In this document: in pieces, positions 1 through 64,000 of the stretch
Layout of the letters: the number at the start of each line of letters is the position of its first letter
Numbering within the stretch: position 1 is the stretch's first letter
Translations under genes and position numbers: made by a program
Assembly: GCA_963713825.1 (NCBI GenBank)
Contig: CAVQNG010000014.1
Span: 54,366-118,365, forward strand
Direction of reading: 5' to 3'
Source: an uncultured Acidobacteriota bacterium
GTDB lineage: Bacteria > Acidobacteriota > Thermoanaerobaculia > Multivoradales > JAHEKO01
Length of the DNA stretch: 64,000 nucleotides
Notes under the pieces: generated by a model
Told to the model about the DNA's origin: nothing
The model's database searches: none
The model's input: the letters and a program-made list of their open reading frames with translations, nothing else

Positions 1-405
1 GAGATTGTGCCCACAGCCATGCCCCGCGGCTCCCTCCTCAAAGGGCTCCTGCGTCGGCTGGGCCTTTTGTGAGATGCCTGGTAGTGCGTCGTACTCACCC
101 ATGACGCCGATCACCGGCTTCCCCTTGCCGTAGGTCGCAACGAAAGCGGTCGGCATTTCCGCCACACCACGCTCGACCTCGAATCCCTGGGCTTCGGCAT
201 AGTCGGCCAACACGGCGGCCGACTGGACTTCGCGAAGCGCGGTTTCGGCGTAGGCCCAGATCTGGTCCGCCATCTCGATCATCTCGGGTTGCTGATTGTC
301 GATCGACGCCACGGCGGCCTGCTTGGCCTCGCTGGCGGCCTCTGTCGGCGCTGATACGGCCATCAGAAGGAGGGGCAGGATCAGGATGGTGAGGATTTTC
401 TTCAT
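1..405 (-). CDS. M20 family amidohydrolase (AbgB / aminobenzoyl-glutamate hydrolase-like), N-terminal part; 3' end lies beyond window start
   Basis: Reverse translation from ATG at 405 gives MKKILTILILPLLLMAVSAPTEA (signal peptide), then GKPVIGVMGEYDALPGISQ and GHGCGHNL, matching the N-terminal metal-site region of AbgB-type M20D hydrolases. Absent from the ORF track because the gene is partial. Its ATG overlaps the stop of the upstream S9 peptidase gene (ATGA). Confidence 0.7.
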   Translation of the reverse strand, partial: MKKILTILILPLLLMAVSAPTEAASEAKQAAVASIDNQQPEMIEMADQIWAYAETALREVQSAAVLADYAEAQGFEVERGVAEMPTAFVATYGKGKPVIGVMGEYDALPGISQKAQPTQEPFEEGAAGHGCGHNL

Positions 406-2462
406 GAGTCGTCTCCATTCAGGTACTTGTCGAACCATGCCAGATAGCGCTCGTAGAGATCCTTGTTGTACGAAGGTGTACCGATGCCGTGATACTCACC
501 GGGATAGACAACCAGCTCGGTGGGGACTCCCAGTCTCTTGAGCGCCAGGTAGAGCTGCTCCGAGTTGATGATCGGCACGTTCCAGTCCTTTTCGCCACCG
601 AGAATCAGGGTCGGGGTCACGACGTTCTCTACCTCGTTGAAGGGCGACATCCTCTCGTAGAGCTCGCGGGCCTCGGGCTCCCAGGGAAAACCGAGCTCGT
701 ACTCCCACCATCGCTGGTAGTGATCGTGGCCGTAGTTGACCACATAGAGAGTGGCGCTCGCGCCCGTAGCGGCGGCCTTGAAGCGATCGGTCTTGGTGAT
801 GATGTGGTTGGTTAGCATTCCGCCGTAGGACCATCCGCCCACCGCGAGGCGTTCGGGATCGGCCCAGCCCCGTTCGATGACCGTGTCGACCGCCGCCATC
901 ACGTCCTCGTAGTCTGGGCCACCCCAGTCCCGCCAGATCGCGAGACAGAACTCCTGTCCGTAGCCTGTCGAGCCCCTCGGATTGGGCATCACCACAACGT
1001 AGCCGTTGGCAGCGAAGAGCTGCTGCTCGAAGCTGAAGCTGAAGTCGTACTGGGCTTGTGGGCCGCCGTGAATCCTCAGAACCGCGGGGTAGCGTTGGCC
1101 CTCCTCGAAGCCCGGTGGTCTGACGACGAAGCTCTCGATCTCGGTGCCGTCTTTGCTCTGAAAGCGGATCTTCTCTACCTCACCCAGCTCAATGCCGGCC
1201 AGCAGCTCGGCATTGGTCTTGGACAGTTGCTCGAGCACTCCATCTTCGAAGAGGAAGATCTCGTCCGGCAGGTGCGGATTGCTGATTCGAGCAGCAATCA
1301 CGCCGTCGGATCCAAAGTCGAAGGCGCCGACGATATGGCGGCTCTGGATCAGCCGCTCCACCGGTCCACCCTCGGCCGAGATCCGCGCCAGGTTCTGCTC
1401 TCCACTGTCCTCGAGTAGGAAGTAGACCGCGTTCTCGTGGGGAGAGAATCGGGGGCTGTAGACCATCCGGTCCAGCTCTCGGGTCAGTACCTTGCTGTTA
1501 TCTCCACTCGAGGAGGAAACGGCCAGATGGTTCGTGCCATAGAGAGTGCGCGCCTTGGTTTCGATGTTCGAGGTGTGGGCGATCAGCTTGCCGTCGGGAC
1601 TCCAGCTGGGCGATGCATCCGGACCAGGGTTCTCGGTAATCTGCAGCAGCTCGGCACCTTTGTCGGTGTTGCTCGCGGAGACCACCCAGATATCGGTGTT
1701 GTAGTTGGAGTCCGGAGCCTCGGTTCGGTTGCTGGTGAAGGCGATCCGGCTGCCGTCGGGTGACCAGGCGGGCTGCGAGTCGTCGAAGTCTCCCGAGGTG
1801 ATCTGGGTCGTCTCCTTCTTCTCCAGATCGAAGACATAGAGATGATCGCGGCGACTGTCCAGGTAGCCGACATAGTCCTGCTTGAACTGCTGGCGCGTCA
1901 CGACCCAGGGCGGTGGAGTCTTCTTTTCGTAGTCGTCACCTTTCTCGTGAGCTTCCAGCTCCTCGGGCTTGGGATCCTTCAGCACGAGGACAAGCCTCTT
2001 GCTGTCGGGGGCCCACTCGAAGGAGCCAACGTCCTGTGCGGTATCCGTGACCTGCACACCCTCGCCTCCCTCGCGGAACAGGGTCCAGACCTGGGTCTTG
2101 CCTTCATCGCGGGCAGAAAGAAAGGCGAGGTACGTGCCGTCCGGGCTCCATCTGGGGCGCGAGGACGAGACGCTCTCACTCGTCAGAGGCTTGGCGTTGC
2201 CGCCGGTGCTCGGCACCATCCAGATCCGGGTGTTGGACTTGTCTTCCTCGAGATCCTGGGTCGTCACCGTGTAGGCGATCCATGTGCCATCCGGTGACAT
2301 CTGGGGATCGCCGACGTCGCCGATCCGAAAGTAGTCGTCGACCTCGAGAGGCCGAGGCTCAGTGGTTTTGCCAGCAGCTGTCTCTGCGGCCAGAGCAACC
2401 GCTCCGCTACCGGCCAGCAGAAGCAGAACGAGCGACAGAACGACCTTGGTTGTGGTCTTCAT
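402..2462 (-). CDS. S9 family serine peptidase (prolyl oligopeptidase / acylaminoacyl-peptidase type), secreted
   Basis: Start chosen at MKTTTKVVLSLVLLLLAGSGAVALA (signal peptide) inside the 402..2768 ORF. The N-terminal TolB-like beta-propeller has repeated SPDG motifs. The C-terminal alpha/beta-hydrolase domain has the GGWSYGG nucleophile motif and a peptidase_S9 His region. Confidence 0.85.
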   Translation of the reverse strand: MKTTTKVVLSLVLLLLAGSGAVALAAETAAGKTTEPRPLEVDDYFRIGDVGDPQMSPDGTWIAYTVTTQDLEEDKSNTRIWMVPSTGGNAKPLTSESVSSSRPRWSPDGTYLAFLSARDEGKTQVWTLFREGGEGVQVTDTAQDVGSFEWAPDSKRLVLVLKDPKPEELEAHEKGDDYEKKTPPPWVVTRQQFKQDYVGYLDSRRDHLYVFDLEKKETTQITSGDFDDSQPAWSPDGSRIAFTSNRTEAPDSNYNTDIWVVSASNTDKGAELLQITENPGPDASPSWSPDGKLIAHTSNIETKARTLYGTNHLAVSSSSGDNSKVLTRELDRMVYSPRFSPHENAVYFLLEDSGEQNLARISAEGGPVERLIQSRHIVGAFDFGSDGVIAARISNPHLPDEIFLFEDGVLEQLSKTNAELLAGIELGEVEKIRFQSKDGTEIESFVVRPPGFEEGQRYPAVLRIHGGPQAQYDFSFSFEQQLFAANGYVVVMPNPRGSTGYGQEFCLAIWRDWGGPDYEDVMAAVDTVIERGWADPERLAVGGWSYGGMLTNHIITKTDRFKAAATGASATLYVVNYGHDHYQRWWEYELGFPWEPEARELYERMSPFNEVENVVTPTLILGGEKDWNVPIINSEQLYLALKRLGVPTELVVYPGEYHGIGTPSYNKDLYERYLAWFDKYLNGDDS

Positions 2463-2527
2463 CAGAATTCCCCCCTGTGTAGCGCCCAACCTCGAAGAAC
2501 CGCAGGGTGGGCGAGAGCTCCAGACCT

Positions 2528-3580
2528 TCAAACCTCCAGAACGATCTTGCCGAACTGCTCGCCACTCTCGAGACGGTCGAGCGCCGCTTCGGCCTCGCTC
2601 AGCGGCCACGTCGAGTCGATCACCGGTTCCAGAGAATGGCCCTCGACTGCTGAGAGCATGTCGCGGAAGTCCTTGTCCGAGCCCATCGTGGAGCCGAGAA
2701 TCGAGATCTGCCGCCAGAAGACCTCGCGAATGTTCACGACCCCGTCGGCTCCGGTTGTTGCACCACACGCCACCACGCGGCCGCCATTGCGTGCCGCCGC
2801 GACGCTGGAAGGCCAGGTGGCCGCGCCGACAGTGTCGATCACGAGGTCAACCCCCCGGCCGTCGGTGAACTTGCGGACTATCCCAGCCACCTCGTCCTGA
2901 TCACGGTAGTTGATCCCAAGAAGGGCTCCCAACTCATCGGCGCGCTGAAGCTTCTCGTCCGAGCTGGAGGTCACAATGACTTTGGCATCCAGCAGCCGTG
3001 CCAGTTGGAGCGATGCGAGGGCCGCGCCGCCGCCTATGCCGTGAATCAGAACCGAGTCACCCATCCGCAGATCGCCGCGCGTCATGAGCATCCGCCACGC
3101 GGTCACATGATCCAGGCAGAGTGCAGCCGCCTGCACGAAGGAGAGGTGAGTCGGCTTCGGGTGGAGATTTGCAGCGGGCACGACGATCTTCTCGGCGTAG
3201 GTCCCAGGGATTCCTCGGCCCACCAGGTCGAAGCGAGGGCACTCGCTCTGCTGTCCACGCATGCAGAATTCACACTCGCCGCAGCCCAGTCCGGGGTTCA
3301 GAACCACCTCGGCGCCGACCTCGAGAGTGTCCACCTCCGGACCTAGAGCCGAAACGACGCCGGCCGCGTCGGAGCCGATGATCTGAGGCTCGGCCTCCGG
3401 GTTCGCTGCGTGGTGGGCTCGGGCGTAGAGATCCAGGTGATTCAGCGCCGCGGCGCGTATCTCGAGAAGAGCTTCGCCGGGGCCTGGAACGGGGTCAGGA
3501 ATCGATTCGACCGACATTACGGTCTGCGAGTCCTGTTTGACGAGCGTCGAGGCCAACATGTGCGAAGCAGAATACCGCAT
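2528..3580 (-). CDS. Zinc-type alcohol dehydrogenase / MDR-family NAD(P)-dependent oxidoreductase
   Basis: Contains GPGEALLEIRAAALNHLD, the catalytic-Zn ligand region GLGCGECEFC and the Rossmann motif IHGIGGGAALASLQLA. Start placed at MRYSASHM (ATG at 3580); an ML start at 3558 is also possible. Confidence 0.75.
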   Translation of the reverse strand: MRYSASHMLASTLVKQDSQTVMSVESIPDPVPGPGEALLEIRAAALNHLDLYARAHHAANPEAEPQIIGSDAAGVVSALGPEVDTLEVGAEVVLNPGLGCGECEFCMRGQQSECPRFDLVGRGIPGTYAEKIVVPAANLHPKPTHLSFVQAAALCLDHVTAWRMLMTRGDLRMGDSVLIHGIGGGAALASLQLARLLDAKVIVTSSSDEKLQRADELGALLGINYRDQDEVAGIVRKFTDGRGVDLVIDTVGAATWPSSVAAARNGGRVVACGATTGADGVVNIREVFWRQISILGSTMGSDKDFRDMLSAVEGHSLEPVIDSTWPLSEAEAALDRLESGEQFGKIVLEV

Positions 3581-3771
3581 ATTCACTGGAAAAGAACTGG
3601 TTTCGCTCGACGCAGAAGGAATCCTGTATGCTCGCCCTACTGATCGCCGCCAGGAGCGCAACATCGGGCCCGGAGACACGTAGTAACAAGTCAACAGGGG
3701 TAGACTTGCGGGCTGGCAGGCGCCAGGAGGGGCGAGCCTGCGCCCTGATCGACGAAAAAGAGAGGAAATTC

Positions 3772-4965
3772 ATGAGGTTTCTTGCATCCGGAATGCGACT
3801 CCTGCTCGTGCTTTGCCTATTGCTGTCGCTAGGACTCACGACTGCCTGCAACCGGTCGGACGATGCTGGCGGCGGCGACGAAACCGAGGCGGTGGACGGC
3901 GACTCGGACTCGAACGAGGACCGGGACTCCAAGAAGAGCAAGAAGAAGGACAAGAACGGCGAAGAAGAGGAGGGTGACGAGGAAGAGGCCGTACCGATCG
4001 AGGTGGTCGCCCTGGAGCGCGGCAAGATCGAGTCGCTGCTGCGTTTCTCGACGAATCTAGAGGCCGAGAACGAGGTCCAGGTCTTCTCCGAAGCCGAGCG
4101 CAAGGTCACTCGACTGCTGGTAGAGGAGGGTGACGATGTCAAGAAGGGCCAACTGCTCGTCAGCCTTCAGGATGAAGCTCAGCGCACCGAGGTGGCGCGG
4201 GTAGAAAGTCAGCTTGCCAAGGCCAAACGGGAATACGAGCGGCAGACCAACCTGTGGGAGCAGAAGCTGATCAGCGAAGAGACCTATACCGAAGCGACCC
4301 ATACTCTGGAGCAGCTGGAACTGGCTCTGCGGGACGCCAAGCGAGAACTCGCCTATACAGAAGTGAGAGCCCCGATCAAGGGAACGATTACCGAGCGGTT
4401 CGTAAACGTCGGCGACCAGGTGACGGTCAATCAGCATCTGTTCGATATCGTCGATTTCGATTCCATCGTCGCCCGGGTGTACGTACCCGAGAAGGAGCTG
4501 CATCGACTGAAGCCGGGCCAGGTGGCACGTCTTTTTGCCGAGGCTGCGGGGGCCGAAGCGCGAGCCGGGGCGGTCGACCGCCTGGCTCCTCGAGTCGATC
4601 CCAAGAGTGGCACGGTCAAGGTAACCGTGGCGATCCCACGCGGTGAGAATCTTCTTCCTGGCATGTACGTCACTGTCGAGCTCATCACCGAGGTTCATGA
4701 GGACGCCGTGTTGGTGCCCAAGAAAGCCTTGGTCTACGACGCCGACCAGATCTTCGTGTTTCGCATGAAAGACGACGAGACCGTAGAGAGACTGCTGATC
4801 CAGGCTGCCCTTCAGGACAGGGACAACATCGAGCCGGCCGGCATCCTCGAAGCCGGCGACCGAGTGGTCGTCGGCGGCCAGTCGAGCCTCAAGGATGGCT
4901 CGATGGTGAGGCTGGTCGGAGCCGACCGACCGGAAGAAGAAGGTGCGGAAGAGGAGGCTAGCTAG
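3772..4965 (+). CDS. Efflux RND transporter periplasmic adaptor subunit (membrane fusion protein), lipoprotein
   Basis: Starts MRFLASGMRLLLVLCLLLSLGLTTAC (lipobox-like) with a GAGAGG-type RBS at 3758-3766. HlyD-like coiled-coil and beta-barrel segments follow. There is a D/E/K-rich low-complexity linker after the signal peptide. Sits directly upstream of two RND permeases. Confidence 0.85.
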   Translation: MRFLASGMRLLLVLCLLLSLGLTTACNRSDDAGGGDETEAVDGDSDSNEDRDSKKSKKKDKNGEEEEGDEEEAVPIEVVALERGKIESLLRFSTNLEAENEVQVFSEAERKVTRLLVEEGDDVKKGQLLVSLQDEAQRTEVARVESQLAKAKREYERQTNLWEQKLISEETYTEATHTLEQLELALRDAKRELAYTEVRAPIKGTITERFVNVGDQVTVNQHLFDIVDFDSIVARVYVPEKELHRLKPGQVARLFAEAAGAEARAGAVDRLAPRVDPKSGTVKVTVAIPRGENLLPGMYVTVELITEVHEDAVLVPKKALVYDADQIFVFRMKDDETVERLLIQAALQDRDNIEPAGILEAGDRVVVGGQSSLKDGSMVRLVGADRPEEEGAEEEAS

Positions 4966-4972
4966 AAAGAAT

Positions 4973-5105
4973 GCAATGAGGCATTGAGGCAGTGGGGCAG
5001 TGAGGCCACGCAAGCTTGAAGCGGCCGGCGCCCCTGCCGGCCAGACCCCGCAATCTCCATGCCCCTACACCCCCTAAGCCCTTAAGCCCCTAGGCCCCTA
5101 CGCCC
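4973..5105. repeat. Intergenic short tandem repeats and GC hairpin between adaptor and RND genes
   Basis: Four tandem 8-mers aNtgRggc at 4973-5007. A 7-bp GC stem GGCCGGC/GCCGGCC at 5023-5042. Roughly five copies of a gcccctaN motif at 5061-5105 running into the RND ATG. Confidence 0.4.
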
Positions 5106-8100
5106 ATGACCACCACCGACACCACCAGAACCACCAACTCCAGCGGCCTTTCCACCTTCACCACGCGACGGCCGGTGGCCATCACCATGGTCTTCGTGGC
5201 GGCGGTCGTTTTCGGCTACTTTTCCTACGGTCGGCTGCCGGTCAACCTCATGCCGGAGCTGTCCTATCCCACGATCACGGTGCGCACGGAGTACCCGGGC
5301 ACAGCGCCGGAGGAGGTGGAGAATGACATCAGTCGCCCGGTGGAAGAAGCCCTGGGTGTGGTCGGCGGGCTGCGGCGCATCAGCTCGATTAGCCGCGCCG
5401 GAGTGAGTGACGTCGTCCTGGAGTTCACCTGGAATACCTCCATGTCCGAGGCGATCCAGGACTCCCTGGAAAAACTGGACCTGATTCTCTTGCCGCAAGA
5501 GACCGAGAGGCCCCTGATCCTGCGGTTCGATCCCTCGCTGGATCCGGTCATGGAGCTCAGTCTCTCGGGCAGCGGCAATCGCTTCGAAGGTGAGGAGGGC
5601 CTGCGGCGCCTACGGCGCATCGCGGATCTGCAGATCAAGCGATCCCTGGAACCGATCAAGGGCGTGGCGGCAGTCCGAGTCCGCGGTGGCCTGGAAGAGG
5701 AGATCCACGTCCTACTGGACGAGGTGGAGCTGCGTCGGACGGGCCTGTCGATCCAAACGGTCATCGACCGCCTGGCACAGGAGAACATCAACCTTGCCGG
5801 TGGAACCTTGACCGAGGGGCGCACCGAATACATGGTTCGTACCCTGAACGAGTACGAGAACCTGGGGCAGATCTCCGACACGGTGGTGGCCCGCTACGAG
5901 GGCCGGGAAGTCCGCGTGCGAGACATCGGTACCGTCGTCAGGGCGCACAAGGAGCGTGAGATCCTGACGCGCACCAACGGGATGGAGAGTGTCCAGCTCG
6001 ACATCTTCAAGGAAGCCGATGCCAATATCGTGGCGCTGGCGAAGCGGGTGACGGAGGCGCTCGGCGAGTTCGATCTCGAGAAGGCGAAGCTGGAAGCCGA
6101 GCAAAAGGCGCAAGGCCAAGAGCAGGAAGACGAGAAAGAGACCGATAAAGAGGCCGGCTGGTGGCAAAAGAAGGGCAAGAAGAAACCGCCACCGCCGCCG
6201 GGGCTGATCGAGCAGGCCTGGCTCAACGAGGGGGCCGAGCTGACGCTGGTGGCTGACCGCTCGCTGTTCATCGAAAGCAGCATCAAGGAGGTCCGTAATA
6301 CTGCGATCATCGGTGGGATGCTGGCCGTGTTGGTGCTCTTTCTTTTCCTCAAGGACCTGCGGACGACCGCCATCATCGCCATCAGCATCCCCATTTCCCT
6401 GTTGGTGACCTTCGCCCCGCTCAACATGCTCGGCGTGAGCCTCAACATCATGTCGCTGGGTGGCCTTGCGCTGGGCATCGGCATGTTGGTCGACTCCTCG
6501 ATCGTGGTACTGGAGTCCATCTTCCGGTGCCGCGAGGAAGGCGACGATCTAGAGACAGCTGCCAACAGGGGAACCTCCGAGGTACGAGGCGCGGTCGTCG
6601 CCTCGACGCTCACGACCATTGCAGTCTTCTTCCCGATGGTCTTCGTGGAGGGTGTTGCTGGGCAGGCTTTCGGCGATCTCGGCTTGGCGGTGGTGATCTC
6701 GTTGCTGGCTTCACTGGTTGTCGCTCTTTTCCTGATTCCGATGCTGGCCAGCCGCGAAGGCCTGCAATGGACCGAGACCAAGCCTCTCGAGACCCACTGG
6801 AGAGAATTTGGGGCCTGGCTCTCCCTGAAGAACGATTGGCAACGATTCCGCGCTGCAGGTGCCAAGCCGCGAGGCGCGGTGCGCAAAGTGCTTCGCTGGC
6901 TTGCTTATCCCCTGGCGGTTCTTTATCTGCTCTTGCGCTTTGTGATCGGAGCGGTTCTGGAGGTCATCGGAAAGACGAGTCTGGCCTTCTTTTTCGGCTT
7001 GATCTGGCTGGTTCGCAAAGTGATCGCTGCCGCCCTGGGAGCCGTCTTCGGTGGTCTGGTCTATCTGCCGGTCAAGCTGATGGATACTGCGCTGGAGGGC
7101 CTGCGCAGATGGTACCCAGGGGCTCTGAAATGGGCTCTGCACAACCCCATAACCATGTTCATCCTGGTGTTGGCCTCGCTGGCTGCGACGGTCTGGTTCG
7201 CTACCTCGCTTGGTACCGAGCTCCTACCGGAGGTTCGTCAGGGTGAGTTCACGGTCGAGGTCCAACTCCCTGTCGGGACTCCCATCGAAGCCACAGAAGA
7301 GATCGTCACGCCGATCGAAAAGGCGATTCTCGAGGAGAAGAAGTACATCGAGTCGCTGATGCTCACCGTGGGCTACGATGCGGCCTACTCGAATCGCTCT
7401 GACGAAGGGGAGCACACCGCGCGCTTCAAGATCCTGCTGGAACGGGCTGATCTGCGTCTCGAAGACGAGGTGATCCGTCGATTGCGAGCTCGGTTCGCGG
7501 AGATTCCGGACCTCGATGCCCGGGTGACGCGACCGGTGCTGTTCAGCTTCAAGTCACCCATCGAAGTCGAAGTTCACAGCGACGATCTGGTGCTGCTGCG
7601 ACAGCAGGCCGGCAGGGCCAAGGAGACCATGGCGGCGATGCCGCAGCTGGCGGATGTCGAGACGACCCAACGGCGTGGTGCGCCAGAGGTCCAGGTTGTC
7701 TACAACCGGGACCTACTCTCCCGCTACGACCTGAATCTCTCGCAGGTCGCTCGCTTGGTGAGAGACAAGGTGCAAGGGTTCGAGGCCACCCGCTTCAATC
7801 TCAAGGATCGCCGCATCCCCATCGTGGTGCGACTGAAGATGGAAGACAGGGAGACAGTCGAGGAGGTGGAGGGCATGATCGTCAATCCGGGAGGGGATCG
7901 GCCGATTCCCCTTTCGGCGGTGGCGACAGTAGAGCTCGCCGAAGGCCCGAGTGAAGTGCGCCGCATCGACGGACGTCGCGTCGCTCTGGTGACCGCGAAT
8001 ATTGCTCAGGGTTCGTTGGGTGGGGCCGTCGGGGCGATCAATGACGAGCTGAGCAGCATCAGTTGGCCCACCGGTACGACTTTCTTCATCTCCGGGCAGA

Positions 8101-8708
8101 ACGAGGAATGGGAGCGTAGCCGGGGGAGCCTGGTGCTGGCTCTCGCGCTGTCGGTCTTTCTCGTTTACGTGATCATGGCGGCACAGTTCGAGTCCCTGTG
8201 GCAGCCCTTGGTGATTTTGTTCACGATTCCACTGGCCTTCTTTGGCACCATGATGACTCTCTATCTTCTGGGGATCAGCCTGTCGATCGTAGTCTTTCTC
8301 GGCATGATCATGCTGGCGGGGATCGTGGTCAACAACGCCATCGTGTTGGTGGACTACATCAACGTCCTCCGAGGTCGTGGCATGGAGCTCATCGAGGCGG
8401 TCGTTACTGCCGGCTCCGTGCGGCTGCGTCCGATTCTCATGACGACTGCGACGACGACTCTCGGACTATTGCCGATGGCGTTGGGTCTTGGCGATGGTGC
8501 AGAGTTGCGGACTCCGATGGCGGTCACTGTGATCAGCGGACTGTTGATTTCGACCCTCTTGACTTTGTTCATCATCCCGTCGATCTACGCTCAGGTGAGT
8601 CGATTGCGGGGTCGCTTGATGGGCGAGGAAGTGTTTGAGAGCCAACCTGGGCGGTCGGTTGTGGGTGATGTGGCAGCGGCGGACGCTGCTTCCTTCGAGA
8701 GCGGCTAA
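5106..8708 (+). CDS. Efflux RND permease (HAE1 / AcrB-MdtB-like), unusually long at 1200 aa
   Basis: RRPVAITMVFVAAVVFGYFSYGRLPVNLMPELSYPTITV matches the AcrB N-terminus. 12-TM architecture with two large periplasmic loops. Extra inserts: a charged or proline-rich stretch (EQKAQGQEQEDEKETDK...KKGKKKPPPPPG) and a ~150-aa hydrophobic insert between the halves. Confidence 0.9.
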   Translation: MTTTDTTRTTNSSGLSTFTTRRPVAITMVFVAAVVFGYFSYGRLPVNLMPELSYPTITVRTEYPGTAPEEVENDISRPVEEALGVVGGLRRISSISRAGVSDVVLEFTWNTSMSEAIQDSLEKLDLILLPQETERPLILRFDPSLDPVMELSLSGSGNRFEGEEGLRRLRRIADLQIKRSLEPIKGVAAVRVRGGLEEEIHVLLDEVELRRTGLSIQTVIDRLAQENINLAGGTLTEGRTEYMVRTLNEYENLGQISDTVVARYEGREVRVRDIGTVVRAHKEREILTRTNGMESVQLDIFKEADANIVALAKRVTEALGEFDLEKAKLEAEQKAQGQEQEDEKETDKEAGWWQKKGKKKPPPPPGLIEQAWLNEGAELTLVADRSLFIESSIKEVRNTAIIGGMLAVLVLFLFLKDLRTTAIIAISIPISLLVTFAPLNMLGVSLNIMSLGGLALGIGMLVDSSIVVLESIFRCREEGDDLETAANRGTSEVRGAVVASTLTTIAVFFPMVFVEGVAGQAFGDLGLAVVISLLASLVVALFLIPMLASREGLQWTETKPLETHWREFGAWLSLKNDWQRFRAAGAKPRGAVRKVLRWLAYPLAVLYLLLRFVIGAVLEVIGKTSLAFFFGLIWLVRKVIAAALGAVFGGLVYLPVKLMDTALEGLRRWYPGALKWALHNPITMFILVLASLAATVWFATSLGTELLPEVRQGEFTVEVQLPVGTPIEATEEIVTPIEKAILEEKKYIESLMLTVGYDAAYSNRSDEGEHTARFKILLERADLRLEDEVIRRLRARFAEIPDLDARVTRPVLFSFKSPIEVEVHSDDLVLLRQQAGRAKETMAAMPQLADVETTQRRGAPEVQVVYNRDLLSRYDLNLSQVARLVRDKVQGFEATRFNLKDRRIPIVVRLKMEDRETVEEVEGMIVNPGGDRPIPLSAVATVELAEGPSEVRRIDGRRVALVTANIAQGSLGGAVGAINDELSSISWPTGTTFFISGQNEEWERSRGSLVLALALSVFLVYVIMAAQFESLWQPLVILFTIPLAFFGTMMTLYLLGISLSIVVFLGMIMLAGIVVNNAIVLVDYINVLRGRGMELIEAVVTAGSVRLRPILMTTATTTLGLLPMALGLGDGAELRTPMAVTVISGLLISTLLTLFIIPSIYAQVSRLRGRLMGEEVFESQPGRSVVGDVAAADAASFESG

Positions 8709-8732
8709 AACCAGGACAGCGAGGAGTCAGGC

Positions 8733-11700
8733 ATGGACAGCAAGGATCCCACCGAGACCGTCGCCACCGAGACGACTGCTCAGGAATCACGCCTGCCCCA
8801 ATTCTCCCTGGACCGTCGCATCACGGTCCTCATGATCCTGCTGACCATGATCGTTCTGGGGACGGTGGCTACGATCAGCATTCCTATCGAGCTCCTCCCA
8901 TCGGGCTTCGCCGGCCCTCACTTGAGCGTGCGGGTGCCATGGCGTGAAGCCCCATCGCAAGAAGTTCTCGACAAGATCGTTCTCCCGCTCGAGGAAGAGC
9001 TCTCCACAGTCGCCGGTATCGATCAGTTGAACTCCTATGCGCGAACGGGCTTCGCCATGTGCAACCTGATGTTCAAGCAGGGCACGGACATGGACGTGGC
9101 CTACCGGGAGGTGCGGGACCGAGTCGAGCGCGCCAGGATCCAGATGCCCGACGATGTGGAGCAGGTCTTTGTCTACAAAGACGACGCTTCAGGCATCCCC
9201 ATCTTCTTCCTGGGCCTGGCCATCGATCCGGCAGTCGTGGACGTTTACAACCTGGTTCAGGACGAGATCGTTCTTCGCCTGCAGCGCGTCGAGGGCGTGG
9301 CCTCTGTCGATGCCCACGGCCTGGAAGAGAAGGAGATCCTGATCGAGCTCGACCGGGAGCGGACCTCGGCCGCGGGACTGAACATCTACGAGCTCGCACA
9401 GCAGCTATCCGGCGATAACTTCACACTCTCCAGCGGCACGGTGTACCAAGGATCCAAGAAGCTACTTTTGCGATCGGTGGCTCGCTACCACAACCTCGAA
9501 GAACTGGAGAATCGCCTCGTAGCAGACAACGTGCGGCTGCGAGACATCGCCACGGTCACCTACGATCTGCCCGAGAAGACCTATCGGGTAAGAGCGATGA
9601 GCCGGCCCGCAGTGGCGCTGGGCATCAACAAGGAGGGCGACGCGAATACCCTGGAAACAGCCCGACGTGTCGAGGCTGTGGTCGAGGAGCTGCGGGAGAA
9701 CCCCCGCCTGCAGCTCATTGAGATAGCGACTCTGTTCGACCAGGGCGAGATCATCAGGGAATCGTTGGACACGATGTTCGACAGCGGCAAGGTCGGAGGG
9801 ATTCTCGCCCTGCTGGTCTTGTTCTTCTTTCTGCGGCGCGTTCGGATGACCCTGATCGTTACGCTGTCGATTCCGGTGAGCATCGTCATTGCTCTGACGG
9901 TGATGTATTTCGTCGGCGAGTCCCTGAACATCCTGACGCTGCTGGCGCTGATGATCTCTGTCGGTCTCCTGGTGGATAACTCGGTCGTAGTGGCCGAGAA
10001 CATCTTCAGATTGCATCGCGAGGGGATGCCACGGCGCCAGGCCTGCATTCAGGGCGCTGGTGAGATTGCTTTGGCGATCGTCATGGCCACCCTGACGACG
10101 ATCGTGGTCTTTCTGCCGGTCTCTCTTGTCGAAGGTATGGGCCAGTTTTTCCTCCTTCGGCTCTCGATCCCCATCTCCGTGGCCCTTCTGGGCTCTCTTC
10201 TGGTGGCGTTGATCTTCATTCCGCTTTTCGTCTTCATCACGCTGCCCGAAAAGGAGGCCGAAAACCACGAGAAGCCTCATCCGATGGCTATTGGCCTCAA
10301 GAAGGCCTACGACCTTACGTTCGGCAAGCTCAATTACTTCTACACCAAGACTCTGGCGTTCTTCCTGCGCCGACGGCTGGATCTCGTGCTGCTGGTGATG
10401 GCGGTGTTCGCTTTGACGGCCGCCTTGCCGATGAAGCAGATCAAATTCGTCGATGTGCAAGACGAAGACCGCGGTGGCTTCGAAATCAACGTCAACTTGC
10501 CGCAAAACACCACCCTGGAAGAGGCTGAGGAGTACTTCCTGGTGGGCGAGAGTCTCATCGAGGAGATGGCGGAGGACCTGGATCTGGACGGGTGGTTCAT
10601 TCAGCACCGCAGCACGTATGGGTCCTTTCAAGGATGGTTCAAAGAGGAGCGCACCAACAAGGTCAGCCCCAAGGAGGCAATGGAACGGGTCAAGGAGCGG
10701 CTGCCGGAGAAGGCCGGTGTCAAGCTCTACACAGGGGAGGACCAACAGGGCGACGAGCGACAGGGCAAAGGCACCCATACCTTCAAGCTCGAAGGCGAGG
10801 ATGCCGAGGCCCTCGAGGTGATAGCGGCCCAGCTGGAGGAGATCTTCGCTTCGGTCGAGGGTGTCGTGGGCGTGAAGAAGGTGGGGGACGACACGCCCAG
10901 CGAGATGGCTCTGGTGCTGGATCGTGAGCGCATGCAGAACCAAAACATCAACCCCATGGTGGTCTCAGCCGTTGTGGGCTACGCCTTGCGGGGTGAGACC
11001 TTGCCTCGCTACCACCAGGCTGGCAAAGAGATTCCGGTCGTCGTGCGCTTCCAGGAGGAAGACCGGGACTCCCTCGACGAGCTCAACAACTTCTGGGTAC
11101 CGACCAACGATGGCGCCGCCGTGCAGTTGTCCTCGATATCCGAGCCCCGCTATCTGGCTTCGGCGCAGCGCATCTTCCGCACCAACAAACGAACATCGAG
11201 GGAGATCACCCTGGAGCTCCGCGAGGAGGAGGAGGAGGAGACGCGGGCCCGGCTCATGGCCATGGCGAGCCTCATCGAGCTGCCTGAAGGTGTGATCTTC
11301 GGTATGGGTGAGAGCATGCTGGGCCTGAGTGAAGACCTTCAGAACATGCTGTTTGCCGGCATCGTATCGGTGATCTTCATCTACCTGCTCATGGGTTTCC
11401 TCTTCGAGAGCTTCATTTTGCCGCTCTCCATCATCCTCACCATTCCCCTGGCCAGCTTGGGGGTCTACTGGGCTCACTTCATCTTCGGGCTGAATATCGA
11501 CTTCCTGGGAGCAGTCGGGTTGATCCTCCTGGTGGGCGTCGTGGTGAACAACGGCATCGTTCTCATCGACTACGTGACGCGACTGAGGCACGCTGGGCAC
11601 AGCAGGCACGAAGCCCTTCTCCTGGCGGCCGAGCGGCGCTTCCGACCCATCATGATGACCGCCCTGACCACCATCGGCGGCATGATCCCGTTGACTGTTC

Positions 11701-11894
11701 AGGGTGCCTCCAGCATCGGCCTGAGCTACAAGAGCTTCGGCCTGACTCTGATTGGCGGTCTGACAACGGCGACCCTGCTTACCCTCCTGGTAGTGCCCGT
11801 CTTCTACACCTTCTTCGACGACGCCCGCGCCGCGGTCAGCGGCATCGTCAAACAGGCCCTGGGCAAGCGCCGCGCTGCAGCGACCACTTCGTGA
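8733..11894 (+). CDS. Efflux RND permease (HAE1, MdtC-like second permease)
   Basis: GAGGAG RBS 6 nt upstream of the ATG. AcrB-family TM and porter domains. It sits in tandem with the preceding permease, an arrangement that suggests a heteromeric MdtBC-type pump. Confidence 0.9.
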   Translation: MDSKDPTETVATETTAQESRLPQFSLDRRITVLMILLTMIVLGTVATISIPIELLPSGFAGPHLSVRVPWREAPSQEVLDKIVLPLEEELSTVAGIDQLNSYARTGFAMCNLMFKQGTDMDVAYREVRDRVERARIQMPDDVEQVFVYKDDASGIPIFFLGLAIDPAVVDVYNLVQDEIVLRLQRVEGVASVDAHGLEEKEILIELDRERTSAAGLNIYELAQQLSGDNFTLSSGTVYQGSKKLLLRSVARYHNLEELENRLVADNVRLRDIATVTYDLPEKTYRVRAMSRPAVALGINKEGDANTLETARRVEAVVEELRENPRLQLIEIATLFDQGEIIRESLDTMFDSGKVGGILALLVLFFFLRRVRMTLIVTLSIPVSIVIALTVMYFVGESLNILTLLALMISVGLLVDNSVVVAENIFRLHREGMPRRQACIQGAGEIALAIVMATLTTIVVFLPVSLVEGMGQFFLLRLSIPISVALLGSLLVALIFIPLFVFITLPEKEAENHEKPHPMAIGLKKAYDLTFGKLNYFYTKTLAFFLRRRLDLVLLVMAVFALTAALPMKQIKFVDVQDEDRGGFEINVNLPQNTTLEEAEEYFLVGESLIEEMAEDLDLDGWFIQHRSTYGSFQGWFKEERTNKVSPKEAMERVKERLPEKAGVKLYTGEDQQGDERQGKGTHTFKLEGEDAEALEVIAAQLEEIFASVEGVVGVKKVGDDTPSEMALVLDRERMQNQNINPMVVSAVVGYALRGETLPRYHQAGKEIPVVVRFQEEDRDSLDELNNFWVPTNDGAAVQLSSISEPRYLASAQRIFRTNKRTSREITLELREEEEEETRARLMAMASLIELPEGVIFGMGESMLGLSEDLQNMLFAGIVSVIFIYLLMGFLFESFILPLSIILTIPLASLGVYWAHFIFGLNIDFLGAVGLILLVGVVVNNGIVLIDYVTRLRHAGHSRHEALLLAAERRFRPIMMTALTTIGGMIPLTVQGASSIGLSYKSFGLTLIGGLTTATLLTLLVVPVFYTFFDDARAAVSGIVKQALGKRRAAATTS

Positions 11895-11981
11895 ACCCTC
11901 CGAGGTTGGGAAGGGGCTTTCCCCCTCCTGCGGGTGACCGCGAGGGCCGCCCCCAAAATGTCAGTCGAGTGCCTGGTGGGA

Positions 11982-12422
11982 CTAGAGGTAGTCCCGGAGC
12001 TGCAAAACTCGCAGCCCGCCGACAGCCGGGATCCTTCGATCATTGGTCACAAAGGTAGTACATCCGGTTTGTAGGGCTGCAGCAATTTGCAGGGCGTCAG
12101 GAGTCTCGAGTCCTTCAAGAGCGCGGAGTTGTGCTGCCAGTCGCACAAGCGGCCGGTCGAGATCGAGCAGGAGGAGTCCGCGACTGTGGCTCAGGTGGCC
12201 CTCGTACTGCTCGGCCAATGTGAGATTGCCAGCGCGGATTGGAACGACAAGAGTCTCGAGCAGGGTGATGGTCGAAGTCACTCCGACCAACCGCTCCTCG
12301 TCCAGGGCAACGAAGATCTCCTCGACCAGTGACAAGTAAAGGGGGTGCTCTTCAATGAAGTAGATGAAGACCGCTGTGTCGAGAGCGACAGGCCCCCCAT
12401 CGAGGTCGCCGATCAGTCCCAA
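11982..12422 (-). CDS. vapC: Type II toxin VapC (PIN-domain ribonuclease)
   Basis: C-terminal part of the 11982..12695 ORF. Carries the PIN motifs LDTAVFIYFIE and DALQIAAALQTGCTTFVTNDRR. A TTG start at 12422 overlaps the upstream antitoxin by 8 nt; the start is uncertain. Confidence 0.6.
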   Translation of the reverse strand: MGLIGDLDGGPVALDTAVFIYFIEEHPLYLSLVEEIFVALDEERLVGVTSTITLLETLVVPIRAGNLTLAEQYEGHLSHSRGLLLLDLDRPLVRLAAQLRALEGLETPDALQIAAALQTGCTTFVTNDRRIPAVGGLRVLQLRDYL

Positions 12423-12643
12423 GAATCGCGCTCCTCGGCCACATGTCGTGCTGCATCGAGATCGACCCAGGCTGACCTTCCGAGGCCACGAAGCTCGAGA
12501 ATCGAGCCTTGTTTTCTGGGCTCTAGAGTCTCGGCAAGAAGATGGATGACCTCCTGGGAGACTGAGCGGCGATCCACTTTGGCGCGCTCGCGAAGTTTCT
12601 CGTACAACTTGTCGGGGAAGTTCTTGATGTTGAGCACAGACAT
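12413..12643 (-). CDS. vapB: Type II antitoxin VapB (ribbon-helix-helix, FitA/StbC-like)
   Basis: MSVLNIKNFPDKLYEKLRERAKVDRRSVSQEVIHLLAETL is a classic RHH antitoxin. GGAGG RBS. Immediately upstream of the PIN toxin. Confidence 0.7.
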   Translation of the reverse strand: MSVLNIKNFPDKLYEKLRERAKVDRRSVSQEVIHLLAETLEPRKQGSILELRGLGRSAWVDLDAARHVAEERDSWD

Positions 12644-12650
12644 GTTGTGT

Positions 12651-12676
12651 CCTCCAAAGTTCCTCCAGTTTGGAGG
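12651..12676. promoter_or_regulatory. Inverted repeat (CCTCCAAA..TTTGGAGG) overlapping the vapB RBS; candidate autoregulatory operator
   Basis: 8-bp arms seen directly in the sequence, 8 nt upstream of the vapB ATG. Confidence 0.3.
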
Positions 12677-12862
12677 AAAGCAAAGCGAGAGTCAATTCCC
12701 TCCATTCAAGAAGACGGATTGAAAAGGAAGGTTCTCGTCATCCCTTGGCGGGTTCATAGGAGGTCAAGTCTTGGGAAGCCTCGCCTCCTCATCGACAGGC
12801 GAGTCACTTGGAGGTCGCGATTCGAGCGTAGCGCCGCAGTTGGGGCTGAGGCTGGTCCTGGC

Positions 12863-13639
12863 TCAGGGCGACCTGGAGATGCTTTCGTACCAGGCGTCGA
12901 TCTGCGTATCGGGAACGAACCCGAGCTTGGCTGCCAGGCCGAGGGACCCTGGGTTGTTTTCCATGGCGCCCCAGGCGGGGATCAGACCATGGTCCGCCAT
13001 GTGTCGGGCCAGGGAAAGGAAAGTCGCCGCTGCCAGGCCGCGGCGACGGTAGGGCTTGATGGTCTCGATCGAGACGTCCCACAGAGTATCGGTCGTGAAG
13101 GCGGCATAGCAGAAGGTGACTGGCAGCCCCTCGACGATGGCGATGGCCATGGGTCTCTTGGCCACCCAGTCGAGGTTGTATTCGTACCGGGAGGTTGCGG
13201 GGACATGGTCGAACGTGAGTCCAACAGCACTATGCCCTTCGGGGAGCAGGTCGATTCTGGCATCGACGTCGAGATCGGGTCGTTCGAGCTCTCCTTCCCA
13301 TCGATGCAGATGGACGCTGCTGCGTCGCCAGTCTGGCAGCGCTGCTTCCACGGCCATTCGGCTTTCCGGAGGTGCCAGGAGTTGCCACCCCTCTGGGACG
13401 TGTTGGCCCTGAGAGGCTGAACGACCGGCTTCGACGGCTTGCCGGATGAGGCTGACCCCTGGCATTGCATGGATCGCAGCGAATGGGTAGTCCCAGGATC
13501 GGGCGACGAAGCCTCTTTCCGGCTCTGACTCGGACCAGATGTCACAGCGCCCACTGACCAGCAGGCCCTTGAGATCGATCCACCTCGGCTCATCAGAGAG
13601 CGGCGAGGCTAGATGCGCAGGCGTTGGGGAGGGGCTCAT
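12863..13639 (-). CDS. GNAT-family N-acyltransferase with a ~120-aa N-terminal extension
   Basis: The C-terminus YRRRGLAAATFLSLARHMADHGLIPAWGAMENNPGSLGLAAKLGF is the GNAT motif A/B region (R-x-x-G-x-A). It sits between two VapBC pairs. Confidence 0.6.
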   Translation of the reverse strand: MSPSPTPAHLASPLSDEPRWIDLKGLLVSGRCDIWSESEPERGFVARSWDYPFAAIHAMPGVSLIRQAVEAGRSASQGQHVPEGWQLLAPPESRMAVEAALPDWRRSSVHLHRWEGELERPDLDVDARIDLLPEGHSAVGLTFDHVPATSRYEYNLDWVAKRPMAIAIVEGLPVTFCYAAFTTDTLWDVSIETIKPYRRRGLAAATFLSLARHMADHGLIPAWGAMENNPGSLGLAAKLGFVPDTQIDAWYESISRSP

Positions 13640-13670
13640 TCCTCTGGACGGGCGGGGAAGGGCTCTGAGT

Positions 13671-14072
13671 CTAGCTGGTGAAATCCTCGATGGTGACAGT
13701 CAGTTCGGGGCACTGTCTGGCGATGGCGGCATCACCGGTCACCAACGGTACCCCCAGATCCTGAGCCAGTGCGACGAAGTGGGCATCGTAGGCTGATATC
13801 TGTCTTTCGAGAGCGACGCTCAATACCTGGTCACCGTCTGGCTCGATCTCCTGATGGGAGAACACATCGCAGGCGGTCCACCAAACCGAAAAGGCCTGCG
13901 CTCGTTCGAGAACCCTGGCTCTGACCGCGGTGGCGAGGACATTGAGGAACTCACTGCGCCACAGGGTTGGCAGTTTCCAGTCGGGGTCCTGCTGATGGAC
14001 TCGGCGAGCGGCACCCGTTCGCTCACCCTCGATGAGCAGGTAGCTGACCAGATTTGTGTCGGCAATGATCAC
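13671..14072 (-). CDS. vapC: Type II toxin VapC (PIN domain)
   Basis: MIIADTNLVSYLL PIN N-terminus with conserved Asp5. ATGA overlap with the upstream antitoxin. Confidence 0.8.
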   Translation of the reverse strand: MIIADTNLVSYLLIEGERTGAARRVHQQDPDWKLPTLWRSEFLNVLATAVRARVLERAQAFSVWWTACDVFSHQEIEPDGDQVLSVALERQISAYDAHFVALAQDLGVPLVTGDAAIARQCPELTVTIEDFTS

Positions 14073-14302
14073 GGGCGGCCGCTCGTGCGAGCGCGGTCAA
14101 TCAGATCCTGGGTCAAGAGCTTGGCACCCTCCACTCGGAGAGCGTCGATCTGTTCCAGAGTAGGCGGGCCTGCCGGGGTGGAGAGCGCCTGCTCGAGAAG
14201 AACGAGGGCTTCCCGGCCAAGGCTGCGACGATGTGCCTCGGCCCGCTCCTTGAGTTTGTCGTGGAGTTCTTCGGGGACATCTCTGATGAGCACTCCTGGC
14301 AT
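14069..14302 (-). CDS. vapB: Type II antitoxin VapB (RHH)
   Basis: Internal start MPGVLIRDVPEELHDKLKERAEAHRRSLGREALVLLEQAL (ATG at 14302) chosen over the longer ORF. AT-rich promoter-like stretch at 14315-14350. Confidence 0.75.
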   Translation of the reverse strand: MPGVLIRDVPEELHDKLKERAEAHRRSLGREALVLLEQALSTPAGPPTLEQIDALRVEGAKLLTQDLIDRARTSGRP

Positions 14303-14423
14303 CTCGGGCGACCTCGCGTTCTTGGAATAGCGTAATGATAGCATAATGCTTACAAGCAAACAGGCCCAGTCTTCTGCAGAGGACGGAACTTGGTGTTGCG
14401 ATCTCGCAGGGCGAGGGCGGGTT

Positions 14424-15011
14424 CTAGACCGATTCCCAGGCGCAGGACACGAAGCGGCCATCGTGGGAAAGGGAGAGGTCGAAGGGAAGGGGTTGTCCTT
14501 GCCGTTGTGCTTGGGGGACCCTGTTCACCGAAACGATCTCGATCTCACTCGGGGTGATCTCGAGAAGACCTCCGAGGGCGGAGCTGGCCAGGCGTCGGAC
14601 CCGTTCCCTGAAGCCTTTCTCCAGGGACCCGGGGTCGGTTGAGGAATCCCCATCGAGGAGGAATTTCGGCTTCTCGCCGGCTTGGCTAGCGACGGCGTGC
14701 ACCCACTGGTCCGAGTGATCGAGCCAAACGCTGAATCGAGCCAGTCGATGGGTCACCTCAGCACGAGCGTCGCCAAGAATGACCTCGAAGTCGCGGGGTA
14801 TGAAGCGAACCTGTGAGTCGAGCTTGCGGAGAGCCTTGAAAGCGCTTTCCTTGGTCGCCCATAGCGACCATCGCATCTGGTGGACTTTGTCTGTGGCTGC
14901 TAGTAGCGCGATCTCGCGCGCTGAGAAGGCCCGGTTGTCGAAACGAGGGTGGATCGCGTCGGGCTGGCAGAGGGGATGCCGGAGGTCGACGACGTCGTTA
15001 CCGACTGGCAA
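14424..15011 (-). CDS. 4'-phosphopantetheinyl transferase (Sfp/EntD superfamily)
   Basis: WSLWATKESAFKALR (W/F-x-x-KE-A/S-x-x-K) and LSLSHDGRFVSCAW motifs. Last gene of the FAS-like cassette; overlaps the acyltransferase gene by 14 nt. Confidence 0.75.
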   Translation of the reverse strand: MPVGNDVVDLRHPLCQPDAIHPRFDNRAFSAREIALLAATDKVHQMRWSLWATKESAFKALRKLDSQVRFIPRDFEVILGDARAEVTHRLARFSVWLDHSDQWVHAVASQAGEKPKFLLDGDSSTDPGSLEKGFRERVRRLASSALGGLLEITPSEIEIVSVNRVPQAQRQGQPLPFDLSLSHDGRFVSCAWESV

Positions 15012-15744
15012 AGTAATCCTCTTCCATCCGCGCCAGCTTGGCGACGATCTGCTGGGCCAGATCCCGCGACCGCCGCAGGCCCTCGTGCAACGATTCGGGC
15101 TGAAAGAGCTCGAAATCGACGTGGAAGGTCTCTCCCAGGGCCGGAATGGTCGACCAGGTACGCTGCCCCTCGCCGCGGAGATACACGCACAGTGCTCTGC
15201 AGTCCTCGACAGCGCTCAGGATGCGGCCCGGGCCGTGAGCGACGGAATCCGCCTGTACTCGCCCAGTTCGGCTGCGCCCGCCCTCGGCAAAGATCAATGC
15301 CGTTTCGCCGCGGGAAAGCACGTGCTGCACTCTCTTGATTACGCCGGACACCTGTTGGCGCGGGCCGCCGCGCACCACGGGGATGCACTTCGTCACCCAG
15401 GCTGCAACGCGACTGAACCAGATCGACGCGAAGTTGTTGTACTCGGGGAGATTCCAGGGCATGCGGCGGTAGTTGAAGATGTACCACCAGGATCCACCTA
15501 GCGCCCAGGCCAGGATCGCCGAGTCCACCATGGTCAAATGGTTGGCGCAGATCAGGATCGGTCCGTCGCTCTGCTTGATCATGACTCGATACCGTCTCCG
15601 AAGCTCGGCCGCGTTCTCGATGCGGTAGCGCAACAGCACGCGCAACGTGAAGACGATCGGAGGAATCCAGACGATGGACGACAACCGACCAGCCTCGCGC
15701 TGGAGAGTCAGTGCGGCACGGGTGCGAAAGGGAAGCGCGGACAC
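14998..15744 (-). CDS. Lysophospholipid / 1-acyl-glycerol-3-phosphate-type acyltransferase (PlsC/LPLAT family)
   Basis: ICANHLTMVDS is the HxxxxD catalytic motif. FAEGGRSRTG is the FPEGTR-type acceptor motif. An N-terminal hydrophobic anchor is present. Confidence 0.8.
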   Translation of the reverse strand: MSALPFRTRAALTLQREAGRLSSIVWIPPIVFTLRVLLRYRIENAAELRRRYRVMIKQSDGPILICANHLTMVDSAILAWALGGSWWYIFNYRRMPWNLPEYNNFASIWFSRVAAWVTKCIPVVRGGPRQQVSGVIKRVQHVLSRGETALIFAEGGRSRTGRVQADSVAHGPGRILSAVEDCRALCVYLRGEGQRTWSTIPALGETFHVDFELFQPESLHEGLRRSRDLAQQIVAKLARMEEDYFASR

Positions 15745-15754
15745 AACTGTTGTT

Positions 15755-16003
15755 CTAGGAGACCCTTGCAGCGATCAACTGCACGGCGTCACCCACCGTA
15801 TTCACTGCGTCGGCATCCTCGTCCTCGACCTCGATGTCGAAGGCGTCCTCGAAGTCGAGGATGATGTCGACCAAGCGGGCCGAGTTCACCTGCAGATCCT
15901 GGAGGATGTTCGTGTTCTCACCCACCGACTCGAAGGCTTCCTGGTTCTTGACGAACGGCTTGATGATCTCGATCACCTTGGCGAAAATCTCGTCTCTCGT
16001 CAT
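15755..16003 (-). CDS. Acyl carrier protein (dedicated, cassette-encoded)
   Basis: 82 aa, acidic. EIIKPFV..LQDLQVNSARLVDIILDFEDAFDIEV has the ACP four-helix pattern, with the Ser in NSA at the DSL position. Confidence 0.7.
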   Translation of the reverse strand: MTRDEIFAKVIEIIKPFVKNQEAFESVGENTNILQDLQVNSARLVDIILDFEDAFDIEVEDEDADAVNTVGDAVQLIAARVS

Positions 16004-16027
16004 GGCTTCTTCCTGTCTCGCAGAGTG

Positions 16028-17314
16028 TTAGCCGTTCCAACGACGGAAGACTAGACACGAATTGACGTCTCCGAAGCCGAAACCGGCCTTGATGATGGTC
16101 TTCAGCTGCGGCATTTCTAGCACACTGTGGGGAATCGAGCCAGCGAAAGCTTCGATTTCCGGATGTACATCCTCGCAGTTGAGGGATGGATGAACGAATC
16201 CTCCTGTCAGCATGAGGACGCATGCCACCGACTCCATGCCTCCAGCGGCACCGAGCCCGTGCCCGATCATCGACTTGGTAGAGACAATCGGTGGAAAGTC
16301 CTCTGGCGAGCGACCGAGCGCTTTCGACCAAGCGTTGACCTCTCTTGGGTCGGCGCCGGTTGCTGTCAGATGCCCGTTGATCGCGTCTATCTCGCTCGGG
16401 TCGATACCCGCGTCATCGATCGCTTGGCGAATGCAGCGCTGCACTCCTGTGGGATTCGGGGCGGTCATGCTTCCGCCGCCGCGGTGGCCGCCGCAGTTGA
16501 TGGCACCGCCGAGGATCTCCGCATGGATTCGAGCTCCCCGTGCTGTGGCACTCTCGAGGCTCTCCAGGTGCAGGATCCCGGCGCCGCTGCCCGGCACGAA
16601 ACCGCCCGCTGAAGCGCTCATGGGCCGCGAAGCTCTCTCGGGTTCGTCGTTGAACTTGCGACAAAGCACTCGCATGGAGTCGAAGCCGCTCCAGTTGTAG
16701 TGACTGGATCCTTCGGTTCCGCCGCACAACATGCGCTTCGCCAAACCCGAACGAATGCGGTAGTACCCGTCGATGATCGCTTCGGAACCTGTGCTGCAGG
16801 CGCTCGAGTTGGACGTGACCTGGTTGCCGAGGGCCAGCAGGCCGGCGACTCGTGCAGAGACTCCGCTGCCCATGACCTGTTCCACCACCGTGCTCCCAAG
16901 CCGGCGGACGCGGCCGCTGTCGACCAGGGGCACAATCCGCTCGCCAACAGTGTCGAGGCCCCCGATGCCGGTGCCGATGATTGCACCCACATCCCAATCG
17001 ATGGCCGCATCGTCCAGCGGATCTGGTCGTTCATAGCCGGCGTCGGTCCAGGCATCCACTGCCGCGATGCAGCCGAAGCGGTGGCTCGAGTTCATCGCTT
17101 TCAGCTCGTCGGGCGCAAAGTACTGCTCGGCCAACTCGTCCACGTCCTGGGGCACACCGGCCACCTGGCAGGCGAACTTGAGCTCGGCCAGCAGGGGAAT
17201 GTGGCGAATCCCGGAGGTGCCTCTTCTCAGGGCTTGCTCATACGCTTCTGTGCCGGTGGCGTTGGGTGCCACGACGCCCAAGCCGGTGACGACGACACGG
17301 CCGCTCTCACTCAC
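16028..17314 (-). CDS. Beta-ketoacyl-ACP synthase I/II (FabB/FabF-type KAS)
   Basis: GTG start at 17314 (V-SESGRVVVTGLGVV) forms a GTGA overlap with the FabZ-like stop. Motifs: active-site Cys region NSSACSTGSEAI, Hs GHLTATG and IGHGLGAAG, and C-terminal GFGFGDVNSCLVF. The 692-aa track ORF is a read-through in this GC-rich frame. Confidence 0.85.
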   Translation of the reverse strand: MSESGRVVVTGLGVVAPNATGTEAYEQALRRGTSGIRHIPLLAELKFACQVAGVPQDVDELAEQYFAPDELKAMNSSHRFGCIAAVDAWTDAGYERPDPLDDAAIDWDVGAIIGTGIGGLDTVGERIVPLVDSGRVRRLGSTVVEQVMGSGVSARVAGLLALGNQVTSNSSACSTGSEAIIDGYYRIRSGLAKRMLCGGTEGSSHYNWSGFDSMRVLCRKFNDEPERASRPMSASAGGFVPGSGAGILHLESLESATARGARIHAEILGGAINCGGHRGGGSMTAPNPTGVQRCIRQAIDDAGIDPSEIDAINGHLTATGADPREVNAWSKALGRSPEDFPPIVSTKSMIGHGLGAAGGMESVACVLMLTGGFVHPSLNCEDVHPEIEAFAGSIPHSVLEMPQLKTIIKAGFGFGDVNSCLVFRRWNG

Positions 17315-17787
17315 CGCTTCACCCCCATTCCCGAAATTGTTCCCTCGCATACCAGGGTGCCGTCTGCGAGGGTCATGCTGGCTTTCGAGCGAATCTTGCT
17401 GCGGCGCCAGAATACCTTTGTGGCCGAGATGGTCACTTCCGTGTCCGGTGGCACCATGGCGAAGAACTCGACCTCGGCGTCGGCGAAAAGGGATACCGTC
17501 TGCTCGGCTTCCTCCAAGGTGTGATCGAGGGCGAACAGATAGATGCCCAGTGCCACGACGCCTGCTTGACCCAGCGCTTCCAAGAGGATGACACCGGGTG
17601 TGACGGGATCGCCTGGGAAGTGTCCGCGGTAGAAGTCGGCCTCGGGTCGAAATCGATAGGTTGCGACAATGTGTTCTTCGTCGATTTCCAGAATGCGGTC
17701 CACGAAGCGGAAGGGCTCCTGCTGGGGGAGCATCTCCAGAACCTGATCCGGAGTCAGTGGGCCGAGGACTTCTGCAGAGCCCTTCAT
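17311..17787 (-). CDS. fabZ: 3-hydroxyacyl-ACP dehydratase, FabZ-like hotdog fold
   Basis: FRFVDRILEIDEE...YRGHFPGDPVTPGVILLEALGQAG matches the FabZ signature (HFPG.P..PGV). ATGA overlap with the fabA stop. Confidence 0.8.
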   Translation of the reverse strand: MKGSAEVLGPLTPDQVLEMLPQQEPFRFVDRILEIDEEHIVATYRFRPEADFYRGHFPGDPVTPGVILLEALGQAGVVALGIYLFALDHTLEEAEQTVSLFADAEVEFFAMVPPDTEVTISATKVFWRRSKIRSKASMTLADGTLVCEGTISGMGVKR

Positions 17788-18374
17788 TCGCCCATCTTTC
17801 CGCCCCGAGAGTTTCTGGAGCGCCGAGGATAGTCTGGATAATCGATGTCGCGGAACATTCCCACTTTGGCCCGCTTGATCTCGTAGATCGGGTCGTCGTC
17901 GACGCAGACGGTCGCGTCACCGAGGACCACGGCTGAGCCAGAGGTCGCGAGCGTTTGGTAGCGCACGATGTCGACCTCGTACCGAACGATGCTATTGAAA
18001 GGCCGGATCTGCCCGGCGAACTCGACTTCGCCGCAGCCGAGGGCTCTACCCGAGCCAAGAGCACCTCGCCAGGCGCAGTAGAAGCCCAGAAGCTGCCAGA
18101 CGGCATCGACGCCGAGGCACCCCGGCTGCACCGGGTCCCCGAGGAAGTGACACTGAAAGAACCAATCGTCGACCCGAACGTCGCGCTCTGCGACGATTCG
18201 CCCGCGGGCCCGTTTCGAGGACACCTCGACGATGCGATCGATCATAAGCATCGGCGGCAGCGGCAAACCCGTTTTGAGCTCCGGTGGGGCGTCGTCGAAG
18301 AGAGAGCCGTGTGCGATTGCCAGCACCTCCTCGTGGGAGAAGCTGGACTGGTTCTGAAATTCTTCGTACTTCAA
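17784..18374 (-). CDS. fabA: 3-hydroxydecanoyl-ACP dehydratase/isomerase FabA
   Basis: PPMLMIDRIVEV, DDWFFQCHFLGDPVQPGCLGVDAVWQLLGFYCAW and GRALGCGEVEFAGQIRP align along the full length of E. coli FabA. TTG start at 18374 forms a TTGA overlap with the KAS III stop. The ATG at 18461 would overlap KAS III by 91 nt. Confidence 0.8.
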   Translation of the reverse strand: MKYEEFQNQSSFSHEEVLAIAHGSLFDDAPPELKTGLPLPPMLMIDRIVEVSSKRARGRIVAERDVRVDDWFFQCHFLGDPVQPGCLGVDAVWQLLGFYCAWRGALGSGRALGCGEVEFAGQIRPFNSIVRYEVDIVRYQTLATSGSAVVLGDATVCVDDDPIYEIKRAKVGMFRDIDYPDYPRRSRNSRGGKMGE

Positions 18375-19366
18375 GCCTGACCTCCGAACCGAAGGATGTA
18401 GCTCGACCAGGTGAGCCCCGAGCCCACACCGATGATGGCGATGTTGTCTCCGTCCTGCCATCGGTCCCAGTTCATGGAGATGACCGATGGTGCGGCAGCC
18501 GCCCCGGTATTCCCAAACTCGACAACATTGGAGTGATGGTGGTCGGCATCGACTCCGCAGCGCTCGCAGACTGTCTCGAGCATCCGGAGATTGGCCTGAT
18601 GGCCGATGAAGTGGAGGTCATCGGCCACTTCCGGGAACGCCTTCTTGAGGTCGCGGAAGCACCGAATGGTCTTCTTGATCGCGAACATCTGGACAGTCCG
18701 CCCCTCCTGATCGAAGTGACCGAATAGCGGTGCGATGACCTTTTCTCTTCCGGCAGGGCTCGAAGCCAGGGTATTGCCGAGAATCTCGGCTCGTCCGGGT
18801 CGGCGAGTCGAAAGGACGGCTGCGGTGGTGCCATCTCCCCACAGCACAGAGGCCGACCGGTCGGAGTAGTCGACGGTGGTTGTAAGGCTCTCAGGTGTCA
18901 CCAGCAAAATGAGCTCTGGTAGGGCCTCGGGGCGCATCATGGAGAGCATGTACAGGGCGGCCCACATACTCGTACAGGCCGAGTTGATATCGAACGCCGG
19001 GACCTCGAGCTCGAGGGCGTCGGCAATGGCGCAGGCGTCGGCCGGGGAGGACATCTCGGGCCGACTGGACCCGGCAATGACCAGGCCGATCTGATCCTTG
19101 TCGATACCGGCCCGCTGGAGGGCCATCTCGGCCGCCCTCTTGCCCGTCTCGGCATGGGAGTAGAGAGCCGCCTCGAGGGCCATGGAGGGGTCCGCATTTC
19201 GGGTGTCCCGAATGTAGTCGAGGGGCATTACGGTACGACGAGTCTCGATTCCTACCCTCTCTTCGATCCACTCCTGGCTCGTACCGATGTCGAGCTCTTC
19301 CAGGAATCGATTGGTGATCTGGACCTCGGAATGGAAATGGCCGAGGCTGTGCAGGAACAGGCTCAT
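18371..19366 (-). CDS. Beta-ketoacyl-ACP synthase III family (FabH-like)
   Basis: The N-terminus aligns to FabH (VQITNRFLEELDIGTSQEWIEERVGIETRR). Cys/His/Asn triad context: DINSACTS, IGHQAN, FGNTGAA. Confidence 0.8.
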   Translation of the reverse strand: MSLFLHSLGHFHSEVQITNRFLEELDIGTSQEWIEERVGIETRRTVMPLDYIRDTRNADPSMALEAALYSHAETGKRAAEMALQRAGIDKDQIGLVIAGSSRPEMSSPADACAIADALELEVPAFDINSACTSMWAALYMLSMMRPEALPELILLVTPESLTTTVDYSDRSASVLWGDGTTAAVLSTRRPGRAEILGNTLASSPAGREKVIAPLFGHFDQEGRTVQMFAIKKTIRCFRDLKKAFPEVADDLHFIGHQANLRMLETVCERCGVDADHHHSNVVEFGNTGAAAAPSVISMNWDRWQDGDNIAIIGVGSGLTWSSYILRFGGQA

Positions 19367-20319
19367 CGCGAGGCCCCCGAAATGCGTTCGCCACCGTCGA
19401 CCCGGATGATCTCGCCATTGATCCAGCTGGCCTCTGGCAGGCAGAGCAGGTAGATGGCATTGGCGACATCTGCAGGAGTGGTCAGACGATGGAAGGGGTT
19501 GCGGAGGCGGGCCAGCGCCTTGAGGTGGGCGCTACCCGGAATCATCCGCAGGGCATTCGTATCTGTGACGCCGGCTTGCACGATGTTGGAGCGAATTCCG
19601 TATGGCGCCATCTCGACTGCGATAGAGCGCGAGACCGATTCGAGCGCGACCTTGGCCGCAGCCACGGCGGCGTAGCCCTTCCAGGCGACTTCGTTGCCTT
19701 CGCTTGTGAGGCCGAGTACTCGGGCATCGGAAGCAAATAGGCCCCGTTCGAGGATCTCCTGCGTCCAGCCGAGGAGGCTCGTGCCCATGGCGTGAACGGT
19801 GCGCGCCATGTCCTCTTCTTCCAGGAAGAGGTCGGCCGAGTACTGCGGTGGGGTGGTGAGGCCCTGGACGCCGTCGCATCCCTCCTCGAACAGGCGGTCG
19901 GCAGTCTCCCGCACGACGCTCTCTTCGATGCCGAGTGCCGCGGCGAGCTGGGCGCCGGCCGTATCGTTGGACGGCGCTTCGGGTCCGACGAGTTTCAGGT
20001 TGCCGAAAGCGATGGAGTGGAGGAGGACCCGGATCTTGCCGCTCGGTGCGAGGGCCTCGGTCAGTGTGTCCAAGATCTCACTGCGGACCTCGGAGTCGAG
20101 GGCATCCCGGTTGAAGGTCACCAGGGAGACACCCCGCTGGCGGAGGCGCTCGAATTCCGGTTCGATCTTGCGCATCGCTCCCCGACGATCCCGGTGCACG
20201 ATGCAGAGGTTCAAGCCGTGTTCGGCCAGCTTGTGAGCGGTGGCCAGTCCAAAGCCGCTGGAACCGCCGAGGATCAGGGCCCATTCATCGGTGCTGAAGC
20301 GTGTCGCTGAGACGTTCAC
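19363..20319 (-). CDS. SDR-family reductase with FabI/FabL-type Tyr-x6-Lys (putative enoyl-ACP reductase)
   Basis: GTG start with an AGGAA RBS. ILGGSSGFGLATA glycine motif. YAAVAAAK gives the Y-x6-K spacing typical of enoyl-ACP reductases. First gene of the cassette; ATGA overlap with KAS III. Confidence 0.6.
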   Translation of the reverse strand: MNVSATRFSTDEWALILGGSSGFGLATAHKLAEHGLNLCIVHRDRRGAMRKIEPEFERLRQRGVSLVTFNRDALDSEVRSEILDTLTEALAPSGKIRVLLHSIAFGNLKLVGPEAPSNDTAGAQLAAALGIEESVVRETADRLFEEGCDGVQGLTTPPQYSADLFLEEEDMARTVHAMGTSLLGWTQEILERGLFASDARVLGLTSEGNEVAWKGYAAVAAAKVALESVSRSIAVEMAPYGIRSNIVQAGVTDTNALRMIPGSAHLKALARLRNPFHRLTTPADVANAIYLLCLPEASWINGEIIRVDGGERISGASR

Positions 20320-20654
20320 TCGGGTTTCCTTCCCGGTGGAGTGCAGGCTGAGACCACCGTAGATGCATCGACCGCAAGCTCGATGCCCGACTTAGCTATC
20401 TCCTTTGATCTGGGGACAGAGAATACCAAAGGGACCGGATCGAGGTGAAGCGAGAAGCCAACTACAGAACCGCCTCGAGTCGTGCCGAGCGAGCTCGCGG
20501 TTGATGGTCAGAGCCGTGTTCAGTGCGAATGACCGCTTATAGACTCATGGCTACTCATCAATTGGATTAGCTGCGCACGCCGCCTTATGATCGTTGGGTT
20601 GTTGGAACCATTGTGGTCGAGACTCTTGGGATGTGAACCGGAAGGAGGAGTTGC

Positions 20655-21863
20655 ATGTCGGGTGGAAGGTCGATTTATCTGATGGTGGGTTTAGTGTTGG
20701 TCATGCTGTTTTCGATCGTACCGGCTGAAGGGTCGGGTCGAGGGGCTGGAGACTTCGAGTCGTGGGAGTGGGACGTGATCAAGCCGAGTGATCGTTTCGA
20801 TGGAAGCTGGTCGCCGCGGGCTGGGCTTCAGGTGGTCAAGCTGCGCAACACCTTTTACCTCATGGGCGGACGAACTCCGAAGCCACCCAGCTTCCCTCCA
20901 ATTCCCGGCGATAGCATCATTTGGGGAGACGTTTGGAAGAGTCGTAATTTGGGACGTACCTGGGAGAGAATTCTCGACACCGACTCCCCAGGTCACTGGC
21001 CCGCTCGTGCCTACTTTCAGGTCGTGAAGAAAGGCGGGTGGATGTACGTGGTCGGAGGACAGAACTTCAAGGCCGGCCCGGTCGACTGCCCCGTAGACGT
21101 GCCGATTTGCTCCGACTTTTTCAGTGATGTCTGGCGCAGCAAGAACGGTGTCGACTGGGTCGAGCTGACCGACGATGCTGGCTGGGAGCCTCGTGCAGGT
21201 CTCAGCAGTATTGTCTTCCGAGGCGAGATCTATGTGATGGCTGGTTCTCAGAATGATGACGAGTCGATTGGTCCCGGCGGTCCGGCCAGGATCTACTTTG
21301 ACGACGTCTGGAAGTCTCGCAATGGCAGGGATTGGGAGCTCGTGACCCAACATGCCCCGTGGGAAGCGCGAGCCGGCGCGGTCCTGGTAGAGAAGAACGG
21401 CTATATGTACTTGCTGGGGGGAGAGGAAGGATTCGTTTGCGATCCACTGCCGTTTTGCGAACCCCCGTACTTCAACGACGTATGGCGGTCGCGGAACGGT
21501 GCCGACTGGGAGCTGGTCACCGAGGCGGCTGGATGGTCTCCGCGACCCGGGCACCAGTGTGCCGTGGTGTTGAACAACTTCGTCTGCTTCGGCGGCTTTG
21601 GCCTTCTCGAGAATCCACAGGACGTCTGGGTCAGCAAGAACGGTGCGGACTGGCGGCAGGTCAATGACTCACCGTGGAACTCGACCTCGGCGGATGACAT
21701 CAAGTACGACTTCGACGTCTTGGTGGTGCGGGGCGGCAAGCGAGGACAGCGCCCATCGATCTTCACCTTCGGCGGCGATCGGGAGACCTTCGATTTCACC
21801 GACCCCACCAACTTTCTGAGAGTCGACAACGACGTCTGGAGATACTCGCCGCCCAAGCACTAA
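20655..21863 (+). CDS. Secreted Kelch-type beta-propeller protein
   Basis: GGAAGGAGG RBS and a signal peptide MVGLVLVMLFSIVPAEG. Six repeats of the D(V)W(K/R)S.NG.DWE.V blade motif. Confidence 0.75.
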   Translation: MSGGRSIYLMVGLVLVMLFSIVPAEGSGRGAGDFESWEWDVIKPSDRFDGSWSPRAGLQVVKLRNTFYLMGGRTPKPPSFPPIPGDSIIWGDVWKSRNLGRTWERILDTDSPGHWPARAYFQVVKKGGWMYVVGGQNFKAGPVDCPVDVPICSDFFSDVWRSKNGVDWVELTDDAGWEPRAGLSSIVFRGEIYVMAGSQNDDESIGPGGPARIYFDDVWKSRNGRDWELVTQHAPWEARAGAVLVEKNGYMYLLGGEEGFVCDPLPFCEPPYFNDVWRSRNGADWELVTEAAGWSPRPGHQCAVVLNNFVCFGGFGLLENPQDVWVSKNGADWRQVNDSPWNSTSADDIKYDFDVLVVRGGKRGQRPSIFTFGGDRETFDFTDPTNFLRVDNDVWRYSPPKH

Positions 21864-21914
21864 CGAGGGACGAAGGTTCGACTTCACAGATTGTCGGATC
21901 GAGCTGCCTTGACG

Positions 21915-21949
21915 CTGCCCCGGCCAGCCGGATCACTGGCTCGGGGCAG
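21915..21949. terminator. GC-rich hairpin downstream of the Kelch gene (possible terminator, no U-tract)
   Basis: CTGCCCCG...CGGGGCAG 8-bp stem with a nested AGCC/GGCT stem. Confidence 0.25.
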
Positions 21950-22245
21950 CCTTCGAGGGAGTTTCCAACAGGCCATCGAGAATGGCTTCCGCGGTGCTTT
22001 CCAGATAGGCGAGCTCTACGCTCGCTGCCCTGTTCATCCCCCGGCCAGATTTCCTATCGAGTCACGGTTGGATCTGCCTTCCTCGGAGCATTCGCACGAT
22101 ATGCTGCCAGTATTGGGATGATTTGGACCAGGGATCTGTGTGACCTCTGGGGCAGTTTCGCTCTATCAGGGGAGGATCCGGTCGGCTTGGACCGCGCCCT
22201 GAGATCCGCCAGAGCGCAGGTTTCAGCGGTGGGGAGGGGCTAACG

Positions 22246-23316
22246 ATGCGTCTGTCGAAGATGATCCAAGCGGTTGACACCCATGTTTGCGGTGAGCCCG
22301 GGAGGGTGATCGTCGGTGGGGTGCTGGATGTTCCCGGCTCGACGATGTTCGAGAAGATGCGGTATCTCGAAACCGAGGCTGACGACCTGCGGCTGAGGAT
22401 GCTCCGGGAGCCGAGGGGCTATCCGGCGACCTGCTGCAATCTCATCCTGCCGCCGACCCATCCAGATGCGCACGCCGGTTACGTGATCATGGAACAGGTC
22501 GAGTACCCGGGGATGTCGGGCACAAACACGATCGCGGTGGCTACGGTGCTCATCGAGACGGGGATGGTGCCATCGCAAGAGCCAGTAACCGAGTTACTGC
22601 TCGAATCCCCAGCTGGCCTGATCGCGATTCGGGCAGACGTACGAGGGGGAAAAGTCGAGCGTGTGACTTTCGAGAATGTCCCGGCGTTCCCGGTCCAACT
22701 GGACGCCGAGGTCGAAGTGCCCCATATCGGCAAGGTGAATGTCGATGTAGCCTATGGCGGTATGTTCTACGTCATCGCGGATGCCGATCAGTTGGGACTG
22801 AGCTTGAGCGCCGCCGAAGGGGGGGAGGCCGCTCGGGTCGGAGAGATGATCAAGGCGGCGACCATCGAGCAGCTCGAAACGCCGGTCCATCCGGAGAACC
22901 CTGACATTCGGGGCGTGACGATCAGTCAATTGTCGGCTCCATCGACCAACCCGATCGCCGACCGCAAGAACACGGTGATCGTCTCCTCGGGCGAGCTGGA
23001 TTGGAGTCGGCCCAGCACCTGGACAGGTGTCCTCGACCGTTCCCCCTGCGGCACCGGCACATCGGCCAAGATGGCCTGTCTGTGGGCCAAAGGCCATCTA
23101 CCGCTCGATCAGGACTTCGTGCACGAGGGAATCTTGGGTACGACCTTCACTGGCAGGCTGGTGCGAGAGACAAAGGTCGGCAATATCGAGGCCGTTGTGC
23201 CAACGATCTCTGGCACTGCGTGGATCACGGGGTTCGCCCAGTACGTGGTCGATCCCGACGACCCCTTTCCCAATGGGTTTACCGTAGGTGACATCTGGGG
23301 CGGACAGGAGGAGTAA
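22246..23316 (+). CDS. Proline racemase-family enzyme (4-hydroxyproline epimerase / 3-hydroxyproline dehydratase-like), Ser/Cys active-site pair
   Basis: GGGGAGGGG RBS. MSGTNTIAV stands where epimerases carry MCGH(G), so the first catalytic Cys is replaced by Ser. DRSPCGTGTSAKMA retains the second catalytic Cys. Confidence 0.85.
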   Translation: MRLSKMIQAVDTHVCGEPGRVIVGGVLDVPGSTMFEKMRYLETEADDLRLRMLREPRGYPATCCNLILPPTHPDAHAGYVIMEQVEYPGMSGTNTIAVATVLIETGMVPSQEPVTELLLESPAGLIAIRADVRGGKVERVTFENVPAFPVQLDAEVEVPHIGKVNVDVAYGGMFYVIADADQLGLSLSAAEGGEAARVGEMIKAATIEQLETPVHPENPDIRGVTISQLSAPSTNPIADRKNTVIVSSGELDWSRPSTWTGVLDRSPCGTGTSAKMACLWAKGHLPLDQDFVHEGILGTTFTGRLVRETKVGNIEAVVPTISGTAWITGFAQYVVDPDDPFPNGFTVGDIWGGQEE

Positions 23317-23320
23317 GGGA

Positions 23321-24289
23321 ATGGTACAGATCATCCCTCTTGAAGTCATTGAACGCGTTCTGAAACGGATCGATGTCGTCGGGCTGATGGAGGAGGGCTT
23401 TGTCGCCTATTCTGAAGGGCGGGCGATGGTGCCGCCCGTCGGCGAGCTGATCTTCGAAGATCCACCGGGCGAAACCCACATCAAGTATGGCTACATCCGG
23501 GGCGGAGATCACTATGTCATCAAGATCGCCTCGGGTTTCTATGGGAATTCCGAGATCGGCTTGCCGTCGGGCAGCGGCTTGATGCTCCTTCTCAGCCAGA
23601 AGACAGGCTTCCTCGAAGCGGTCTTGCTCGACGAGGGCCGTCTCACCGATGTGCGGACCGCTGCGGCTGGTGCCGTGGCCGCTAAGCACCTGGCGCCGAG
23701 TGAGGTTCGGCGCATCGGAATTCTGGGTGGAGGAGTGCAGGCTCGACTCCAGTTGGAGCTCATGCTGCCGTTCATCTCGTGTCGGCAGGTCCTGGTTTGG
23801 ATGCGCGATCCCGCCGAGGCCGAGCCCTACCTGCAGTACTTCGCAGACTCGGATGCGGAGATCGAGATTGCAGGTAGTGCCGAGGAGGTCGCCGATGGCT
23901 GCAATCTGATCGTAACTGCGACTCCCTCCAAGACACCATTGCTTTCGGCGGCGAGCATCCAAGCCGGGACTCATATCACCGCCATTGGCTCGGATACGGT
24001 CGACAAGATCGAGTTGGCTCCGGAAATCCTCGGCAATGCGGACCTGGTTGTGGTCGACAGTCTCTCTCAGTCGGAAGCTCGGGGCGAGGTCTTTCGAGCT
24101 GTGGATGCGGGAGCACTGAGTCGCGAGACCGTTGTCGAGTTGGGTGCCGTCGTCGCGGGCCACGCTACGGGCCGAGTCGATGACAGCCAGGTGACCGTTT
24201 GCGACCTGACCGGAGTCGCCGTGCAGGACCTGATGATTGCCCAGGGCGTGAAAGACGGGGCCGACCCGGAATCAAGTCACGAGTTCTGA
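23321..24289 (+). CDS. Ornithine cyclodeaminase / mu-crystallin family protein (candidate delta1-pyrroline-2-carboxylate reductase)
   Basis: Start MVQIIPLEV at 23321 with an AGGGA RBS right after the preceding stop. Rossmann motif RIGILGGGVQA. OCD-family C-terminus. Confidence 0.8.
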   Translation: MVQIIPLEVIERVLKRIDVVGLMEEGFVAYSEGRAMVPPVGELIFEDPPGETHIKYGYIRGGDHYVIKIASGFYGNSEIGLPSGSGLMLLLSQKTGFLEAVLLDEGRLTDVRTAAAGAVAAKHLAPSEVRRIGILGGGVQARLQLELMLPFISCRQVLVWMRDPAEAEPYLQYFADSDAEIEIAGSAEEVADGCNLIVTATPSKTPLLSAASIQAGTHITAIGSDTVDKIELAPEILGNADLVVVDSLSQSEARGEVFRAVDAGALSRETVVELGAVVAGHATGRVDDSQVTVCDLTGVAVQDLMIAQGVKDGADPESSHEF

Positions 24290-24361
24290 ACAAGAGCTCC
24301 GTATTCGGATTTGGCTCGTTTCGTGTCTGTGGCTGAAGTGAATCTGTAACGGAAGACGGCA

Positions 24362-26369
24362 ATGAACCGGAAGCGCCTCCTGAACACGCTTGTGGCCTGC
24401 GGCATCTTCGGACTCGTGTCGCACTCTTCGATCGCAGCGCAGGCGAAGCGGGCGATGACCGTCGACGACATGCTCGACATGGTTCGCGTTGACGACGTCC
24501 TGATGACGCCGGATGGTTCGAGAGTCTTCTTCACCGAACGCCGACTGAACTGGGAGACGAACAAGTACGAGAAGACTCTATTCGCGATCTCTTCTCGCGG
24601 TGGCGAGGCCGTGCCGTTCGTGCGAAAGGACGGCGGGGAGAGCTACCGGATCTCTCCCGACGGGAAGTTCCTATCTCTCTTGCGAGAGGTCGAGGACAAG
24701 CCCCAGATCTTCCTGATGTCTCTGGAGGGCGGTGAGCCCTGGCAGTTGACTGAACACCAGGGCAAGATCACCGACTATCGATGGTCCGGCGATAGCAGGA
24801 GCCTCGTTTTCGTTTCCGAGCAGGCCATGTCCGAAGAAGAGGAGAAAGAGTTCAAGCTGGGCAACGACCCCATCTATGTCAATGAGGGGCCCAGCGGCAA
24901 GAATCACGGCAGGTGGACCCATCTCTGGCGGGTCGATCTTCAAGCCAAGGCCGAGATCCCGATCCTCGAAGAGGACCGCCTGATCGACGGCTTCGATGTG
25001 TCGCCGGACGGCTCGAGAGTGGTCTTCTCTGCCCGGCCTGACAATCGCGGCAACTTCCCGTTTACTTCGGAGCTCTATGTTGTCGATACAGAAGGTGGTG
25101 ATCCGATCAAGGTCACCGACAACCAGGATCTCGAGTTCGATCCGCTCTGGTCCCCCGATGGGAAGACCTTCGTCTTTCATGCCAGCAGCGGCAAGGGCTT
25201 CGATCTCAGGAACGGGTATCTCTGGATTCTGAATCCAGACACTGGGGCGCTCCGAAGGCTCGAAGCGCATCACATCGGCGAGATCGATCATCTGGTGTGG
25301 AGCGCTGATGGCAAGAGCCTGCTCTTCAATGAGGTACATGGCACCGACACCAACCTGTACAGGCTCGACATTGCCTCCGATGCGTTGGTGGCCCTGACGA
25401 GCCAGTCCGGGACCTTTCGCGCTCTCGCTTACTCGACAGGACAGAAGTGCGATTGCCTACTCCTTCAACGATTTCGATACACCGACGGACCTCTATGCAT
25501 CGGCTCTCGACGGATCTGGAGCCATCCGACTTACCGACGCCAACCCGTGGATCGAAGAAGACATTCTCCTTCCCAAGAGTCGAATTCTCCAGTGGAAGAG
25601 CTCGGACGGCACGAGCATCGAGGGCATCTTCATGCTTCCCTCTGACTACCGTGAAGGAGCGCAGGTGCCCCTGGTCTTGCAGATTCACGGCGGACCCAGT
25701 GGCTATTGGGCCAACGCCTTCGAACCGGACCTGATCGTCTACACGGGTCTCGGCTATGCGGTGCTGGGACCCAATGTCCGGGGTTCCAGTGGGTACGGTG
25801 ATGATCTGCTCAGGGGGCTGATGGGTGATGTCGGCGGGGGCGAGTATCAGGACCTGATGTCGGGAGTCGACCAAGTCATCGAGGCCGGCTATATCGACCC
25901 CGAGAAGATGGGAGTCGCTGGTTGGAGCTGGGGCGGCGTGCTGGCTGGCTGGGTGATCACCCAGACCGACCGATTCAAGGCGGCTTCCGTCGGTGCAGGG
26001 GTGAGCAATTGGATCGCGGAAAGCGGCCCGGGCTACAACTGGGACATCTCCCATTGGCACGTCGGTGGAAAGCACTGGACCAACCGAGACGAGTGGCGCC
26101 GCCGCTCGGCCATCAACTTCGTGGAGAACGTCCAGACGCCAACCCTGTTCTTGCACGGGGAGAAAGACCAGACGAGCAGTACCAACCAGAGTATGGTCTA
26201 CTTCGACGCTCTACAGGAGCGCGGCATCCCGACCCGATTCATCAAGTTCCCTCGGCAGGAGCACGGAATCCGCGAGCCACGACTCCTCAGGGTCCGCATC
26301 GTCGAAGAGATTCGATGGATGGAGAAGTACGTGCGCGGCGTTGACTGGTCGCCGTGGACTCGAGACTAG
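24362..26369 (+). pseudogene. S9 family peptidase (beta-propeller plus catalytic domain) interrupted by a +1 frameshift near 25448
   Basis: The 24362..25645 frame (signal peptide, propeller) reads sensibly to ...GTFRALAYSTGQK, then degenerates. The +1 frame continues AIAYSFNDFDTPTDLY...GWSWGG (Ser nucleophile) to the stop at 26369. Removing one base restores a ~668-aa protein. Either a true pseudogene or an assembly indel. Confidence 0.6.
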
Positions 26370-26388
26370 GGTGACAGGAGCGAAGAGA

Positions 26389-27318
26389 ATGCAATTCGAA
26401 GGCATCTACACACCGGTGATCACGCCGATGGGGCCCGATCGGGAGATCGATGAGAAGGGGTGGGTCGAGGTGATCGAGCACCTTGTGGGGCAGGGGATGC
26501 ATGGGTTGGTGCTGGGCGGTACGACTGGCGAGAACTACGCGCTGACGACCAAGGAGCGTATCCGCCAATTTCAGTACGGCAACGAGGTGATTGCCGGGCG
26601 GGTGCCGTGGGTTGCCGGCGTCAACGACATCCGGACCGAGGATGTCAGTGACTATGCGGTCGCTGCCCGAGAAGCCGGGGCCGCGGCGATCCTGCTGGCA
26701 GTGCCACCGTACTCGATACCCAACGACAAGGAGCTGGCACAGCATGCGTTGGCCGTTGACAAGGCCTGCGGCCTGCCGGTGATGTTGTACAACTACCCGG
26801 GACGATCGGGGACAGGGTTCGGGCGTGAGTTTCTCGAGAGGGTGAGTCGGAACAGTAACTTCACGGCGATCAAGGAGAGCAGCGGTGACCTCGACCGCAT
26901 CCATATGATTGCCCGGGAGTTCCCCCATCTGCAGCTGAGCTGCGGCGCGGACGATCAAGCCCTGGAGTTCTTTGTCTGGGGAGCGCGCTCATGGGTCTGT
27001 GCTGCGGGGAACTTCCTTGGTGCCGAGTGCATCGCCCTCTATGAAACCTGCGTGCTGCAAGAGGACTTCGCCAAGGGACGCCGGATCATGAAGGCTCTGC
27101 TGCCGGTCATGACGGTGCTGGAGCGGGGCGGGAAGTTCGCACAATGCGTGAAGTATGGATGCGAAATGGATGGGCTGCCGGCGGGAACCGTGCGTTTGCC
27201 CCTGCGGCCGATGAAGAAGGAACTGAAACGTCAGATGCGAGATGCGGTGTTGACGGCGCGGAAGACGATCAAGGGGATCTTGGCAGCATCGCCGGAGCCT
27301 GCAGCGCCAGCGAGCTGA
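26389..27318 (+). CDS. DapA/dihydrodipicolinate synthase-family lyase (candidate pyrroline-hydroxy-carboxylate deaminase)
   Basis: Start MQFEGIYTPVITPM with an AGGAG RBS. GLVLGGTTGE and YNYPGRSG motifs of the DHDPS/NAL family. The 26065 track ORF start is an upstream read-through overlapping the peptidase. Confidence 0.85.
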   Translation: MQFEGIYTPVITPMGPDREIDEKGWVEVIEHLVGQGMHGLVLGGTTGENYALTTKERIRQFQYGNEVIAGRVPWVAGVNDIRTEDVSDYAVAAREAGAAAILLAVPPYSIPNDKELAQHALAVDKACGLPVMLYNYPGRSGTGFGREFLERVSRNSNFTAIKESSGDLDRIHMIAREFPHLQLSCGADDQALEFFVWGARSWVCAAGNFLGAECIALYETCVLQEDFAKGRRIMKALLPVMTVLERGGKFAQCVKYGCEMDGLPAGTVRLPLRPMKKELKRQMRDAVLTARKTIKGILAASPEPAAPAS

Positions 27319-27378
27319 GCCACCGAGAGGAATGAGGATCTCCCAGCCTGACGGGATCACACGGATAGGAGTTTTGGT

Positions 27379-28906
27379 ATGACGGATGTTCTGACGCGAG
27401 AAGAGTACGTTGGGGTCGCGAAGGCCATGACGTATCCCGCCAGCTCGTGGATCAATGGGAAGTTCACGACCGCGAAGTCGGGGGAGACCTACGAATCGAC
27501 GAACCCTGCCACCGGTGAAGTTCTGGCCAAGATCGCCTCTTGTGGGCGAAGAGGAGGTGGACTACGCGGTGAAGAAGGCACGACAGGCCTTCGATGCGGG
27601 AGTGTGGTCGCGGCTGCATCCGTCCGAGCGCAAAGACATCATGATCCAGTGGGTCAAGCGCCTGAAGCGAGAGCGTTACGAGCTGACGGTTCTGGAGAGT
27701 CTCGAGAGCGGCAAGCCGGTCCGCGACATCGCCGAGATCGACCTCGAGGAGACGATCCACTGCCTGGCCTGGTATGCGGAGGCGGCCGACAAGCTGTTCG
27801 GCAAGATGACGCCATCGGGTGATGACGCCATGGGCCTGGTTGTACGAGAGCCGGTTGGCGTCGTGGGCTGCGTTCTGCCGTGGAATTTCCCGATGCTGAT
27901 GTTCGCGTGGAAGGTCGGTCCAGCGCTGGCGGCGGGAAATAGCGTCATCGTCAAGGCCGCAAAGGAAACGAGCATGACGGCGGTGCGCCTGGCGGAACTG
28001 GCGAGTGAAGCGGGTGTTCCGGATGGCGTATTGAACGTCGTGACCGGGCCCGGATCGAGGGTGGGGAAGGCGATTGGTACTCACGACGGAATCGACGCGG
28101 TTTCCTTCACGGGCTCGACCGAAATCGGTCGAGAGTTCTTGAAATACTCTGCAAACAGCAATCTAAAGAAGGTCACTCTCGAGCTCGGAGGCAAGAACCC
28201 GGCGGTGGTGCTGTCGGATGCCGAACACCTGGATGCGGTGGCCGAGCACGTGGTGAATGCCTGCTTCTGGAACATGGGGCAGAACTGCACCTCCAACAGT
28301 CGGCTCATCGTGCACAAGGACGTGAAGGAGGATCTGGTCGAGCGGATTCTCATCAAGGTTCGCGAATGGCGCACGGGTGATCCGCTGGAGCCGTCGAATC
28401 GGTTCGGCTCGATGGTGTCGAAAGAGCACTTCGACAAAGTCATGGGCTACATCGAGACCGGGAAGAAGGAGGGCGCGACCCTTCTGCTCGGGGGCGAGCC
28501 GATGGAGGAGGGAAGTGGCCTCTTCATTCCACCGACGATCTTCGACGACGTGACGCCCGAGATGACCATCTACAAGGAGGAGATCTTCGGGCCGGTTCTG
28601 GCCATCACGACCGCCGGCAGCGACGACGAGGCGCTGCTGCTCGGCAACGACACCTGCTACGGACTTCAGGCGTCGCTCTTCAGTGGGGGGCTGCGGAATG
28701 CCCTGCGTGGGGCCCGAGAGCTCAAGGCCGGCACCGTCTCGGTGAACAGCTACACCGAAGGCGACATCACGACACCCTTCGGCGGCATGAAGCTGTCTGG
28801 CTTCGGCGGCCGCGACAACGGGCTCGAGGCCTTCGACCAATACCTCGAAACGAAGACGATCTGGCTCGACCTGAGCGACTACGAGGTCGACGCCGAGCTG
28901 GACTGA
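27379..28906 (+). pseudogene. NAD(P)-dependent aldehyde dehydrogenase with a +1 frameshift near 27541-27546
   Basis: TAGGAG RBS. The N-terminus MTDVLT...STNPATGEVLAKIAS is in the 27379 frame. The rest (GEEEVDYAVKKARQAF...ELGGKNP...catalytic Cys region QNCTSNSR) is in the 27455 frame. One extra base in TGTGGG causes the shift. Confidence 0.6.
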
Positions 28907-28910
28907 CCCC

Positions 28911-29607
28911 TCAACCCTCCTTCCAGGGATTGGTCGCAAAGACGGCGAACTCGGGCCATAGAGCCCGGCGCTCGGCCGAGATCGCGGAGAGAATCGCGTC
29001 GGCGATATCGGAGGCGTAGAGCTTGTTGGGATTGTTGCGACCGACCTTGCCACCCCAGGCGGTCTGGACCTCGGAAGGGCACACGCAGATAACGCGGATG
29101 TCGTGCGGGCGTAGCTCAGCCTGCCAGCACTGACTCAACTCCTCGCACGGCCCACTTGCTTGCCGAGTAGGCGGTGCCGTGGGCGTGGCCCTTGATCCCC
29201 GAGGTCGAGGCGATGTTGACGATGTCGCCGCTGCCCTGCGCTTTCATCATGGGAACAACGCGGTTGGTCAAGTCGACCATTCCGAAAACGTTGGTGTTGA
29301 ACAGGGCCTTCATGGCGTCCATGTCGACCTCGCCGATCTCAGCCATGTAGCCGTAGCCGGCATTGTTGACCAACACGTCGATGCCGCCCATTCGCTCCTG
29401 ACAAGCCTCGACTGTACGAGCGTTGTCCTCGGCGATAGAGACATCAGCCTGCACTCCGTGTGCTCCCGTCTCCGCGGCCACCTGTTCGATCAACTCTTCA
29501 TTGCGCCCGGTGAAGACGACTTCGCCACCGCTCTTTCGGGCCGCTTCGACAATCGCGGCTCCGATCCCCTGACTGCCGCCGGTAATCAAGTATCGTGTCC
29601 CTGCCAT
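28911..29607 (-). pseudogene. Classical SDR oxidoreductase with a +1 frameshift near 29130
   Basis: The 29116..29607 ORF (TGGSQGIGAAIVEAA ... YSASKWAVRG) stops abruptly. The protein continues as LSQCWQAELRPHDIRVICVCPSEVQT in the 28911..29138 ORF. One extra G causes the shift. Confidence 0.55.
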
Positions 29608-29658
29608 GAGGTTTCTCCTTTGTTGATGAGGGCCGATCTTACAGCGTCGCGATCGGCA

Positions 29659-30057
29659 CTAGGCCAACTCGATGGGGCAGACCTGGCTCATGCGCTCGAA
29701 GTCGCGATCCGTGGTGAGCAACTGACAATCGTTCTCGATCGCGCTCGCTGCGATGTGACAGTCGATGGTAGAGGCACCCAGGCCATGATCTCGACATTGC
29801 CGATAGAGTCGCGCAGCTACCCGGCAGAGGCTGGATTCGACGGGGAGGAGTGGAAAAGGCTCGAAGTAATCGGCGATCTGGGAAGCCACCTTCTCACTTC
29901 GGAAAGCCTGCAGAATCTCCTGCAGGATCAAGGCTGTCAGAAACAGGTCCTCCCCGGTGTCCAGATAGCGACGCAGCTTCCTCACCGCTGGATGTTCGGC
30001 CGGACCGCCGCGGCGCAGAGCCAGCGACCATACCGAGGTATCGACGAGAATCCTCAC
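29659..30057 (-). CDS. vapC: Type II toxin VapC (PIN domain)
   Basis: GTG start at 30057 (VRILVDTSVWSLAL) forms a GTGA overlap with vapB. C-terminal PIN residues TTDRDFERM. Confidence 0.7.
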   Translation of the reverse strand: MRILVDTSVWSLALRRGGPAEHPAVRKLRRYLDTGEDLFLTALILQEILQAFRSEKVASQIADYFEPFPLLPVESSLCRVAARLYRQCRDHGLGASTIDCHIAASAIENDCQLLTTDRDFERMSQVCPIELA

Positions 30058-30254
30058 CGTCTCTGCCGCTCCTTCTTGTGGTCGTACTCGGCATCCCAAT
30101 CGACCCGGCCGAAGAGGCTGACGATTTCACGGCGCTTGCGCCGCGCTACGTACTCTTCCAGCGCCTCGTTGACGGCCTGCCTCTTGGTGCGGTGGCCCCC
30201 GAGTCTGCGGGCTTCATCGATCAGTTCGTCGTCGAGGGCGAGATTGGTGGGCAT
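30054..30254 (-). CDS. vapB: Type II antitoxin VapB (MPTNLALDDELIDEA-type)
   Basis: MPTNLALDDELIDEARRLGGHRTKRQAVNEALEEYV is the conserved VapB antitoxin N-terminus. Confidence 0.7.
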   Translation of the reverse strand: MPTNLALDDELIDEARRLGGHRTKRQAVNEALEEYVARRKRREIVSLFGRVDWDAEYDHKKERQRR

Positions 30255-30265
30255 GTGGGTGGCTC

Positions 30266-30300
30266 CTTTTACACATTAACTTACACATAATATCACACAA
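30266..30300. promoter_or_regulatory. AT-rich direct repeats TTACACA x2 (+TCACACA) upstream of vapB; candidate promoter/operator
   Basis: Seen in sequence 12-45 nt upstream of the vapB ATG at 30254. Stands out in otherwise GC-rich DNA. Confidence 0.35.
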
Positions 30301-30410
30301 CATCTCGGCTCGCACTGAGCTGCTGAGGTGGCAGCTACAGGAAAAGACGAACTCTGCGGTTGGATACTTGTGGCGAGAGCTCAGGCTGAAGGCTCGAGGC
30401 GAGTCGCCGG

Positions 30411-31307
30411 TCAGGCCGGCGCCAGCTCGCCTCGTCGCCTCCAGAACAGCCAGGCAACCAGGGCGATGGCGGCGACCGTGACAACACCGAACTCACCGAC
30501 CAGGTACTGTGCCGTGCCCTCCGATGTGGTGAGTCGATCGAAGAAGCTCTGAATGAAGGCATTGTGGCTGGCATGAAGAAGCACTGCCGTCCACAGACTC
30601 CCCGATTTGAGGCGCAACCAAGCGAAGATGAAGCTAGCGGCAATCGCCATCAGCGAAAATGTGACCAGGCTGAAAGCGGCCGATCCGCTCTGATAGCCGG
30701 CGACGAGAATCAGCGGCCAGTGCCAGGTCGCCCAGATGAGGCCAGAGATCCAGGAGGTGTTTGTATAGGAGGTAACTTCCGCCAGCCTCGGGACCAGCAA
30801 TCCGCGCCAACCGATCTCCTCGCCGAGGGCGAACAGGAGGTTGAAGAACATGCCGCGTGTCGCGATCAGCAAGAAGAATACGCCGAGTACGGCGCCATCA
30901 GACCCGAATGTCCATCCCCAGCGCTCGTCGAGTCGTTCGGCGATCTGCCCAAGCATCTCGTGGTCGAAGAACGCTCCGCCACTCGCCAGCCAGGCCAGAC
31001 CATAGGCCAAGGCCGCATAGAGAAGCGGCGTCCCGTAGCTGGCCAGCAGGTACCGTGGCTTGCCCAGCCCCCACCCGAGTCCCCGGAGATTCCGCTGGAA
31101 GGCAAACCGGGTGATCAGTGCCGCGACCCCCGGGCACCACATCAGTCCTAGAATGAGGAGAGCACCCGCAGCTTCGAGGTCCCCCGCCGCGATGATCTTG
31201 TAGTAGAAGATCGAGCTCAGGCCGAGGGTGAGCAATAGGAAGGTGATGATTTCCCGCCAAGCCCCGCCTGTGTGGGTGTGCTGGGATTCTTCAGTAGAGG
31301 CCCTCAT
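30411..31307 (-). CDS. CPBP-family intramembrane metalloprotease (CAAX protease / Abi-like)
   Basis: Multi-TM protein. EEIGWRGLL (EExxxR motif 1), FSLVTFS and HASHNAF (HxxxN/D motif). Confidence 0.8.
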   Translation of the reverse strand: MRASTEESQHTHTGGAWREIITFLLLTLGLSSIFYYKIIAAGDLEAAGALLILGLMWCPGVAALITRFAFQRNLRGLGWGLGKPRYLLASYGTPLLYAALAYGLAWLASGGAFFDHEMLGQIAERLDERWGWTFGSDGAVLGVFFLLIATRGMFFNLLFALGEEIGWRGLLVPRLAEVTSYTNTSWISGLIWATWHWPLILVAGYQSGSAAFSLVTFSLMAIAASFIFAWLRLKSGSLWTAVLLHASHNAFIQSFFDRLTTSEGTAQYLVGEFGVVTVAAIALVAWLFWRRRGELAPA

Positions 31308-31371
31308 AGACTGCCTTACGACCCTGAGATGAGTCGTGTTTCACTAACTACTCGGGACTATTGCGACGAGG

Positions 31372-32427
31372 CTAACCAGGCCGAAGTGTCGCCGGTTTCA
31401 AAGCAGTCGAGGAATACCCGTCATCGGCAGTCCTGAATTGATGGACACCCAGCTTTTGCCGTCGGCCCGAGATCAAAAGATCCCTTTTCCAGTGGCGGTA
31501 ACGAGGTACCCACCATGAGCCTCCAAGTCGTTGATCTGCGATGTCACCGGACCCTCGAATCTCTGCCATTGAGCGAAGACAAGAGACGACGTCGACGCCA
31601 AAAGCACGGCTCCAAACACAAGCGCCGGCAGGGACCCCAACCGAACCCCCAGATCCGAAGGTGCGAAGCTGAAACCTGCGAGGCCCGAGACCAGAGATCT
31701 CAGGATGGACGGCTACCACTCCACCATTTCGATCGCACCTCCGTCCAGGAGTTGGGCTGTCGCGTTCGCAGCGGTGGATGGAAATTTGCCTTTGTGAGAA
31801 ATGGCAAGGCATGACCCCCTTCCTGGCATACGAGAGAGGAATCCGTGGATCGCGAAGACCACGTAGGGGCCAATCTCGACCGTCCCGCTCGACCGGAATC
31901 TCTGGTAGGACGTCCGCGGCTTCAAATGGATCGAACACCCCTTCCAGAGCCTGTGTCAGCTTCATGGGAAAACGAGCTTCGAGATCCTTGCCAAGAGGAA
32001 CCTGCGTCACGTCACCCGCCGCCATGAGGAGCGTCTCACCGCGGATCAAAGAGATGGCAAGATCAGCGGAAGACGATCTCGAGAGGTGAATCAGGTCGCC
32101 TGGTTGGCGGGCAGACATCACCTGCGTGTCGACGAAGAAGGATGCCGATGCGACCGACGCCAAGTGGCGACTTGGTGCGGTCAGCTTGATTCGACTTCGT
32201 AGAATATTGGGAAGCCAAACTCCTCGATCCCAGCCGGGGTTCGGCGTGGGGCCAGCGTCCTCGATTTGCATGTGAGGGGTATGCCCTACAAGGCGATGGT
32301 CCTGAAGCTTGCGCCCTGAGAGTTTGACGAGGTAGGTCAGCCGGGCCTCACACGACCCGCCCGAGTTTTCCCAATCCACAGGTATCTCGGCAACATAGTC
32401 GAACGTGCCACTGATGAGCATGACCAT
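31372..32427 (-). CDS. Hypothetical protein; boundaries doubtful, distal half reads through a repeat element
   Basis: The first ~190 codons have protein-like composition (MVMLISGTFDYVAEIPVDWENSGG...SLIRGETLLMAAGDV). The remainder is Arg/Gly-rich and overlaps repeat A at 31622-31880. Confidence 0.25.
   Translation of the reverse strand: MVMLISGTFDYVAEIPVDWENSGGSCEARLTYLVKLSGRKLQDHRLVGHTPHMQIEDAGPTPNPGWDRGVWLPNILRSRIKLTAPSRHLASVASASFFVDTQVMSARQPGDLIHLSRSSSADLAISLIRGETLLMAAGDVTQVPLGKDLEARFPMKLTQALEGVFDPFEAADVLPEIPVERDGRDWPLRGLRDPRIPLSYARKGVMPCHFSQRQISIHRCERDSPTPGRRCDRNGGVVAVHPEISGLGPRRFQLRTFGSGGSVGVPAGACVWSRAFGVDVVSCLRSMAEIRGSGDIADQRLGGSWWVPRYRHWKRDLLISGRRQKLGVHQFRTADDGYSSTALKPATLRPG
31622..31880. 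repeat. Repeat A: degenerate tRNA-Arg 3'-half homolog fused to a ~190-bp shared sequence
   Basis: gcgccggcagggac..ccgaacccccagatccgaag matches the 3' half of the tRNA-Arg at 58887-58931. The following ~190 bp are shared only with repeat B (48172-48404), e.g. ggctaccact..accatttcgatcgcacctcc and ggaatccgtggatcgcgaagac.acgtaggggcc. Confidence 0.55.
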
Positions 32428-32849
32428 GGTTCACCTCTATAGCTGTGCTGTCAAAAAGGAGGGTTGATGTAGTCGCTGAGCCGTGCCGCTCCCTTCAGTA
32501 CTCCAACCCGATTCGCAGCATCAGGCGGCGGGGTTTGACCCACATTCTGGGCACGAACTCGTCGCCTTCATTGAGCACGTAGTCACCGAACTGGACAACC
32601 GCAGAGCTGTTGAGCAGGGATCTCGAAAGAACCGAAGAAAAGACTTGACAAGATTTTCGCGTCATTTTTCGGAGCCTCTGAGGTCGACCCTTGAAAGAGT
32701 CTGTGTGGCCCTGGGTGACTTCCTGCGTGGCGTACCTCGCGATGCGTGACGAAAATGCCTCGAGGCCCCTCGATCGTGCGCCAGAAGACATCCTAAAGCG
32801 TTGAAAATAGTAGGTTTATAATGGTGCGTGACTCCTGGAGAGAACGCTC

Positions 32850-34172
32850 ATGATCGAACCTATTGCTACCCCGACTACGAAATCACAACTCGGCCCTGGA
32901 ACTTCGGAGGTCGACCAGCTCGGCGATCGAATCGCCGAGCTCTCGGCCCAGATCCAGGCTGCCACCTACCACCTGCTGGTCCTGATCCGGGAGTTCGACG
33001 AGAAGAGCGGTTGGAACACCGGCTTTCGCTCCTGTGCCCATTGGCTCAACTGGCGCACTGGGCTCGACCTGGGCGCGGCCCGGGAGAAGGTACGAGTGGC
33101 CAAGGCCCTGGGCGAGTTGCCGCTTCTTTCCGAGGCGATGGGTTGTGGGGAGCTCTCCTACTCCAAGGTCAGGGCCCTGACCCGAGTGGCGACCCGTGAG
33201 AACGAGGCGGAGCTCCTCGAATTCGCTCGGGCTGGAACGGCCGCCCATGTGGAGAAGCTGGTGCGGGCCTGGCGCCGTGTCGATCGGCAGGACGAGGTCC
33301 ACCGAGAGAATCTACGTCACGCCAGCCGCTACCTGGCGGCCACCACGGATTACGACGGCATGATCGTGCTACGGGCACGATTGGACCCGGAAGTGGGAGC
33401 CGCTCTGCTGAAAGCTCTGGAGGCAGCCGAGCAGGTGCTCTATGACAGAGAGCGGGAGACCAAGGACGAGCGAGGCGATGGAATCGCGGTCCGCCAGCGA
33501 CGAGCGGATGCCATAGGTCTTGTCGCCGAAAGTGCGCTGGATGGCGGGATGGACCAAGGAACTCGGGCCGAGCGCTTGCAGGTGGTGGTGCATGTCGACG
33601 AGGAGGTTCTGGCCGATCCGCAAGCCGCAGGGGTGTCCATGCTGGAGGACGGCACAGACGTTTCCGCGGAAACGTCCCGGAGGCTCTCCTGCGATGCCGG
33701 CAAGGTGGTCATGAAACACGATTCCGAGGGCAATATCCTCGATGTCGGCCGTCGAACTCGCACGATTCCCACCCCGATTCGCCGCGCTCTGACCGCCAGG
33801 GACGAAGGCTGCCAGTTTCCGGGCTGCGGATTGAAGCATTGCGAGGCTCACCACCTCAAACACTGGGCCGACGGAGGAAAGACCAGCCTCGAAAACCTGG
33901 TTCTGCTGTGTCGCCGTCACCATCGCGCCGTGCACGAAGAGGGATACCGCATCGAGCACATTGGGGATGGCGGGCTGCGCTTCTTCCGACCCCAGGGCTG
34001 GGAGATTCCGAGCGTTCCTCCGCCACCACCCCTGGTCGAGGACCCCTTGGCGGAGCTCGAGAGCCTGCTCGACGAGGAAGACATCTCGATCGACTCCCAC
34101 ACAGGGTTTCCGCGCTGGCAGGGAGAGCGACTCGACCTCAACTGGGCGGTCCAGGGCTATCGACAGCTGTGA
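32850..34172 (+). CDS. HNH endonuclease, DUF222 (REP13E12-type) family
   Basis: N-terminal DUF222 region. C-terminal HNH motif EGCQFPGCGLKHCEAHHLKHWADGGKTSLENLVLLCRRHHRAVHE. An AT-rich TATAAT-containing stretch lies 28 nt upstream. Confidence 0.8.
   Translation: MIEPIATPTTKSQLGPGTSEVDQLGDRIAELSAQIQAATYHLLVLIREFDEKSGWNTGFRSCAHWLNWRTGLDLGAAREKVRVAKALGELPLLSEAMGCGELSYSKVRALTRVATRENEAELLEFARAGTAAHVEKLVRAWRRVDRQDEVHRENLRHASRYLAATTDYDGMIVLRARLDPEVGAALLKALEAAEQVLYDRERETKDERGDGIAVRQRRADAIGLVAESALDGGMDQGTRAERLQVVVHVDEEVLADPQAAGVSMLEDGTDVSAETSRRLSCDAGKVVMKHDSEGNILDVGRRTRTIPTPIRRALTARDEGCQFPGCGLKHCEAHHLKHWADGGKTSLENLVLLCRRHHRAVHEEGYRIEHIGDGGLRFFRPQGWEIPSVPPPPPLVEDPLAELESLLDEEDISIDSHTGFPRWQGERLDLNWAVQGYRQL
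33658..33675. repeat. 18-bp perfect palindrome ACGTTTCCGCGGAAACGT (copy 1, inside the HNH ORF)
   Basis: Exact palindrome. The same core recurs at 34182-34197 and 35071-35088. Confidence 0.5.
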
Positions 34173-34181
34173 CGGACCCGG

Positions 34182-34246
34182 CGTTTCCGCGGAAACGTCT
34201 GCGCACCCTCCTCAGGGCGCCCGAATCGGCTGGCACCGTTCCCGAT
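34182..34246. repeat. Repeat unit: palindrome core CGTTTCCGCGGAAACG plus downstream CGAATCGGCTGGCACC box
   Basis: Lies 10 nt after the HNH stop. Both sub-motifs recur at 35041-35165. Confidence 0.5.
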
Positions 34247-34253
34247 CCCCGAG

Positions 34254-34592
34254 TCACAGCGCCAGTACCAGGCGAATACCCTCATCAATGCGAGTCATCG
34301 CTTGGGTTGTCAGGCGACCGACCGGTTTAGAGAGAAAGGAGCGGTCGAGTGTGAGCAGCTGCGACACATTCACAACCGAGTCCTTGGGGAGCCAGCTGGT
34401 CTTCTTCTTCAGCAATACGTTGCCGGGAGAATCTGCCAGGCGTAGGTTCGATGTAATGACCGCGACGACAACGGTCTGAATCCGGCTGGCATTGAAGGCG
34501 TCGGATTGCACGATGAGGACAGGCCGGCGAAGCCCAGGGCCAGAGCCCTGAGGCCGGGGGAGTGAGGCCCACCGGATCTCCCCCCGCTGCAC
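34254..34592 (-). CDS. Type II toxin, MazF/PemK/Kid-family mRNA interferase
   Basis: MQRGEIRWASLPRPQGSGPGLRRPVLIVQSDAFN...VVAVITSN follows the PemK/MazF fold pattern (RG-I/V-W..L.P..G.E...RP.LIVS). The start shares 1 nt with the antitoxin stop. Confidence 0.75.
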   Translation of the reverse strand: MQRGEIRWASLPRPQGSGPGLRRPVLIVQSDAFNASRIQTVVVAVITSNLRLADSPGNVLLKKKTSWLPKDSVVNVSQLLTLDRSFLSKPVGRLTTQAMTRIDEGIRLVLAL

Positions 34593-34828
34593 TACCAGTC
34601 CTCGGAATCCAGCGTAGCGAGTTGCAGGGTGTCGAGGATGGGATCGACTCGCGCTGGCTCGTCGCTGTAGATCTGGTTGAGACTCTCGGTGACTTCAAGG
34701 TGTTGATGCTCGGCCACGAAACACCGAACTGCCGTGGCATAGAGTCGGCTCCGGGAAAGACCCAAGCGTTGGGCAAGTTGCTCGGCTGCCTCGTAGACCT
34801 GGTCAGGAATCGAGATCGCGGTTTTCAT
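34592..34828 (-). CDS. Cognate antitoxin (RHH/MazE-PemI-like)
   Basis: MKTAISIPDQVYEAAEQLAQRLGLSRSRLYATAV is an RHH DNA-binding N-terminus. Directly upstream of and overlapping the toxin. Confidence 0.6.
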   Translation of the reverse strand: MKTAISIPDQVYEAAEQLAQRLGLSRSRLYATAVRCFVAEHQHLEVTESLNQIYSDEPARVDPILDTLQLATLDSEDW

Positions 34829-34833
34829 GTCTA

Positions 34834-34855
34834 TAGTATAACCAAAGTTATACTA
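34834..34855. promoter_or_regulatory. Perfect palindrome TAGTATAAC-CAAA-GTTATACTA immediately upstream of the antitoxin start; candidate operator
   Basis: 9-bp arms, 6 nt upstream of the ATG at 34828. AT-rich. Confidence 0.4.
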
Positions 34856-35040
34856 ATGAGTCAGTGATGGAGCTGAGCTGATCCGACAGCCTGGAATCGA
34901 GCCGGGAAACAGTACCCCGGAGCTTTCTAGATCTTGGTCTATCTGTATGGAGCTTCGTTACGCTTCAGGTTGTGGATCGTCAGGAGTCCACCCTGACACC
35001 CAGTCGTAGCAAAGGCCTGTTGATATCCCCGAACCGTCGC

Positions 35041-35165
35041 AGAATCGGCTGCCCCCTATTCGCAGTTCCGACGTTTCCGCGGAAACGTCTTCAGGCGGGG
35101 GCAAACCCCGCCCCTGCTCTAATACCCACCCCTGCGCCTAAATTCGAGATCGGCTGGCACCCACC
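35041..35165. repeat. Repeat unit copy 3 (AGAATCGGCTGCCCC, palindrome ACGTTTCCGCGGAAACGT, CGAGATCGGCTGGCACC)
   Basis: Shares both sub-motifs with 34182-34246. Together the copies bracket the MazEF pair. Confidence 0.5.
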
Positions 35166-35450
35166 TAGTAACCCAACTAGTACGGGCAGTGGCGAAAGGG
35201 GAGAAACAGTGCACGAAGGCGTGAGGATGCGAACCAACCCCTTGGTCCACTCCTGGTCCATTTCGGTGGAACTTGTGGACGGTTCCCGAACTATCAGTAA
35301 GTCCTTCCGATAGGTTTCCGTGACAAGGGGAGGTATCTCGGAGCCACGCGAGCGACTCGTGAATATTGAGATGACTGTCCCGATAGTTCAGACTAGGAAG
35401 ACAAGGCTGGGCGCAAGTGCCGCCACTCAGAAACAGCCTGTGAGAGCTTT

Positions 35451-36641
35451 CTATTCCACTGTATTCGACCACGCCGAGGTGTCGCCGGACTCGAAGCCGT
35501 CTCTGAATAACAGCTGAGGGGTCATGTCTCCGAGGGCAACGTGATATGTGTCGTTCTCGTCGGAGCTAAGATCGGTACAGCTGAATCCACCCAGGCCATC
35601 TCCGAGACACAACCGATTCCGCGCCTGGTAGTTCCCGAAAACAGCATCGAGGTATTGATCGTCGTCGACGTAGCTTAGAGCGACACCAAGAGAGTCGAAC
35701 TCGTCGGTACTGACATCGCCGCAGGTGAAGTGCCCGGCTCCATCTCCGAGGCACACTCGATTTCGACCGAAGGCGACCCCGAACACGGCATCGAGGTTCT
35801 GATCGTCGTCGATCAACCCCAAAGAAACTCTCGTGTGGAAGTGTTCGTCCGTGCTGACATCGCTACAAGTGAAGCCGCCCAGGCCATTGCCAATACAGAC
35901 GCGGTTGCGTTGTTCTTTGTTGGCGAAGACGGCATCGAGAATCTGGTCGTTGTCGATGTAGCCCAGAGCAACGCCAGTCGAGTAGAACTCGTCGCTACTG
36001 ACATCACTGCAAGTGAAGCCACCCAAACCGTCCCCAAGGCAGATGCGATTGCGCGGCTGACTCGGGAAACCAGTACCCCAGACTGCAAAGACGGCGTCAA
36101 GGACCTGATCGTTGTCAACTAGGCCCAGCGCAACATCTGTGGCACCAACGATGTCGGTGCCAACGTTGCTGCAGGTGAACTGTCCGGCTCCATCTCCGAG
36201 GCATACGCGATTCGGCGTGGCCGCATTGTGACCTCCAATGATGGCGTCGAGGTGCTGATCGCCATCAATAAGTCCGAGCGCCACGCCGGATGAGCCTTCT
36301 GCTACAGTATCGACATAACTGCAAGAGGAAAATCTCCCCAAGCCGTCGCCAAAGCAGACACGGTCGCGTTGATGTGCGCGATTGGCAAACACAGCATCGG
36401 GGTGCTGATCGCCATCCACGAGGCCGAGCGCAACCGTCCCGCCAGCGTCCTCGTCATCGCTGACATCACTACACATGAACCCTGCACCACCGTCGCCAAG
36501 GCAGAAACGATCTGGAGATCCCCAGACCGCAAAAACAGCGTCTAAGGATTCACTCGCCGACACCGCCCCGGCACCGACCATTGCTGACAAAAGCACAATC
36601 AGTCCGGCACAGACTTTCAACCTCTCTCTCATCTCGAACAT
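35451..36641 (-). CDS. Secreted FG-GAP / VCBS-type repeat beta-propeller protein
   Basis: Signal peptide. About seven repeats of D.DQ.LDAVF...NRVC.GDG.G.F(T/S)C.DVS.DE. Confidence 0.75.
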   Translation of the reverse strand: MFEMRERLKVCAGLIVLLSAMVGAGAVSASESLDAVFAVWGSPDRFCLGDGGAGFMCSDVSDDEDAGGTVALGLVDGDQHPDAVFANRAHQRDRVCFGDGLGRFSSCSYVDTVAEGSSGVALGLIDGDQHLDAIIGGHNAATPNRVCLGDGAGQFTCSNVGTDIVGATDVALGLVDNDQVLDAVFAVWGTGFPSQPRNRICLGDGLGGFTCSDVSSDEFYSTGVALGYIDNDQILDAVFANKEQRNRVCIGNGLGGFTCSDVSTDEHFHTRVSLGLIDDDQNLDAVFGVAFGRNRVCLGDGAGHFTCGDVSTDEFDSLGVALSYVDDDQYLDAVFGNYQARNRLCLGDGLGGFSCTDLSSDENDTYHVALGDMTPQLLFRDGFESGDTSAWSNTVE

Positions 36642-36865
36642 CCTTTCCGCATGTGGATCGGGGGAATTCCCGGCCGGCCATATCGATAGGCACTTCGGCC
36701 CCTCCTTACAGGAACGGTGATCCGGTGATTCGGCCCTGAGCTATTCCGGGTGTGCCTTCGTCGAAGCACTTTCACTGTCTCCGCTAATAGAAGGCCCAAG
36801 CGGACAGATTTGTTACCCCCAATTGACGGGGGCGCTCTCCGGGCCTGACCGTCTGAGGAAGGGAT

Positions 36866-39628
36866 CTAGAACTCAACCCTCAAGCCCAGCTCGTAGCGGC
36901 GGGGGAGCTGCCATTCGGTGGCGTCGCCTTGCTCGTACTCGCCACAACCGCTGACCCGGCCGCAGATGTCGGTAGCGTTCTCCGAGTCGAAGAGGTTGAG
37001 GACCGTTCCGATCAACCGTAGGCGGGTGCGCCCGAGGTTGAAATCCTTGGAGAGCTGGACGTCGAGCTGGCCCCACTCGTCTCCTTCACGGCTACCACGG
37101 GGCTCGACAAGAATGTTGCCCCAGGCACCTGGATCGACGGTGGCCGCAGGACGGACCGGGGTCCAACGGAAAGGCGACCCCCAGACTCCGTTGAATCCGA
37201 TGCCGAAGTCCAGCGGCAAGAAGACATAACCGCTCGCCTTCAGTCGGTGCTTGCGGTGATAGCCGAGATAGCCGTCACGATTCGTGAAGTGGTAGGGATA
37301 CAGATCGAAATCGGTCGACGCGATATTGCTGTGAGTCGAGCCTTCGGAATTGGAGTTGGTGTACGAGGCCAGCACGTGGAGGCGATCCAGCGCTCGGCTT
37401 TCGAAGCTCAAGAGCCATCCGGTGTAGTCGCGACGAGCCTGGGGAAGATTGGCGATGATGAATCCAGTGCAACTGGTACCGGTTGTAGGTGTCGGGTAGT
37501 TTTCGACACAGGTGTCGTCGAACACGTCGCGTGTGGCCTTGTCGACGTAACTCAGCTCGAGAGAGGTGCGGCGGAGGAGCTCCCTTTCGAAGCCGATGAT
37601 GAAAGTATCGACGTACTGGGGTGTGAGATCGGACGCGATGACAGAGGGCTCTGACCCGACGGTATTGAAGAGTAGCCATCCCGCAGGATCCCAGTGGTTG
37701 GGATCAAAACGCCATTCCAGACCCTGGCTTGCACCCACTGCGGCGCACACCTCGGGATCAGTCACCCCCACGATGGTCGTGCAGGAGCCCCAGATCCTTC
37801 CGGTCTCCACCGCGGTGATCGCCGCGCGCGGCAACTGAAGGAAGCTCGAGTGCATGAAGCGGCCCCCCGATGCTCGAAGAAGATTGCGTCCGTTCCGCGT
37901 CAGGTCCCAGGTGACCCCGAGGCGGGGCTGGAGCATCTGGAGATCCGCCACCTCCTGCCCTATGTCGTTGTCGTAGATCGCGCGGTCCCAGCGAAGCCCG
38001 AGCTGAAGCGTGACATCCGGCCGCACACGCCAGGAATCCTGAACGAACAGGTCGGTGATCGAGCCCGTCGTTTCATAGGGTCCCGAAGGCGACAGGGCCT
38101 GCATCAGGTACGGAATGCTGGTGCCGGAAGCGGATAGATCACCGTACTGGTAGCCTTCCTCGCCTTGCCGACAGAGCCCTCCGCCCTGGATTCCGGTCCA
38201 ACACGTATTCCGGTCTTGGGAGGTTTGGTGAATTTCGCCCCCAACCTTGATGTCGTGGCTGCCCAAGGCTTCATCCACGAACCAAGTGAAATCAGTGCCG
38301 ACCTGGTCCCGTCGGATGCCTGTGGAGCGGAGCGTCAGATAGTTGCCGGTTATGAGTCCGGTGTCGAGGTTGTAGTGCTGTATCAGGGAGTTGTCACCGC
38401 TCATGGGGCCCAATTCGTCATCGACCCAGTCCGAACCGATGTGCATCTCCCAGAGGAGGCTTCGCGCCAAGACCCCGGACACCTCGGCCTGGAAGAGGGT
38501 GTAGGGACGTTCCCAGCGACCCGTCGCCTCGGCAGCCGTGAATGTCCCGGAACCCGCATTGGTACTCTCAAAAGGGGTTCTGAGGTACTTTGCCTGGACC
38601 AACCAGTTCGGAGCCGCCTGACCGGTGATCTTGATGAAGGCCGGGGTGCTTGCCTGTCGCTCCGTGGTGGGGGAATCGAGCCAGGTCCAGCGGTAGTCGT
38701 GCGACTCGAGCGAGCCGAAGAACCAGGCTCGGTCGCGAACGAGGCGGCCACCGAGGGTGACGCCCGCGATGCTCGTGCTCGAAGTCTGTTCGTCGGGATT
38801 GTAGTGATCCCCAGAGGTCTCGAGGTTGTTGTCCGTGTAGCGGATATCGACTGCTCCCGACCAGGCATTGCTGCCGGACTTCGTCAGCGCATTGATGACC
38901 CCACCCGTAGCACGTCCAAACTCGGCTTGGAAGCCTCCCGATTCGAAGGCCACCTCCTGGATGGCGAGGGTTGGGTATCCCACCTGAGGGCCACCCCAGC
39001 TCGGGCTCGTAGCATCGAGGCCGTCGATCAGGAACACGTTCTCTGACCCAGTAGACCCTAAAACGCTCTGGGTGAAGTAGAAACCAGACTCTCCCGCCGG
39101 AAACGTGGAGCCGGTCCCAGCCGCCTGCAGAATCAGCTGTATGTGCGAATAGCGAACGCCTAGGCCGACCGCTGCCTCCTGGATGAAGTCGTTGGTGAAG
39201 CTCTGCCCCGTGGACACTCTCTGAGGATCCACTACGGGTGTCGTTTCGGTGACCGTGATCTCGTCCCCATATCTGGCGAGCGGCAGGACGACCCGCACCT
39301 GAGCCATGCGCTCCAGGCGCACCTGGACCTCGGTGAGCTCCTGGGTGTGGAAGCCGTCGAGCTCGAGGCGCACGGTGAAGTACCCGGGGCTCAGACGGGG
39401 ATACTGGAACCATCCCTCGGCGTCGGTCTGGGTCGTCTGGACTCCGCCGATCTGGTTGGGAGAACTCGCTGAGACCGCGACACCGGGCAGTGGCACACCT
39501 TCCCCGTCGACTACAAAGCCCGAAAGCCGCCCCGTAGTTCCAGCGTGAACGGGTTCGGCCAGGGTCAGAACTACAGCAGCCATTGCGATGATCAGGCATG
39601 CGGATGGGACAGCAGCTCCCGCTTTCAT
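36866..39628 (-). CDS. TonB-dependent receptor with N-terminal carboxypeptidase-regulatory-like domain
   Basis: Start MKAGAAVPSACLIIAMAAV with a GGAAGGAGAG RBS. CarboxypepD_reg-like segment (GRLSGFVVDGEGVPLPGVAVSA...DAEGWFQYPRLSPGYFTV). Plug and 22-strand barrel, with a terminal aromatic (...LGLRVEF). Confidence 0.85.
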   Translation of the reverse strand: MKAGAAVPSACLIIAMAAVVLTLAEPVHAGTTGRLSGFVVDGEGVPLPGVAVSASSPNQIGGVQTTQTDAEGWFQYPRLSPGYFTVRLELDGFHTQELTEVQVRLERMAQVRVVLPLARYGDEITVTETTPVVDPQRVSTGQSFTNDFIQEAAVGLGVRYSHIQLILQAAGTGSTFPAGESGFYFTQSVLGSTGSENVFLIDGLDATSPSWGGPQVGYPTLAIQEVAFESGGFQAEFGRATGGVINALTKSGSNAWSGAVDIRYTDNNLETSGDHYNPDEQTSSTSIAGVTLGGRLVRDRAWFFGSLESHDYRWTWLDSPTTERQASTPAFIKITGQAAPNWLVQAKYLRTPFESTNAGSGTFTAAEATGRWERPYTLFQAEVSGVLARSLLWEMHIGSDWVDDELGPMSGDNSLIQHYNLDTGLITGNYLTLRSTGIRRDQVGTDFTWFVDEALGSHDIKVGGEIHQTSQDRNTCWTGIQGGGLCRQGEEGYQYGDLSASGTSIPYLMQALSPSGPYETTGSITDLFVQDSWRVRPDVTLQLGLRWDRAIYDNDIGQEVADLQMLQPRLGVTWDLTRNGRNLLRASGGRFMHSSFLQLPRAAITAVETGRIWGSCTTIVGVTDPEVCAAVGASQGLEWRFDPNHWDPAGWLLFNTVGSEPSVIASDLTPQYVDTFIIGFERELLRRTSLELSYVDKATRDVFDDTCVENYPTPTTGTSCTGFIIANLPQARRDYTGWLLSFESRALDRLHVLASYTNSNSEGSTHSNIASTDFDLYPYHFTNRDGYLGYHRKHRLKASGYVFLPLDFGIGFNGVWGSPFRWTPVRPAATVDPGAWGNILVEPRGSREGDEWGQLDVQLSKDFNLGRTRLRLIGTVLNLFDSENATDICGRVSGCGEYEQGDATEWQLPRRYELGLRVEF

Positions 39629-39653
39629 CGAGGCTCTCCTTCCAGGTACAGCA

Positions 39654-42600
39654 TCAGGGCCACTCGGGGATCGCGGCCCAGCCGGGGAAGGGCGCGTAGC
39701 CGAGCTTCCAACCAGTCGGGGAGTCGGAATTTTCGACGACTCGAACGTTGGTCCGCGAATGGAGCTCGGCGAGCAGCTCATCATGTGGCAGGGTGTGAAG
39801 GGGTGGTTTAGACATGTCCGGAAAAGGCCAGACTCGCACAGTCCGGTCGTCGCCTACCGAGGCAATCCAACGACCGTCGGGAGACACCGCGATGGTTCGA
39901 ACGAGGCCCCGATGGCCGATTAGTAGGTGCGGTTCCTCTCCCGATACCGGGCCGACTCGCAAGGGACCGTCCAGCCCCCCACTGATGATCCACTGGTCAG
40001 AAGGATGGAGGGCGATCCGGAAGGGGTCTGGATGGGTGTCGAGGCGACGTGTCTCCCTCCCGTCGAGGCTACTCCAGGCAAGGTGGGACCGGAGATCCTC
40101 GGTGCTGTAGGCGTCGCCGTCCCAGTGCACGTCTATTTTGAATTCACCGTTGGAACTGAGTGCCCGTGTCGCGACCATTCCCTCTTCTGCCACTACCTCG
40201 ACACTGTTGTCTTCAAGATCGAAGACTCTCTCTCCACCCGTAGCGCCCGGGACGACCCCCGCGGCCCCGACCCAGCGGAGCCTTCGGTTGTCATCGAAGC
40301 GGAGAAAGGAGGTGCTACCAGGGACCGGTCCCAGTACCTGGACCTTGTTCGTCAGCAGGTCCCAGACACGTATGACCATCTCTTCTGCTGCGCCGTTCAT
40401 CAAGGCGGAAGCTAGTAGACGGCCGTCAGGGCTGAAGTCGAGCTCCATGCCGTAACGACCCCGTCCTGGCCACTCGGCGGGCATCTCTCGAACTTCTCCT
40501 CCCTCGAGCGGAACGATCATCACCGTGGACCAGCTCGAGACCGCCACATTTCTTCCGCTCGGATCGAAGGCCATCGAGGTGAAGCCTCTGAGCCTCTCAT
40601 CAGTGAGCACGCGCATCTTGCCCTCGTTCTGACCTTCGAGCGGCCAGGCAAGCAATCCGTCTCGTCCTACCGATAGCAGAAGCCAACTTCCATCTGGGCT
40701 GAACTGCAGATCACCCGCATTGCCTTCGAACCCATGAAACACAGATCGAGATCGACTGGGCAGGGGCCAGAATGCAGCATTGCCAAGGTAGGCAGAGACG
40801 ACCATCCGGCCACTGGGGTGCAGGGCGACACCGTGTGAAAAGACCTCGTCTGCCTTGCGGAGAACCAGGGGTTCAGCGGCAGGAGGTGCGCTCAAGTCCC
40901 AGAGGCGCACCGAGGCGACGCCTTGCTCCATTCCCCTGAAACCCAGCCACCTTCCGGTCGGGCCATACCCGACCCGGGACCGCACCACGACCCCCTTGAG
41001 GTTGCCCATTGCCAGGGTTCGGAGCGGCCGAGTTGATTCTCCTTCGAGTGACCAGATCTTCAACTCTCCCAACTCATCTCGTGCCGCCACTCGATCCCCT
41101 AAGGGGTGAAACGAGAGCTCCAGAACCTCGGCCGGGTGCTGGCCGACCTGGCGGGGCGCCCGCATCCACTCGTCGAGCGAGCGAATGAAGACCCGGTCCT
41201 GCCTGTTGTAGGCCATCCTCGAGCCGTTGGTGTCGATGTCAAAGGCATTGCCCCAGGCCGGCATACTGCCGATCAGCCGCGACTCACCTTCCTCGTAGGG
41301 CCACCAGCGAATTTCTGCCACCTCCTCATCCACCGAAACGCTGTAGTAACCATCGCCGCTCGGAGCGTGGAGTTGTCCCCGGCTGTCTTCGGCACTGCGA
41401 AGTTCCCTTCCCTCGGGAATGGAGAACCAGCGGAACTCACCCTGCTTCTCGATAATGACCAGGTCATCGAGCGGGAACGCGACTGCCGGTGGATACAGCT
41501 GATTCGGATAGTTGACAAGAGTGATAGCTTCCTTGCCATCTTCGGGAAGCACGGTCACCCTGTCCCACCCGTTGATCGCCAGCCACTCCCCGCTCGGGCT
41601 GAACACGAGGCCAGAAGCCCGAGACTCCTCGTTCGCCGGAAGTACTGTTGCCGGGGGAGCCATCTGGAGCGCACGCAGGGCGAGCATGCGCCCCTCCTCG
41701 GTGTCGAAGACCTCGAGGCTCTTGGTCGCCCAGGCGAGTGCGGCGGTCGGATATCTGTCGATCTCGAGCTCGCCCAGGGCCAGCAGGCGACCGGATTCCG
41801 CCCGGAGACGTTCCTGCTCAGCCCGATGCCAGAAGCCAGCGACAATGGTCAGACCAACAAGGAGAAGAGTAATGACCGTGGTGACCGCAATTCCTTTCTG
41901 CCGCCTGCGGCGCTCAGCAAACGAGGTCATCGCCCTCGCGAAGGCCTCCTCGGTATCCGTCAGTCCACCTGGGTAACGCTCGCGCCAAAGCTCGTACTCC
42001 TTGAATGCGTTCCCGGTCCAGAGATAGTCCTCGGAGCGGCGGTGCTCCTCCCAGATCCGGGCCTGGCTGCGAAGCTCGTCGCGAAGCTGTGCTCCTTCGG
42101 CGTCTTGTGTCTGCCATCGCACCAGCCGCGGCCAGTTTGAAAGCAGGGACTCGTGGATGATCTCGATGCGGTGGTGCAGCCCACCGCCTTCCTCGTCGGC
42201 AGGGACCTCGAAGGAGGTGAGGAGGCGAGCGTCGATGAGGGTGGACAGGACGCTCGCCGCTGCGCTGCGAGACCCCGCGCCAGCGGTGCCCTGTTTGTCG
42301 AAGACCGAGAACAGCTCCTGGCGGTCTCGAGAATCGCGGGTGCCCTCGGCGGTGACGAGATTGCGAAAGATCTCACGCACAATCGGCACGTTGGCTTCGC
42401 CGATGTAGTCGAGAGTCGCCTCCGCATGCTGAGCCAGGGCCCCACTCACGCCGCCGATTTGGTGGTAGCTCTTGCGAGTCAGGAGTCCGGTCTCGCGGTC
42501 GCGGCGGTCCCAGAGCTGGGCGGCGGCAAACGCGAGCAAGGGCAGGGCACCACGCTGGCCTTCGATCTCGCCCAGCATCTGCTCCACGATTCCTTCGTCC

Positions 42601-44210
42601 TCGAAGCCGTAGCCGCACCGCAGGGCTGGCTCGACCAGAGCCCGCCGCAGAGCTGCCCCGGTCGGAGCACCCAGGAGTGTCAGATCCGTGAGGATAGGCC
42701 GCAAGGCCTCGAAGTGATGACAATGGAACAGAAAATCATCCCGCATCGAGAGCAGGACGTGAATGTCGACTTCGAGGGGCAATCGACCCAGCACATCGGC
42801 GAACGATGACTGTACTATTGCAGTGTTCTGGGTGAAGAGCTCTTCGAATTGATCGACGATGAGGAGCGCGTGCGTGTGACTTCGACGCCACTCGGTCAGC
42901 AACTCGACCGCGACGTCGGGATCCTCGAGGTGTTGCAGGAGGTAGCTTGCGCTCGGCACATCGCGTAGCTCCACGGGCAGTGCTCGAGCGAGGTGGTCGA
43001 ACGGTCGGTTCCCTGGAGTCATCACGAGCGCTTGCCAGCCGTCGATCAGCGTGGGTAGCAAGCCCGCCCTCAGGAAGGAACTTTTTCCAGCACCTGAAGG
43101 CCCGATGAGAGCGAGCAGATGAGGCCGCCTAAGCTTCTTCCACAGCGATTCGATTTCCAGCTCTCTGCCGTAGAAGTGATCCGCATCCTCCTCTTGGAAG
43201 GCTGCCAATCCCGGATAGGGGCGGGCCTGTTCGTCACCGACGGCTCGTAGAGTCACCTCCTCGAGGGCTCTGGCCAGCTCTGCCGCGCTCGAGAAGCGTT
43301 CGCCGGGAGCCGGCGTAGCACACCGACGAATCACGCGTGACCAGGGGGTCTCGGTCACATGGGGTCCTTCCTGATGGAGTGCCTCCCAGATCGCTTGTCG
43401 ATCCTCGAAGGTCTTGACCCCATGCGGTTCAACCATCTCCGCCAGAAGGATGCCGGCTGAGAAGACATCCGAGCGGGCATCCAGATCGGCGCCCCGGGCT
43501 TGCTCGGGGGACATGTAGGGCGGTGTCCCGGCTACGAAACCACTTCTGCTGTCGCCAAGGCCTTTGGTGATGCCGAAGTCCATGACGACGACCCGGCCGG
43601 TGCGGGTCATCATGACGTTCTCGGGCTTGATGTCGCGGTGCACGAGGCCGGCATCGTGAATCGCTTCCAGTCCCGCCAGGAACTGCGAGGCGATCTCTCG
43701 GGCTTCAACGAGGTCCAGGGGAGAGCGCTCCTCGAGAATCTCCTGGAGCGTCGTCCCATCGATGTACTCCATCAGCACCAGCTCCTGGCCGTCGAGTTCC
43801 TCGAGATCGTAGACGCGGCAGACGTTGGGTGAGATCACTCGGCGTGCCGCTCGGACTTCCTTGCGCAGGGCCTCGAGCGCTTCCCTGTTCTGGATCAGCT
43901 CGGGGCGCAGTGCTTTCAGTGCCACATCCTGACGGAGCTTCAGGTCGTAGGCTCTCCAGACGTCACCCATGCCGCCTCGCCCGACAAGCGAGCGAAAACG
44001 GTAGCGACCGCCGAGGACTCGGCCTTCCTGGAAGGTGTCGCCTGGAGGGAGGTGCTCTCGGTCTACTTCCGACTCCGCCAACACCTCGGCCTCGATAGAG
44101 GTGTCGTCGAGTGCCATCGAAAGAAGGCAGCTCGGGCACAGTCCTTCGCTACCACCCTTCCTCGAAAGGGGTACCCCACATGTCGGGCACTGGACCGATG
44201 CGGCCTTCAT
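39654..44210 (-). CDS. Multidomain Ser/Thr protein kinase: Zn-ribbon, Pkinase, nSTAND P-loop NTPase, TM helix, WD40-type beta-propeller
   Basis: Start [16 protein letters not shown]...CPSC with a GGAGAG RBS. Kinase motifs [12 protein letters not shown] and [23 protein letters not shown] followed by [14 protein letters not shown] (Walker A). One TM helix ([19 protein letters not shown]). C-terminal WD40/PQQ-like repeats. Confidence 0.85.
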
Positions 44211-44287
44211 GGTCTCTCTCCCATCCTCGGCCGTGGGCATCCACGGTCGTCAGGCTCGAGAGAAATAGACCGAAGCCAGGCTAGGTG

Positions 44288-45016
44288 TTACTTCACTTGG
44301 CCTGACTGGGGTTTCACGACTTCCAGGAGATGCCGAATCTCATCATCGACATCATCGGGGTCGGCGACGATCTCTGATATTTCGGTGCGCAGGCACTGGC
44401 CGAAGCGCTTTCGAAGGCGGTGGACGGCGGTTCTCACCGCCCCTTCGTTCATACCCAGGGCATGGGCGACCTGGTTGTAGGGTGCCTGAGGCTCCGCGCT
44501 GGTCAGGTACTGCCTGAGCAGTTCGAATTGGTTCGGATCGCCGTAGGCATTTGACTGATCGCGTAGGCGATCCATAGCGCGGTCGAGTACAGTCAACGCC
44601 CAACCCTCCTCGAAGACTTCCTCCGGTGTGCGACTGGCAGGCTCGCCCTCGTAGAACTCCTCAGCGACGTCGGTGGCCAGAGACAGTACCCGGGTCCTGC
44701 CACCACGCTTGAGAGTTCGGTCCCGTCTTCGCTCGTGTGCGAGGAAGTGACGGAGAGATGCCAGCAGGAAGGAGCGAAATCGACCTTTCGACGGATCGAC
44801 GTTAGCCAGGAGATCCTTCTCCATGAGCTCTGTGAAGAAGCCTTGCGTCAAATCCATGGCTTCGTCGGGACTCGAGCCATGGTGCCGGATATAGGCGTAG
44901 AGGGGCTGCCAGTAGGTCTGGCAGAGGCTTTCCAGGGCCGCCCGCGCTTCCGTGTCGGAACCGTCTCTGGCGGCGAGTACCTGGCTCCACTGAGTCGTGG
45001 CCACCTTGCCGCTCAT
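44288..45016 (-). CDS. ECF-type RNA polymerase sigma-70 family factor
   Basis: Region 2 (DLTQGFFTELMEK...FRSFLLASLRHFLAHERRR) and region 4 HTH (QVAHALGMNEGAVRTAVHRLRKRF). Directly upstream of the kinase on the same strand. Confidence 0.8.
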   Translation of the reverse strand: MSGKVATTQWSQVLAARDGSDTEARAALESLCQTYWQPLYAYIRHHGSSPDEAMDLTQGFFTELMEKDLLANVDPSKGRFRSFLLASLRHFLAHERRRDRTLKRGGRTRVLSLATDVAEEFYEGEPASRTPEEVFEEGWALTVLDRAMDRLRDQSNAYGDPNQFELLRQYLTSAEPQAPYNQVAHALGMNEGAVRTAVHRLRKRFGQCLRTEISEIVADPDDVDDEIRHLLEVVKPQSGQVK

Positions 45017-45335
45017 GCTCCCTCCCGTAGGAGCAACCGAAACAACAGTCTGGACGAGCTCGCACCGCGAGGCCGTCCGCAGAGTCAGCTTGGTTCTTCG
45101 GACCCGTCAAGAGTACAGGAAGTCCTTTCAAGAAGCACTACCTGTCGAGGTAGGAATAGGTACGTCCTTGCACCGACAAGGGGGTGACCGATGGTTCTAG
45201 TTGCTCGGAGCAGCGCCGGCGGTAGCGGCCTCGTGGTCTAGTGCCATGTTGGTGACGTAGGTTGTGGTTGACAATTCCGGATCATGGCACTGCCGCCGCT
45301 ACCGCCAGTGTACTCGTGAGTGAATGCCCGCCGCC

Positions 45336-46283
45336 TCAGTCGGAGGGTGATCGACAATCGCCGTCAAGAGGCTTCACGTCAGCGTCGTGTACAGAGAAAC
45401 AGCTTGGCGTGGTGGCCCCTGCCACAGCACCATCCAGCTGCGAATGGAGCAGGGACGCGACCCCGTAGTTGCAGATCCCTCCCCTGATCTCCGAGCTTCG
45501 GACTGTCATTGAGCCAAGGGTCCCAACTGTAATCGCACAGGCTTCTCCGAGAACTGAAGTCCGCTGCAGCCCAGTCAGGCCGTAGCCCAGGATGCCTTGT
45601 GATCCTGGGCCGTCGGCAACGATTATCGAGTTCCTGACTTCGAGAACTGACTCGGCTGAAAAAGCGACGATGCCGTAGGAGCCGCGTTCATCGCTTGTGG
45701 CCAGCAGCGTGACGCCATCTAGGACCGCCGTTGATCTGGCGATTCTGATACCAGAGCCCCAGCCTGAGGTCGGAGCGATCTCAATCGTCACATGCTTGAG
45801 GTATGTTGGTCCCGCGTACCAGATTTCGATACCCCGTGGTTCGTGGCCCGAGGCTCTGATCGTGACGTCAGAAACGGATGCGGATTGACCGGAGCCTACC
45901 CACAGGACCCTCTCGCAGGAAGCGGCACCTTCGAGGGTGAGTGATCGGAGCTCCGCGTGACTGGAACCGCTGATGGCGTAGTCTCTACCTGAGACGATTT
46001 TCGTCAATGCCTCGCCTGCGCCCTCAATGTCAACGAAAGGCTTCATGTCGATTTGTTCTTCATAGACCCCGGGTGCCACGTACACCAGATAGGGGTTGTC
46101 CTCCGTCGCATCTGTGATGCTGTCGAGTGCCGCTTGTATGGAGTGGAAGGCTGCACCGTTCTTTGCTACCTGGATGATGTTGTTCGTGCCGCCCCACTTG
46201 TTCCAGAGCTGTCCTTCGACCGTCGCGGCACGGAGGAGCAGCAGAGTAATGACGATCCCTGTCCTCAGTCGATGGTGAATCAT
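45336..46283 (-). CDS. Secreted right-handed beta-helix (pectin-lyase-fold) protein, pectinesterase-like N-terminus
   Basis: Signal peptide. IQVAKNGAAFHSIQAALDSITDATEDNPYLVYVAPGVYEE resembles the CE8/pectate-lyase N-terminus. Gly/Ser-rich beta-helix turns. Confidence 0.6.
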   Translation of the reverse strand: MIHHRLRTGIVITLLLLRAATVEGQLWNKWGGTNNIIQVAKNGAAFHSIQAALDSITDATEDNPYLVYVAPGVYEEQIDMKPFVDIEGAGEALTKIVSGRDYAISGSSHAELRSLTLEGAASCERVLWVGSGQSASVSDVTIRASGHEPRGIEIWYAGPTYLKHVTIEIAPTSGWGSGIRIARSTAVLDGVTLLATSDERGSYGIVAFSAESVLEVRNSIIVADGPGSQGILGYGLTGLQRTSVLGEACAITVGTLGSMTVRSSEIRGGICNYGVASLLHSQLDGAVAGATTPSCFSVHDADVKPLDGDCRSPSD

Positions 46284-46343
46284 GATCTGTCCTCCTTCGC
46301 TGTGATCGGTGCTGATTGGGCACGACGAGATAAGCTAGCATCC

Positions 46344-47303
46344 TCACTCGAGAATTGGCTGACAATGCTCGTCCAGAGCGCTCATTTTGGGGCCGCAGGT
46401 GGAGAAGCAGGAGACACTGTCCCCAGACACATGATCCGTGAGCTCCGAGTGGGAGATTGCAACGTCCTCCCCGAGCCCGGTGGCAATCGCTCCACTGATC
46501 TCTGAATGCTTTATCTTCAGCGCCCCATAAGACCCGACGGCCCAGCTGTCTCCAGCAACCGTCACATGCTTCAGAACGGCCGACGAGCCTCCGGCGAAGA
46601 CGCTGATGGACGCCGGTTCACCCTCGACGACAATGCTCGAATTCGTCATCTCGAAGTCGTCCCGAAGGTAAACACCGGTGTTGGTGCATTCGTCATTCGC
46701 AACCAGCATCGAGAGGTCGTCAAACAGCAGAACAGGCGTGCAGCCCAACATGCATCTGCCAAGAATGCCGTTGCCACGACACAGGCCTGACTCCGGAGTT
46801 GGGACTACCGCTACCGTCACGTCCTTCAGAGTCAGATCTCCGCAACAGGTACCAATGCCGGTGGCCCATCTGCCGGACGCCTTGATGGTGACGTGAGTGA
46901 TCTTCAGAGCAGCCCGGTTGTCGATCGCGGTGCAGCTGTCGATTCCGGTGCATTCAACAGTCAGCGATCGCAGCGCCGCGTCGGCGCCCTTGAGGGTTCT
47001 TGGCCCCGCGGAGACAATCCTCGTAAGGTGCTCGCCGGCGCCCTCGATGTCCACGAAGTGCTTCATGACGACCCGCCCTGCGTAGACTCCGGGTGCTACG
47101 TACACCAGATAGGGGTTGTCTTCACTTGCATCCGTGATGCTGTCCAGGGCGGCTTGAATGGAGCGAAAACCCCGGCCGCTCTTGGCGACGATGACGATTT
47201 GATCGGTCATGCCCAATCGGTTCACCAGCTGCCCATCGGCGTTCAGGGCGCCGAGCAGCAGCAAGACAGTGAAAGCTACGATGAGTGATCTGTTCTGGGT
47301 CAT
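46344..47303 (-). CDS. Secreted right-handed beta-helix protein (paralog of preceding gene)
   Basis: Start MTQNRSLIVAFTVLLLLGALNA (ATG, 15th codon of the track ORF). Shares IV.AK.G..F.SIQAALDSITDA.EDNPYLVYVAPGVY and HVDI.GAGE..T.IVS with the neighbor. Confidence 0.6.
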   Translation of the reverse strand: MTQNRSLIVAFTVLLLLGALNADGQLVNRLGMTDQIVIVAKSGRGFRSIQAALDSITDASEDNPYLVYVAPGVYAGRVVMKHFVDIEGAGEHLTRIVSAGPRTLKGADAALRSLTVECTGIDSCTAIDNRAALKITHVTIKASGRWATGIGTCCGDLTLKDVTVAVVPTPESGLCRGNGILGRCMLGCTPVLLFDDLSMLVANDECTNTGVYLRDDFEMTNSSIVVEGEPASISVFAGGSSAVLKHVTVAGDSWAVGSYGALKIKHSEISGAIATGLGEDVAISHSELTDHVSGDSVSCFSTCGPKMSALDEHCQPILE

Positions 47304-47651
47304 ATTGGCCCTCCTTCCTGGTCGTCCACTAGAAGAAGGCCGCAACCAACAGATTCGTTACACCCCGGTCAACGAAGTTGCCCCGCGGACCAACGCACTG
47401 GAAGCAAGTGCGCGCCACCACGAACAATCGCGCCGGCTCATCGGGTCAGACAGATCGAGAGGCGAGGACAGAAGTCCTCTTCGGGACTCTAGTTCGGGCG
47501 AAGTCGGCACCGAACCGGTCCTGTGGAGCTTCCTGGAAGGGTCGGCGGCGCAGCAGAACCGCCGGCTGGCTCAGGGCTTGGGGGATGGAGCCGTTTCCCG
47601 AAGTTTCCGTTCAGCGAGGGTGAGAAGGGAAGTTCAAGATCGGAATCGAGA

Positions 47652-48053
47652 TCACCGTTTCCGCAGGACGCTCTCGAGGCTCCAGATCCCAGACCCCTTG
47701 GTGGCGATGTACAGAAACAGGAACGCGTAGAGGGCAGCCAGCTCTCCCCGATTCTGGATGGGAAGGGGACCTTGGGGTTGGTGCACGAGGAAGTAGGCGA
47801 AAGCCATCAGACCGCTGGCGAGAAATGCAGCCCAGCTCGTCCCGATACCCAGCAGGATGGCAAGTCCACCAACCAGCTCGATGATGCCAGCCACCCCTCC
47901 TCGTGACACGAGCTCGACCGTTCCGCCGTCTCCGCCCGCCCCGCCGAATAGGCCGAGGAGCTTCTGCGCACCATGGCAAAGAAAGAGAAATCCAGCCACG
48001 ATCCGCAGCATCGCATAGGTCTGGTCCGAGTACTTTCCGAGGAATCTCTTCAT
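47652..48053 (-). CDS. DoxX-family membrane protein
   Basis: Start MKRFLGKYSDQTYAMLRIVAGFLFLCHGAQKLLG with a GGGAG RBS. Four TM helices. The longer track ORF is a read-through across repeat B. Confidence 0.75.
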   Translation of the reverse strand: MKRFLGKYSDQTYAMLRIVAGFLFLCHGAQKLLGLFGGAGGDGGTVELVSRGGVAGIIELVGGLAILLGIGTSWAAFLASGLMAFAYFLVHQPQGPLPIQNRGELAALYAFLFLYIATKGSGIWSLESVLRKR

Positions 48054-48171
48054 TTTCGACTCCCTGATCTCTTCTACTCCTACCTTGTTAAAGTCCGCCC
48101 CCAGTTTCCCATAAGTGACCGGGAGGTCCAACCAGTTGCTGCTCAACCGAATGGTGTGAAGAGGTCTCGAC

Positions 48172-48404
48172 TGGCGCGCCGGCAGGGACTCGCTCCTGGG
48201 TGTGGTGGGCGGGTGTGGACGGCGACCAAAGGGAGCCACACCCTGAACCCCCAGATTCGAAGGTGCGATGCTGAAGCCTGTGAAGCAGTGAGACCGGAGA
48301 TCGTCGGGTCCACGGCTACCACTGGACCATCTCGATCGCACTCCTCCCTGGTATATCTGCAAGGAATCCGTGGATCGCGAAGATGACGTAGGGGCCGAGC
48401 TCAA
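48172..48404. repeat. Repeat B: tRNA-Arg 3'-end homolog with a 53-bp insert, fused to the same ~190-bp sequence as repeat A
   Basis: tggcgcgccggcagggactcg is identical to the tRNA-Arg 3' end. After an insert it continues aacccccagattcgaag and then the A/B-shared sequence. Confidence 0.55.
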
Positions 48405-48461
48405 TCGGGCCTCGACAGCGAAATTGGCGCTGGCGATCGAAAATCTACGTTGACAGCCGTG

Positions 48462-51400
48462 TCAGGCGATCGCCTGCTGGTCGGGACTTTCGTCGGCCCA
48501 CTTTCGTTTCGATGCCCGGGATAGTGCCACCCAATTGGCGACCGTCGAGTAGGTCACGGGAATCAATATCAGGGTAACCAGAGTCGAAGCCAGCAGCCCG
48601 CCGATGACGACGCGGGCAAGCGAAGCCTGAATCTCGCCGCCCACACCGAGGCCCAGGGCGAGGGGTACCAGGCCGAGCACGGTGGTCGCAGTGGTGATAA
48701 GGATGGGTCGGAGCCGCAATCGACCCGCCTCGATGATCGCATCGGCAGCACCCATCTGGCGCTCGCGCCGGAGCAGGTTGATGGCATCGACCAACACGAT
48801 GGCGTTGTTGACCACGATGCCGATCAGCATGACCAGCCCCATGACACTCTGGATGTTGAGAGTGGTTCCGGTCAGCAACAAAGTGGGCACCACCCCGATG
48901 AGAGCCATTGGCACCGCGAGCATGACGATAAGTGGATCGAAGAAGCGCTCGAACTGGGCGGCCATCAGCATATAGACCAGCACCAGCGCCATGATGATGG
49001 CGATGGTGAAGTCGCGCCGAGCCGCGATCTGCTCTTCGTACTGCCCCCCATAGAGAATCGTGAAACCGCTCGGTAGCTCGAGACCTGCGAGGGCGGCTCG
49101 CACCCCTTCGACCGCATCGCCGAGGGCGACACCGCTCTCGAGATTGGCGGTCACGTAGGTGACCCGCTGCCCGTCGACACGATCGATCTCCACCGGTCCA
49201 CGGCCGCGCTGTCGCTCGACCAAGCTGGAGAGTGCCACCACGGCGCCCTGCGGTGTTCGCAGGGTGACGCCGTCGAGGTCCTGGGAGATCTGTCGGTCTT
49301 GTCGTCGCAACCGGACGGTGATCGGGAATTCGTAGCCTGCCTCACGGTAGCGGCCGGCTTCGATGCCGGCAACGTTGGCCAACAGGGTCTGGCCGACTTC
49401 GCGCACCGACAGTCCCAATTCGGAGATCCGCTCGCGATCGAGAATCAGCCGCTCCTCGGGTCGTCCTTCGCGGCGGCTGACACGAACGTCGGTCACGCCG
49501 GGCACCGCTTCCATGCGCCGTCGCATATCAGCGGCGATGCGGTCGGCTCGGTCCAGCTCCCAGCCACGAAGCTCGAGCTCCAGGGCATCGCTGCCGCCCC
49601 CCGAGCTGAAGACTCGATTGAGCATCCAGAGTCCTTGTTGTGCCTCGACCTCCAGCAGTCCCCCTGGCACCCGCCCATCGACCTCGCGACGCACCAGATC
49701 CGCCAGCTCGGAGCTCGCCAACTGACGCTGGTTCTGTGACTCCAGCTTGAGCTCCACGGCGGCATTGTCGCCTCGAATCTCGGTCGAAAAAAGGCGAACG
49801 TCGCCAGCCGGTACGACGGCTCGCACCCTGTCTTCGAGCTCATCGGTGTAGGCGCGGGCGACCGCGATATTGGTGCCACGCTCCATTTCGAGCTGAATGT
49901 CGATCTCGTCGGCTTCCGTTTGGGGTGCGAGCTCGACCGGGATCAGGGGCCAGGCGGCGATAGCCAGAGCCAGAGCCAAACCGGTCAAGGCAAAAACGCG
50001 TCCGCGATGCCTCATGGCGAATCGCAGCCGATCGGTGTACCAGCTCTCGAGCCTGCGCTGTAGGCGATGGTGTGGTGATCTTTCCAATTCCTCGCGTGGT
50101 GGCAGATGGAGAAACCGCGATGCAAGCATCGGCACCAGTGTCAACGCGACAAACAGCGAGCAGATGAGTGCAAAGACAACGACCAGGGCGAGAGCTTGAA
50201 AAAGCGCTCCGGTGGTCGTGCGGGTGAAAACGACAGGCACGAAGATCACGCAGGTGGTCAGCGTCGACGCGGTGATGGCGCCGGCCACGTCACGAGTTCC
50301 TATTCGGGCCGCTTCCGGCGGCGGCAGATCCTCTTCCTCGCGCTTGCGGACGATGCTCTCCAGAACCACGATGGCGCTGTCGACGATCAGTCCGACCCCG
50401 AGGGCGAGACCGCCGAAGGTCATCTGATTGAGGGTCTGACCGCCGAAGAAGAGAAGTGCGAAGGTAGCAATCACCGAAATCGGGATCGCCAGTGTGATGA
50501 TCAGTGTGCTCGAACGGTTGCGCAGGAAGAGGTACAAGACGCCGATGGCGAGAAAGGACCCCCAGATCGCTGATCTCTGGACGTTGCCAATCGACTGTCG
50601 GATGAAATCGCTCTGGTCGACGACGACGGTCAGCTGGATATCGTCACGCTCCTGGTTGATCAGCTCCGCTTCGTGCCGAACGGCCCGTGCAACCTCCACG
50701 GTGTTGCCACCACTCTGCTTCTGGATTCCGAGACTGATCGAGGGAACACCGTTCATCTCGACGAGGTAGCGCACGTCCTCGTAGGCGTCGCGCACTTCGC
50801 CGATATCCCGCACGCGCACCGGTCGACCGCCAGGAGTGGCGACCACGGTGAGGGCGATCTCCTCGAGGGACCGATACTCCCCGAGGCTGCGGATATAGAG
50901 GTCGTTGAAACCGCTTTTCACCGTGCCGGTTGGGAGCGTCACATTCTCCCGCGCCAAGGCTCGCTCGACATCGAGTGCGGTCAGACCCGTCGCCTGCAGG
51001 CGGTCGCGGTCGAGCTCGACCCGGATCTCGCGATAGACGCCTCCACGAATGTCGATGGCGCCCACACCGGGGATTTGTTCGAACCGGCGGGCCAACTCAT
51101 CCTCGAGCAGTCGCGTCACCTCTTCGAGGTCACGCGTCGAGGTTACAGCCAGGCTCACCACCTCGACGCGGTCGAGGTCGAGCTTGAAAACGCGCGGCGC
51201 AGAGGCCTCCACAGGCAGGTCATCCCGCAATCCGTCGAGGGCTGCTCGCAGGTCGTTGGCCGCTTCGTCGATACTCGTACCGCGAGCAAACTCGAGCCTG
51301 ACCCGGCTGCTGCCCTCTTCAGACTGAGAAGTCACCCTCTCCAAGTTGGGTAGCCCGGCGACGGCGTTCTCGATCCGGTCGGTAATGATCTGCTCGACTT

Positions 51401-51572
51401 CCTCTGGACCGACATTCGGATAGCCGACCCGCACGGTCAGTTGGGTGAATTCCACTTTCGGCAGCAGGTCGATCGGCAGACTGCGGAACGAGACGATCCC
51501 GACGACGATCAGCATGAGAAAGACCATCGTCGTGGCGACAGGCCGGTGGATGGAGACCTCGGTCAAGCGCAT
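48462..51572 (-). CDS. Efflux RND permease (HAE1/AcrB family)
   Basis: MRLTEVSIHRPVATTMVFLMLIVVGIVSFRSLPIDLLPKVEFTQLTV matches the AcrB N-terminus. Full 12-TM architecture. Confidence 0.9.
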   Translation of the reverse strand: MRLTEVSIHRPVATTMVFLMLIVVGIVSFRSLPIDLLPKVEFTQLTVRVGYPNVGPEEVEQIITDRIENAVAGLPNLERVTSQSEEGSSRVRLEFARGTSIDEAANDLRAALDGLRDDLPVEASAPRVFKLDLDRVEVVSLAVTSTRDLEEVTRLLEDELARRFEQIPGVGAIDIRGGVYREIRVELDRDRLQATGLTALDVERALARENVTLPTGTVKSGFNDLYIRSLGEYRSLEEIALTVVATPGGRPVRVRDIGEVRDAYEDVRYLVEMNGVPSISLGIQKQSGGNTVEVARAVRHEAELINQERDDIQLTVVVDQSDFIRQSIGNVQRSAIWGSFLAIGVLYLFLRNRSSTLIITLAIPISVIATFALLFFGGQTLNQMTFGGLALGVGLIVDSAIVVLESIVRKREEEDLPPPEAARIGTRDVAGAITASTLTTCVIFVPVVFTRTTTGALFQALALVVVFALICSLFVALTLVPMLASRFLHLPPREELERSPHHRLQRRLESWYTDRLRFAMRHRGRVFALTGLALALAIAAWPLIPVELAPQTEADEIDIQLEMERGTNIAVARAYTDELEDRVRAVVPAGDVRLFSTEIRGDNAAVELKLESQNQRQLASSELADLVRREVDGRVPGGLLEVEAQQGLWMLNRVFSSGGGSDALELELRGWELDRADRIAADMRRRMEAVPGVTDVRVSRREGRPEERLILDRERISELGLSVREVGQTLLANVAGIEAGRYREAGYEFPITVRLRRQDRQISQDLDGVTLRTPQGAVVALSSLVERQRGRGPVEIDRVDGQRVTYVTANLESGVALGDAVEGVRAALAGLELPSGFTILYGGQYEEQIAARRDFTIAIIMALVLVYMLMAAQFERFFDPLIVMLAVPMALIGVVPTLLLTGTTLNIQSVMGLVMLIGIVVNNAIVLVDAINLLRRERQMGAADAIIEAGRLRLRPILITTATTVLGLVPLALGLGVGGEIQASLARVVIGGLLASTLVTLILIPVTYSTVANWVALSRASKRKWADESPDQQAIA

Positions 51573-52996
51573 TTCATGGCTCCACCGGTTTCTGTCTCTT
51601 GGCAGCGGCCTCCTCGAGGACTTGTTCCACCACCTGCTTCGCTCGCGGGGATCTCGGCCCCGAGAGCAGCGGCTATCGTGCGCTGTTTGTCGAGAAAGCT
51701 CTCGAGCAGGTCCTCGTCCTGCAGGTCCTGAAGCTCCATAACGCGATCCCAGCTTGTCGGGCGGATGCGAGCAACTGCTGTGCCGACGCCCTTCGGACCT
51801 TCATCGGAGTCTGGACCGGCGGCCTTCGCCGCCAACTCCGACTGCTCGTTCAAGAGGTGCTGCCCAACGGTCACGACCCAGGCATCCGCCGCGATGCCGG
51901 TAACTCCCGCGGCACCGCGGCCCTCAGCCAGGATGTCGATCGGCCGAAACACCACCCGATAGACGGTCTCCGCGCTCCAGGTATCGGCTTCGGCAGGCTC
52001 TTCGAGGCCTGCCGCTTCCTGGACCTCGAAGACTCCACGCTGGCCAGAAGCCGGATTCTCCCAGACCGCGCCCACCGGCACGAGGATCGCCTGCTGGCTC
52101 TGACCGACGAGAATGCGCACGGTGGCGAACATCCCTGGCCTCAGTGCGCCGGCGCGATTGTCGACATCGATCTCACCCAGGGTCGTAAAGCTGTCCGCGG
52201 CAAGAAAGGGGGAGATGCGCGACAGAAAAGCCCGGATCGGCTCAGCTGCCGCCGAGCGGGTTGCGATCTCCACCGACTGGCCCACTTCGACACGGGAGAG
52301 CATGGCTTCGGTCAGATCGACTTCGACAATCAGCTCGTTCAGATCGCCCATCACAAAGAGGATATCTGCGGAGTCGACCAACATTCCCACTTCGGCGCGA
52401 CGCTCGCCGAGTTGGCCGGAAACCGGAGCGCGTACAACGGTCTTGGCTCTGGAGGAACGCCTCTCTACGGCTGTAGCCTGCGCCTGCTCGACGCGTGCCG
52501 TGGCTTCGTCGGTGCTGGCATGAAGGGTGTCGAGCTGAGCTTCGAGCGTCTCGAGCTCCTGCTCACTGATCAGTTCCTCAGCCGCCAGGGTTCGGGTCCT
52601 GGCCACCCGTGCCTCGAGCTCCACGACCCGGGCTCTGGCCGCCGCCGCACTTGCTTCCGCCAGACGGACATTGGCTTCGGCCTGTCGCAGCCGTTCGCGG
52701 GCCTCGACTTCGTCCAGACGAACCAGAGGCTGGCCACGTTCGACCACCTCGCCGCTGCGGACCAGGACTTCCACGACTCGGCCCTCCATCTCTGGACGGA
52801 TCGCCACCTGATTGCGGGCTCGGACCACGCCGGGCACCGTCACCTCGATTGGCAGTGCACCAACGCGAGACTGAACCGCCTCTACCAGGGGTGCCAGTGT
52901 CGGCTTGCTCTCCTCGCGGTCGGTGCTCCCGCAGGCAAGGCCAAACACCAGGCACAGGCATACTGCGGCGCGGAGTATGGGTTGAAGAGTGTTCAT
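51563..52996 (-). CDS. Efflux RND periplasmic adaptor subunit (lipoprotein)
   Basis: Signal and lipobox LVFGLACGS. Long coiled-coil hairpin. Overlaps the permease start by 10 nt. Confidence 0.8.
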   Translation of the reverse strand: MNTLQPILRAAVCLCLVFGLACGSTDREESKPTLAPLVEAVQSRVGALPIEVTVPGVVRARNQVAIRPEMEGRVVEVLVRSGEVVERGQPLVRLDEVEARERLRQAEANVRLAEASAAAARARVVELEARVARTRTLAAEELISEQELETLEAQLDTLHASTDEATARVEQAQATAVERRSSRAKTVVRAPVSGQLGERRAEVGMLVDSADILFVMGDLNELIVEVDLTEAMLSRVEVGQSVEIATRSAAAEPIRAFLSRISPFLAADSFTTLGEIDVDNRAGALRPGMFATVRILVGQSQQAILVPVGAVWENPASGQRGVFEVQEAAGLEEPAEADTWSAETVYRVVFRPIDILAEGRGAAGVTGIAADAWVVTVGQHLLNEQSELAAKAAGPDSDEGPKGVGTAVARIRPTSWDRVMELQDLQDEDLLESFLDKQRTIAAALGAEIPASEAGGGTSPRGGRCQETETGGAMKCA

Positions 52997-53102
52997 CGCC
53001 CTGATCTTTCCCCTTCGACACCCCGCTCAGCCAGAATCGAACGGGGCGGTAGACTATCAGCTGAGCGGTCGGACACGCTTCAGCTTCTCTTCTCGGGCCT
53101 CG

Positions 53103-53378
53103 CTAGGCGGGTGTGGCGACCGGATTTGAATTCACCGGCATGAGCGGTTTCTGGTGCGGGTGGGGTGAAATGATGAGCAGGGGGTCGGTACTCGAGATCA
53201 TGGTGGCGCCATGCTTGGCAAAGACCTCACACAGGATAGGCCCCATGAACAGGTGCGCAGTGGCCAGGAAGACCGAGAGCTGCTGGCGTCGAGCCAGGTT
53301 CTCGAGGACGAGGTGACGTCGAGTTCGGAAGGCTGAAGATGTGGACCGGAGGAACACTCCAAGAAGGCGAATCATCAC
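53103..53378 (-). pseudogene. Fragment of a DDE (rve/integrase-core type) transposase N-terminus
   Basis: RRHLVLENLARRQQLSV matches the RRDFVLENLALRHQLAV N-terminus of the fragment at 56194. The rest of the frame is non-protein-like. Confidence 0.4.
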
Positions 53379-53462
53379 GCGGAGAGGATATCCGCTACCG
53401 GTGTGAAGGCTGCTGTCTACTGGACGGATGAGAAAACGACAGGGACAACCGAGGGTCAGCCA

Positions 53463-56042
53463 CTAGCCGCTACTGGTCTCGGCGAGAAAACGCTCGTGGC
53501 ATGCCTTGCCGGCGGCGCGGACGTCGGCCCACTCCTCGGCAAACTCGGGATCATTGCGCAGGCTGGCAATCAGAGGATCGGTATCGATGTGCGGGTACGA
53601 GCAGTAACCCCCATCGATCGCCCGCTCCAACAACTCTAGAGCGACCTCGTGCTCGCCGGCGAAAGCAAAAATGGCCGCATTCCAGTGGACCTGCTCCACG
53701 TCATTGAGGAGGTCCGTGAAACCCATCTCTTGCTGCAGTACCTCCGGCGCCATGGTCCGATCTTCCAAAACGGGCTCGAGACTCGCTGCCAGGATGGTAT
53801 AGCTCGTATTCCGTGACAGCTCCAGCGCCTCCTCGAGGCGCCCTTGCCGTATCCGAACGACGGCCAGATTGCCAAAGTAGAAGTCGTTGCCAGGACTCAG
53901 ATCGAGGAACTGCTCGGCCCGATCGTAGCGACTCGCCAGGTAGTTGGTGATGCCGCACGATCGAAAGCCTGGGTTGTTCGGGTCGAGACCGAGGGCCGTA
54001 TCGCAATCCCGCACCGATTGCTCGATCGCACCGGCATAGCGCAAAAGGTAGGCGCGGAGAAAATAGACCCGGCCAACTCTTGGGCGCTGTTCGATCAACT
54101 GACTCGCGGCCCTGTAGGCCTTGGCCAGCTCACCACGCTCGATATCGATCATGATGACCCGCACTTGTGGCTCGATCAGCTCGGGATCGAGCTCCAAGGC
54201 CCGGTGGGCAGCTTCGATGGCCCTGTCACTGTCCTCGAATGTACCGCCGCCGTAAAGCACGTAGAAATGCAGGCGATTGGCCAGCTCTCCCCAGGCTGGC
54301 GCGTAGTTCGGGTCGAGCTCGACGGCCCGCTCCACCAGGGCCAAAGCCTCGCTATTCGGAGCGGGATCCGAGCTCATCGAGAGGCTACGTAGATAGAAAT
54401 TGTACGCTTCCTCGTTGGTCGGCAACGTACCGGTCGACGCCAGCGTGGCGCCGGGATCGAGAATCGGCATCAATCCCTGCTCCACCCTCTCGGCCACCGC
54501 TTGGCGGAGCGACAAGAGCTCCTGCCATCCAACCACGACACTGTCTCGCCAGACCACGCTATTGCCATCGACATCGATAGCCTCGAGCGTCAGTCTCAGC
54601 TGATCCCCCTCTTTGAGATACTGACCCGTCACCACGTTGGCAACACCAAGCTCTCGCCCGAGGGTCAAGGGATCTGTTCCCGCGGTATCGAGCCGCGAGG
54701 TGGTCGAGAAGGGGCGAATCGACAGACCCGAGCCGCGACTCAAGGCCGTCGTGATTTCATCAGGCACCGCCAGTCGCAGATAATCCAGCTCGGCGTTCGC
54801 GCCGAGATTGGCAAACGGCAGCACGGCAACAGAGCGCGGATCCTGCTCTTCAGCTGCGACTGCAACCGCATCGGTGGTCTCGGTTGGAGCCGATGTTTGC
54901 CGGCCCTGCCACCAGAAGATTCCCACAACGAGGATCCCCGCTGCTGCGACGATTGCCCCGAGCAGACCCCACGGACGCCTCGCTTCTGGCTGCGGTCCAC
55001 TAACTTGCGCCGGGACCTCGGCGACGGACGAAGCCGGATCAGTCACAACCGTCGCGCCGCCGCTGACCGCAGACGCTGGTGCACTCACAGGTGGCCCTGG
55101 AGCGCTCGAAACGGGCCCGCTCGCCGCAGCTCCCTGGAGCACGGGTGTCCCGGTGGTCGTCGAGAGCTGCCCCGAGTCGACCTCGCCGCGGAGCCCTTCA
55201 AGCTCATTGCGCACGTCTTTGGCCGACTGGTAGCGCCGCTCCGGGTCTTTCTCCAAACAGTGCTGAATGATCCGCGCCAGGTGGCGCGGCAGATCGGCCC
55301 GCATCTCGACCACCGAGGACGGCGTGTCCTTCAGGATGCTCGAAGCTAGCTCGATCCCCGAGTCGCCTTGAAAGGGTCGCCGACCGGTGACCATCTCATA
55401 GAGCAAGATGCCGAACGAGAAGATATCGGTGCGCGAGTCCACCTCTTTACCGCTCAGCTGCTCGGGACTCATGTAGGGCGCGGTGCCCATGACAGTGCCT
55501 TCGCCGGTCAGCGCTGCCGATTGCGTCAGCGCTTCGGTCGCCACATCCAAAAATGTAGTCGGCGAGGTTTCCGTCGCCAGCTTAGCGAGCCCGAAATCCA
55601 AAACTTTGATATTGCCGTCGGCGGTGACCATGACGTTGGCTGGCTTCAAATCCCTATGGGTGATGCCCTTCTCGTGCGCTGCCGCCAAGGCATCGGCCAG
55701 CGGAATGGCATACGCAAAGACCTCGGCCAGCGGCATTCCACCCGGCGGCAGAACCCGATCGAGGCTCCTGCCCTCGACCTTTTCCATCACCAGCAAACGC
55801 CGTCCCTCGGCCTCTTCCACATTGAACAGCGTGACGATATTGGGATGATTGAGCGATGCCACAGCCCGCGCCTCGCGCCGAAACCTCTCCAAGCGCTCCG
55901 GGCTCTCCTCGGCCATCGGCGGCAAGATCTTCAGTGCAACCTCCCGGCCGAGCTCCGTATCCTCGGCCAGATAGACCTCACCCATCCCACCCTCACCGAG
56001 CTTCGCAACGATTTTGTACCGCGAGAGAGTCTTTCCGATCAT
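53463..56042 (-). CDS. Ser/Thr protein kinase with TM helix and periplasmic TPR-repeat domain
   Basis: Start MIGKTLSRYKIVAKLGEGGMGEVYLA. Kinase motifs HRDLKPANVMV and DFGLA. Pro/Ser/Ala-rich linker and one TM helix. C-terminal TPR-like repeats. Confidence 0.85.
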   Translation of the reverse strand: MIGKTLSRYKIVAKLGEGGMGEVYLAEDTELGREVALKILPPMAEESPERLERFRREARAVASLNHPNIVTLFNVEEAEGRRLLVMEKVEGRSLDRVLPPGGMPLAEVFAYAIPLADALAAAHEKGITHRDLKPANVMVTADGNIKVLDFGLAKLATETSPTTFLDVATEALTQSAALTGEGTVMGTAPYMSPEQLSGKEVDSRTDIFSFGILLYEMVTGRRPFQGDSGIELASSILKDTPSSVVEMRADLPRHLARIIQHCLEKDPERRYQSAKDVRNELEGLRGEVDSGQLSTTTGTPVLQGAAASGPVSSAPGPPVSAPASAVSGGATVVTDPASSVAEVPAQVSGPQPEARRPWGLLGAIVAAAGILVVGIFWWQGRQTSAPTETTDAVAVAAEEQDPRSVAVLPFANLGANAELDYLRLAVPDEITTALSRGSGLSIRPFSTTSRLDTAGTDPLTLGRELGVANVVTGQYLKEGDQLRLTLEAIDVDGNSVVWRDSVVVGWQELLSLRQAVAERVEQGLMPILDPGATLASTGTLPTNEEAYNFYLRSLSMSSDPAPNSEALALVERAVELDPNYAPAWGELANRLHFYVLYGGGTFEDSDRAIEAAHRALELDPELIEPQVRVIMIDIERGELAKAYRAASQLIEQRPRVGRVYFLRAYLLRYAGAIEQSVRDCDTALGLDPNNPGFRSCGITNYLASRYDRAEQFLDLSPGNDFYFGNLAVVRIRQGRLEEALELSRNTSYTILAASLEPVLEDRTMAPEVLQQEMGFTDLLNDVEQVHWNAAIFAFAGEHEVALELLERAIDGGYCSYPHIDTDPLIASLRNDPEFAEEWADVRAAGKACHERFLAETSSG

Positions 56043-56193
56043 GTCTGCAGACCGATTGTAGAACTTCCAGCCCCCGCATGGGAGGGCGCAAGGCCCTGTA
56101 GGGCGCCAGAACCCCATCCGCCCAACGAAATCGTTGACACCCTGCAGTGATCGCCGGCTGACTGAGCTGATGCTCTAGATCTTCTTCACGATC

Positions 56194-56550
56194 GTGAGGA
56201 CGCTCCGATCTGCCCTCAAGGTTCGGCGAGATTTCGTCCTCGAGAACCTGGCACTTCGACACCAGCTCGCTGTCCTGACGCGCTCGGGTAACCGTCCCCG
56301 CTTTCGCCCAGCTGATCGCTTTCTCTGCACCTGGCTCCGGTCTCTCTGGGACTGTTGGAGACAATCGCTTGTCCTCGTTCTCCCGGCAACCGTCGTTCGC
56401 TGGCATCGCGAGGGTTTCCGGCGATATTGGGCTCGGAAGTCTCGTCGCCAGCCGGGTAGACCGCGAGTCGATCCAGAGCTCTTGAGACTCATCCGCCTGA
56501 TGGCCACTACAAACCCACTTTGGGGAGCGCCTGATCGGTTCTGTCCGGCG
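56194..56550 (+). pseudogene. Truncated DDE transposase N-terminal region (HTH part only)
   Basis: VLENLALRHQLAVLTR...RFLCTWLRSLWDCWRQSLVLVLPATVVRWHREGFRRYWARKSRR..GRPRVDPELLRLIRLMATTNPLWGAP is the conserved N-terminus of rve-type transposases. The catalytic DDE domain is missing and the frame degenerates after WGAP. Confidence 0.5.
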
Positions 56551-57037
56551 CGAGTGCCTCGATCACGTAATCGTCCTTGGAGAGGCACATTCGCGCCACG
56601 TCCTCGGCACCCACTTCGCCTACTACCAGCGCTCGAGAATCCACCTCTTCCTGAACAAAGATGCTCCCAACCCGACAGACATCCAGCCACCGGCGATGGG
56701 TGAGGTCATCGAGCTACCCGAAGTCGGTGGGCTCCATCATCGCTACGAACGCCGGGCGGCCTGACCACTGGACCGCCTCTCCGAGATCAGCGCCCTCTAG
56801 CCCGCCCCAAAGCTGGACCGCTGCGCCCGAGCCCCGAACGCGGCCCGCAGAAGTCACCGCTCCGACCCTGGCACGGGCCAGTCGGCGTGCGCCCATCGAA
56901 GGATCGGAGCCCAATCCCGCGCATAATCGGCCAGACGGGGTTTACGATACGGACAAGGAGATTGCACATACCAATGGACCGTGGATGGACCATGTGAGCT
57001 GGAGGTGTCTAGTGTCGCCACTTGACCTTACGGCAAA

Positions 57038-57105
57038 TGTCCTGTTTTGAGGGAGTTGCTTGGCGCGCCGGCAGGGACTCGAACCCCGAACCCCCAGATC
57101 CGAAG
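57038..57105. repeat. Direct repeat of the tRNA-Arg 3' half plus ~20 nt of trailer (att-like)
   Basis: 45 nt (tggcgcgccggcagggactcgaaccccgaacccccagatccgaag) are identical to 58887-58931. The preceding gttttgagggagttgc resembles the tRNA trailer gtttgagggagttgag. Confidence 0.7.
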
Positions 57106-57171
57106 CAGGGGGGTTCAGGGACTTCTCAGAAGGTTCTCTTGAGCCCCTGGGACCGTTTCGGCAAAGCTGAG

Positions 57172-57693
57172 CTAGGGCTTCCCGCCGTCAGAAACTCGGA
57201 AACCCAGAGGATTCAGTAGTAGTTCAGGTGCGACGACCTCGGGTTGCTTCATGTCGAGCGGTCTACAGGGCGAGTGGGCCAGGAACAGCGACAACTCGAG
57301 CAGAGTCATTTCGGGCTCGGTGGCCAGAATGTCCCTGGTCATGTGGGTGAAATCGGTCATCGATCCAAGCACCACGCGGCTGTTTGTCCGTCCGTAGTAC
57401 ATTGGATCCATCAGGGACAACTCGCGATCGATAGCCTCTTGCGGAACCTTCAGCGCGAGGAGCACGTCTGTGAGAAGTCTCAGGAATCGCTTTTCAAAAT
57501 GGTCGAGATCCCGAGCTGTCGTGACGATCGGGAGCAGGGACCGCTCGCTGACCAGGATTAGAAAGTGCCCCTGCGGGGTGTAGACGATGTTTGCGAACCA
57601 ATCTCCCAGCCGATTCTCTGGAGGGGGCGGCTCGCCTGGATCTCGGATTCCCAGCCGTTTGAGGAGCTTCGCCGTGCATCGAAGGGTCGTCAT
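57172..57693 (-). CDS. Hypothetical protein (islet cargo)
   Basis: 173-aa ORF with balanced composition and no recognizable motifs. Confidence 0.4.
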   Translation of the reverse strand: MTTLRCTAKLLKRLGIRDPGEPPPPENRLGDWFANIVYTPQGHFLILVSERSLLPIVTTARDLDHFEKRFLRLLTDVLLALKVPQEAIDRELSLMDPMYYGRTNSRVVLGSMTDFTHMTRDILATEPEMTLLELSLFLAHSPCRPLDMKQPEVVAPELLLNPLGFRVSDGGKP

Positions 57694-57758
57694 GGTTCTT
57701 CCTCGTCCAATGCAGATGGGGGCAGAAAGCCGTGCCTGATGAAGAAGCCTCCTGGGAA

Positions 57759-58097
57759 TCAGTCAGCGAGAGTCCGCTCGAGAGCATCGATCATCTCGCG
57801 CAGATCAGTCGACACGACATTCCAGACAATGTCATGGTCCACCGCGGCGTAGCCGTGTACCAGACGATTCCTCATGCCGATGATTTCCTTCCAGGGAATC
57901 TCGGGCGAGTTCGCCCTGGTCGAAGGTGAGACCTTGCTCGCAGCCTCGCCGATGACCTCGACAAAGCGCTCCAGGGCTGCAGCCAGGATCAGGTCAGAGT
58001 CGAGATCTGATCGATCCTTCTCTGCGACCGCTTCAACTGCCCGGCGGGCGTGATCGAGCATGTCGCGAAGGAGAACGTTGTCTTCAGGCGGCCTCAT
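57759..58097 (-). CDS. hepT: HepT-family toxin (HEPN domain, DUF86)
   Basis: C-terminal HEPN R-x4-H motif in MRNRLVHGY. Overlaps the MNT gene by 14 nt. Confidence 0.75.
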   Translation of the reverse strand: MRPPEDNVLLRDMLDHARRAVEAVAEKDRSDLDSDLILAAALERFVEVIGEAASKVSPSTRANSPEIPWKEIIGMRNRLVHGYAAVDHDIVWNVVSTDLREMIDALERTLAD

Positions 58098-58386
58098 AGA
58101 TGGGTATCGCTTCGGCAGTCACGCGATCGCGGAAGTGTGGGCTGAGGAACCCGGGTGTGTTCAGGTCGACCTCTCGCCCGACCAGGTTTGACAGTTCATC
58201 CTGTATAGCGATGAATTGCAGGCCTACGTTGTGCCCCGGGATGAACTCGACGAGCAGGTCAATGTCGCTGTCTGGATGCAGTTCGCGCCGCGCAGCCGAT
58301 CCGAAGACAGCCAAGCGGCGAATGCCATGTTGCCGACACAGCTCAGCGAGCTTTCGTTGGTCGATCTCGAGTACTGCCCGGTTCAT
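58084..58386 (-). CDS. mntA: MNT-family nucleotidyltransferase antitoxin
   Basis: LAVFGSAARRELHPDSDIDLLVEF is the GS-x9-DxD polymerase-beta-type NTase motif. Confidence 0.75.
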   Translation of the reverse strand: MNRAVLEIDQRKLAELCRQHGIRRLAVFGSAARRELHPDSDIDLLVEFIPGHNVGLQFIAIQDELSNLVGREVDLNTPGFLSPHFRDRVTAEAIPIYEAA

Positions 58387-58783
58387 CGCCTCGTGATGAT
58401 ACCGCAGTGAGGCTGAGTGGTAAGGGGCGGGTGAGGTCCTCTAGTGGGTGGGACGTGAGGTGGAGAAGGGCGTAGGTACAGCCCCCGTCAGTCTGCCGAA
58501 CGCGAGCGACAGGGTAGAACTGGAGAACTACTCTCAGGTGTGAGTCAGGAAGCTGCGTCTGAAGTACCGACACCAAGCGCCGGGCTTCGAGCCTCAGCGA
58601 GTATCGGCCGTTCACTCTCTCGAACTGATTTGCCTTCGTCTGGCTGTGAGGAAGGGTAGCGAGAACGAACATTCTTGGCATGAAACCAAGAGCGCCGGCC
58701 TCGTGAACATCTCGAATTTCGATGGGAAGAACTCGAGCGGAGGGCCGGTCTTCCAACAGCAGGTGCTGGCGCATCAAGCCCAC
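58343..58783 (-). CDS. Hypothetical protein (islet cargo, doubtful)
   Basis: 146-aa ORF overlapping the MNT gene by 44 nt. No motifs recognized. Confidence 0.3.
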   Translation of the reverse strand: MGLMRQHLLLEDRPSARVLPIEIRDVHEAGALGFMPRMFVLATLPHSQTKANQFERVNGRYSLRLEARRLVSVLQTQLPDSHLRVVLQFYPVARVRQTDGGCTYALLHLTSHPLEDLTRPLPLSLTAVSSRGDEPGSTRDRPTKAR

Positions 58784-58886
58784 CGCAATCCCTGCCTGCG
58801 CACCAATAGCGCACCAAATCGCCGATTTGGGGGTCTGAGGCCGACTCCAAGAATCGATGTAAATGTCTTAGTTTGAGGGAGTTGAG

Positions 58887-58963
58887 TGGCGCGCCGGCAG
58901 GGACTCGAACCCCGAACCCCCAGATCCGAAGTCTGGTGCTCTATCCAATTGAGCTACCGGCGC
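58887..58963 (-). tRNA. tRNA-Arg (anticodon TCG)
   Basis: The reverse complement GCGCCGGTAGCTCAATTGGATAGAGCACCAGACTTCGGATCTGGGGGTTCGGGGTTCGAGTCCCTGCCGGCGCGCCA folds as a 77-nt cloverleaf. 7-bp acceptor stem, D-arm GCTC/GAGC, anticodon stem CCAGA/TCTGG with loop CTTCGGA, T-arm CGGGG/CCCTG with TTCGAGT loop, and an encoded CCA. Confidence 0.85.
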
Positions 58964-59128
58964 ACGGAAAAGTGTTGTCTCACAACTGGTGCAAAGATGC
59001 AAGCACCCGGATGAAGACGCAGTGAAGATCGTCATGCCGCATAGCGGCGAAAACGGGTAGAATCGGGCTTGAAAGCGGGAGCGGTCGTCCGCAGGGGGCG
59101 AGGCCAACTCTCGGCGCGGGAGGTAAAC

Positions 59129-60964
59129 GTGGACTACAACGTCGATTTCAGGGATGTGAAGTTTCAGATCTTCGATTGGCTGCCCACCGAGCGACTGCTG
59201 GGCAAGGGAATGTACGAGGACTGGGATCGGGATAGCCTCGAGATGGTCCTGGCGGAGGCTCTCAAAATCTCACAAGAAGAGATTGCACCGACCAACGAAG
59301 ACGGAGATCAAGAGGGCTCTACTCTCGAAGATGGAGTCGTCAAGGTTCCCTCGTCATTCAAGGCGCCCTACAAGACGGTCGCGGAGGGCGGCTGGATTGG
59401 TTGTACGAACAATCCGGAGTTTGGCGGTCTGGGCATTCCGGTCGTCGTGGGCACGGCGGTCAATGAGTTCTTTTCCGGTGCCAACCTCTCTTTGGCGCTG
59501 GTTCTCATGCTGACGCGTGGTGCTGGTGAGCTCGTCGAGGAGTTCGGTACCGACGAGATGCGCGAGCTCTTCTGCGACAAGCTGTTTTCCGGTGAGTGGA
59601 CCGGCACGATGTGCTTGACGGAGCCGCAGGCAGGTTCTGATGTCGGAGCTTCGACGAGCAAGGCGGAGCCCCAGGAGAACGGGCGCTATCTCATCTCCGG
59701 TGAGAAGATCTTCATCACCTACGGCGATCACGACCTGACGGACAACGTGATCCACGCGGTGCTAGCTCGGCTTCCGGGAGCGAAGCCCGGAACCAAGGGT
59801 CTCTCCCTCTTCATCGTGCCGAAATATCGAGTCAACCCCGATGGCAGCTTGGGCGAGCCGAACGACGTCCAGTGCGCCAGCATCGAGCACAAGATGGGCA
59901 TCCACGGTTCACCCACGTGCTCGATGCTCTTCGGGCAGAATGGGGCCTGCGAAGGCTTTCTGGTAGGCGAAGAGAACAAGGGCATGAAGCTCATGTTCAC
60001 GATGATGAATGCCGCCAGGCTGGAAGTGGGCTTGCAGGGTGTGGCCGTGGCAGGAGCAGCCCATCAGGCGGCGCAGGCATACGCTCGCGAACGGGTCCAA
60101 AGTCGGCATTGGAGTGGGGCACGCGACGCCGGCCCGGTTGCCATCGTCGAGCACCCCGATGTGCGTCGTCTGCTGCTGCTGTCCGACTCCTATGTGCAGG
60201 GGATGAGGGCTCTTCTACTCCAGACCGCCCTGTACCAGGATATGGCCCGCGCACTGAATGGAGAAGAGGCGGTGAGCTACAAGGCCATTAGTGAGCTGCT
60301 AACCCCTATCTGCAAAGCCTGGTGCACCGACTGGAGCTTCAGGGTGACGGAGTGGTGCCTGCAGGTCTTTGGAGGCTATGGCTACACGAAGGACTATCCG
60401 GCGGAGCAGTATCTGAGGGATGCCAAGATCGGCTCCATCTACGAAGGCACCAACGGTATCCAGGCGCTCGATCTCGTCGCGCGCAAGATCCCGTCCCATG
60501 AGGGCAAGCCGTTCGGCGAGCTTCTGGCTCGAGTCGGCAATACAGTGAAGAACCTGCGTGGGGACTCGCTGCTCGGGGGGCCAGCGCTGCGGCTCGGCAA
60601 GGCGGTCAAGCAAGTCGAGGAGACCGTGGGGGAGGTCTCACAACGCCCCGACATGATGCAGTCGCTGATGCTGAATGCGGTGCCGATGCTCGACATGGTT
60701 GGCACGACTCTGGCCGGTAACTTCTTGCTGGAGCAGGCCAATCTTGCGAAGGCCAAGCTCGAGAAGATCCTGCAGGCAAAGAGCGTCGATGCCGAGGATG
60801 GGGATGCTCTCGCAGCCCTGCTGAGCGACGATGAAGAGGCCGCTTTCTACCACAACAAGATTCAGGCGGCGATCCACTTCGCTTTCAGGGTTCTGCCCAT
60901 GGTCAAGGCGATGGGTGTAGCGGTTCGGGCCGGTGAATCGGCTCCCATCGCGGCACATCTCTAG
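59129..60964 (+). CDS. Acyl-CoA dehydrogenase family protein (long, ~610 aa type)
   Basis: GTG start at 59129 with a GGGAGG RBS 5 nt upstream, giving M-DYNVDFRDVKFQIF, typical of long ACADs. ACAD middle and C-terminal domains (TEPQAGSDVG, GGYGYTKDYPAEQYLRDAKI.SIYEGTN). The ATG at 59069 is an upstream read-through. Confidence 0.85.
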   Translation: MDYNVDFRDVKFQIFDWLPTERLLGKGMYEDWDRDSLEMVLAEALKISQEEIAPTNEDGDQEGSTLEDGVVKVPSSFKAPYKTVAEGGWIGCTNNPEFGGLGIPVVVGTAVNEFFSGANLSLALVLMLTRGAGELVEEFGTDEMRELFCDKLFSGEWTGTMCLTEPQAGSDVGASTSKAEPQENGRYLISGEKIFITYGDHDLTDNVIHAVLARLPGAKPGTKGLSLFIVPKYRVNPDGSLGEPNDVQCASIEHKMGIHGSPTCSMLFGQNGACEGFLVGEENKGMKLMFTMMNAARLEVGLQGVAVAGAAHQAAQAYARERVQSRHWSGARDAGPVAIVEHPDVRRLLLLSDSYVQGMRALLLQTALYQDMARALNGEEAVSYKAISELLTPICKAWCTDWSFRVTEWCLQVFGGYGYTKDYPAEQYLRDAKIGSIYEGTNGIQALDLVARKIPSHEGKPFGELLARVGNTVKNLRGDSLLGGPALRLGKAVKQVEETVGEVSQRPDMMQSLMLNAVPMLDMVGTTLAGNFLLEQANLAKAKLEKILQAKSVDAEDGDALAALLSDDEEAAFYHNKIQAAIHFAFRVLPMVKAMGVAVRAGESAPIAAHL

Positions 60965-60985
60965 GGAACGAGCTTGGTTGGGGAG

Positions 60986-62719
60986 CTAGAGCTTCTCGAT
61001 CTCGACCTGCAGTCCCGCCAACGAGTCCTTCGACTCTCCGAGCGCGCTGTCGAGCTCTTCTAGCTTCTCGCGCTCTGCCCTGACGAATCGCGTATAGGGA
61101 CCGATCGCCTCTTCGATGCGGTGACGGGCGCGCTCGACCTCCCGATCGAACTGCTCGGTCAGGGAGCTCATGAGCTTCTCCCGGAGCACGAGGATCTTCT
61201 TGCTGAGCTCCTTCTTGGCTCTCTTGCGGCGAGCCGGCAACACGAACAGGCCCAGCAGAGCGAGTGTTCCGGCTGCCATCAATCCGGTGACGTCGGCCAG
61301 CTGGGTGGTGGCCATCAGTGTGATGATGGCTCCGAGCCCGAGGGCGCTGACCTCGATGATGGCAGTGCCAGCGACGGCGGTTCGCACGGATTCGGCCATG
61401 CGATCGATCTCCGCCACCCGACTGTAGCCATCCACTGCATCCTGGGCGGCCCTGCCGACAGTCTCCAGGAGGGTCTGGCGATCGTATTCGAAGGTGCCCA
61501 TCTCTCCAACCAGTTTGCTGTCGTGCTCGACCCGCCTCTTGGAGAGGCTTTCGGAGACCCCTTTCCACTGGCGCAGCTCCGCCTCGACCATCCAGTCGAT
61601 GATCTCGTTGACCTTCGTCTCGATCTGCTGTGGCGCCCGCCCAATGACCTGGCGTTCGAAGTCGGCCTTGATCTTGGCCTTGTTCATCAGGTCGAAGGCT
61701 CGGGGCAGCCGCAGCGTCTCATCGAAGTACTCCATGCCGCGGCGCTCGAACTCGAGCAGGATGTTGTCGACATCGGTGAGGCGGTAGCGAAACTCGCGGG
61801 CCATGTCCTGCCCATAGAGGTCGAGTTGGCGCTCGACATGGTCGATGGCTTCAAAGTCCTCGGCCAGGACCTCCAACCGGCTCACCGTGGCATCGGAGTA
61901 GGTCTCCGCGAGATGCCGGCCGACGCCGAGAGGATTGAGGAGTTTCAACCGGATGCGCTCTGTTTCATCGAGCGTCTCCAGGAGGAAGCTCTCCAGAGAG
62001 GGTAGGCGGCTGTGGGCGAGAAGCTCCTCGTCCACTGTGGGCCGCAGCTTCGCACTGAGCGCCTGTTGGGAAGAGACCGGGAAGACTTCGGAAGCGAACC
62101 CCAGAAGGCGTTCACCGTTCTCTCTCACGTAGTCGACGACTTGCTCGAGGTCTTCCTGACTCCGCAGGATGTCGATTTTGTTGACGACGAAGACCAGTTT
62201 CTTGCCCCACTGACGAATCCCGTTCATGAAGTTCCGTTCGCTCTCGGTGAAGGGGCGATCGGCAGAGGTCACGAACAGCACGAGGTCGGCTCGCGGCACG
62301 AAATCGGAGGTGATGGCCTCGTGATCCCGGTCGAGGGCGTTCGTACCGGGTGTGTCGACGATGTGCACCTCATCGAGGATCTCGACTGGTGCGGTGATCT
62401 CTTCAATGCCCTCTTCACCGACCGAATCGCCGTTGGCTTCGCCGTACTTGAGATGGTGAATGCGGGTGGTGGTCGGTGTGACGCCGTCCGGCAGCACCTG
62501 GCGCCCCAGCAGGGCGTTGATAAAGGTGCTTTTGCCAGCGTTGAACTCGCCTACGACAACGAGCAGAAACAGGTCGTCGAGCTGGCGAATCGAGCGCTCG
62601 AGAGTCCTTTGATCTTCTCGGCTGGCAGCAGAGCGCACCAGGGAGACGTGCAGATCACCGAGGAGGCGACGCTCCTCGATCAGTAGCTCGGTCTGATGTT
62701 TGTCGAGAATCTTCTGCAT
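60986..62719 (-). CDS. Bacterial dynamin-like GTPase
   Basis: Start MQKILDKHQ. G1 VVVGEFNAGKSTFINALLG, G3 DTPG and G4 NKID motifs. Two predicted TM helices near the C-terminal third (LGLGAIITLMATTQL.., AAGTLALLGLFVL). Confidence 0.8.
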   Translation of the reverse strand: MQKILDKHQTELLIEERRLLGDLHVSLVRSAASREDQRTLERSIRQLDDLFLLVVVGEFNAGKSTFINALLGRQVLPDGVTPTTTRIHHLKYGEANGDSVGEEGIEEITAPVEILDEVHIVDTPGTNALDRDHEAITSDFVPRADLVLFVTSADRPFTESERNFMNGIRQWGKKLVFVVNKIDILRSQEDLEQVVDYVRENGERLLGFASEVFPVSSQQALSAKLRPTVDEELLAHSRLPSLESFLLETLDETERIRLKLLNPLGVGRHLAETYSDATVSRLEVLAEDFEAIDHVERQLDLYGQDMAREFRYRLTDVDNILLEFERRGMEYFDETLRLPRAFDLMNKAKIKADFERQVIGRAPQQIETKVNEIIDWMVEAELRQWKGVSESLSKRRVEHDSKLVGEMGTFEYDRQTLLETVGRAAQDAVDGYSRVAEIDRMAESVRTAVAGTAIIEVSALGLGAIITLMATTQLADVTGLMAAGTLALLGLFVLPARRKRAKKELSKKILVLREKLMSSLTEQFDREVERARHRIEEAIGPYTRFVRAEREKLEELDSALGESKDSLAGLQVEIEKL

Positions 62720-62753
62720 GGCGAGAAGGGTCGAGGAAAAGATAGCACGGGGC

Positions 62754-63950
62754 TCACTCCTCCAAGGCCTGCTGATCGTTCTCCAGACTGGAGAGGGCCA
62801 CTTCACGCAGCGCAGCAATCTCTTCGTCGGTGGCTGAGCGCCACAGTCGCTTCTGCCGCCGGCGCTCGATGGAAGCCGGCGAATAGCGAATGGAGGTCAC
62901 CAGCTTGCCGGCCCGGTTGAACACGTGAGCGCGACCCCGCTCACCAAGCACGATCAGGGTTCTTCTGCGGGTGTCGAAGAGGAGATCCTCGTCGCTGGCT
63001 GCGGCTAGATCCGACAGAGCCTTCCAGGTGGGTCGGTCTCTTTGACGGTGCCGATGTTCAGCGTGGCCGGTTCGACGGCGCCTGGACCGATCCCGCCTTT
63101 CGAGGCGACGGGCCAGCCCAGAGAGGAGGCCCTGAATTCTCTCGTCGAGTTGGCCCTCGTCGATGGTGCGGGCTCTCGCCACGGTGTGCTCGATCTGGCG
63201 TAAGGCCTCCTGTGCCCAGCGGGCGGATCGCATCCAAGGCAACTCGCCGGTGCGGTCGAAGAGATTTTCGAGCGGCTGATCGTCTGGAGCGACACCGATG
63301 AGGTTGAGGCCGAACCGGCGTTGCCCCTTCGGGGGCTGGGAGGAGACGATCTGGAAAGTCAGGGCCAGCGTCTCTTCCAATCCGCGGATGGTGGGGAAGG
63401 AATACCAGCCTGCCGCGACTTGACCGTGGATGTGATAGCCGGAGTCGGCGTCCTGGAAGGCAGGGAGCAGGTGACTCGTCAGCTCCGGTCCCGAGGTGGT
63501 GTGCGCGATCAGTCGGCGCGGAGTCTTGTAGAGCTGATCGACCCTGGGGTCCTTTTGCTCCAGCAACCACTGGCCGAAGTCCAGGAATCGGGGCAATCCA
63601 CTTGGACCGTAACCGGCAAAGACCTCCTGTCCGGTTGCTGGTATCGAGTGGTCGCAGGCTGCACTGGCACAGCGCAGACAGTAGAGATGCCCCGGAAGAA
63701 AGACCGAGCGATGCACGAGGATCTCGTTCAGGCCGTGGCTCAAGGCGTCAGCCGCGTCGTCTCGGGCGTTCTCCAGCCAGCCTTTGCGCTGGTGAATTGG
63801 GACTTGGAGTCGCACCTCGAGCGTCTCGTCTCCGCCTTCGAGCAGATGTCCCGACGGGTGTCGTCGGATTCGGCTGCCGATCTCCTTGGCCAGCAACCGG
63901 AGGGCCAGGGAGAGCGTGTCCTTGTCGGGGCTGTCGGAGCGACCGGCCAT
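62754..63950 (-). CDS. Hypothetical protein upstream of the dynamin-like GTPase (possible partner)
   Basis: 398-aa ORF ending 35 nt before the GTPase start. Cys-containing segment LYCLRCASAACDH. No family recognized. Confidence 0.45.
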   Translation of the reverse strand: MAGRSDSPDKDTLSLALRLLAKEIGSRIRRHPSGHLLEGGDETLEVRLQVPIHQRKGWLENARDDAADALSHGLNEILVHRSVFLPGHLYCLRCASAACDHSIPATGQEVFAGYGPSGLPRFLDFGQWLLEQKDPRVDQLYKTPRRLIAHTTSGPELTSHLLPAFQDADSGYHIHGQVAAGWYSFPTIRGLEETLALTFQIVSSQPPKGQRRFGLNLIGVAPDDQPLENLFDRTGELPWMRSARWAQEALRQIEHTVARARTIDEGQLDERIQGLLSGLARRLERRDRSRRRRTGHAEHRHRQRDRPTWKALSDLAAASDEDLLFDTRRRTLIVLGERGRAHVFNRAGKLVTSIRYSPASIERRRQKRLWRSATDEEIAALREVALSSLENDQQALEE

Positions 63951-64000
63951 GACCTGATGCTATCGGAATGCGAGGTGAATCTCGGTCCGTCGGCTGGCAG

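What the first reader, a model, noticed from the sequence alone, without database searches (positions are those of the whole stretch)
14424..20319. Self-contained, fully translationally coupled FAS-II-like cassette with its own ACP, PPTase and PlsC-type acyltransferase
Eight same-strand genes: FabI/FabL-like reductase, KAS III, FabA, FabZ-like, KAS I/II, ACP, LPLAT, PPTase. Every junction is either a 4-nt start/stop overlap (ATGA, TTGA, ATGA, GTGA) or at most 24 nt apart. A dedicated carrier protein, its activating PPTase and a terminal acyltransferase imply that a specialised acyl chain is built and then transferred to a lipid acceptor. The FabA plus KAS pair may make it cis-unsaturated. This is not housekeeping fatty-acid synthesis, and FabD and FabG are absent. 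The cassette resembles aryl-polyene and other specialised-lipid clusters but with a different gene set. It is flanked by a toxin-antitoxin islet, suggesting accessory status.
Basis: partly seen in the sequence, partly recalled or inferred. Interest (0 to 1): 0.7.

Follow-up and report, generated by a model that had tools for sequence, protein, structure and literature searches.

The report
Portable second fatty-acid synthase operon
An intact eight-gene operon encodes a nearly complete second fatty-acid synthase with its own unusual carrier protein, activating enzyme and lipid acyltransferase; the same cassette recurs in hundreds of mostly uncultured bacteria, and its lipid product is still unknown.

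Summary
Eight intact, same-strand (minus) genes at 14424-20319 encode an enoyl reductase, KAS III, FabA, a FabZ-like dehydratase, KAS I/II, an ACP, a PlsC-family acyltransferase and a PPTase. The junctions are ATGA, TTGA, ATGA, GTGA, +24 nt, +10 nt and a 14-nt overlap. Every domain call passes Pfam's cut-off and the catalytic motifs are conserved.

The gene order is kept in all 80 related loci fetched (Gemmatimonadota, Myxococcota/'Deltaproteobacteria', Binatia and other MAGs). Nucleotide homology stops at the cassette ends and the flanks differ. Relatives optionally add FabG, FabD or a ~1,870-aa single-chain acetyl-CoA carboxylase.

The ACP is not AcpP. It belongs to a distinct clade with N-S-A-R at the phosphopantetheine site instead of D-S-L-D. 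This clade also sits in smaller ER-DH-KS-ACP-PPTase modules coupled to other off-loading enzymes (type III PKS, MBOAT, glycosyltransferases).

Best reading: an accessory, insulated type II FAS that borrows FabD and FabG from the host. It probably builds a cis-unsaturated chain and hands it to its own acyltransferase.

I could not test whether housekeeping fab genes exist elsewhere in the genome. A similar five-gene core has been noted, by annotation only, in Coxiella burnetii. Verdict: new variant of a known kind, moderately interesting.

The parts
20420..20449 (-). Putative sigma-70-type promoter: -35 TTCACC at 20449-20444, an 18-nt spacer ending in TG, and -10 TATTCT at 20425-20420, about 100 nt upstream of the ER start.
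   Evidence: Conserved in the closest relatives L006 and L007, and nucleotide homology with L006 begins exactly here. This is an inference; the generic promoter scan did not pick it and was not above chance.
20365..20386 (-). Hairpin in the 5' leader (GCATCGA...TCGATGC).
   Evidence: Predicted by folding. The pairing is partly kept in L006. Function unknown and evidence weak.
19363..20319 (-). Enoyl-ACP reductase, a divergent SDR of the FabL/FabI class, 318 aa, with an insertion of about 65 aa (residues ~100-165).
   Evidence: PF13561 E 1.1e-39. Best NCBIfam model is FabL, but below its cut-off. Best PDB match is B. subtilis FabL 3oic. The Y-x6-K motif (GYAAVAAAK) is conserved across 58 orthologues.
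18371..19366 (-). KAS III (FabH-like initiating condensing enzyme), 331 aa.
   Evidence: PF08545 and PF08541. NF006829 scores 183 bits, below its cut-off of 249. The Cys/His/Asn motifs are conserved in 66 orthologues.
17784..18374 (-). FabA-type 3-hydroxyacyl-ACP dehydratase/isomerase, 196 aa.
   Evidence: NF003509 scores 205.8 bits, above its cut-off of 124. PDB FabA matches at E ~1e-43. It is 43% identical to E. coli FabA with the catalytic His (CHF) and Asp (GVDA) conserved.
17311..17787 (-). FabZ-like dehydratase (His/Glu type; orthologues also match the ApeI-like family), 158 aa.
   Evidence: PF07977 at 68.3 bits. The FabZ models score below their cut-offs. The GHFP and LLEA motifs are conserved. 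Precomputed ApeI-like and ApeP-like hits appear on orthologues.
16028..17314 (-). Elongating KAS I/II (Cys-His-His), 428 aa, in a clade separate from FabF and FabB.
   Evidence: PF00109 and PF02801. FabF scores 298.6 against a cut-off of 493.75, and FabB 241 against 630. PDB FabF and FabB give similar scores. Cassette orthologues are 66-92% identical, whereas the best housekeeping KAS in the plasmid collection is 37%.
15755..16003 (-). Dedicated acyl carrier protein of the 'NS-type' clade, 82 aa.
   Evidence: PF00550 at 25.8 bits. It falls below all AcpP cut-offs. It is 32% identical to E. coli AcpP, with VNSARLVD aligned to ADSLDTVE. This motif is invariant in 80 orthologues. About 130 of the best 150 library representatives carry N-S at this site.
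14998..15744 (-). PlsC/LPLAT-family acyltransferase, 248 aa.
   Evidence: PF01553 at 43.7 bits. The NHxxxxD and EGGRSR motifs are invariant. The AF2 model has pLDDT 74, and its only significant PDB fold match is human GPAT1 8e4y. A sequence profile finds no PDB entry.
14424..15011 (-). 4'-phosphopantetheinyl transferase of atypical two-part build, 195 aa.
   Evidence: PF01648 at 42.3 bits. The GNDVVDL, WxxKExxxK and SLSH motifs are conserved. A profile search of the PDB hits only PPTases, weakly: AcpS 3qmn at E 2e-4 for the N-terminal half, and AASDHPPT 2cg5 at E 2.5e-3 for the C-terminal half.

Best explanation
This is an accessory, largely self-contained type II fatty-acid synthase operon. 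It is one architecture within a wider family of ER-DH-KS-ACP-PPTase 'acyl-chain modules'.

Shown by sequence: all eight enzymes are intact and carry their catalytic motifs. The carrier protein belongs to a separate clade from AcpP. The cassette is a conserved, discrete unit.

Inferred mechanism:
- The co-encoded PPTase converts the private ACP to its holo form. The ACP's recognition helix reads N-S-A-R where AcpP has D-S-L-D.
- Host FabD loads malonate onto this ACP.
- KAS III primes the chain from an acyl-CoA, and the KAS I/II elongates it.
- Host FabG reduces the 3-keto group.
- The FabZ-like enzyme and FabA dehydrate the intermediate, and the FabL/FabI-class reductase saturates the enoyl bond.
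- At about C10, FabA isomerises trans-2 to cis-3 and the KAS carries the double bond forward. This gives a cis-monounsaturated chain without oxygen.
- The finished acyl-ACP is used by the cognate PlsC-family acyltransferase to esterify a lyso-glycerolipid (most simply 1-acyl-glycerol-3-phosphate) at the membrane.

The net effect is a plug-in route to a particular membrane acyl chain, kept apart from the housekeeping pool.
For: Domain calls and catalytic motifs. Tight translational coupling. No consensus promoter or terminator hit on the coding strand inside the cassette, although that scan was not above chance.

Conservation and context:
- Eighty of 80 related loci are colinear.
- Nucleotide homology with the ~80%-identical relatives L006-L008 ends at 14408/14434 and 20339/20449, and their flanks are unrelated to the window and carry different genes in each.
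- Integrase and transposase genes lie within about 3 kb upstream of the cassette in L003 and L004.

Sequence distance from housekeeping enzymes:
- Identity to 'delta-type' (Myxococcota/Deltaproteobacteria-labelled) cassettes is KAS 69%, FabA 67% and ER 66% (median). The best housekeeping FabF/FabB in the plasmid collection is 37% identical to the KAS.
- The ACP fails the AcpP models (59.1 against a cut-off of 66; 45.3 against 70.45).
- E. coli AcpP does not detect the ACP by tblastn at 1e-4.

The NS-type ACP clade occurs with homologous ER, DH, KAS and PPTase genes next to other off-loading enzymes:
- a type III PKS in cultured Flavobacterium poyangense;
- an MBOAT;
- glycan-modifying genes.
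The KAS in these modules is 39-52% identical to the window's.

Other points:
- Some relatives carry their own FabG, FabD and a single-chain ACC. This shows which functions the window version must borrow.
- None of the 80 best genome loci comes from a cultured strain, including cultured Gemmatimonadota.
- Literature precedent: Coxiella burnetii CBU_0038-0034 has the same core order FabH-FabA-FabZ-FabB-ACP. It is inferred to be horizontally acquired, coexists with the vertical fab cluster CBU_0493-0497, and transposon insertions reduce intracellular growth (PMC5423948; bioRxiv 10.64898/2026.05.14.724635).
Against: - There are no product data of any kind.
- The rest of the host genome could not be searched, so coexistence with housekeeping fab, acpP, acpS and plsC genes is inferred, not shown.
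- FabA and KAS III are missing from one LPLAT-coupled relative (L091), so unsaturation is not obligatory for the family.
- No PPTase ORF was found after the LPLAT in the ten Gemmatimonadota-type loci examined; one of them (L014) is masked by N there and L021/L031 show no ORF at all. The invariant N-S-A-R site therefore does not strictly need a linked PPTase.
- The LPLAT is too divergent to match PlsC structures by sequence, and the only fold match is GPAT1 at TM 0.53. Its acceptor is unknown.
- High cross-phylum identity could reflect strong constraint rather than transfer.
- Taxon labels of the nearest MAG contigs are inconsistent (Thermoanaerobaculia, Acidobacteria, Polyangiaceae).
Confidence: 0.5

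Rival explanations
1. The cassette is simply the organism's housekeeping fatty-acid and phospholipid operon (fabI-fabH-fabA-fabZ-fabF-acpP-plsC-acpS), with fabD and fabG encoded elsewhere.
For: The gene set covers every housekeeping function except FabD and FabG. Some relatives add FabD, FabG and an acetyl-CoA carboxylase, giving a complete set. The proteins are strongly conserved. No other fab gene lies in the 64-kb window, so the alternative was not directly excluded.
Against: The ACP fails every AcpP model and has N-S-A-R instead of D-S-L-D. All enzymes except FabA score below their equivalog cut-offs. Flanks differ among ~80%-identical copies, and mobile-element genes lie within about 3 kb in some loci. 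Homologous ER-DH-KAS-ACP-PPTase sets sit inside PKS and glycan clusters, including in a cultured Flavobacterium. No cultured Gemmatimonadota appears among the 80 best loci. The Coxiella counterpart coexists with a vertical fab cluster.
Confidence: 0.1
2. The cassette makes a specialised, non-bulk lipid. The acyltransferase would load the chain onto an acceptor other than lysophosphatidic acid (for example a lyso-aminolipid, a glycolipid or an outer-membrane lipid), or the product would be a pigment or signal as in aryl-polyene-type clusters.
For: Relatives of the ER-DH-KAS-ACP module are coupled to a type III PKS, an MBOAT or glycosyltransferases, which points to specialised acylations. The LPLAT is very divergent from characterised PlsC enzymes. 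Orthologues of the FabZ-like protein match ApeI-like and ApeP-like families.
Against: The full reducing set, including a Y-x6-K enoyl reductase, predicts an ordinary mostly saturated or mono-unsaturated chain, not a polyene. There is no chain-length factor, no aromatic-starter gene and no conserved linked export or tailoring gene. A dedicated ~1,870-aa ACC in the Myxococcota-type versions suggests bulk flux. HX4D acyltransferases of this family most commonly act on lyso-glycerolipids (established knowledge).
Confidence: 0.25

Closest known systems
Coxiella burnetii CBU_0038-CBU_0034 horizontally acquired fatty-acid synthesis block (FabH-FabA-FabZ-FabB-ACP)
   Same: It has the same five-gene core order as window KAS III-FabA-FabZ-KAS-ACP. 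The published donor inference (Deltaproteobacteria, Thermodesulfobacteriota, Spirochaetes) overlaps the lineages where I find the cassette. It coexists with a vertical fab cluster and is read as an extra unsaturated-fatty-acid route (PMC5423948; bioRxiv 10.64898/2026.05.14.724635).
   Different: Only five genes are described there. ER, LPLAT and PPTase are not reported as part of it. The function is assigned by annotation only. I could not obtain the Coxiella sequences, so orthology is untested.
FabA-FabB oxygen-independent unsaturated fatty-acid pathway of alpha- and gamma-proteobacteria (including the alphaproteobacterial fabA-fabB-fabI operon)
   Same: A true FabA-type dehydratase/isomerase (His/Asp site, 43% identical to E. 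coli FabA) is paired with an elongating KAS and a dedicated enoyl reductase (S. meliloti FabI2, abstract of PMC11616126 seen).
   Different: The proteobacterial pathway works on the housekeeping AcpP and has no private ACP, PPTase or acyltransferase. The KAS here is neither FabB nor FabF by model scores. The hosts are non-proteobacterial and mostly uncultured.
Rhizobial acpXL-fabZXL-fabF2XL-fabF1XL-adhA2XL-lpxXL cluster (very-long-chain fatty acid of lipid A); comparison from my own knowledge
   Same: A dedicated ACP, dedicated dehydratase and KAS genes, and a terminal acyltransferase sit in one operon, while the remaining FAS steps are borrowed from the host.
   Different: The rhizobial acyltransferase is of the LpxL family, not PF01553. 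That cluster has no FabA, KAS III, ER or PPTase, and it extends a housekeeping chain rather than priming de novo.
Aryl-polyene (APE) biosynthetic gene clusters
   Same: Both are type II FAS-like sets with a private ACP, ApeI/ApeP-like dehydratases and a PF01553 acyltransferase.
   Different: APE clusters have a KS plus chain-length-factor pair, ketoreductases, aromatic-starter enzymes and LolA/MMPL export genes, and no enoyl reductase. None of this pattern is met here.
PUFA synthases (pfa) with a dedicated PPTase and, in myxobacteria, a fused AGPAT domain; comparison from my own knowledge
   Same: The design logic is the same: a secondary lipid synthase with its own PPTase, FabA-like dehydratase chemistry for oxygen-independent cis double bonds, and a direct hand-off from carrier protein to a 1-acylglycerol-3-phosphate acyltransferase.
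   Different: PUFA synthases are giant multidomain type I enzymes with tandem ACPs. Here all functions are discrete proteins and one double bond at most is expected.
ER-DH-KAS-ACP(-PPTase) mini-modules found here (L085-L088), for example next to a type III PKS in Flavobacterium poyangense
   Same: The ER, FabZ-like DH, KAS, NS-type ACP and two-part PPTase are homologous (KAS 39-52%, ER 31-45%, ACP 39-52% identical). They show the same dependence on host FabD and FabG.
   Different: They lack KAS III, FabA and the LPLAT. Their off-loading partners are a type III PKS, an MBOAT or glycosyltransferases. To my knowledge they are uncharacterised.

Membership tests
Housekeeping bacterial type II FAS (fab/acpP cluster) | The carrier protein is the AcpP orthologue with the D-S-L-D phosphopantetheine site. 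| tested here: not met
   TIGR00517 scores 45.3 against a cut-off of 70.45, and NF002150 scores 59.1 against 66. The site reads VNSARLVD. E. coli AcpP gives no tblastn hit at 1e-4.
Housekeeping bacterial type II FAS (fab/acpP cluster) | FabD and FabG are encoded with the other fab genes. | tested here: not met
   No FabD or FabG is present in the cassette or in the 64-kb window.
Housekeeping bacterial type II FAS (fab/acpP cluster) | FabH, FabF, FabZ and FabI reach NCBIfam equivalog or subfamily cut-offs. | tested here: not met
   FabH scores 183.2 against 249, FabF 298.6 against 493.75, FabZ 74.2 against 113 and FabL 124.9 against 328.
Housekeeping bacterial type II FAS (fab/acpP cluster) | It is the only FAS gene set in the genome. 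| not testable with these tools
The indirect evidence points against this.
FabA-FabB anaerobic unsaturated fatty-acid pathway | A FabA-type dehydratase/isomerase with a His/Asp active site. | tested here: met
   NF003509 scores 205.8 against a cut-off of 124. PDB FabA matches at E ~1e-43. The CHF and GVDA motifs are conserved, and identity to E. coli FabA is 43%. TIGR01749 is below its cut-off (175.6 against 238.15).
FabA-FabB anaerobic unsaturated fatty-acid pathway | A FabB-type KAS I able to elongate cis-3-decenoyl-ACP. | tested here: inconclusive
   The FabB model NF005935 scores 241 against a cut-off of 630, and the FabF models score slightly higher. PDB FabB and FabF give similar scores. 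Substrate range cannot be read from sequence.
FabA-FabB anaerobic unsaturated fatty-acid pathway | It operates on the housekeeping AcpP. | tested here: not met
   A private NS-type ACP is encoded in the operon.
Aryl-polyene (APE) gene cluster | A KS plus chain-length-factor pair and no enoyl reductase, so the polyene is retained. | tested here: not met
   There is a single elongating KAS with the full Cys-His-His triad plus a KAS III. A Y-x6-K enoyl reductase is present.
Aryl-polyene (APE) gene cluster | Linked aromatic-starter genes (ammonia-lyase, CoA-ligase, thioesterase), a glycosyltransferase, and LolA/MMPL export genes. | tested here: not met
   None lies adjacent in the window, and none recurs in the flanks of 80 loci. 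The RND pumps at 5106-11894 are separated from the cassette by a GNAT gene and the toxin-antitoxin pair, and are not conserved neighbours.
Rhizobial AcpXL/LpxXL very-long-chain fatty-acid cluster | The terminal acyltransferase is of the LpxL (lipid A lauroyl acyltransferase) family. | tested here: not met
   The acyltransferase is PF01553 (PlsC/LPLAT) with an HX4D motif.
Coxiella-type acquired FabH-FabA-FabZ-FabB-ACP block | Contiguous gene order FabH, FabA, FabZ, KAS, ACP on one strand. | tested here: met
   The window order at 19366 to 15755 is KAS III-FabA-FabZ-KAS-ACP. The order in Coxiella is taken from PMC5423948.
Coxiella-type acquired FabH-FabA-FabZ-FabB-ACP block | Sequence orthology of the five proteins. 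| not tested
   The Coxiella, Spirochaeta africana and Desulfatibacillum sequences could not be retrieved. The FabA search was saturated by metagenomic cassette copies.
PlsC/LPLAT (PF01553) glycerolipid acyltransferases | HX4D catalytic motif, the EGTR-like motif and a GPAT/AGPAT fold. | tested here: met
   NHLTMVD and EGGRSR are invariant in 28-79 sequences. PF01553 scores 43.7 bits. The AF2 model matches GPAT1 8e4y with probability 1.00 and E 1.9e-4.
PlsC/LPLAT (PF01553) glycerolipid acyltransferases | Acceptor is 1-acyl-sn-glycerol-3-phosphate (true PlsC). | not testable with these tools
   TIGR00530 scores 32.1 against a cut-off of 102.95, and a sequence profile finds no PDB PlsC. A biochemical assay is needed.
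4'-phosphopantetheinyl transferases (PF01648) | An ACPS domain with the Mg-binding GxD motif and the WxxKE(A/S)xxK motif. | tested here: met
   PF01648 scores 42.3 against a cut-off of 25. The motifs are invariant. The only PDB hits of the profile are PPTases, and they are weak. The single-sequence structure prediction failed (pLDDT 38).

The most novel reading that the evidence does not exclude
The cassette is an orthogonal fatty-acid synthase. Its carrier protein has a re-coded recognition helix (Asp35 to Asn and Asp38 to Arg relative to AcpP, invariant across the clade). This would make it invisible to the housekeeping AcpS and poorly used by housekeeping enzymes, so a private PPTase, private condensing, dehydrating and reducing enzymes, and a private acyltransferase channel one chain type straight into a defined lipid position. 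On this reading the NS-type ACP clade defines a previously unrecognised, widely transferred family of plug-in 'acyl-chain modules' whose output is set by the attached off-loading enzyme: PlsC-type here, and type III PKS, MBOAT or glycosyltransferase elsewhere. The FabA-bearing version would give Gemmatimonadota, Myxococcota and relatives an oxygen-independent unsaturated-lipid route once thought to be confined to Proteobacteria.
Probability: 0.3. Interest if true: 0.75.

Novelty: new variant of a known kind. Interest (0 to 1): 0.55.

Why it matters
If the reading is right, many uncultured Gemmatimonadota, Myxococcota and related bacteria carry a transferable second fatty-acid synthase that is insulated from the primary one.

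- It would extend the FabA-type, oxygen-independent route to unsaturated lipids well beyond alpha- and gamma-proteobacteria.
- It would define a carrier-protein clade (N-S-A-R site) with its own PPTase family.
- It would provide a natural example of an orthogonal FAS with a built-in hand-off to a membrane acyltransferase. That is of interest for membrane adaptation in low-oxygen sediments and for engineering tailored lipids.
- It would give a functional framework for the poorly understood second fab cluster of Coxiella burnetii.

If it is only a paralogous fab operon feeding the general pool, it is ordinary.

Tried and rejected
1. Finding housekeeping fab or acpP genes. None lies in the 64-kb window or in about 1 Mb of related loci; E. 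coli AcpP, FabD, FabG and AcpS used as tblastn probes found only cassette-linked FabD and FabG.
2. Linking to Coxiella by sequence. A FabA search with a 'delta-type' query returned only metagenomic cassette copies of at least 70% identity. An ACC search returned only uncultured Myxococcota and 'Deltaproteobacteria'. Cluster look-ups of 30 ACP representatives named only Flavobacterium.
3. Plasmid carriage. The best KAS match in 72,556 plasmid records is 37% identical, so no close copy is there.
4. Mobile-element borders. No flanking direct or inverted repeats of note were found.
5. Promoter and terminator scan. It was not above chance.
6. Rfam. The only hit in the window is a distant tRNA.
7. 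LPLAT profile against PDB sequences. No hit.
8. PPTase structure from a single sequence. The model is unusable at pLDDT 38.
9. Aryl-polyene, ladderane and sponge 'swf' clusters. These were considered and rejected on gene content.
10. Literature. Searches found no paper describing the eight-gene cassette.

Full report
OBSERVATION. The window has about 61% G+C with no compositional break at the locus. On the minus strand between 20319 and 14424 there are eight intact ORFs. Read directly from the sequence, the junctions are:
- ER/KAS III: ATGA overlap.
- KAS III/FabA: TTGA overlap.
- FabA/FabZ-like: ATGA overlap.
- FabZ-like/KAS I/II: GTGA overlap.
- KAS-ACP: 24-nt gap.
- ACP-LPLAT: 10-nt gap.
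- LPLAT/PPTase: 14-nt overlap (TTG start). This is the only detail that differs from the finding.

An RBS-like GGAAGGA lies 7 nt before the GTG start of the first gene. A simple scan found no consensus promoter or terminator hit on the coding strand inside the cassette, but that scan was not above chance.

PROTEIN IDENTITIES. NCBIfam adds an important nuance: only FabA reaches an equivalog cut-off (NF003509, 205.8 against 124). The reductase, KAS III, KAS I/II, FabZ, ACP, acyltransferase and PPTase all score well below the cut-offs of the housekeeping models. They are family members but not the standard orthologues.

Motifs checked over 58-80 orthologues are all conserved:
- The reductase has the Y-x6-K signature of FabI/FabL/InhA-type enoyl reductases, not the Y-x3-K of FabG. 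Its best solved relative is B. subtilis FabL. It carries an extra segment of about 65 residues.
- KAS III has Cys/His/Asn.
- The elongating KAS has Cys/His/His.
- FabA has the His/Asp pair and is 43% identical to E. coli FabA.
- The FabZ-like protein has His/Glu.
- The acyltransferase has NHxxxxD and EGGRSR.
- The PPTase has GNDVVDL, WxxKExxxK and a C-terminal SLSH.

The acyltransferase model (pLDDT 74) has one significant structural neighbour, human GPAT1. No PDB entry is found by sequence profile. The PPTase profile hits only PPTases, weakly: AcpS over its first half and the N-terminal half-domain of human AASDHPPT over its second half. It therefore looks like an atypical two-part PPTase. 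A single-sequence structure prediction failed.

DISTRIBUTION AND SYNTENY. The acyltransferase has hundreds of close homologues (64-87% identical). The few that carry a source name are labelled Longimicrobiales or Palauibacterales, both Gemmatimonadota. All 80 best loci come from MAGs. The four closest are labelled Thermoanaerobaculia, Acidobacteria or Polyangiaceae. About 55 further loci are Gemmatimonadota-type, mostly labelled Gemmatimonadota. The 20 most distant (46-52% on the acyltransferase) are mostly labelled Myxococcota, 'Deltaproteobacteria', Binatia or Thermodesulfobacteriota. The window's own host is therefore uncertain.

In all 80 loci the detectable cassette genes are colinear on one strand. 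Median identities to the window for ER/KAS III/FabA/FabZ/KAS/ACP/LPLAT/PPTase are:
- Gemmatimonadota-type: 75/70/72/64/77/70/65/45%.
- 'Delta-type': 66/58/67/60/69/59/49/36%.

By contrast, the best housekeeping FabF/FabB in 72,556 plasmid and mislabelled chromosome records is 37% identical to the KAS.

Nucleotide homology with the relatives L006-L008 (~80% identity) starts and stops at the cassette ends (14408/14434 to 20339/20449). Their flanks show no similarity to anything in the window and carry different genes in each: CotH/DUF4956; TPR-S and an epimerase; a metallo-beta-lactamase. Only L005 (89% nucleotide identity) shares the antitoxin side. Two Longimicrobiales loci have integrase and transposase genes within about 3 kb upstream of the cassette. 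No flanking repeats mark a mobile element in the window.

VARIABLE PERIPHERY.
- Seven delta-type loci insert a classical FabG (Y-x3-K) between FabA and FabZ.
- Two place FabD in front of the reductase.
- Sixteen of the 20 delta-type loci continue into a single-chain acetyl-CoA carboxylase of about 1,870 aa, with biotin carboxylase, biotinyl and carboxyltransferase domains. This protein is found only in uncultured Myxococcota and 'Deltaproteobacteria'.
- At least three loci lack the reductase.
- No PPTase ORF was found after the acyltransferase in the ten Gemmatimonadota-type loci examined, though one of them is masked there.
- Lower-G+C relatives include KAS III-FabA-FabZ-KAS-ACP-LPLAT-PPTase (L089) and FabD-ER-FabG-DH-KAS-ACP-LPLAT-PPTase-ACC-like without KAS III or FabA (L091).

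The stable core is DH-KAS-ACP-LPLAT, usually with KAS III and FabA. The window version lacks malonyl transfer and ketoreduction, which some relatives encode themselves.

THE CARRIER PROTEIN.
- The ACP is 32% identical to E. coli AcpP over 56 residues.
- Its phosphopantetheine site aligns as VNSARLVD against ADSLDTVE.
- This site is invariant in 80 orthologues.
- An exhaustive search of 1.84 billion representatives found 143 with E of 1e-10 or better. About 130 of the best 150 carry N-S at this position (NSAR 83, NSAN 28, NSSR 9, NSAH 4), and only one has DSLD.

This is therefore a distinct ACP clade. In AcpP the acidic residues flanking the serine are part of the surface recognised by AcpS (established knowledge). 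Their replacement by Asn and Arg is a rationale for a co-encoded PPTase, but this is inference.

RELATED MINI-MODULES. Contexts of other members of this ACP clade show a recurrent ER-like SDR / FabZ-ApeI-like DH / KAS / ACP set, with or without the PPTase. It occurs next to different off-loading enzymes:
- FAD-oxidoreductase, methyltransferase and type III PKS in cultured Flavobacterium poyangense.
- An MBOAT within a glycosyltransferase cluster.
- DegT, PglD-like and GT2 genes.

Their proteins are homologous to the window's: KAS 39-52%, ER 31-45% with the same GYAAxxxAK motif, DH 30-43%, ACP 39-52% and PPTase about 28% identical. The window cassette can therefore be described as this module plus KAS III, FabA and a PlsC-type acyltransferase.

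MECHANISM. See the best explanation for the full sequence of steps.
- Shown: intact enzymes, a private ACP clade, a conserved and discrete operon, and the absence of FabD and FabG.
- Inferred: activation by the cognate PPTase, use of host FabD and FabG, de novo priming by KAS III, FabA/KAS-dependent cis unsaturation, and hand-off of acyl-ACP to the acyltransferase for esterification of a lyso-glycerolipid.

A putative promoter (20449-20420) and a leader hairpin (20386-20365) are conserved in the closest relatives.

RIVALS. The housekeeping reading is disfavoured by the non-AcpP carrier, the sub-threshold model scores, the context variability, the mini-module relatives and the Coxiella precedent. 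It could not be excluded directly, because the rest of the genome is out of reach. A specialised non-phospholipid product remains possible, because the acyltransferase's acceptor is unknown. An aryl-polyene-like product is unlikely given the enoyl reductase and the missing hallmark genes.

LITERATURE. No paper describing the eight-gene cassette was found. The nearest description is the C. burnetii block CBU_0038-0034 (FabH, FabA, FabZ, FabB, ACP). It is inferred to be horizontally acquired from Deltaproteobacteria or Spirochaetes, with best hits in Spirochaeta africana and Desulfatibacillum. It coexists with the vertical cluster CBU_0493-0497, and insertions in CBU_0035 and CBU_0038 reduce growth in Vero cells (PMC5423948). 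[quoted passage not shown] All of this rests on annotation, and I could not verify orthology with the window.

VERDICT. It is a new variant of a known kind: accessory type II FAS sets with a dedicated ACP. Its notable points are the breadth of its distribution in uncultured phyla, the FabA outside Proteobacteria, the NS-type carrier clade with its own PPTase, and the modular choice of off-loading enzyme. Interest 0.55.

Noticed in passing
window 13671-14308 (-): A VapC-like PIN toxin (13671-14072) overlaps by 4 nt a FitA/Arc-type RHH antitoxin (14069-14308), immediately downstream of the cassette. A GNAT acetyltransferase lies at 12863-13639. The closest relative L005 shares the antitoxin side; the other relatives do not.
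   Followed up: partly
window 3628-11894 (+) and 48462-51572 (-): An HlyD-type membrane-fusion protein is followed by two tandem RND (AcrB-family) pumps of 1200 and 1053 aa, an MdtABC-like arrangement. A third RND pump lies elsewhere in the window. None is conserved next to the cassette in other genomes.
   Followed up: partly
window 22246-28906 (+): A run of genes resembles a hydroxyproline/proline-derivative catabolic cluster: proline-racemase family, ornithine cyclodeaminase/mu-crystallin, a PD40/DPPIV_N protein, a DHDPS-family enzyme and an aldehyde dehydrogenase. A Kelch beta-propeller protein (20655-21863) precedes it and is divergent from the cassette.
   Followed up: no
window 39654-45016 (-): A 1528-aa Ser/Thr kinase-nSTAND1 NTPase-WD40 protein lies next to a sigma-70 region-2 (ECF-like) protein. 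A second kinase-TPR protein is at 53463-56117.
   Followed up: no
window 32850-34172 (+): A DUF222 plus HNH endonuclease gene stands alone among short ORFs and may be a selfish element.
   Followed up: no
window 58890-58963 (-): This tRNA gene is the only Rfam hit in the window. Nearby lie DUF6933, an acyl-CoA dehydrogenase (59069-60964) and a dynamin-like GTPase (60986-62818).
   Followed up: no
L066-L084, e.g. L068 8518-14163 and L082 9366-14972: A single-chain acetyl-CoA carboxylase of about 1,870 aa (BC-BCCP-CT, some with an ACC_central domain) is encoded directly after the PPTase in 16 of the 20 Myxococcota/'Deltaproteobacteria'-type cassettes. All 120 best database relatives come from uncultured organisms.
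   Followed up: partly
L085 5370-10754 (Flavobacterium poyangense GCA_011751075.1): The gene run is FAD-oxidoreductase, methyltransferase, type III PKS, FabZ/ApeI-like DH, KAS, NS-type ACP and ACPS PPTase. It is probably a phenolic-lipid (alkylresorcinol-type) cluster that uses the same private ACP/KAS/DH/PPTase set.
   Followed up: partly
L086 6476-9249, L087 6481-10216, L088 3763-8621: ER-like SDR, DH, KAS and NS-type ACP mini-modules are embedded in glycan-type clusters, next to DegT/PglD-like/GT2 genes, a GT2 gene, or an MBOAT plus PPTase. This suggests fatty acylation of sugars or glycolipids by the same module family.
   Followed up: partly
window 19363-20319 (-), residues ~100-165 of the reductase: The reductase has an insertion of about 65 residues relative to FabL/FabI. 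It is present in the LPLAT-type cassettes (316-325 aa) and absent from the 256-266-aa reductases of the mini-modules. Its role is unknown.
   Followed up: no
L045 8759-9955, L053 8775-9980, L054 9012-10208: In some Gemmatimonadota-type loci a DegT/DnrJ/EryC1-family aminotransferase follows the acyltransferase where the PPTase normally sits.
   Followed up: partly

What the first reader, a model, noticed from the sequence alone, without database searches (positions are those of the whole stretch)
22246..24289. Proline-racemase-family enzyme with a Ser/Cys catalytic pair, adjacent to an OCD/mu-crystallin reductase
The first catalytic Cys of epimerases and racemases (MCGH) is replaced by Ser in MSGTNT. 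The second (DRSPCGTG) is kept. Loss of one general base is associated with dehydratase rather than epimerase chemistry in this family. An OCD-family neighbour is the known partner (Pyr2C reductase) in 3-hydroxyproline catabolism. A DapA-like lyase and an ALDH downstream complete a Hyp-to-2-oxoglutarate route. The upstream Kelch protein and the S9 peptidase suggest extracellular peptide or collagen feeding.
Basis: partly seen in the sequence, partly recalled or inferred. Interest (0 to 1): 0.5.

Follow-up and report, generated by a model that had tools for sequence, protein, structure and literature searches.

The report
Ser/Cys proline-racemase-family hydroxyproline enzyme
This is an intact gene for a proline-racemase-family enzyme with a serine/cysteine catalytic pair, sitting next to an OCD-family reductase in a hydroxyproline/peptide breakdown cluster of an uncultured Acidobacteriota-like bacterium. 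Both the enzyme type and the pairing are already described, so it is an ordinary new member, and sequence cannot tell whether it is an epimerase or a dehydratase.

Summary
ORF 22246..23316 is a full-length proline-racemase-superfamily (PRS) protein with Ser91 (MSGTNT) at the first catalytic position and Cys268 (DRSPCGTG) at the second. All 120 closest homologue clusters keep both. An OCD/mu-crystallin gene starts 5 nt after its stop codon.

In this family it is the second-site Cys-to-Thr change that goes with dehydratase chemistry. Two Ser/Cys enzymes have been characterised:
- B9JQV3 (PDB 4LB0) is a 4-hydroxyproline 2-epimerase.
- PA1255 (LhpL) is a trans-3-hydroxy-L-proline 2-epimerase with weak dehydratase activity.

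Ser/Cys is common: 40 of 111 aligned sequences, most of them family representatives, carry it.

The window protein belongs to its own uncharacterised subfamily, found mainly in Acidobacteriota and Gemmatimonadota MAGs. It is 35-41% identical to every solved PRS enzyme and below the cut-off of every NCBIfam model. Related loci carry both kinds of partner genes:
- 4-Hyp pathway partners: DAO-DHDPS-PRS-prolidase.
- 3-Hyp pathway partners: PRS-OCD.

The most likely function is a promiscuous hydroxyproline 2-epimerase/dehydratase. The proposed "Hyp-to-2-oxoglutarate route" is incomplete in the window because no D-hydroxyproline oxidase is encoded there. Three downstream genes carry frameshifts. Verdict: a new member of a known kind, of low to moderate interest.

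The parts
22246..23316 (+). Proline-racemase-superfamily gene (356 aa), Ser/Cys type. ATG start with a GGGGAGGGG ribosome-binding site upstream.
   Evidence: AlphaFold model with pLDDT 94.1, TM 0.87-0.89 to 4K7G, 4Q2H and 4LB0.
22516..22527 (+). Codons for Ser91-Gly-Thr-Asn94. Ser91 is at the first catalytic position. Asn94 is the residue proposed to position the catalytic Ser.
   Evidence: Alignments. Motif described in PMC4113996.
23047..23049 (+). Codon for Cys268, the second catalytic position in DRSPCGTG.
   Evidence: Conserved in 120 of 120 homologues.
22993..23028 (+). Clade-specific insertion of about 12 residues (ELDWSRPSTWTG) just before the DRSPCGTG motif.
   Evidence: Absent from the aligned solved structures AsProR (7PB3), 4LB0/4Q2H and 4K7G/4K8L. 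TW[TK]G is conserved in the clade. Modelled with pLDDT of about 91.
23321..24289 (+). OCD/mu-crystallin-family NAD(P)-dependent oxidoreductase (322 aa), probably translationally coupled to the PRS gene. Presumed imine (Pyr2C) reductase.
   Evidence: Pfam 208.8 bits. Best NCBIfam hit PRK06823, 369 bits against a cut-off of 438. Best PDB hits: 1OMO alanine dehydrogenase 158 bits; 6T3E Pyr2C reductase 107 bits. Start codon supported.
24362..26369 (+). Secreted S9 (prolyl-oligopeptidase/DPP-type) peptidase, split into two ORFs by a frameshift near 25419-25474.
   Evidence: The homologue in L085 is a single intact 601-aa protein.
26389..27318 (+). DHDPS/DapA-like lyase, a candidate Pyr4H2C deaminase. 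ATG at 26389 with an AGGAG ribosome-binding site.
   Evidence: Pfam DHDPS. The dapA model scores below its cut-off. 93% identical to the DHDPS of L084. Start shown. Best PDB hit is 3NA8.
27379..28906 (+). Aldehyde dehydrogenase, a candidate 2-oxoglutarate-semialdehyde dehydrogenase. Frameshift at about 27540, apparently an extra G.
28914..29607 (-). Short-chain dehydrogenase, convergent with the operon. Frameshifted, but intact in relative L084.
20655..21863 (+). Kelch-repeat protein with a signal peptide. A neighbour only; no evidence that it belongs to the pathway.
   Evidence: Weak Pfam Kelch hits. Present 5 kb away from the PRS gene in L084, with unrelated genes between.

Best explanation
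The gene encodes a functional Ser/Cys-type proline-racemase-superfamily enzyme that acts on free hydroxyproline released from peptides.

Inferred mechanism, from characterised relatives: Ser91, held in place by Asn94, removes the alpha-proton of the L-imino acid. Cys268 on the opposite face can give a proton back. [quoted passage not shown] With the 3-hydroxy substrate, loss of the beta-hydroxyl gives delta1-pyrroline-2-carboxylate (Pyr2C) as a parallel reaction. The translationally coupled OCD-family enzyme would reduce Pyr2C to L-proline. The DapA-like lyase and the ALDH would carry the 4-hydroxy branch from pyrroline-4-hydroxy-2-carboxylate to 2-oxoglutarate.

In short, it is a promiscuous hydroxyproline epimerase/dehydratase of the kind already described for PRS 'cluster 3' and LhpL, in a new and uncharacterised subfamily.

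Shown here: family membership, the catalytic pair, conservation, and gene order. Inferred: substrates, the balance between epimerase and dehydratase activity, and the roles of the neighbouring genes.
For: - Family and catalytic pair. Fold.
- The pair is fixed in 120 of 120 homologues.
- Literature. The Ser/Cys enzyme B9JQV3 (4LB0) is a 4HypE with weak 3HypE activity. Cluster 3 enzymes are promiscuous 4HypE/t3HypD, and their neighbourhoods hold OCD or MLD2 together with DAAO, DHDPS and ALDH (PMC4113996). The Ser/Cys enzyme PA1255/LhpL is a bifunctional t3LHyp 2-epimerase and dehydratase (PMC5144071 and supplement; Ser/Cys status from PMC1964878).
- Synteny in close relatives keeps the same genes together in different orders: PRS-OCD-DHDPS-ALDH (L084), DHDPS-ALDH-PRS-OCD (L002), PRS-DHDPS (L001), and PRS-OCD-aminotransferase-S9 (L085).
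- More distant members of the same clade (72-75% identity in the listing) sit in the canonical 4-Hyp arrangement DAO-DHDPS-SDR-PRS-M24 prolidase.
- Peptidases recur nearby.
- PRS and OCD are 5 nt apart, with a ribosome-binding site inside the end of the PRS gene.
Against: - No activity has been measured for any member of this subfamily.
- It is only 35-41% identical to every characterised PRS enzyme and falls below every NCBIfam equivalog cut-off.
- Its pocket residues (Cys/Asn at site 1, Thr at site 3, Ile at site 4, Val at site 5) match none of the characterised groups.
- No D-hydroxyproline oxidase is encoded in the window, so the 4-Hyp branch is incomplete here.
- The OCD homologue scores higher against A. 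fulgidus alanine dehydrogenase than against a solved Pyr2C reductase.
- 50 of the 80 genome loci show none of the Hyp partner genes within 10 kb.
- S9, ALDH and SDR carry frameshifts in the window.
Confidence: 0.55

Rival explanations
1. First reader's view. [quoted passage not shown] With the OCD-family Pyr2C reductase it converts 3-hydroxyproline to L-proline, and epimerisation is negligible.
For: - PRS-OCD adjacency with probable translational coupling is conserved in the closest relatives.
- OCD-family neighbours identified t3HypD subfamilies in PMC4113996 and PMC3958920.
- The best-scoring NCBIfam model is T3LHypDht (344.6 bits).
- The top fold match is the t3HypD 4K7G.
- Watanabe et al. 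suggest that both LhpL types, Ser-Cys and Ser-Thr, act as t3LHyp dehydratases.
Against: - The second catalytic Cys is kept in 120 of 120 homologues.
- Dehydratases with solved structures or clear kinetics have Thr at that site.
- The human T-to-C mutant gains epimerase activity (PMC3958920).
- The one Ser/Cys enzyme with dehydratase activity (PA1255) makes mostly the epimer, and its dehydration is about 6000-fold weaker than that of a dedicated dehydratase.
- The T3LHypDht score is far below its cut-off of 550 and is almost tied with the ProR model (334.9 bits).
- Clade members occur in DAO-DHDPS contexts that have no OCD.
Confidence: 0.2
2. The enzyme is a plain 4-hydroxyproline 2-epimerase, like B9JQV3. 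The OCD-family enzyme is not a Pyr2C reductase. Instead it replaces the missing FAD-dependent D-hydroxyproline oxidase as an NAD(P)+-linked imino-acid dehydrogenase that feeds the DapA-like deaminase and the ALDH.
For: - The Ser/Cys precedent is a 4HypE.
- The four genes PRS-OCD-DHDPS-ALDH form one tight same-strand block in L084 and are also clustered, in a different order, in L002. This mirrors the canonical epimerase-oxidase-deaminase-ALDH set.
- Among loci with DHDPS, 13 also have OCD and 3 have DAO, and no listed locus has both OCD and DAO.
- The best solved relative of the OCD homologue is an NAD-dependent amino-acid dehydrogenase (1OMO).
Against: - No OCD-family D-hydroxyproline dehydrogenase is known.
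- Characterised family members that reduce cyclic ketimines such as Pyr2C give the L-amino acid.
- The counts are confounded by shared ancestry, since most OCD+DHDPS loci belong to one syntenic lineage.
- A DAO gene could lie elsewhere in the genome; only about 10 kb on each side was examined.
Confidence: 0.15
3. The enzyme is a proline racemase, or acts on another cyclic amino acid such as pipecolate or a hydroxyectoine-like compound, and is unrelated to hydroxyproline.
For: - The ProR model PRK13969 scores nearly as high as the top model, and AsProR is the most identical solved protein (41%).
- In about 12 related loci the neighbourhood also holds PALP and OCD genes together with a TRAP transporter (in 10 of the 12 in the listing), which resembles EutB/EutC/Ueh of hydroxyectoine catabolism.
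- The third-best NCBIfam hit for the OCD homologue is EutC.
Against: - It lacks the Cys/Cys pair and the two pocket phenylalanines of ProR (PMC1964878).
- No PrdAB D-proline reductase genes are found nearby.
- All characterised Ser-type PRS enzymes act on hydroxyproline.
- The window itself holds no gene of the TRAP (DctM/DctP) or PALP neighbour families in the 10 kb on either side of the PRS gene.
Confidence: 0.07

Closest known systems
LhpL / PRS 'cluster 3' enzymes: PA1255 of P. aeruginosa (Ser/Cys), B9K4G4 (PDB 4K7G) and A6WW16 (PDB 4K8L) (Ser/Thr)
   Same: - First-site Ser with the Ser-x-x-Asn motif; a second-site Cys as in PA1255.
- Located in a hydroxyproline cluster that combines a Pyr2C-reductase-type gene with DHDPS and ALDH genes.
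- Highest HMMER scores (276 and 257 bits) and the top fold match (TM 0.89).
   Different: - Only about 39% identical in the structural alignment.
- Below the T3LHypDht model cut-off (345 against 550 bits).
- Site 1 is Cys/Asn instead of His.
- Carries a 12-residue insertion before DRSPCGTG.
- Forms a separate branch in the NJ tree.
- Hosts are Acidobacteriota and Gemmatimonadota rather than Proteobacteria.
Ser/Cys 4-hydroxyproline 2-epimerase, PRS 'cluster 9' (B9JQV3, PDB 4LB0; also 4Q2H)
   Same: - Identical catalytic pair and the Ser-x-x-Asn motif.
- DHDPS and ALDH genes in the neighbourhood.
- Clade relatives sit in DAO-DHDPS contexts.
   Different: - 35-36% identity.
- Motif is GMSGTNT rather than ASSGSNS.
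- Site 1 is Cys/Asn rather than Ser, and site 5 is Val rather than Met.
- No DAAO gene in the window.
- An OCD gene is directly coupled to it.
Cys/Thr trans-3-hydroxy-L-proline dehydratases: human L3HYPDH (PDB 7QPO), A. brasilense LhpH, T. litoralis (PDB 6R76)
   Same: Same fold. An OCD-family Pyr2C reductase is the partner in A. brasilense, C. psychrerythraea and T. litoralis (PMC3958920, PMC4141209).
   Different: The pattern of catalytic residues is the opposite one: Cys then Thr, against Ser then Cys here. Identity is 30-36%.
Proline racemase (T. cruzi PRAC, PDB 1W61; Acetoanaerobium ProR, PDB 7PB3)
   Same: Same fold. The DRSPCGTGTSAK motif is identical to that of AsProR, and this is the highest pairwise identity found (41%).
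   Different: - First Cys replaced by Ser, and MCGH replaced by MSGT.
- The pocket phenylalanines are replaced by Cys and Val.
- No D-proline reductase genes nearby.

Membership tests
Proline racemase superfamily (Pfam PF05544 / IPR008794) | Full-length match to the family profile | tested here: met
   398.9 bits, residues 10-346 on profile positions 2-325 of 325.
Proline racemase superfamily (Pfam PF05544 / IPR008794) | Two-domain pseudo-symmetric fold shared with solved PRS enzymes | tested here: met
   AlphaFold pLDDT 94.1, pTM 0.91. TM 0.86-0.89 to 4K7G, 4LB0, 1W61 and 7PB3.
Proline racemase superfamily (Pfam PF05544 / IPR008794) | Conserved DRSPxGTG motif and M-x-G motif carrying the two catalytic residues | tested here: met
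   MSGTNT and DRSPCGTG are present. M90, G92, R265 and G269 are invariant in a 60-sequence alignment.
Ser-type PRS enzymes (Zhao et al. 2014) | Catalytic Ser positioned by an Asn three residues downstream (S-x-x-N) | tested here: met
   S91-G-T-N94. The +3 column is Asn in all Ser-type groups and Gly in ProR. Motif described in PMC4113996.
Ser/Cys 4-hydroxyproline 2-epimerase (cluster 9, B9JQV3/4LB0) | Ser/Cys catalytic pair | tested here: met
Ser/Cys 4-hydroxyproline 2-epimerase (cluster 9, B9JQV3/4LB0) | Sequence membership of the same isofunctional cluster (about 60% identity or more in the eLife sequence similarity network) | tested here: not met
   35-36% identity to 4LB0 and 4Q2H. Separate branch in the NJ tree.
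Ser/Cys 4-hydroxyproline 2-epimerase (cluster 9, B9JQV3/4LB0) | Neighbourhood with DAAO, DHDPS and ALDH | tested here: inconclusive
   DHDPS and ALDH are present, but no DAO-like gene is found in the window. DAO-DHDPS-PRS occurs in 3 related loci.
Ser/Cys 4-hydroxyproline 2-epimerase (cluster 9, B9JQV3/4LB0) | Epimerisation of trans-4-hydroxy-L-proline in vitro | not testable with these tools
   Needs an enzyme assay.
[quoted passage not shown] | Thr, not Cys, at the second catalytic position (Cys/Thr or Ser/Thr) | tested here: not met
   Cys268 is conserved in 120 of 120 homologues. The typing rule comes from PMC3958920, PMC4113996 and the PMC5144071 supplement. The exception is PA1255 (Ser/Cys), which has weak dehydratase activity.
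[quoted passage not shown] | Score above the cut-off of the NCBIfam equivalog models NF047722 / NF045511 | tested here: not met
   344.6 against 550 bits, and 262.6 against 540 bits.
[quoted passage not shown] | Adjacent Pyr2C reductase gene (OCD or MLD2 family) | tested here: met
   An OCD-family gene lies 5 nt downstream, and the adjacency is kept in L002 and L081-L086. The reductase activity itself was not tested.
Proline racemase (EC 5.1.1.4) | Cys/Cys pair, Phe at pocket sites 1 and 5, PrdAB neighbours | tested here: not met
   The pair is Ser/Cys. Site 1 is Cys and site 5 is Val. No Prd genes appear among the ORFs examined.
OCD-family delta1-pyrroline-2-carboxylate reductase (LhpI type) | OCD/mu-crystallin fold with a Rossmann G-x-G-x-x-A motif | tested here: met
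   Pfam 208.8 bits. GGGVQA can be read in the translation.
OCD-family delta1-pyrroline-2-carboxylate reductase (LhpI type) | Score above the cut-off of the Pyr2C/Pip2C reductase models (NF045512, NF004793, NF005603) | tested here: not met
   62.8 against 400 bits, 129.2 against 322 bits, and 86.3 against 266 bits. Zhao et al. found this activity in four divergent OCD clusters, so this failure is weak evidence.

The most novel reading that the evidence does not exclude
PRS-OCD-DapA-like-ALDH is a complete, flavin-oxidase-independent route from 4-hydroxyproline to 2-oxoglutarate. In it, an OCD/mu-crystallin-family enzyme takes the place of the FAD-dependent cis-4-hydroxy-D-proline oxidase and acts as an NAD(P)+-linked imino-acid dehydrogenase that produces pyrroline-4-hydroxy-2-carboxylate. 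This would explain two observations: the four genes stay together in different orders in close relatives, and no fetched locus of the clade carries both OCD and DAO.
Probability: 0.12. Interest if true: 0.5.

Novelty: new member of a known kind. Interest (0 to 1): 0.25.

Why it matters
If the assignment holds, it extends hydroxyproline (collagen and peptide) catabolism to abundant, mostly uncultured soil and sediment Acidobacteriota and Gemmatimonadota. It also adds an uncharacterised Ser/Cys subfamily to a superfamily in which the catalytic pair is known to be an unreliable guide to function. The practical use is better annotation: the few source names seen in the homologue search call these genes 'proline racemase', which is almost certainly wrong. 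It does not open a new mechanism. The only potentially new biology is the oxidase-less four-gene block described as the novel case.

Tried and rejected
- A first neighbourhood clustering based on longest ORFs was polluted by antisense shadow ORFs in these high-GC loci. I replaced it with a GC3-weighted ORF choice.
- The eLife activity tables and supplements are not held as text, so per-cluster catalytic pairs had to be rebuilt from the PDB sequences and the main text.
- The listing of cluster members gave no informative names.
- I could not obtain the PA1255 sequence. Its Ser/Cys status rests on PMC1964878 Table 1 and the PMC5144071 supplement. Its cluster-3-like nature rests on the peptides encoded by the qPCR primers.
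- Comparing pocket residues at the published ligand sites did not discriminate. The clade has its own pattern.
- The fold search did not discriminate either. The dehydratase, the epimerase and the racemase all match at TM 0.86-0.89.
- The promoter and terminator scan found nothing above the shuffled expectation.
- A tblastn search of the window with DAO proteins from related loci found nothing (best E = 0.43).
- The large 'SDR' neighbour cluster turned out to be several unrelated SDR groups, so I did not use it as a single partner family.
- NCBIfam gave no specific names for the DAO, DHDPS, SDR or AKR neighbours.
Full report
**What is there**

ORF 22246..23316 (+) encodes a 356-aa protein containing GMSGTNT and DRSPCGTG. 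It has an ATG start preceded by GGGGAGGGG. It matches Pfam Pro_racemase over its whole length (398.9 bits). HMMER alignments to solved structures place Ser91 opposite the first catalytic Cys of Acetoanaerobium proline racemase (MCGH) and Cys268 opposite the second. A 111-sequence MAFFT alignment agrees.

An AlphaFold model built from 60 homologues is confident (pLDDT 94.1). It superposes on PRS structures at TM 0.86-0.89.

The serine is not an error:
- All 120 nearest homologue clusters (76-100% identity) have MSG[TS]NT and DRSPCGTG.
- Three independent metagenome contigs match window 19061..24121 at about 99% identity without gaps.
- Asn94 completes the Ser-x-x-Asn motif that Zhao et al. proposed for all Ser-type members (PMC4113996).

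**Neighbours**

- The OCD/mu-crystallin gene starts at ATG 23321, 5 nt after the PRS stop codon. A GGAGGAG sequence overlaps the end of the PRS gene.
- A secreted S9 peptidase follows at 24362..26369.
- Then come a DapA-like lyase (26389..27318) and an aldehyde dehydrogenase (27379..28906).
- A convergent SDR lies at 28914..29607 on the minus strand.
- Compared with relatives at 86-89% identity, the S9, ALDH and SDR genes each carry a frameshift. The ALDH frameshift looks like one extra G at about 27540.
- A Kelch-repeat protein with a signal peptide lies upstream.
- No DAO-type oxidase is detectable anywhere in the 64 kb window.

**What the literature says about the catalytic pair**

PRS enzymes are typed by their two active-site residues:
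- Cys/Cys: proline racemase and 4-Hyp epimerase.
[quoted passage not shown] The first-site residue is assigned the proton abstraction: a Cys in the proposed dehydratase mechanism, Ser 93 for the trans-to-cis direction in B9JQV3, and Ser 90 for dehydration in B9K4G4. Replacing the second-site Cys by Thr removes the proton donor and favours elimination of the 3-hydroxyl. The human enzyme's Thr-to-Cys mutant gains epimerase activity.

Two Ser/Cys enzymes have been assayed:
- B9JQV3 of Agrobacterium vitis (PDB 4LB0) is a 4-hydroxyproline 2-epimerase with weak 3-Hyp epimerase activity (PMC4113996).
- PA1255 (LhpL) of P. aeruginosa is listed as Ser/Cys by Goytia et al.. [quoted passage not shown] When coupled to a Pyr2C reductase it also gives some L-proline. 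It is therefore a bifunctional epimerase/dehydratase with a low dehydration efficiency of 1.23 mM-1 min-1 (PMC5144071 and supplement).

A retained second Cys predicts epimerisation, with dehydration at most in parallel.

Zhao et al. also showed that some Ser/Thr enzymes epimerise 4-Hyp, and that 'cluster 3' is promiscuous. Cluster 3 neighbourhoods combine OCD or MLD2 reductases with DAAO, DHDPS and ALDH. The pair alone therefore decides nothing.

**Where the protein sits in the family**

- No NCBIfam equivalog reaches its cut-off. T3LHypDht scores 345 against 550 bits, ProR 335 against 556, and 4HypE 257 against 376.
- Identity to every solved PRS enzyme is 35-41%.
- In a neighbour-joining tree of representatives, the window and its relatives form their own branch inside a large 'Ser-first' group. 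That group also contains cluster 9 (4LB0, 4Q2H) and cluster 3 (4K7G, 4K8L).
- Ser/Cys is the common state in that group (40 of 111 sequences). Ser/Thr appears several times within it.
- The clade carries a 12-residue insertion (ELDWSRPSTWTG) before DRSPCGTG that is absent from the aligned solved structures.
- It has its own pocket pattern at the published ligand sites: Cys/Asn, Thr, Ile and Val. This matches neither the epimerase, the dehydratase nor the racemase groups.
- Hosts are almost all uncultured: Thermoanaerobaculia, Holophagales, Vicinamibacteria, Bryobacteraceae, Gemmatimonadota and a few Chloroflexota.

**Genome context across the clade**

Closest relatives:
- L084 (89% identity): PRS-OCD-DHDPS-ALDH as one tight block, followed by the convergent SDR.
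- L002 (86%): DHDPS-ALDH-PRS-OCD.
- L001 (88%): PRS-DHDPS.
- L085 (86%): PRS-OCD-aminotransferase-S9 peptidase.

About twenty Thermoanaerobaculia and Holophagales genomes share a larger cluster: PALP, OCD, a sodium:solute symporter, an M28 peptidase, AKR, PRS, SDR, a TRAP transporter and DHDPS.

Three Terriglobia/Bryobacteraceae loci (L042, L053 and L068, 73-74% identity) show DAO-DHDPS upstream of the PRS gene. In L053 and L068 an SDR lies between DHDPS and PRS, and L053 continues with an M24 prolidase. This is the canonical 4-hydroxyproline arrangement.

Over the 80 species-level loci, the counts are:

| Partner gene | Loci |
|---|---|
| OCD | 16 |
| DHDPS | 21 |
| ALDH | 8 |
| DAO | 4 |
| None of these | 50 |

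These counts are inflated by shared synteny.

One subfamily, more than 70% identical throughout, is therefore linked both to 4-Hyp partners and to the 3-Hyp partner, and repeatedly to peptidases. By the logic validated in PMC4113996, that pattern points to a promiscuous hydroxyproline enzyme.

**Conclusion on mechanism**

- A plain 4-Hyp epimerase, with the OCD enzyme standing in for the missing oxidase, is the most novel reading that is not excluded. I put it at about 0.15 as a rival explanation and 0.12 in its strict four-gene form.
- A proline racemase or another substrate is unlikely (about 0.07).

The claim that the cluster 'completes a Hyp-to-2-oxoglutarate route' is not met in the window, because the oxidase step is missing and the ALDH is frameshifted. 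Nothing links the Kelch protein to the pathway.

**Novelty and interest**

Ser/Cys PRS enzymes, their placement in hydroxyproline clusters, and OCD-family Pyr2C reductases as partners were all described between 2014 and 2016. This is a new, uncharacterised subfamily of a known kind, useful mainly for correcting 'proline racemase' annotations in Acidobacteriota and Gemmatimonadota. Interest is 0.25.

Noticed in passing
window 24362..26369, 27379..28906, 28914..29607: Three consecutive genes downstream of PRS-OCD each carry a frameshift relative to relatives at 86-89% identity: the S9 peptidase, the ALDH and the SDR. The ALDH frameshift looks like one extra G at about 27540. These are either indel errors of a long-read assembly or the start of gene decay.
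   Followed up: partly
window 22993..23028: An insertion of about 12 residues (ELDWSRPSTWTG, conserved TW[TK]G) lies directly before the DRSPCGTG catalytic motif. It is shared by this clade and some sister Ser/Cys groups and is absent from the aligned solved PRS structures (7PB3, 4LB0/4Q2H, 4K7G/4K8L). A Trp close to this position matters for hydroxyproline recognition in the T. litoralis enzyme (PMC4364671).
   Followed up: partly
loci L005-L027, L034, L040, L043, L048 (around 8800..15600 in locus coordinates): About 20 Thermoanaerobaculia, Holophagales and 'Multivorans' genomes keep the order AKR-PRS-SDR-TRAP(DctQMP)-DHDPS. Upstream lie an M28 peptidase, a sodium:solute symporter and, in about a dozen of these loci, OCD and a PALP enzyme. 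The roles of the AKR and the orthologous SDR are unknown. The PALP+OCD+TRAP set resembles EutB/EutC/Ueh of hydroxyectoine catabolism.
   Followed up: partly
L053 7131..12300, L042 7143..11062, L068 7057..11056: Terriglobia/Bryobacteraceae members of the same PRS clade have DAO-DHDPS upstream of the PRS gene. In L053 and L068 an SDR lies between DHDPS and PRS, and L053 continues with an M24 prolidase as a tight same-strand block. This is the canonical 4-hydroxyproline arrangement, with no OCD gene.
   Followed up: yes
window 14998..20319 (minus strand): A lipid- or polyketide-like gene set: an acyltransferase, an 82-aa ACP-like ORF (15755..16003), a 692-aa ketosynthase with an N-terminal extension of about 270 aa and no Pfam match, a FabH-like KAS III, and a FabL-like enoyl reductase/SDR.
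   Followed up: no
window 5106..11894: Two large RND (ACR_tran-like) transporter genes. They are syntenic with relative L084, where they also lie upstream of the Kelch and PRS genes.
   Followed up: no
window 32850..34172 and 34254..34828: A DUF222 + HNH endonuclease ORF (440 aa), followed by two small overlapping ORFs that look like a toxin-antitoxin pair. A PIN-like ORF lies at 13671..14072.
   Followed up: no
window 29179..30279: The 366-aa ORF listed on the plus strand has no Pfam match and poor codon-position GC. It overlaps the frameshifted minus-strand SDR and is almost certainly a shadow ORF.
   Followed up: yes

What the first reader, a model, noticed from the sequence alone, without database searches (positions are those of the whole stretch)
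24362..29607. Three +1 frameshifts in three adjacent genes of one catabolic locus
The S9 peptidase (~25448), the aldehyde dehydrogenase (~27541-27546) and the SDR (~29130) each need removal of exactly one base to restore a full-length, family-typical protein. Much longer genes elsewhere in the window, 3.6 kb and 4.6 kb, are intact. This is either localised pseudogenisation of a hydroxyproline or collagen-peptide catabolic island, or clustered assembly indels.
Basis: seen in the sequence. Interest (0 to 1): 0.55.

Follow-up and report, generated by a model that had tools for sequence, protein, structure and literature searches.

The report
Three frameshifts, probably assembly consensus errors
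Three neighbouring genes each carry one extra base that breaks the reading frame, but these most likely arose when the genome was assembled from a mixture of closely related strains, so the locus is probably intact in the living organism.

Summary
Compared with every near-identical contig I could retrieve, the window has exactly three extra bases: A at 25438 (S9 peptidase), C at 27547 (aldehyde dehydrogenase) and A at 29137 (SDR, minus strand). Each causes a +1 frameshift. I saw no other broken gene in the 64 kb.

The most likely cause is a consensus error made where co-occurring strains were collapsed, not gene decay.
- Six independent contigs cover each site, and none has the frameshift.
- The truncated proteins are on record for one contig only, the 347,595-bp source contig.
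- Base changes on the window's own lineage in the three genes are 12 synonymous to 1 non-synonymous, so selection stayed in force.
- At site 3 the window is an out-of-register hybrid of two real haplotypes of an 11-bp multi-nucleotide variant. It reads CGA GGA G (A-type) followed by TTG AGT (B-type, seen in L173), so the G/T variable position appears twice.
- A short-read contig 100% identical to the window stops exactly at that variant.
- A sister contig with a Flye-style name (L181) has six more +1 insertions in the orthologous locus, some with the same signature. That makes nine insertions and no deletions.

Sites 1 and 2 fit the same pattern, but I found no matching second haplotype for them. 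Read pile-ups would settle the question. Confidence in artefact is about 0.8 and interest is low.

The parts
22246..23316 (+). Proline racemase family gene (356 aa), intact. It is most similar to trans-3-hydroxy-L-proline dehydratase and 4-hydroxyproline epimerase models.
   Evidence: Pfam PF05544, E=2e-119. NCBIfam best hits are below their cut-offs. The exact protein occurs on 5 other contigs.
23321..24289 (+). Ornithine cyclodeaminase/mu-crystallin family gene (322 aa), intact.
   Evidence: Pfam PF02423. No gaps against L091 or L003.
24362..26369 (+). S9 (prolyl oligopeptidase family) peptidase gene, split by one extra base into ORFs 24362-25645 and 25632-26369. The repaired product is 668 aa.
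   Evidence: The intact 668-aa orthologues have PF00326.
25438..25438 (+). Extra A (site 1). The window reads TAC TCG AC[A] G GAC AGA; relatives read TAT TCG ACG GAY AGA. A synonymous T>C change found in no close relative lies 6 bp upstream, at 25432.
   Evidence: The base is absent from L001, L002, L003, L005, L091 and L102. Private SNP list. An A at the adjacent position exists in the distant relative L007, whose codon is CGA.
26389..27318 (+). DHDPS-family gene (309 aa), intact. It lies between two of the broken genes.
   Evidence: Pfam PF00701. The exact protein occurs on 6 other contigs.
27379..28906 (+). Aldehyde dehydrogenase gene, frameshifted after codon 55. The repaired product is 508 aa.
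   Evidence: Pfam PF00171 on the intact orthologue.
27547..27547 (+). Extra C (site 2). The window reads TGT GGG [C] GAA GAG; close relatives read TGT GGG GAA GAG.
   Evidence: The base is absent from L001-L004, L006, L091 and L007. The more distant L181 lineage has GGG CAA, that is, a C at the adjacent position.
28911..29607 (-). Short-chain dehydrogenase/reductase gene, frameshifted at about codon 158, after the YxxxK motif. The repaired product is 231 aa.
   Evidence: Pfam PF00106 on the intact orthologue. All 10 members of its 90% cluster are 231 aa.
29133..29143 (-). Multi-nucleotide variant that contains site 3 (extra base at 29137). In gene orientation:
- A-type: CGA GGA GTG AGC
- B-type: CGC GGG TTG AGT
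- window: CGA GGA G TTG AGT
The window is A-type on the left and B-type on the right, with the G/T position present twice.
   Evidence: A-type is seen in L001, L004, L091, L172 and L175. B-type is seen in L173, which also shares the window's otherwise private SNPs at 29049, 29133, 29271, 29405 and 29446. L174 is 100% identical to window 29144-31325 and ends one base before the variant.
29659..30254 (-). VapC (PIN) and VapB toxin-antitoxin pair next to the SDR gene. It is a strain-variable insertion and is not part of the frameshift problem.
   Evidence: Pfam PF01850 and PF09957. Present in L001 and L172-L180; not among the genes called at the corresponding place in L091.

Best explanation
The three extra bases are most likely errors in the consensus sequence of the deposited metagenome-assembled contig, not mutations carried by cells.

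The population contains several co-occurring strains that are 96-99% identical. Where reads of two haplotypes differ at one or several neighbouring positions, an aligner can represent the substitution as an insertion plus a deletion. A polisher can then accept only one of the pair. Both alleles of the variable position end up side by side, which adds one base and produces a +1 frameshift.

Shown: the insertions are unique to the source contig. Site 3 has exactly this two-haplotype hybrid structure. A sister contig with a Flye-style name has six more +1 insertions of the same type in the same locus.

Inferred: that the source contig is a long-read (probably Nanopore, Flye plus Medaka) assembly; that sites 1 and 2 arose in the same way; and that the three genes are intact in the organism.
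For: 1. Six independent contigs cover each site, and none has the frameshift. At site 3, five lack the extra base and the sixth, L173, carries the in-frame B-type variant.
2. The truncated products (427, 245 and 163 aa) are on record for exactly one contig, of 347,595 bp.
3. Substitutions found in the window but in no close relative number 12 synonymous to 1 non-synonymous in the three broken genes, over about 992 synonymous and 3229 non-synonymous sites. Under neutrality the chance of at most 1 non-synonymous change in 13 is about 3e-7 (my calculation). All three genes also stay open to their normal stop codon after repair.
4. At site 3 the window equals the A-type left half plus the B-type right half of an 11-bp variant, with one position doubled. 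Both haplotypes exist in real short-read contigs, and L173 shares the window's flanking alleles on both sides.
5. L174, a short-read contig 100.000% identical to the window over 2182 bp, ends one base before that variant, as expected at an assembly-graph branch.
6. L181 (ERZ25039600 contig_44233, 555,571 bp) has six +1 insertions within about 1.24 kb of the orthologous OCD and DHDPS genes. Examples are GG[G][C] where relatives have GGG or GGC, and GAG [A][G]CT where relatives have ACT/AGT or GCT.
7. All nine events in the two long contigs are single-base insertions, and none is a deletion. Two of the window's three are not copies of a neighbouring base.
8. A close relative, L008, is a Microflora Danica long-read MAG. 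That project used Nanopore-only Flye assemblies with one round of Medaka, and deposited both assemblies and MAGs at ENA (PMC12313526). Nanopore consensus indels are a known cause of frameshifts (PMC9262707).
Against: - No reads were available, so the artefact is inferred and not observed.
- The sequencing technology of the source contig is not known directly.
- For sites 1 and 2 I found no close-strain contig carrying the predicted second allele. The matching alleles are seen only in more distant lineages (L007 and L181), which could be coincidence.
- Errors scattered at random would not be expected to cluster within 3.7 kb of 64 kb. The explanation therefore needs a local cause, strain mixing at this locus, which is plausible but not measured.
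- The hits fall in neighbouring genes of one apparent catabolic cluster, which is also what relaxed selection on a pathway would produce.
- Other long contigs (L091 and L008) show no such errors.
Confidence: 0.8

Rival explanations
1. The frameshifts are real and very recent. One strain has lost the S9 peptidase, the aldehyde dehydrogenase and the SDR through three independent single-base insertions, after selection on this catabolic locus relaxed.
For: - The three hits cluster in neighbouring genes of one apparent catabolic cluster, with no other broken gene seen in 64 kb.
- Substitution-level accuracy of the contig looks high: L174 matches it 100% over 2182 bp.
- Other clusters of private SNPs exist in the window (22123/22127/22128 and 28729/28732), so multi-nucleotide events do occur naturally here.
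Against: - No other contig shares any of the insertions.
- Private substitutions are 12 synonymous to 1 non-synonymous. All three events would therefore have to be extremely recent. If indels arise at roughly one tenth the rate of substitutions, two further frameshifts accompanied by at most one neutral non-synonymous change has a probability of about 0.04 (my estimate).
- All three are insertions, whereas bacterial mutation spectra usually favour deletions. Two of the three are not slippage-type duplications of a neighbouring base.
- Site 3 is a perfect but out-of-register chimera of two existing haplotypes. Point mutation would produce that only by coincidence.
- L181 shows six more +1 insertions in the same locus.
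Confidence: 0.15
2. The extra bases are real and arose by a natural recombination mechanism. Heteroduplex DNA formed between co-occurring strains at multi-nucleotide variants paired with one-base loops. Each loop was then repaired separately, so both alleles were kept.
For: The both-alleles-in-tandem structure at site 3 and at two L181 sites would also fit such a process. The strains clearly exchange alleles, because the SNP patterns are mosaic.
Against: - Homologous recombination is normally in register.
- An in-register duplex with mismatches should be more stable than one with two bulges (established knowledge of duplex stability).
- The process would have to happen nine times in two contigs, always with a net gain of one base, and never in any of the short-read contigs.
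Confidence: 0.03
3. The genes are expressed through programmed +1 ribosomal frameshifting or transcriptional slippage.
For: All three shifts go in the same direction (+1).
Against: - Orthologues 96-99% identical need no frameshift.
- There is no slippery run, no in-frame stop and no rare-codon stall at the sites. The zero frame runs on for 200 nt after site 1.
- The three sites share no sequence motif.
Confidence: 0.01

Closest known systems
Indel consensus errors in long-read (Nanopore) metagenome assemblies, which truncate predicted proteins (the problem the IDEEL test measures; PMC9262707)
   Same: Single-base indels occur in one assembly only. They split genes whose orthologues are full length, and a sister long contig from the same population is affected as well.
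   Different: The classic Nanopore error is a miscount, usually a deletion, in a homopolymer run. Here all events are insertions. Most are outside homopolymers and sit at positions that vary between co-assembled strains, which points to haplotype collapse during consensus or polishing and not to base-calling of runs.
Bacterial pseudogenes formed by frameshift after relaxed selection on a pathway
   Same: Frameshifts occur in several neighbouring genes of one apparent catabolic cluster.
   Different: There is no excess of non-synonymous change, no further disabling mutation and no deletion. The alleles are not shared with any other assembly, and one of them is a chimera of two haplotypes.
Programmed +1 frameshifting, as in prfB (release factor 2)
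   Same: A +1 shift is needed to make the full-length protein.
   Different: There is no conserved shift site, no in-frame stop with an upstream Shine-Dalgarno-like element, and no conservation among orthologues.
Bacterial hydroxyproline catabolic gene clusters (proline racemase family enzyme, Pyr2C reductase of the OCD family, DHDPS-family Pyr4H2C deaminase, alpha-ketoglutarate semialdehyde dehydrogenase)
   Same: The same four protein families lie side by side. Similar DHDPS-ALDH pairs are found in many Alphaproteobacteria and other phyla.
   Different: No NCBIfam equivalog threshold is reached. No D-hydroxyproline dehydrogenase was identified. An S9 peptidase is inserted between the OCD and DHDPS genes in this clade only.

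Membership tests
Assembly or consensus indel artefact at strain-variable sites | The indel is present in one assembly only and absent from independent assemblies of the same population. | tested here: met
   Six contigs per site have no frameshift. The truncated products are on record for one contig only.
Assembly or consensus indel artefact at strain-variable sites | The erroneous sequence is a mis-registered mixture of two real haplotypes. | tested here: met
   Met at site 3, where the window is the A-type left half plus the B-type (L173) right half with one position doubled. At sites 1 and 2 this is only consistent, because the matching alleles are seen in distant lineages only.
Assembly or consensus indel artefact at strain-variable sites | The same error type recurs in other contigs produced in the same way. 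| tested here: met
   L181 has six +1 insertions in the orthologous OCD and DHDPS genes. That L181 and the source contig share an assembly method is inferred from contig naming and size, not shown.
Assembly or consensus indel artefact at strain-variable sites | Reads do not support the extra base. | not testable with these tools
   No read data were accessible.
Pseudogene under relaxed selection | The ratio of non-synonymous to synonymous change is elevated on the lineage that carries the lesion. | tested here: not met
   Window-private substitutions in the three genes are 12 synonymous to 1 non-synonymous.
Pseudogene under relaxed selection | The disabling mutation is found in independent samples of the lineage. 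| tested here: not met
   No other contig carries any of the insertions. L173, the closest haplotype at the SDR gene, is in frame. Coverage of the exact strain is thin, so this is a weak negative.
Programmed +1 ribosomal frameshift (prfB type) | The frameshift site is conserved among orthologues. | tested here: not met
   All orthologues are in frame.
Programmed +1 ribosomal frameshift (prfB type) | A slippery codon is followed by an in-frame stop or a slow codon, with an upstream stimulator. | tested here: not met
   There is no stop at or near any shift site and no shared motif.
Hydroxyproline catabolic gene cluster | A proline racemase family enzyme, an OCD-family reductase, a DHDPS-family deaminase and an aldehyde dehydrogenase are encoded together. 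| tested here: met
   Pfam PF05544, PF02423, PF00701 and PF00171 in consecutive genes.
Hydroxyproline catabolic gene cluster | Each enzyme is assigned to a specific hydroxyproline-pathway orthologue group. | tested here: inconclusive
   The best NCBIfam hits include trans-3-hydroxy-L-proline dehydratase and alpha-ketoglutaric semialdehyde dehydrogenase models, but all fall below their curated cut-offs.

The most novel reading that the evidence does not exclude
The extra bases are real and record a natural process. In this reading, recombination between co-occurring strains at multi-nucleotide variants leaves both alleles in tandem and inactivates genes. This would be a recombination-driven source of frameshifts that specifically hits strain-variable loci, here a putative hydroxyproline or peptide catabolic cluster, in two separate lineages.
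Probability: 0.04. Interest if true: 0.55.

Novelty: not a real feature. Interest (0 to 1): 0.1.

Why it matters
If the verdict is right, the finding has no biological meaning for this organism. The S9 peptidase, aldehyde dehydrogenase and SDR should be treated as intact, and the locus should not be counted as a case of pathway loss.

The practical value is as a warning. Long contigs from strain-rich populations can carry clusters of +1 insertions at positions that vary between strains. These look like localised pseudogenisation and would inflate pseudogene counts or distort metabolic reconstructions.

The 'both alleles in tandem' signature, checked against short-read contigs of the same population, is a simple way to recognise such errors without reads.

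Tried and rejected
- **Truncated products.** Exact-product look-ups of the truncated ORFs with the look-up of encoding contigs returned nothing. The cluster look-up then showed that they are on record only for the hidden 347,595-bp source contig. This ruled out the idea that the frameshifts had been introduced into the window artificially.
- **Contigs of the exact strain across sites 1 and 2.** The strain-specific OCD protein is on no other contig. Partial proteins at contig edges are not indexed. A homologue search with the ALDH N-terminus returned only 12 hits, none closer than 92% identity. The JGI metagenome scan added only one useful contig, L102, which is A-type.
- **Methylation motif.** I looked for a shared motif at the three sites that might explain systematic base-calling errors and found none (by eye).
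- **Repeat-templated mutation.** The insertion at site 1 creates GACAG GACAG. I did not pursue this, because site 3 is better explained as a hybrid of two haplotypes.
- **Other broken genes.** Overlapping same-strand ORF pairs (402-2846/2528-3769, 36866-39853/39654-44249, 60986-62896/62754-63959, 57759-58118/58084-58440 and 45336-46283/46344-47345) turned out to be separate complete genes.
- **Supplementary tables.** The supplementary tables of the Microflora Danica paper are not held, so I could not link ERZ25039600, ERZ25073479 or ERR11523668 to that project.


Full report
**Observation**

Three-frame translation shows the following.
- The S9 peptidase reads in one frame from 24362 to about 25440, then continues in the +1 frame to 26369.
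- The aldehyde dehydrogenase starts at 27379 and moves to the +1 frame near 27545.
- The minus-strand SDR starts at 29607 and moves to the +1 frame near 29135.

The intact DHDPS-family protein (26389-27318) served as an exact-match probe. It retrieved six metagenome contigs, L001-L006, that are 96-98% identical to the window. In all of them the S9 peptidase (668 aa), ALDH (508 aa) and SDR (231 aa) are intact.

Over window 22839-31293 these contigs differ from the window by exactly three gaps. The window has an extra A at 25438, an extra C at 27547 and an extra A at 29137. Removing those bases restores products of 668, 508 and 231 aa.

A 434.8-kb contig of a related MAG (L091, GCA_942492515.1) is 98.0% identical over window 14415-29644. 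It shows the same three gaps plus one private intergenic gap of its own. L102 also lacks the extra base at site 1.

**Rest of the window**

Pfam scans of all large open frames show complete domain coverage and no other split gene. Suspicious overlapping or abutting ORF pairs turned out to be separate genes. The three frameshifts are therefore the only ones I saw in the 64 kb, and they lie within 3.7 kb. If three events were placed at random, that would have a probability of about 0.01 (my estimate).

**Are the frameshifts in the public record, and are they shared?**

The truncated products are in the protein collection: the 427-aa S9 N-terminal fragment, the 245-aa S9 C-terminal fragment and the 163-aa SDR fragment. 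Each is on record for exactly one contig, of 347,595 bp, held by NCBI and ENA. The frameshifts therefore belong to the deposited source contig, and I found them in no other assembly.

The 90%-identity clusters of the S9, ALDH and SDR proteins otherwise hold mostly full-length members. Names attached to neighbouring cluster members, together with the closest genomes, place the organism in Thermoanaerobaculia (Acidobacteriota).

**Selection test**

I listed positions where the window carries a base found in none of the 2-8 close relatives that cover the position. In the three broken genes, read in the repaired frame, there are 12 synonymous and 1 non-synonymous such changes. The genes offer about 992 synonymous and 3229 non-synonymous sites. 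Under neutrality, at most one non-synonymous change among 13 has a probability of about 3e-7 (my calculation).

The intact neighbours look the same: 5 synonymous and 1 non-synonymous change. After repair, each broken gene stays open to its normal stop codon. The genes were therefore under purifying selection for essentially the whole history of this lineage. The frameshifts are either extremely recent or not real.

**Anatomy of the insertions**

All three events are insertions. Two of them are not copies of an adjacent base: the A between C and G at site 1, and the C inside a run of four G at site 2. Two have a window-private synonymous SNP 4-6 bp away, at 25432 and 29133.

**Site 3 resolved**

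A look-up with the neighbouring VapC protein brought in nine more contigs. L173 is a SPAdes contig from ERZ25073479, 98.97% identical to the window. It shares the window's otherwise private SDR alleles at 29049, 29133, 29271, 29405 and 29446, and it is in frame. In gene orientation the three versions read:
- A-type (L001, L004, L091, L172, L175): GCC GTG CGA GGA GTG AGC CAG (AVRGVSQ)
- B-type (L173): GCC GTG CGC GGG TTG AGT CAG (AVRGLSQ)
- Window: GCC GTG CGA GGA G TTG AGT CAG

The window is therefore the left half of the A-type joined to the right half of the B-type, and the G/T variable position is present twice.

Point mutation would produce such an out-of-register chimera of two existing haplotypes only by coincidence, and homologous recombination is normally in register. 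It is the expected result when reads of two haplotypes are piled up, the adjacent substitutions are represented as an insertion plus a deletion, and only the insertion is accepted.

L174 is a Logan short-read contig from ERR11523668. It is 100.000% identical to window 29144-31325 and stops one base before the first variable position of this variant. That fits an assembly-graph branch where both haplotypes occur in that sample.

**Sites 1 and 2**

Both fit the same scheme. At site 1 the window reads AC[A]G where relatives have ACG. At site 2 it reads GGG[C]GAA where relatives have GGG GAA.

In both cases the inserted base is an allele seen at the adjacent position in more distant lineages: CGA in L007, and GGG CAA in L181. 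I could not find a close-strain contig with the predicted second haplotype. For these two sites the mechanism is therefore inferred by analogy.

**A sister long contig shows the same thing**

L181 is ERZ25039600 contig_44233, 555,571 bp long, with a Flye-style contig name. It is a more distant relative that carries the orthologous locus without the S9 gene.
- Its OCD gene passes through frames 0>1>2>0 and then 0>1>2.
- Its DHDPS gene shifts once.
- In total there are six single-base insertions within about 1.24 kb relative to every other sequence.
- At least two repeat the signature at positions where both alleles are documented among relatives: GAC GG[G][C] CTG, where relatives have GGC or GGG, and GAG [A][G]CT, where relatives have ACT/AGT or GCT.

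Together with the window, this gives nine insertions and no deletion. That is unlike natural bacterial indel spectra, which usually favour deletions (established knowledge). The other relatives checked show no frameshifts in these genes (L007, L008 and L092; L091).

**Likely technical background**

One close relative, L008, is a Microflora Danica long-read MAG. That project assembled Nanopore-only metagenomes with Flye, polished them with one round of Medaka, and deposited both assemblies and MAGs at ENA (PMC12313526). Indels in Nanopore consensus sequences are a recognised cause of frameshifted gene calls (PMC9262707).

Short-read assemblies of this population break into pieces of 1-9 kb because of strain diversity. 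Contigs of 347 kb and 555 kb are therefore most plausibly long-read products. I could not verify that the window's source belongs to that project.

**The locus itself**

The genes run in this order:
1. proline racemase family
2. OCD/mu-crystallin family
3. S9 peptidase
4. DHDPS family
5. aldehyde dehydrogenase
6. SDR, on the opposite strand
7. a VapBC pair
8. an Rce1-like protease

This composition resembles known hydroxyproline catabolic clusters. No NCBIfam equivalog threshold is reached, however, so the pathway assignment stays at family level.

**Verdict**

The best explanation is a consensus artefact at positions that vary between strains (confidence about 0.8). Real, very recent triple inactivation remains possible (about 0.15). 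Programmed frameshifting is effectively excluded, because the shift is not conserved and there is no shift signal. Read pile-ups or exact k-mer counts at the three sites would decide the matter.

Noticed in passing
L181:10288-12188 (ERZ25039600 contig_44233): A related 555-kb contig has six single-base insertions in its OCD and DHDPS genes, all +1. Three of them lie within 55 nt and together restore the frame.
   Followed up: yes
window 29659-30254: A VapC/VapB toxin-antitoxin pair lies between the SDR and the Rce1-like gene in the window and in L001 and L172-L180. L091 has different genes at this place, so the pair is a strain-variable insertion.
   Followed up: partly
window 24362-26369 compared with L181, L008 and L092: The S9 peptidase gene sits between the OCD and DHDPS genes only in the window's clade and in L007. 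It is absent from the orthologous locus of L181, and no S9 match was found in L008 or L092. The peptidase therefore looks like a later addition to the cluster.
   Followed up: partly
window 22123-22128 and 28729-28732: Window-private SNPs form tight clusters: three within 6 bp in the intergenic region upstream of the proline racemase family gene, and two within 4 bp in the ALDH gene. This suggests multi-nucleotide variants or short imported patches.
   Followed up: no
window 45336-46283 and 46344-47345 (minus strand): Two tandem paralogous proteins (315 and 333 aa) have hydrophobic N-terminal stretches that look like signal peptides and a shared motif, IQAALDSITDA.EDNPYLVYVAPGVY. Neither has a Pfam match.
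   Followed up: no
window 14424-20319 (minus strand): This is a fatty-acid or aryl-polyene-like biosynthetic cluster: phosphopantetheinyl transferase, acyltransferase, ACP, ketosynthase, two FabA/ApeI/ApeP-like dehydratases, KAS III and an SDR. Identification rests on the gene calls of the 98%-identical L091.
   Followed up: no
window 39654-45016 (minus strand): A 1528-aa protein combines a Ser/Thr kinase domain, an nSTAND1 NTPase domain and WD40 repeats. It lies next to a gene with a Sigma-70 region 2 domain (ECF-type sigma factor?).
   Followed up: no
window 57172-58440 (minus strand): A HepT-like ribonuclease and a nucleotidyltransferase (MNT) form a toxin-antitoxin pair, followed by a DUF6933 gene.
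   Followed up: no
window 32832-34172: This gene encodes a DUF222 plus HNH endonuclease protein, a type often linked to mobile DNA. It lies in a stretch with few confident gene calls (31.4-36.8 kb).
   Followed up: no
window 402-2846 (minus strand): A second, intact S9 family peptidase (about 800 aa, with PD40 repeats and a Peptidase_S9 domain) lies at the left end of the window.
   Followed up: no
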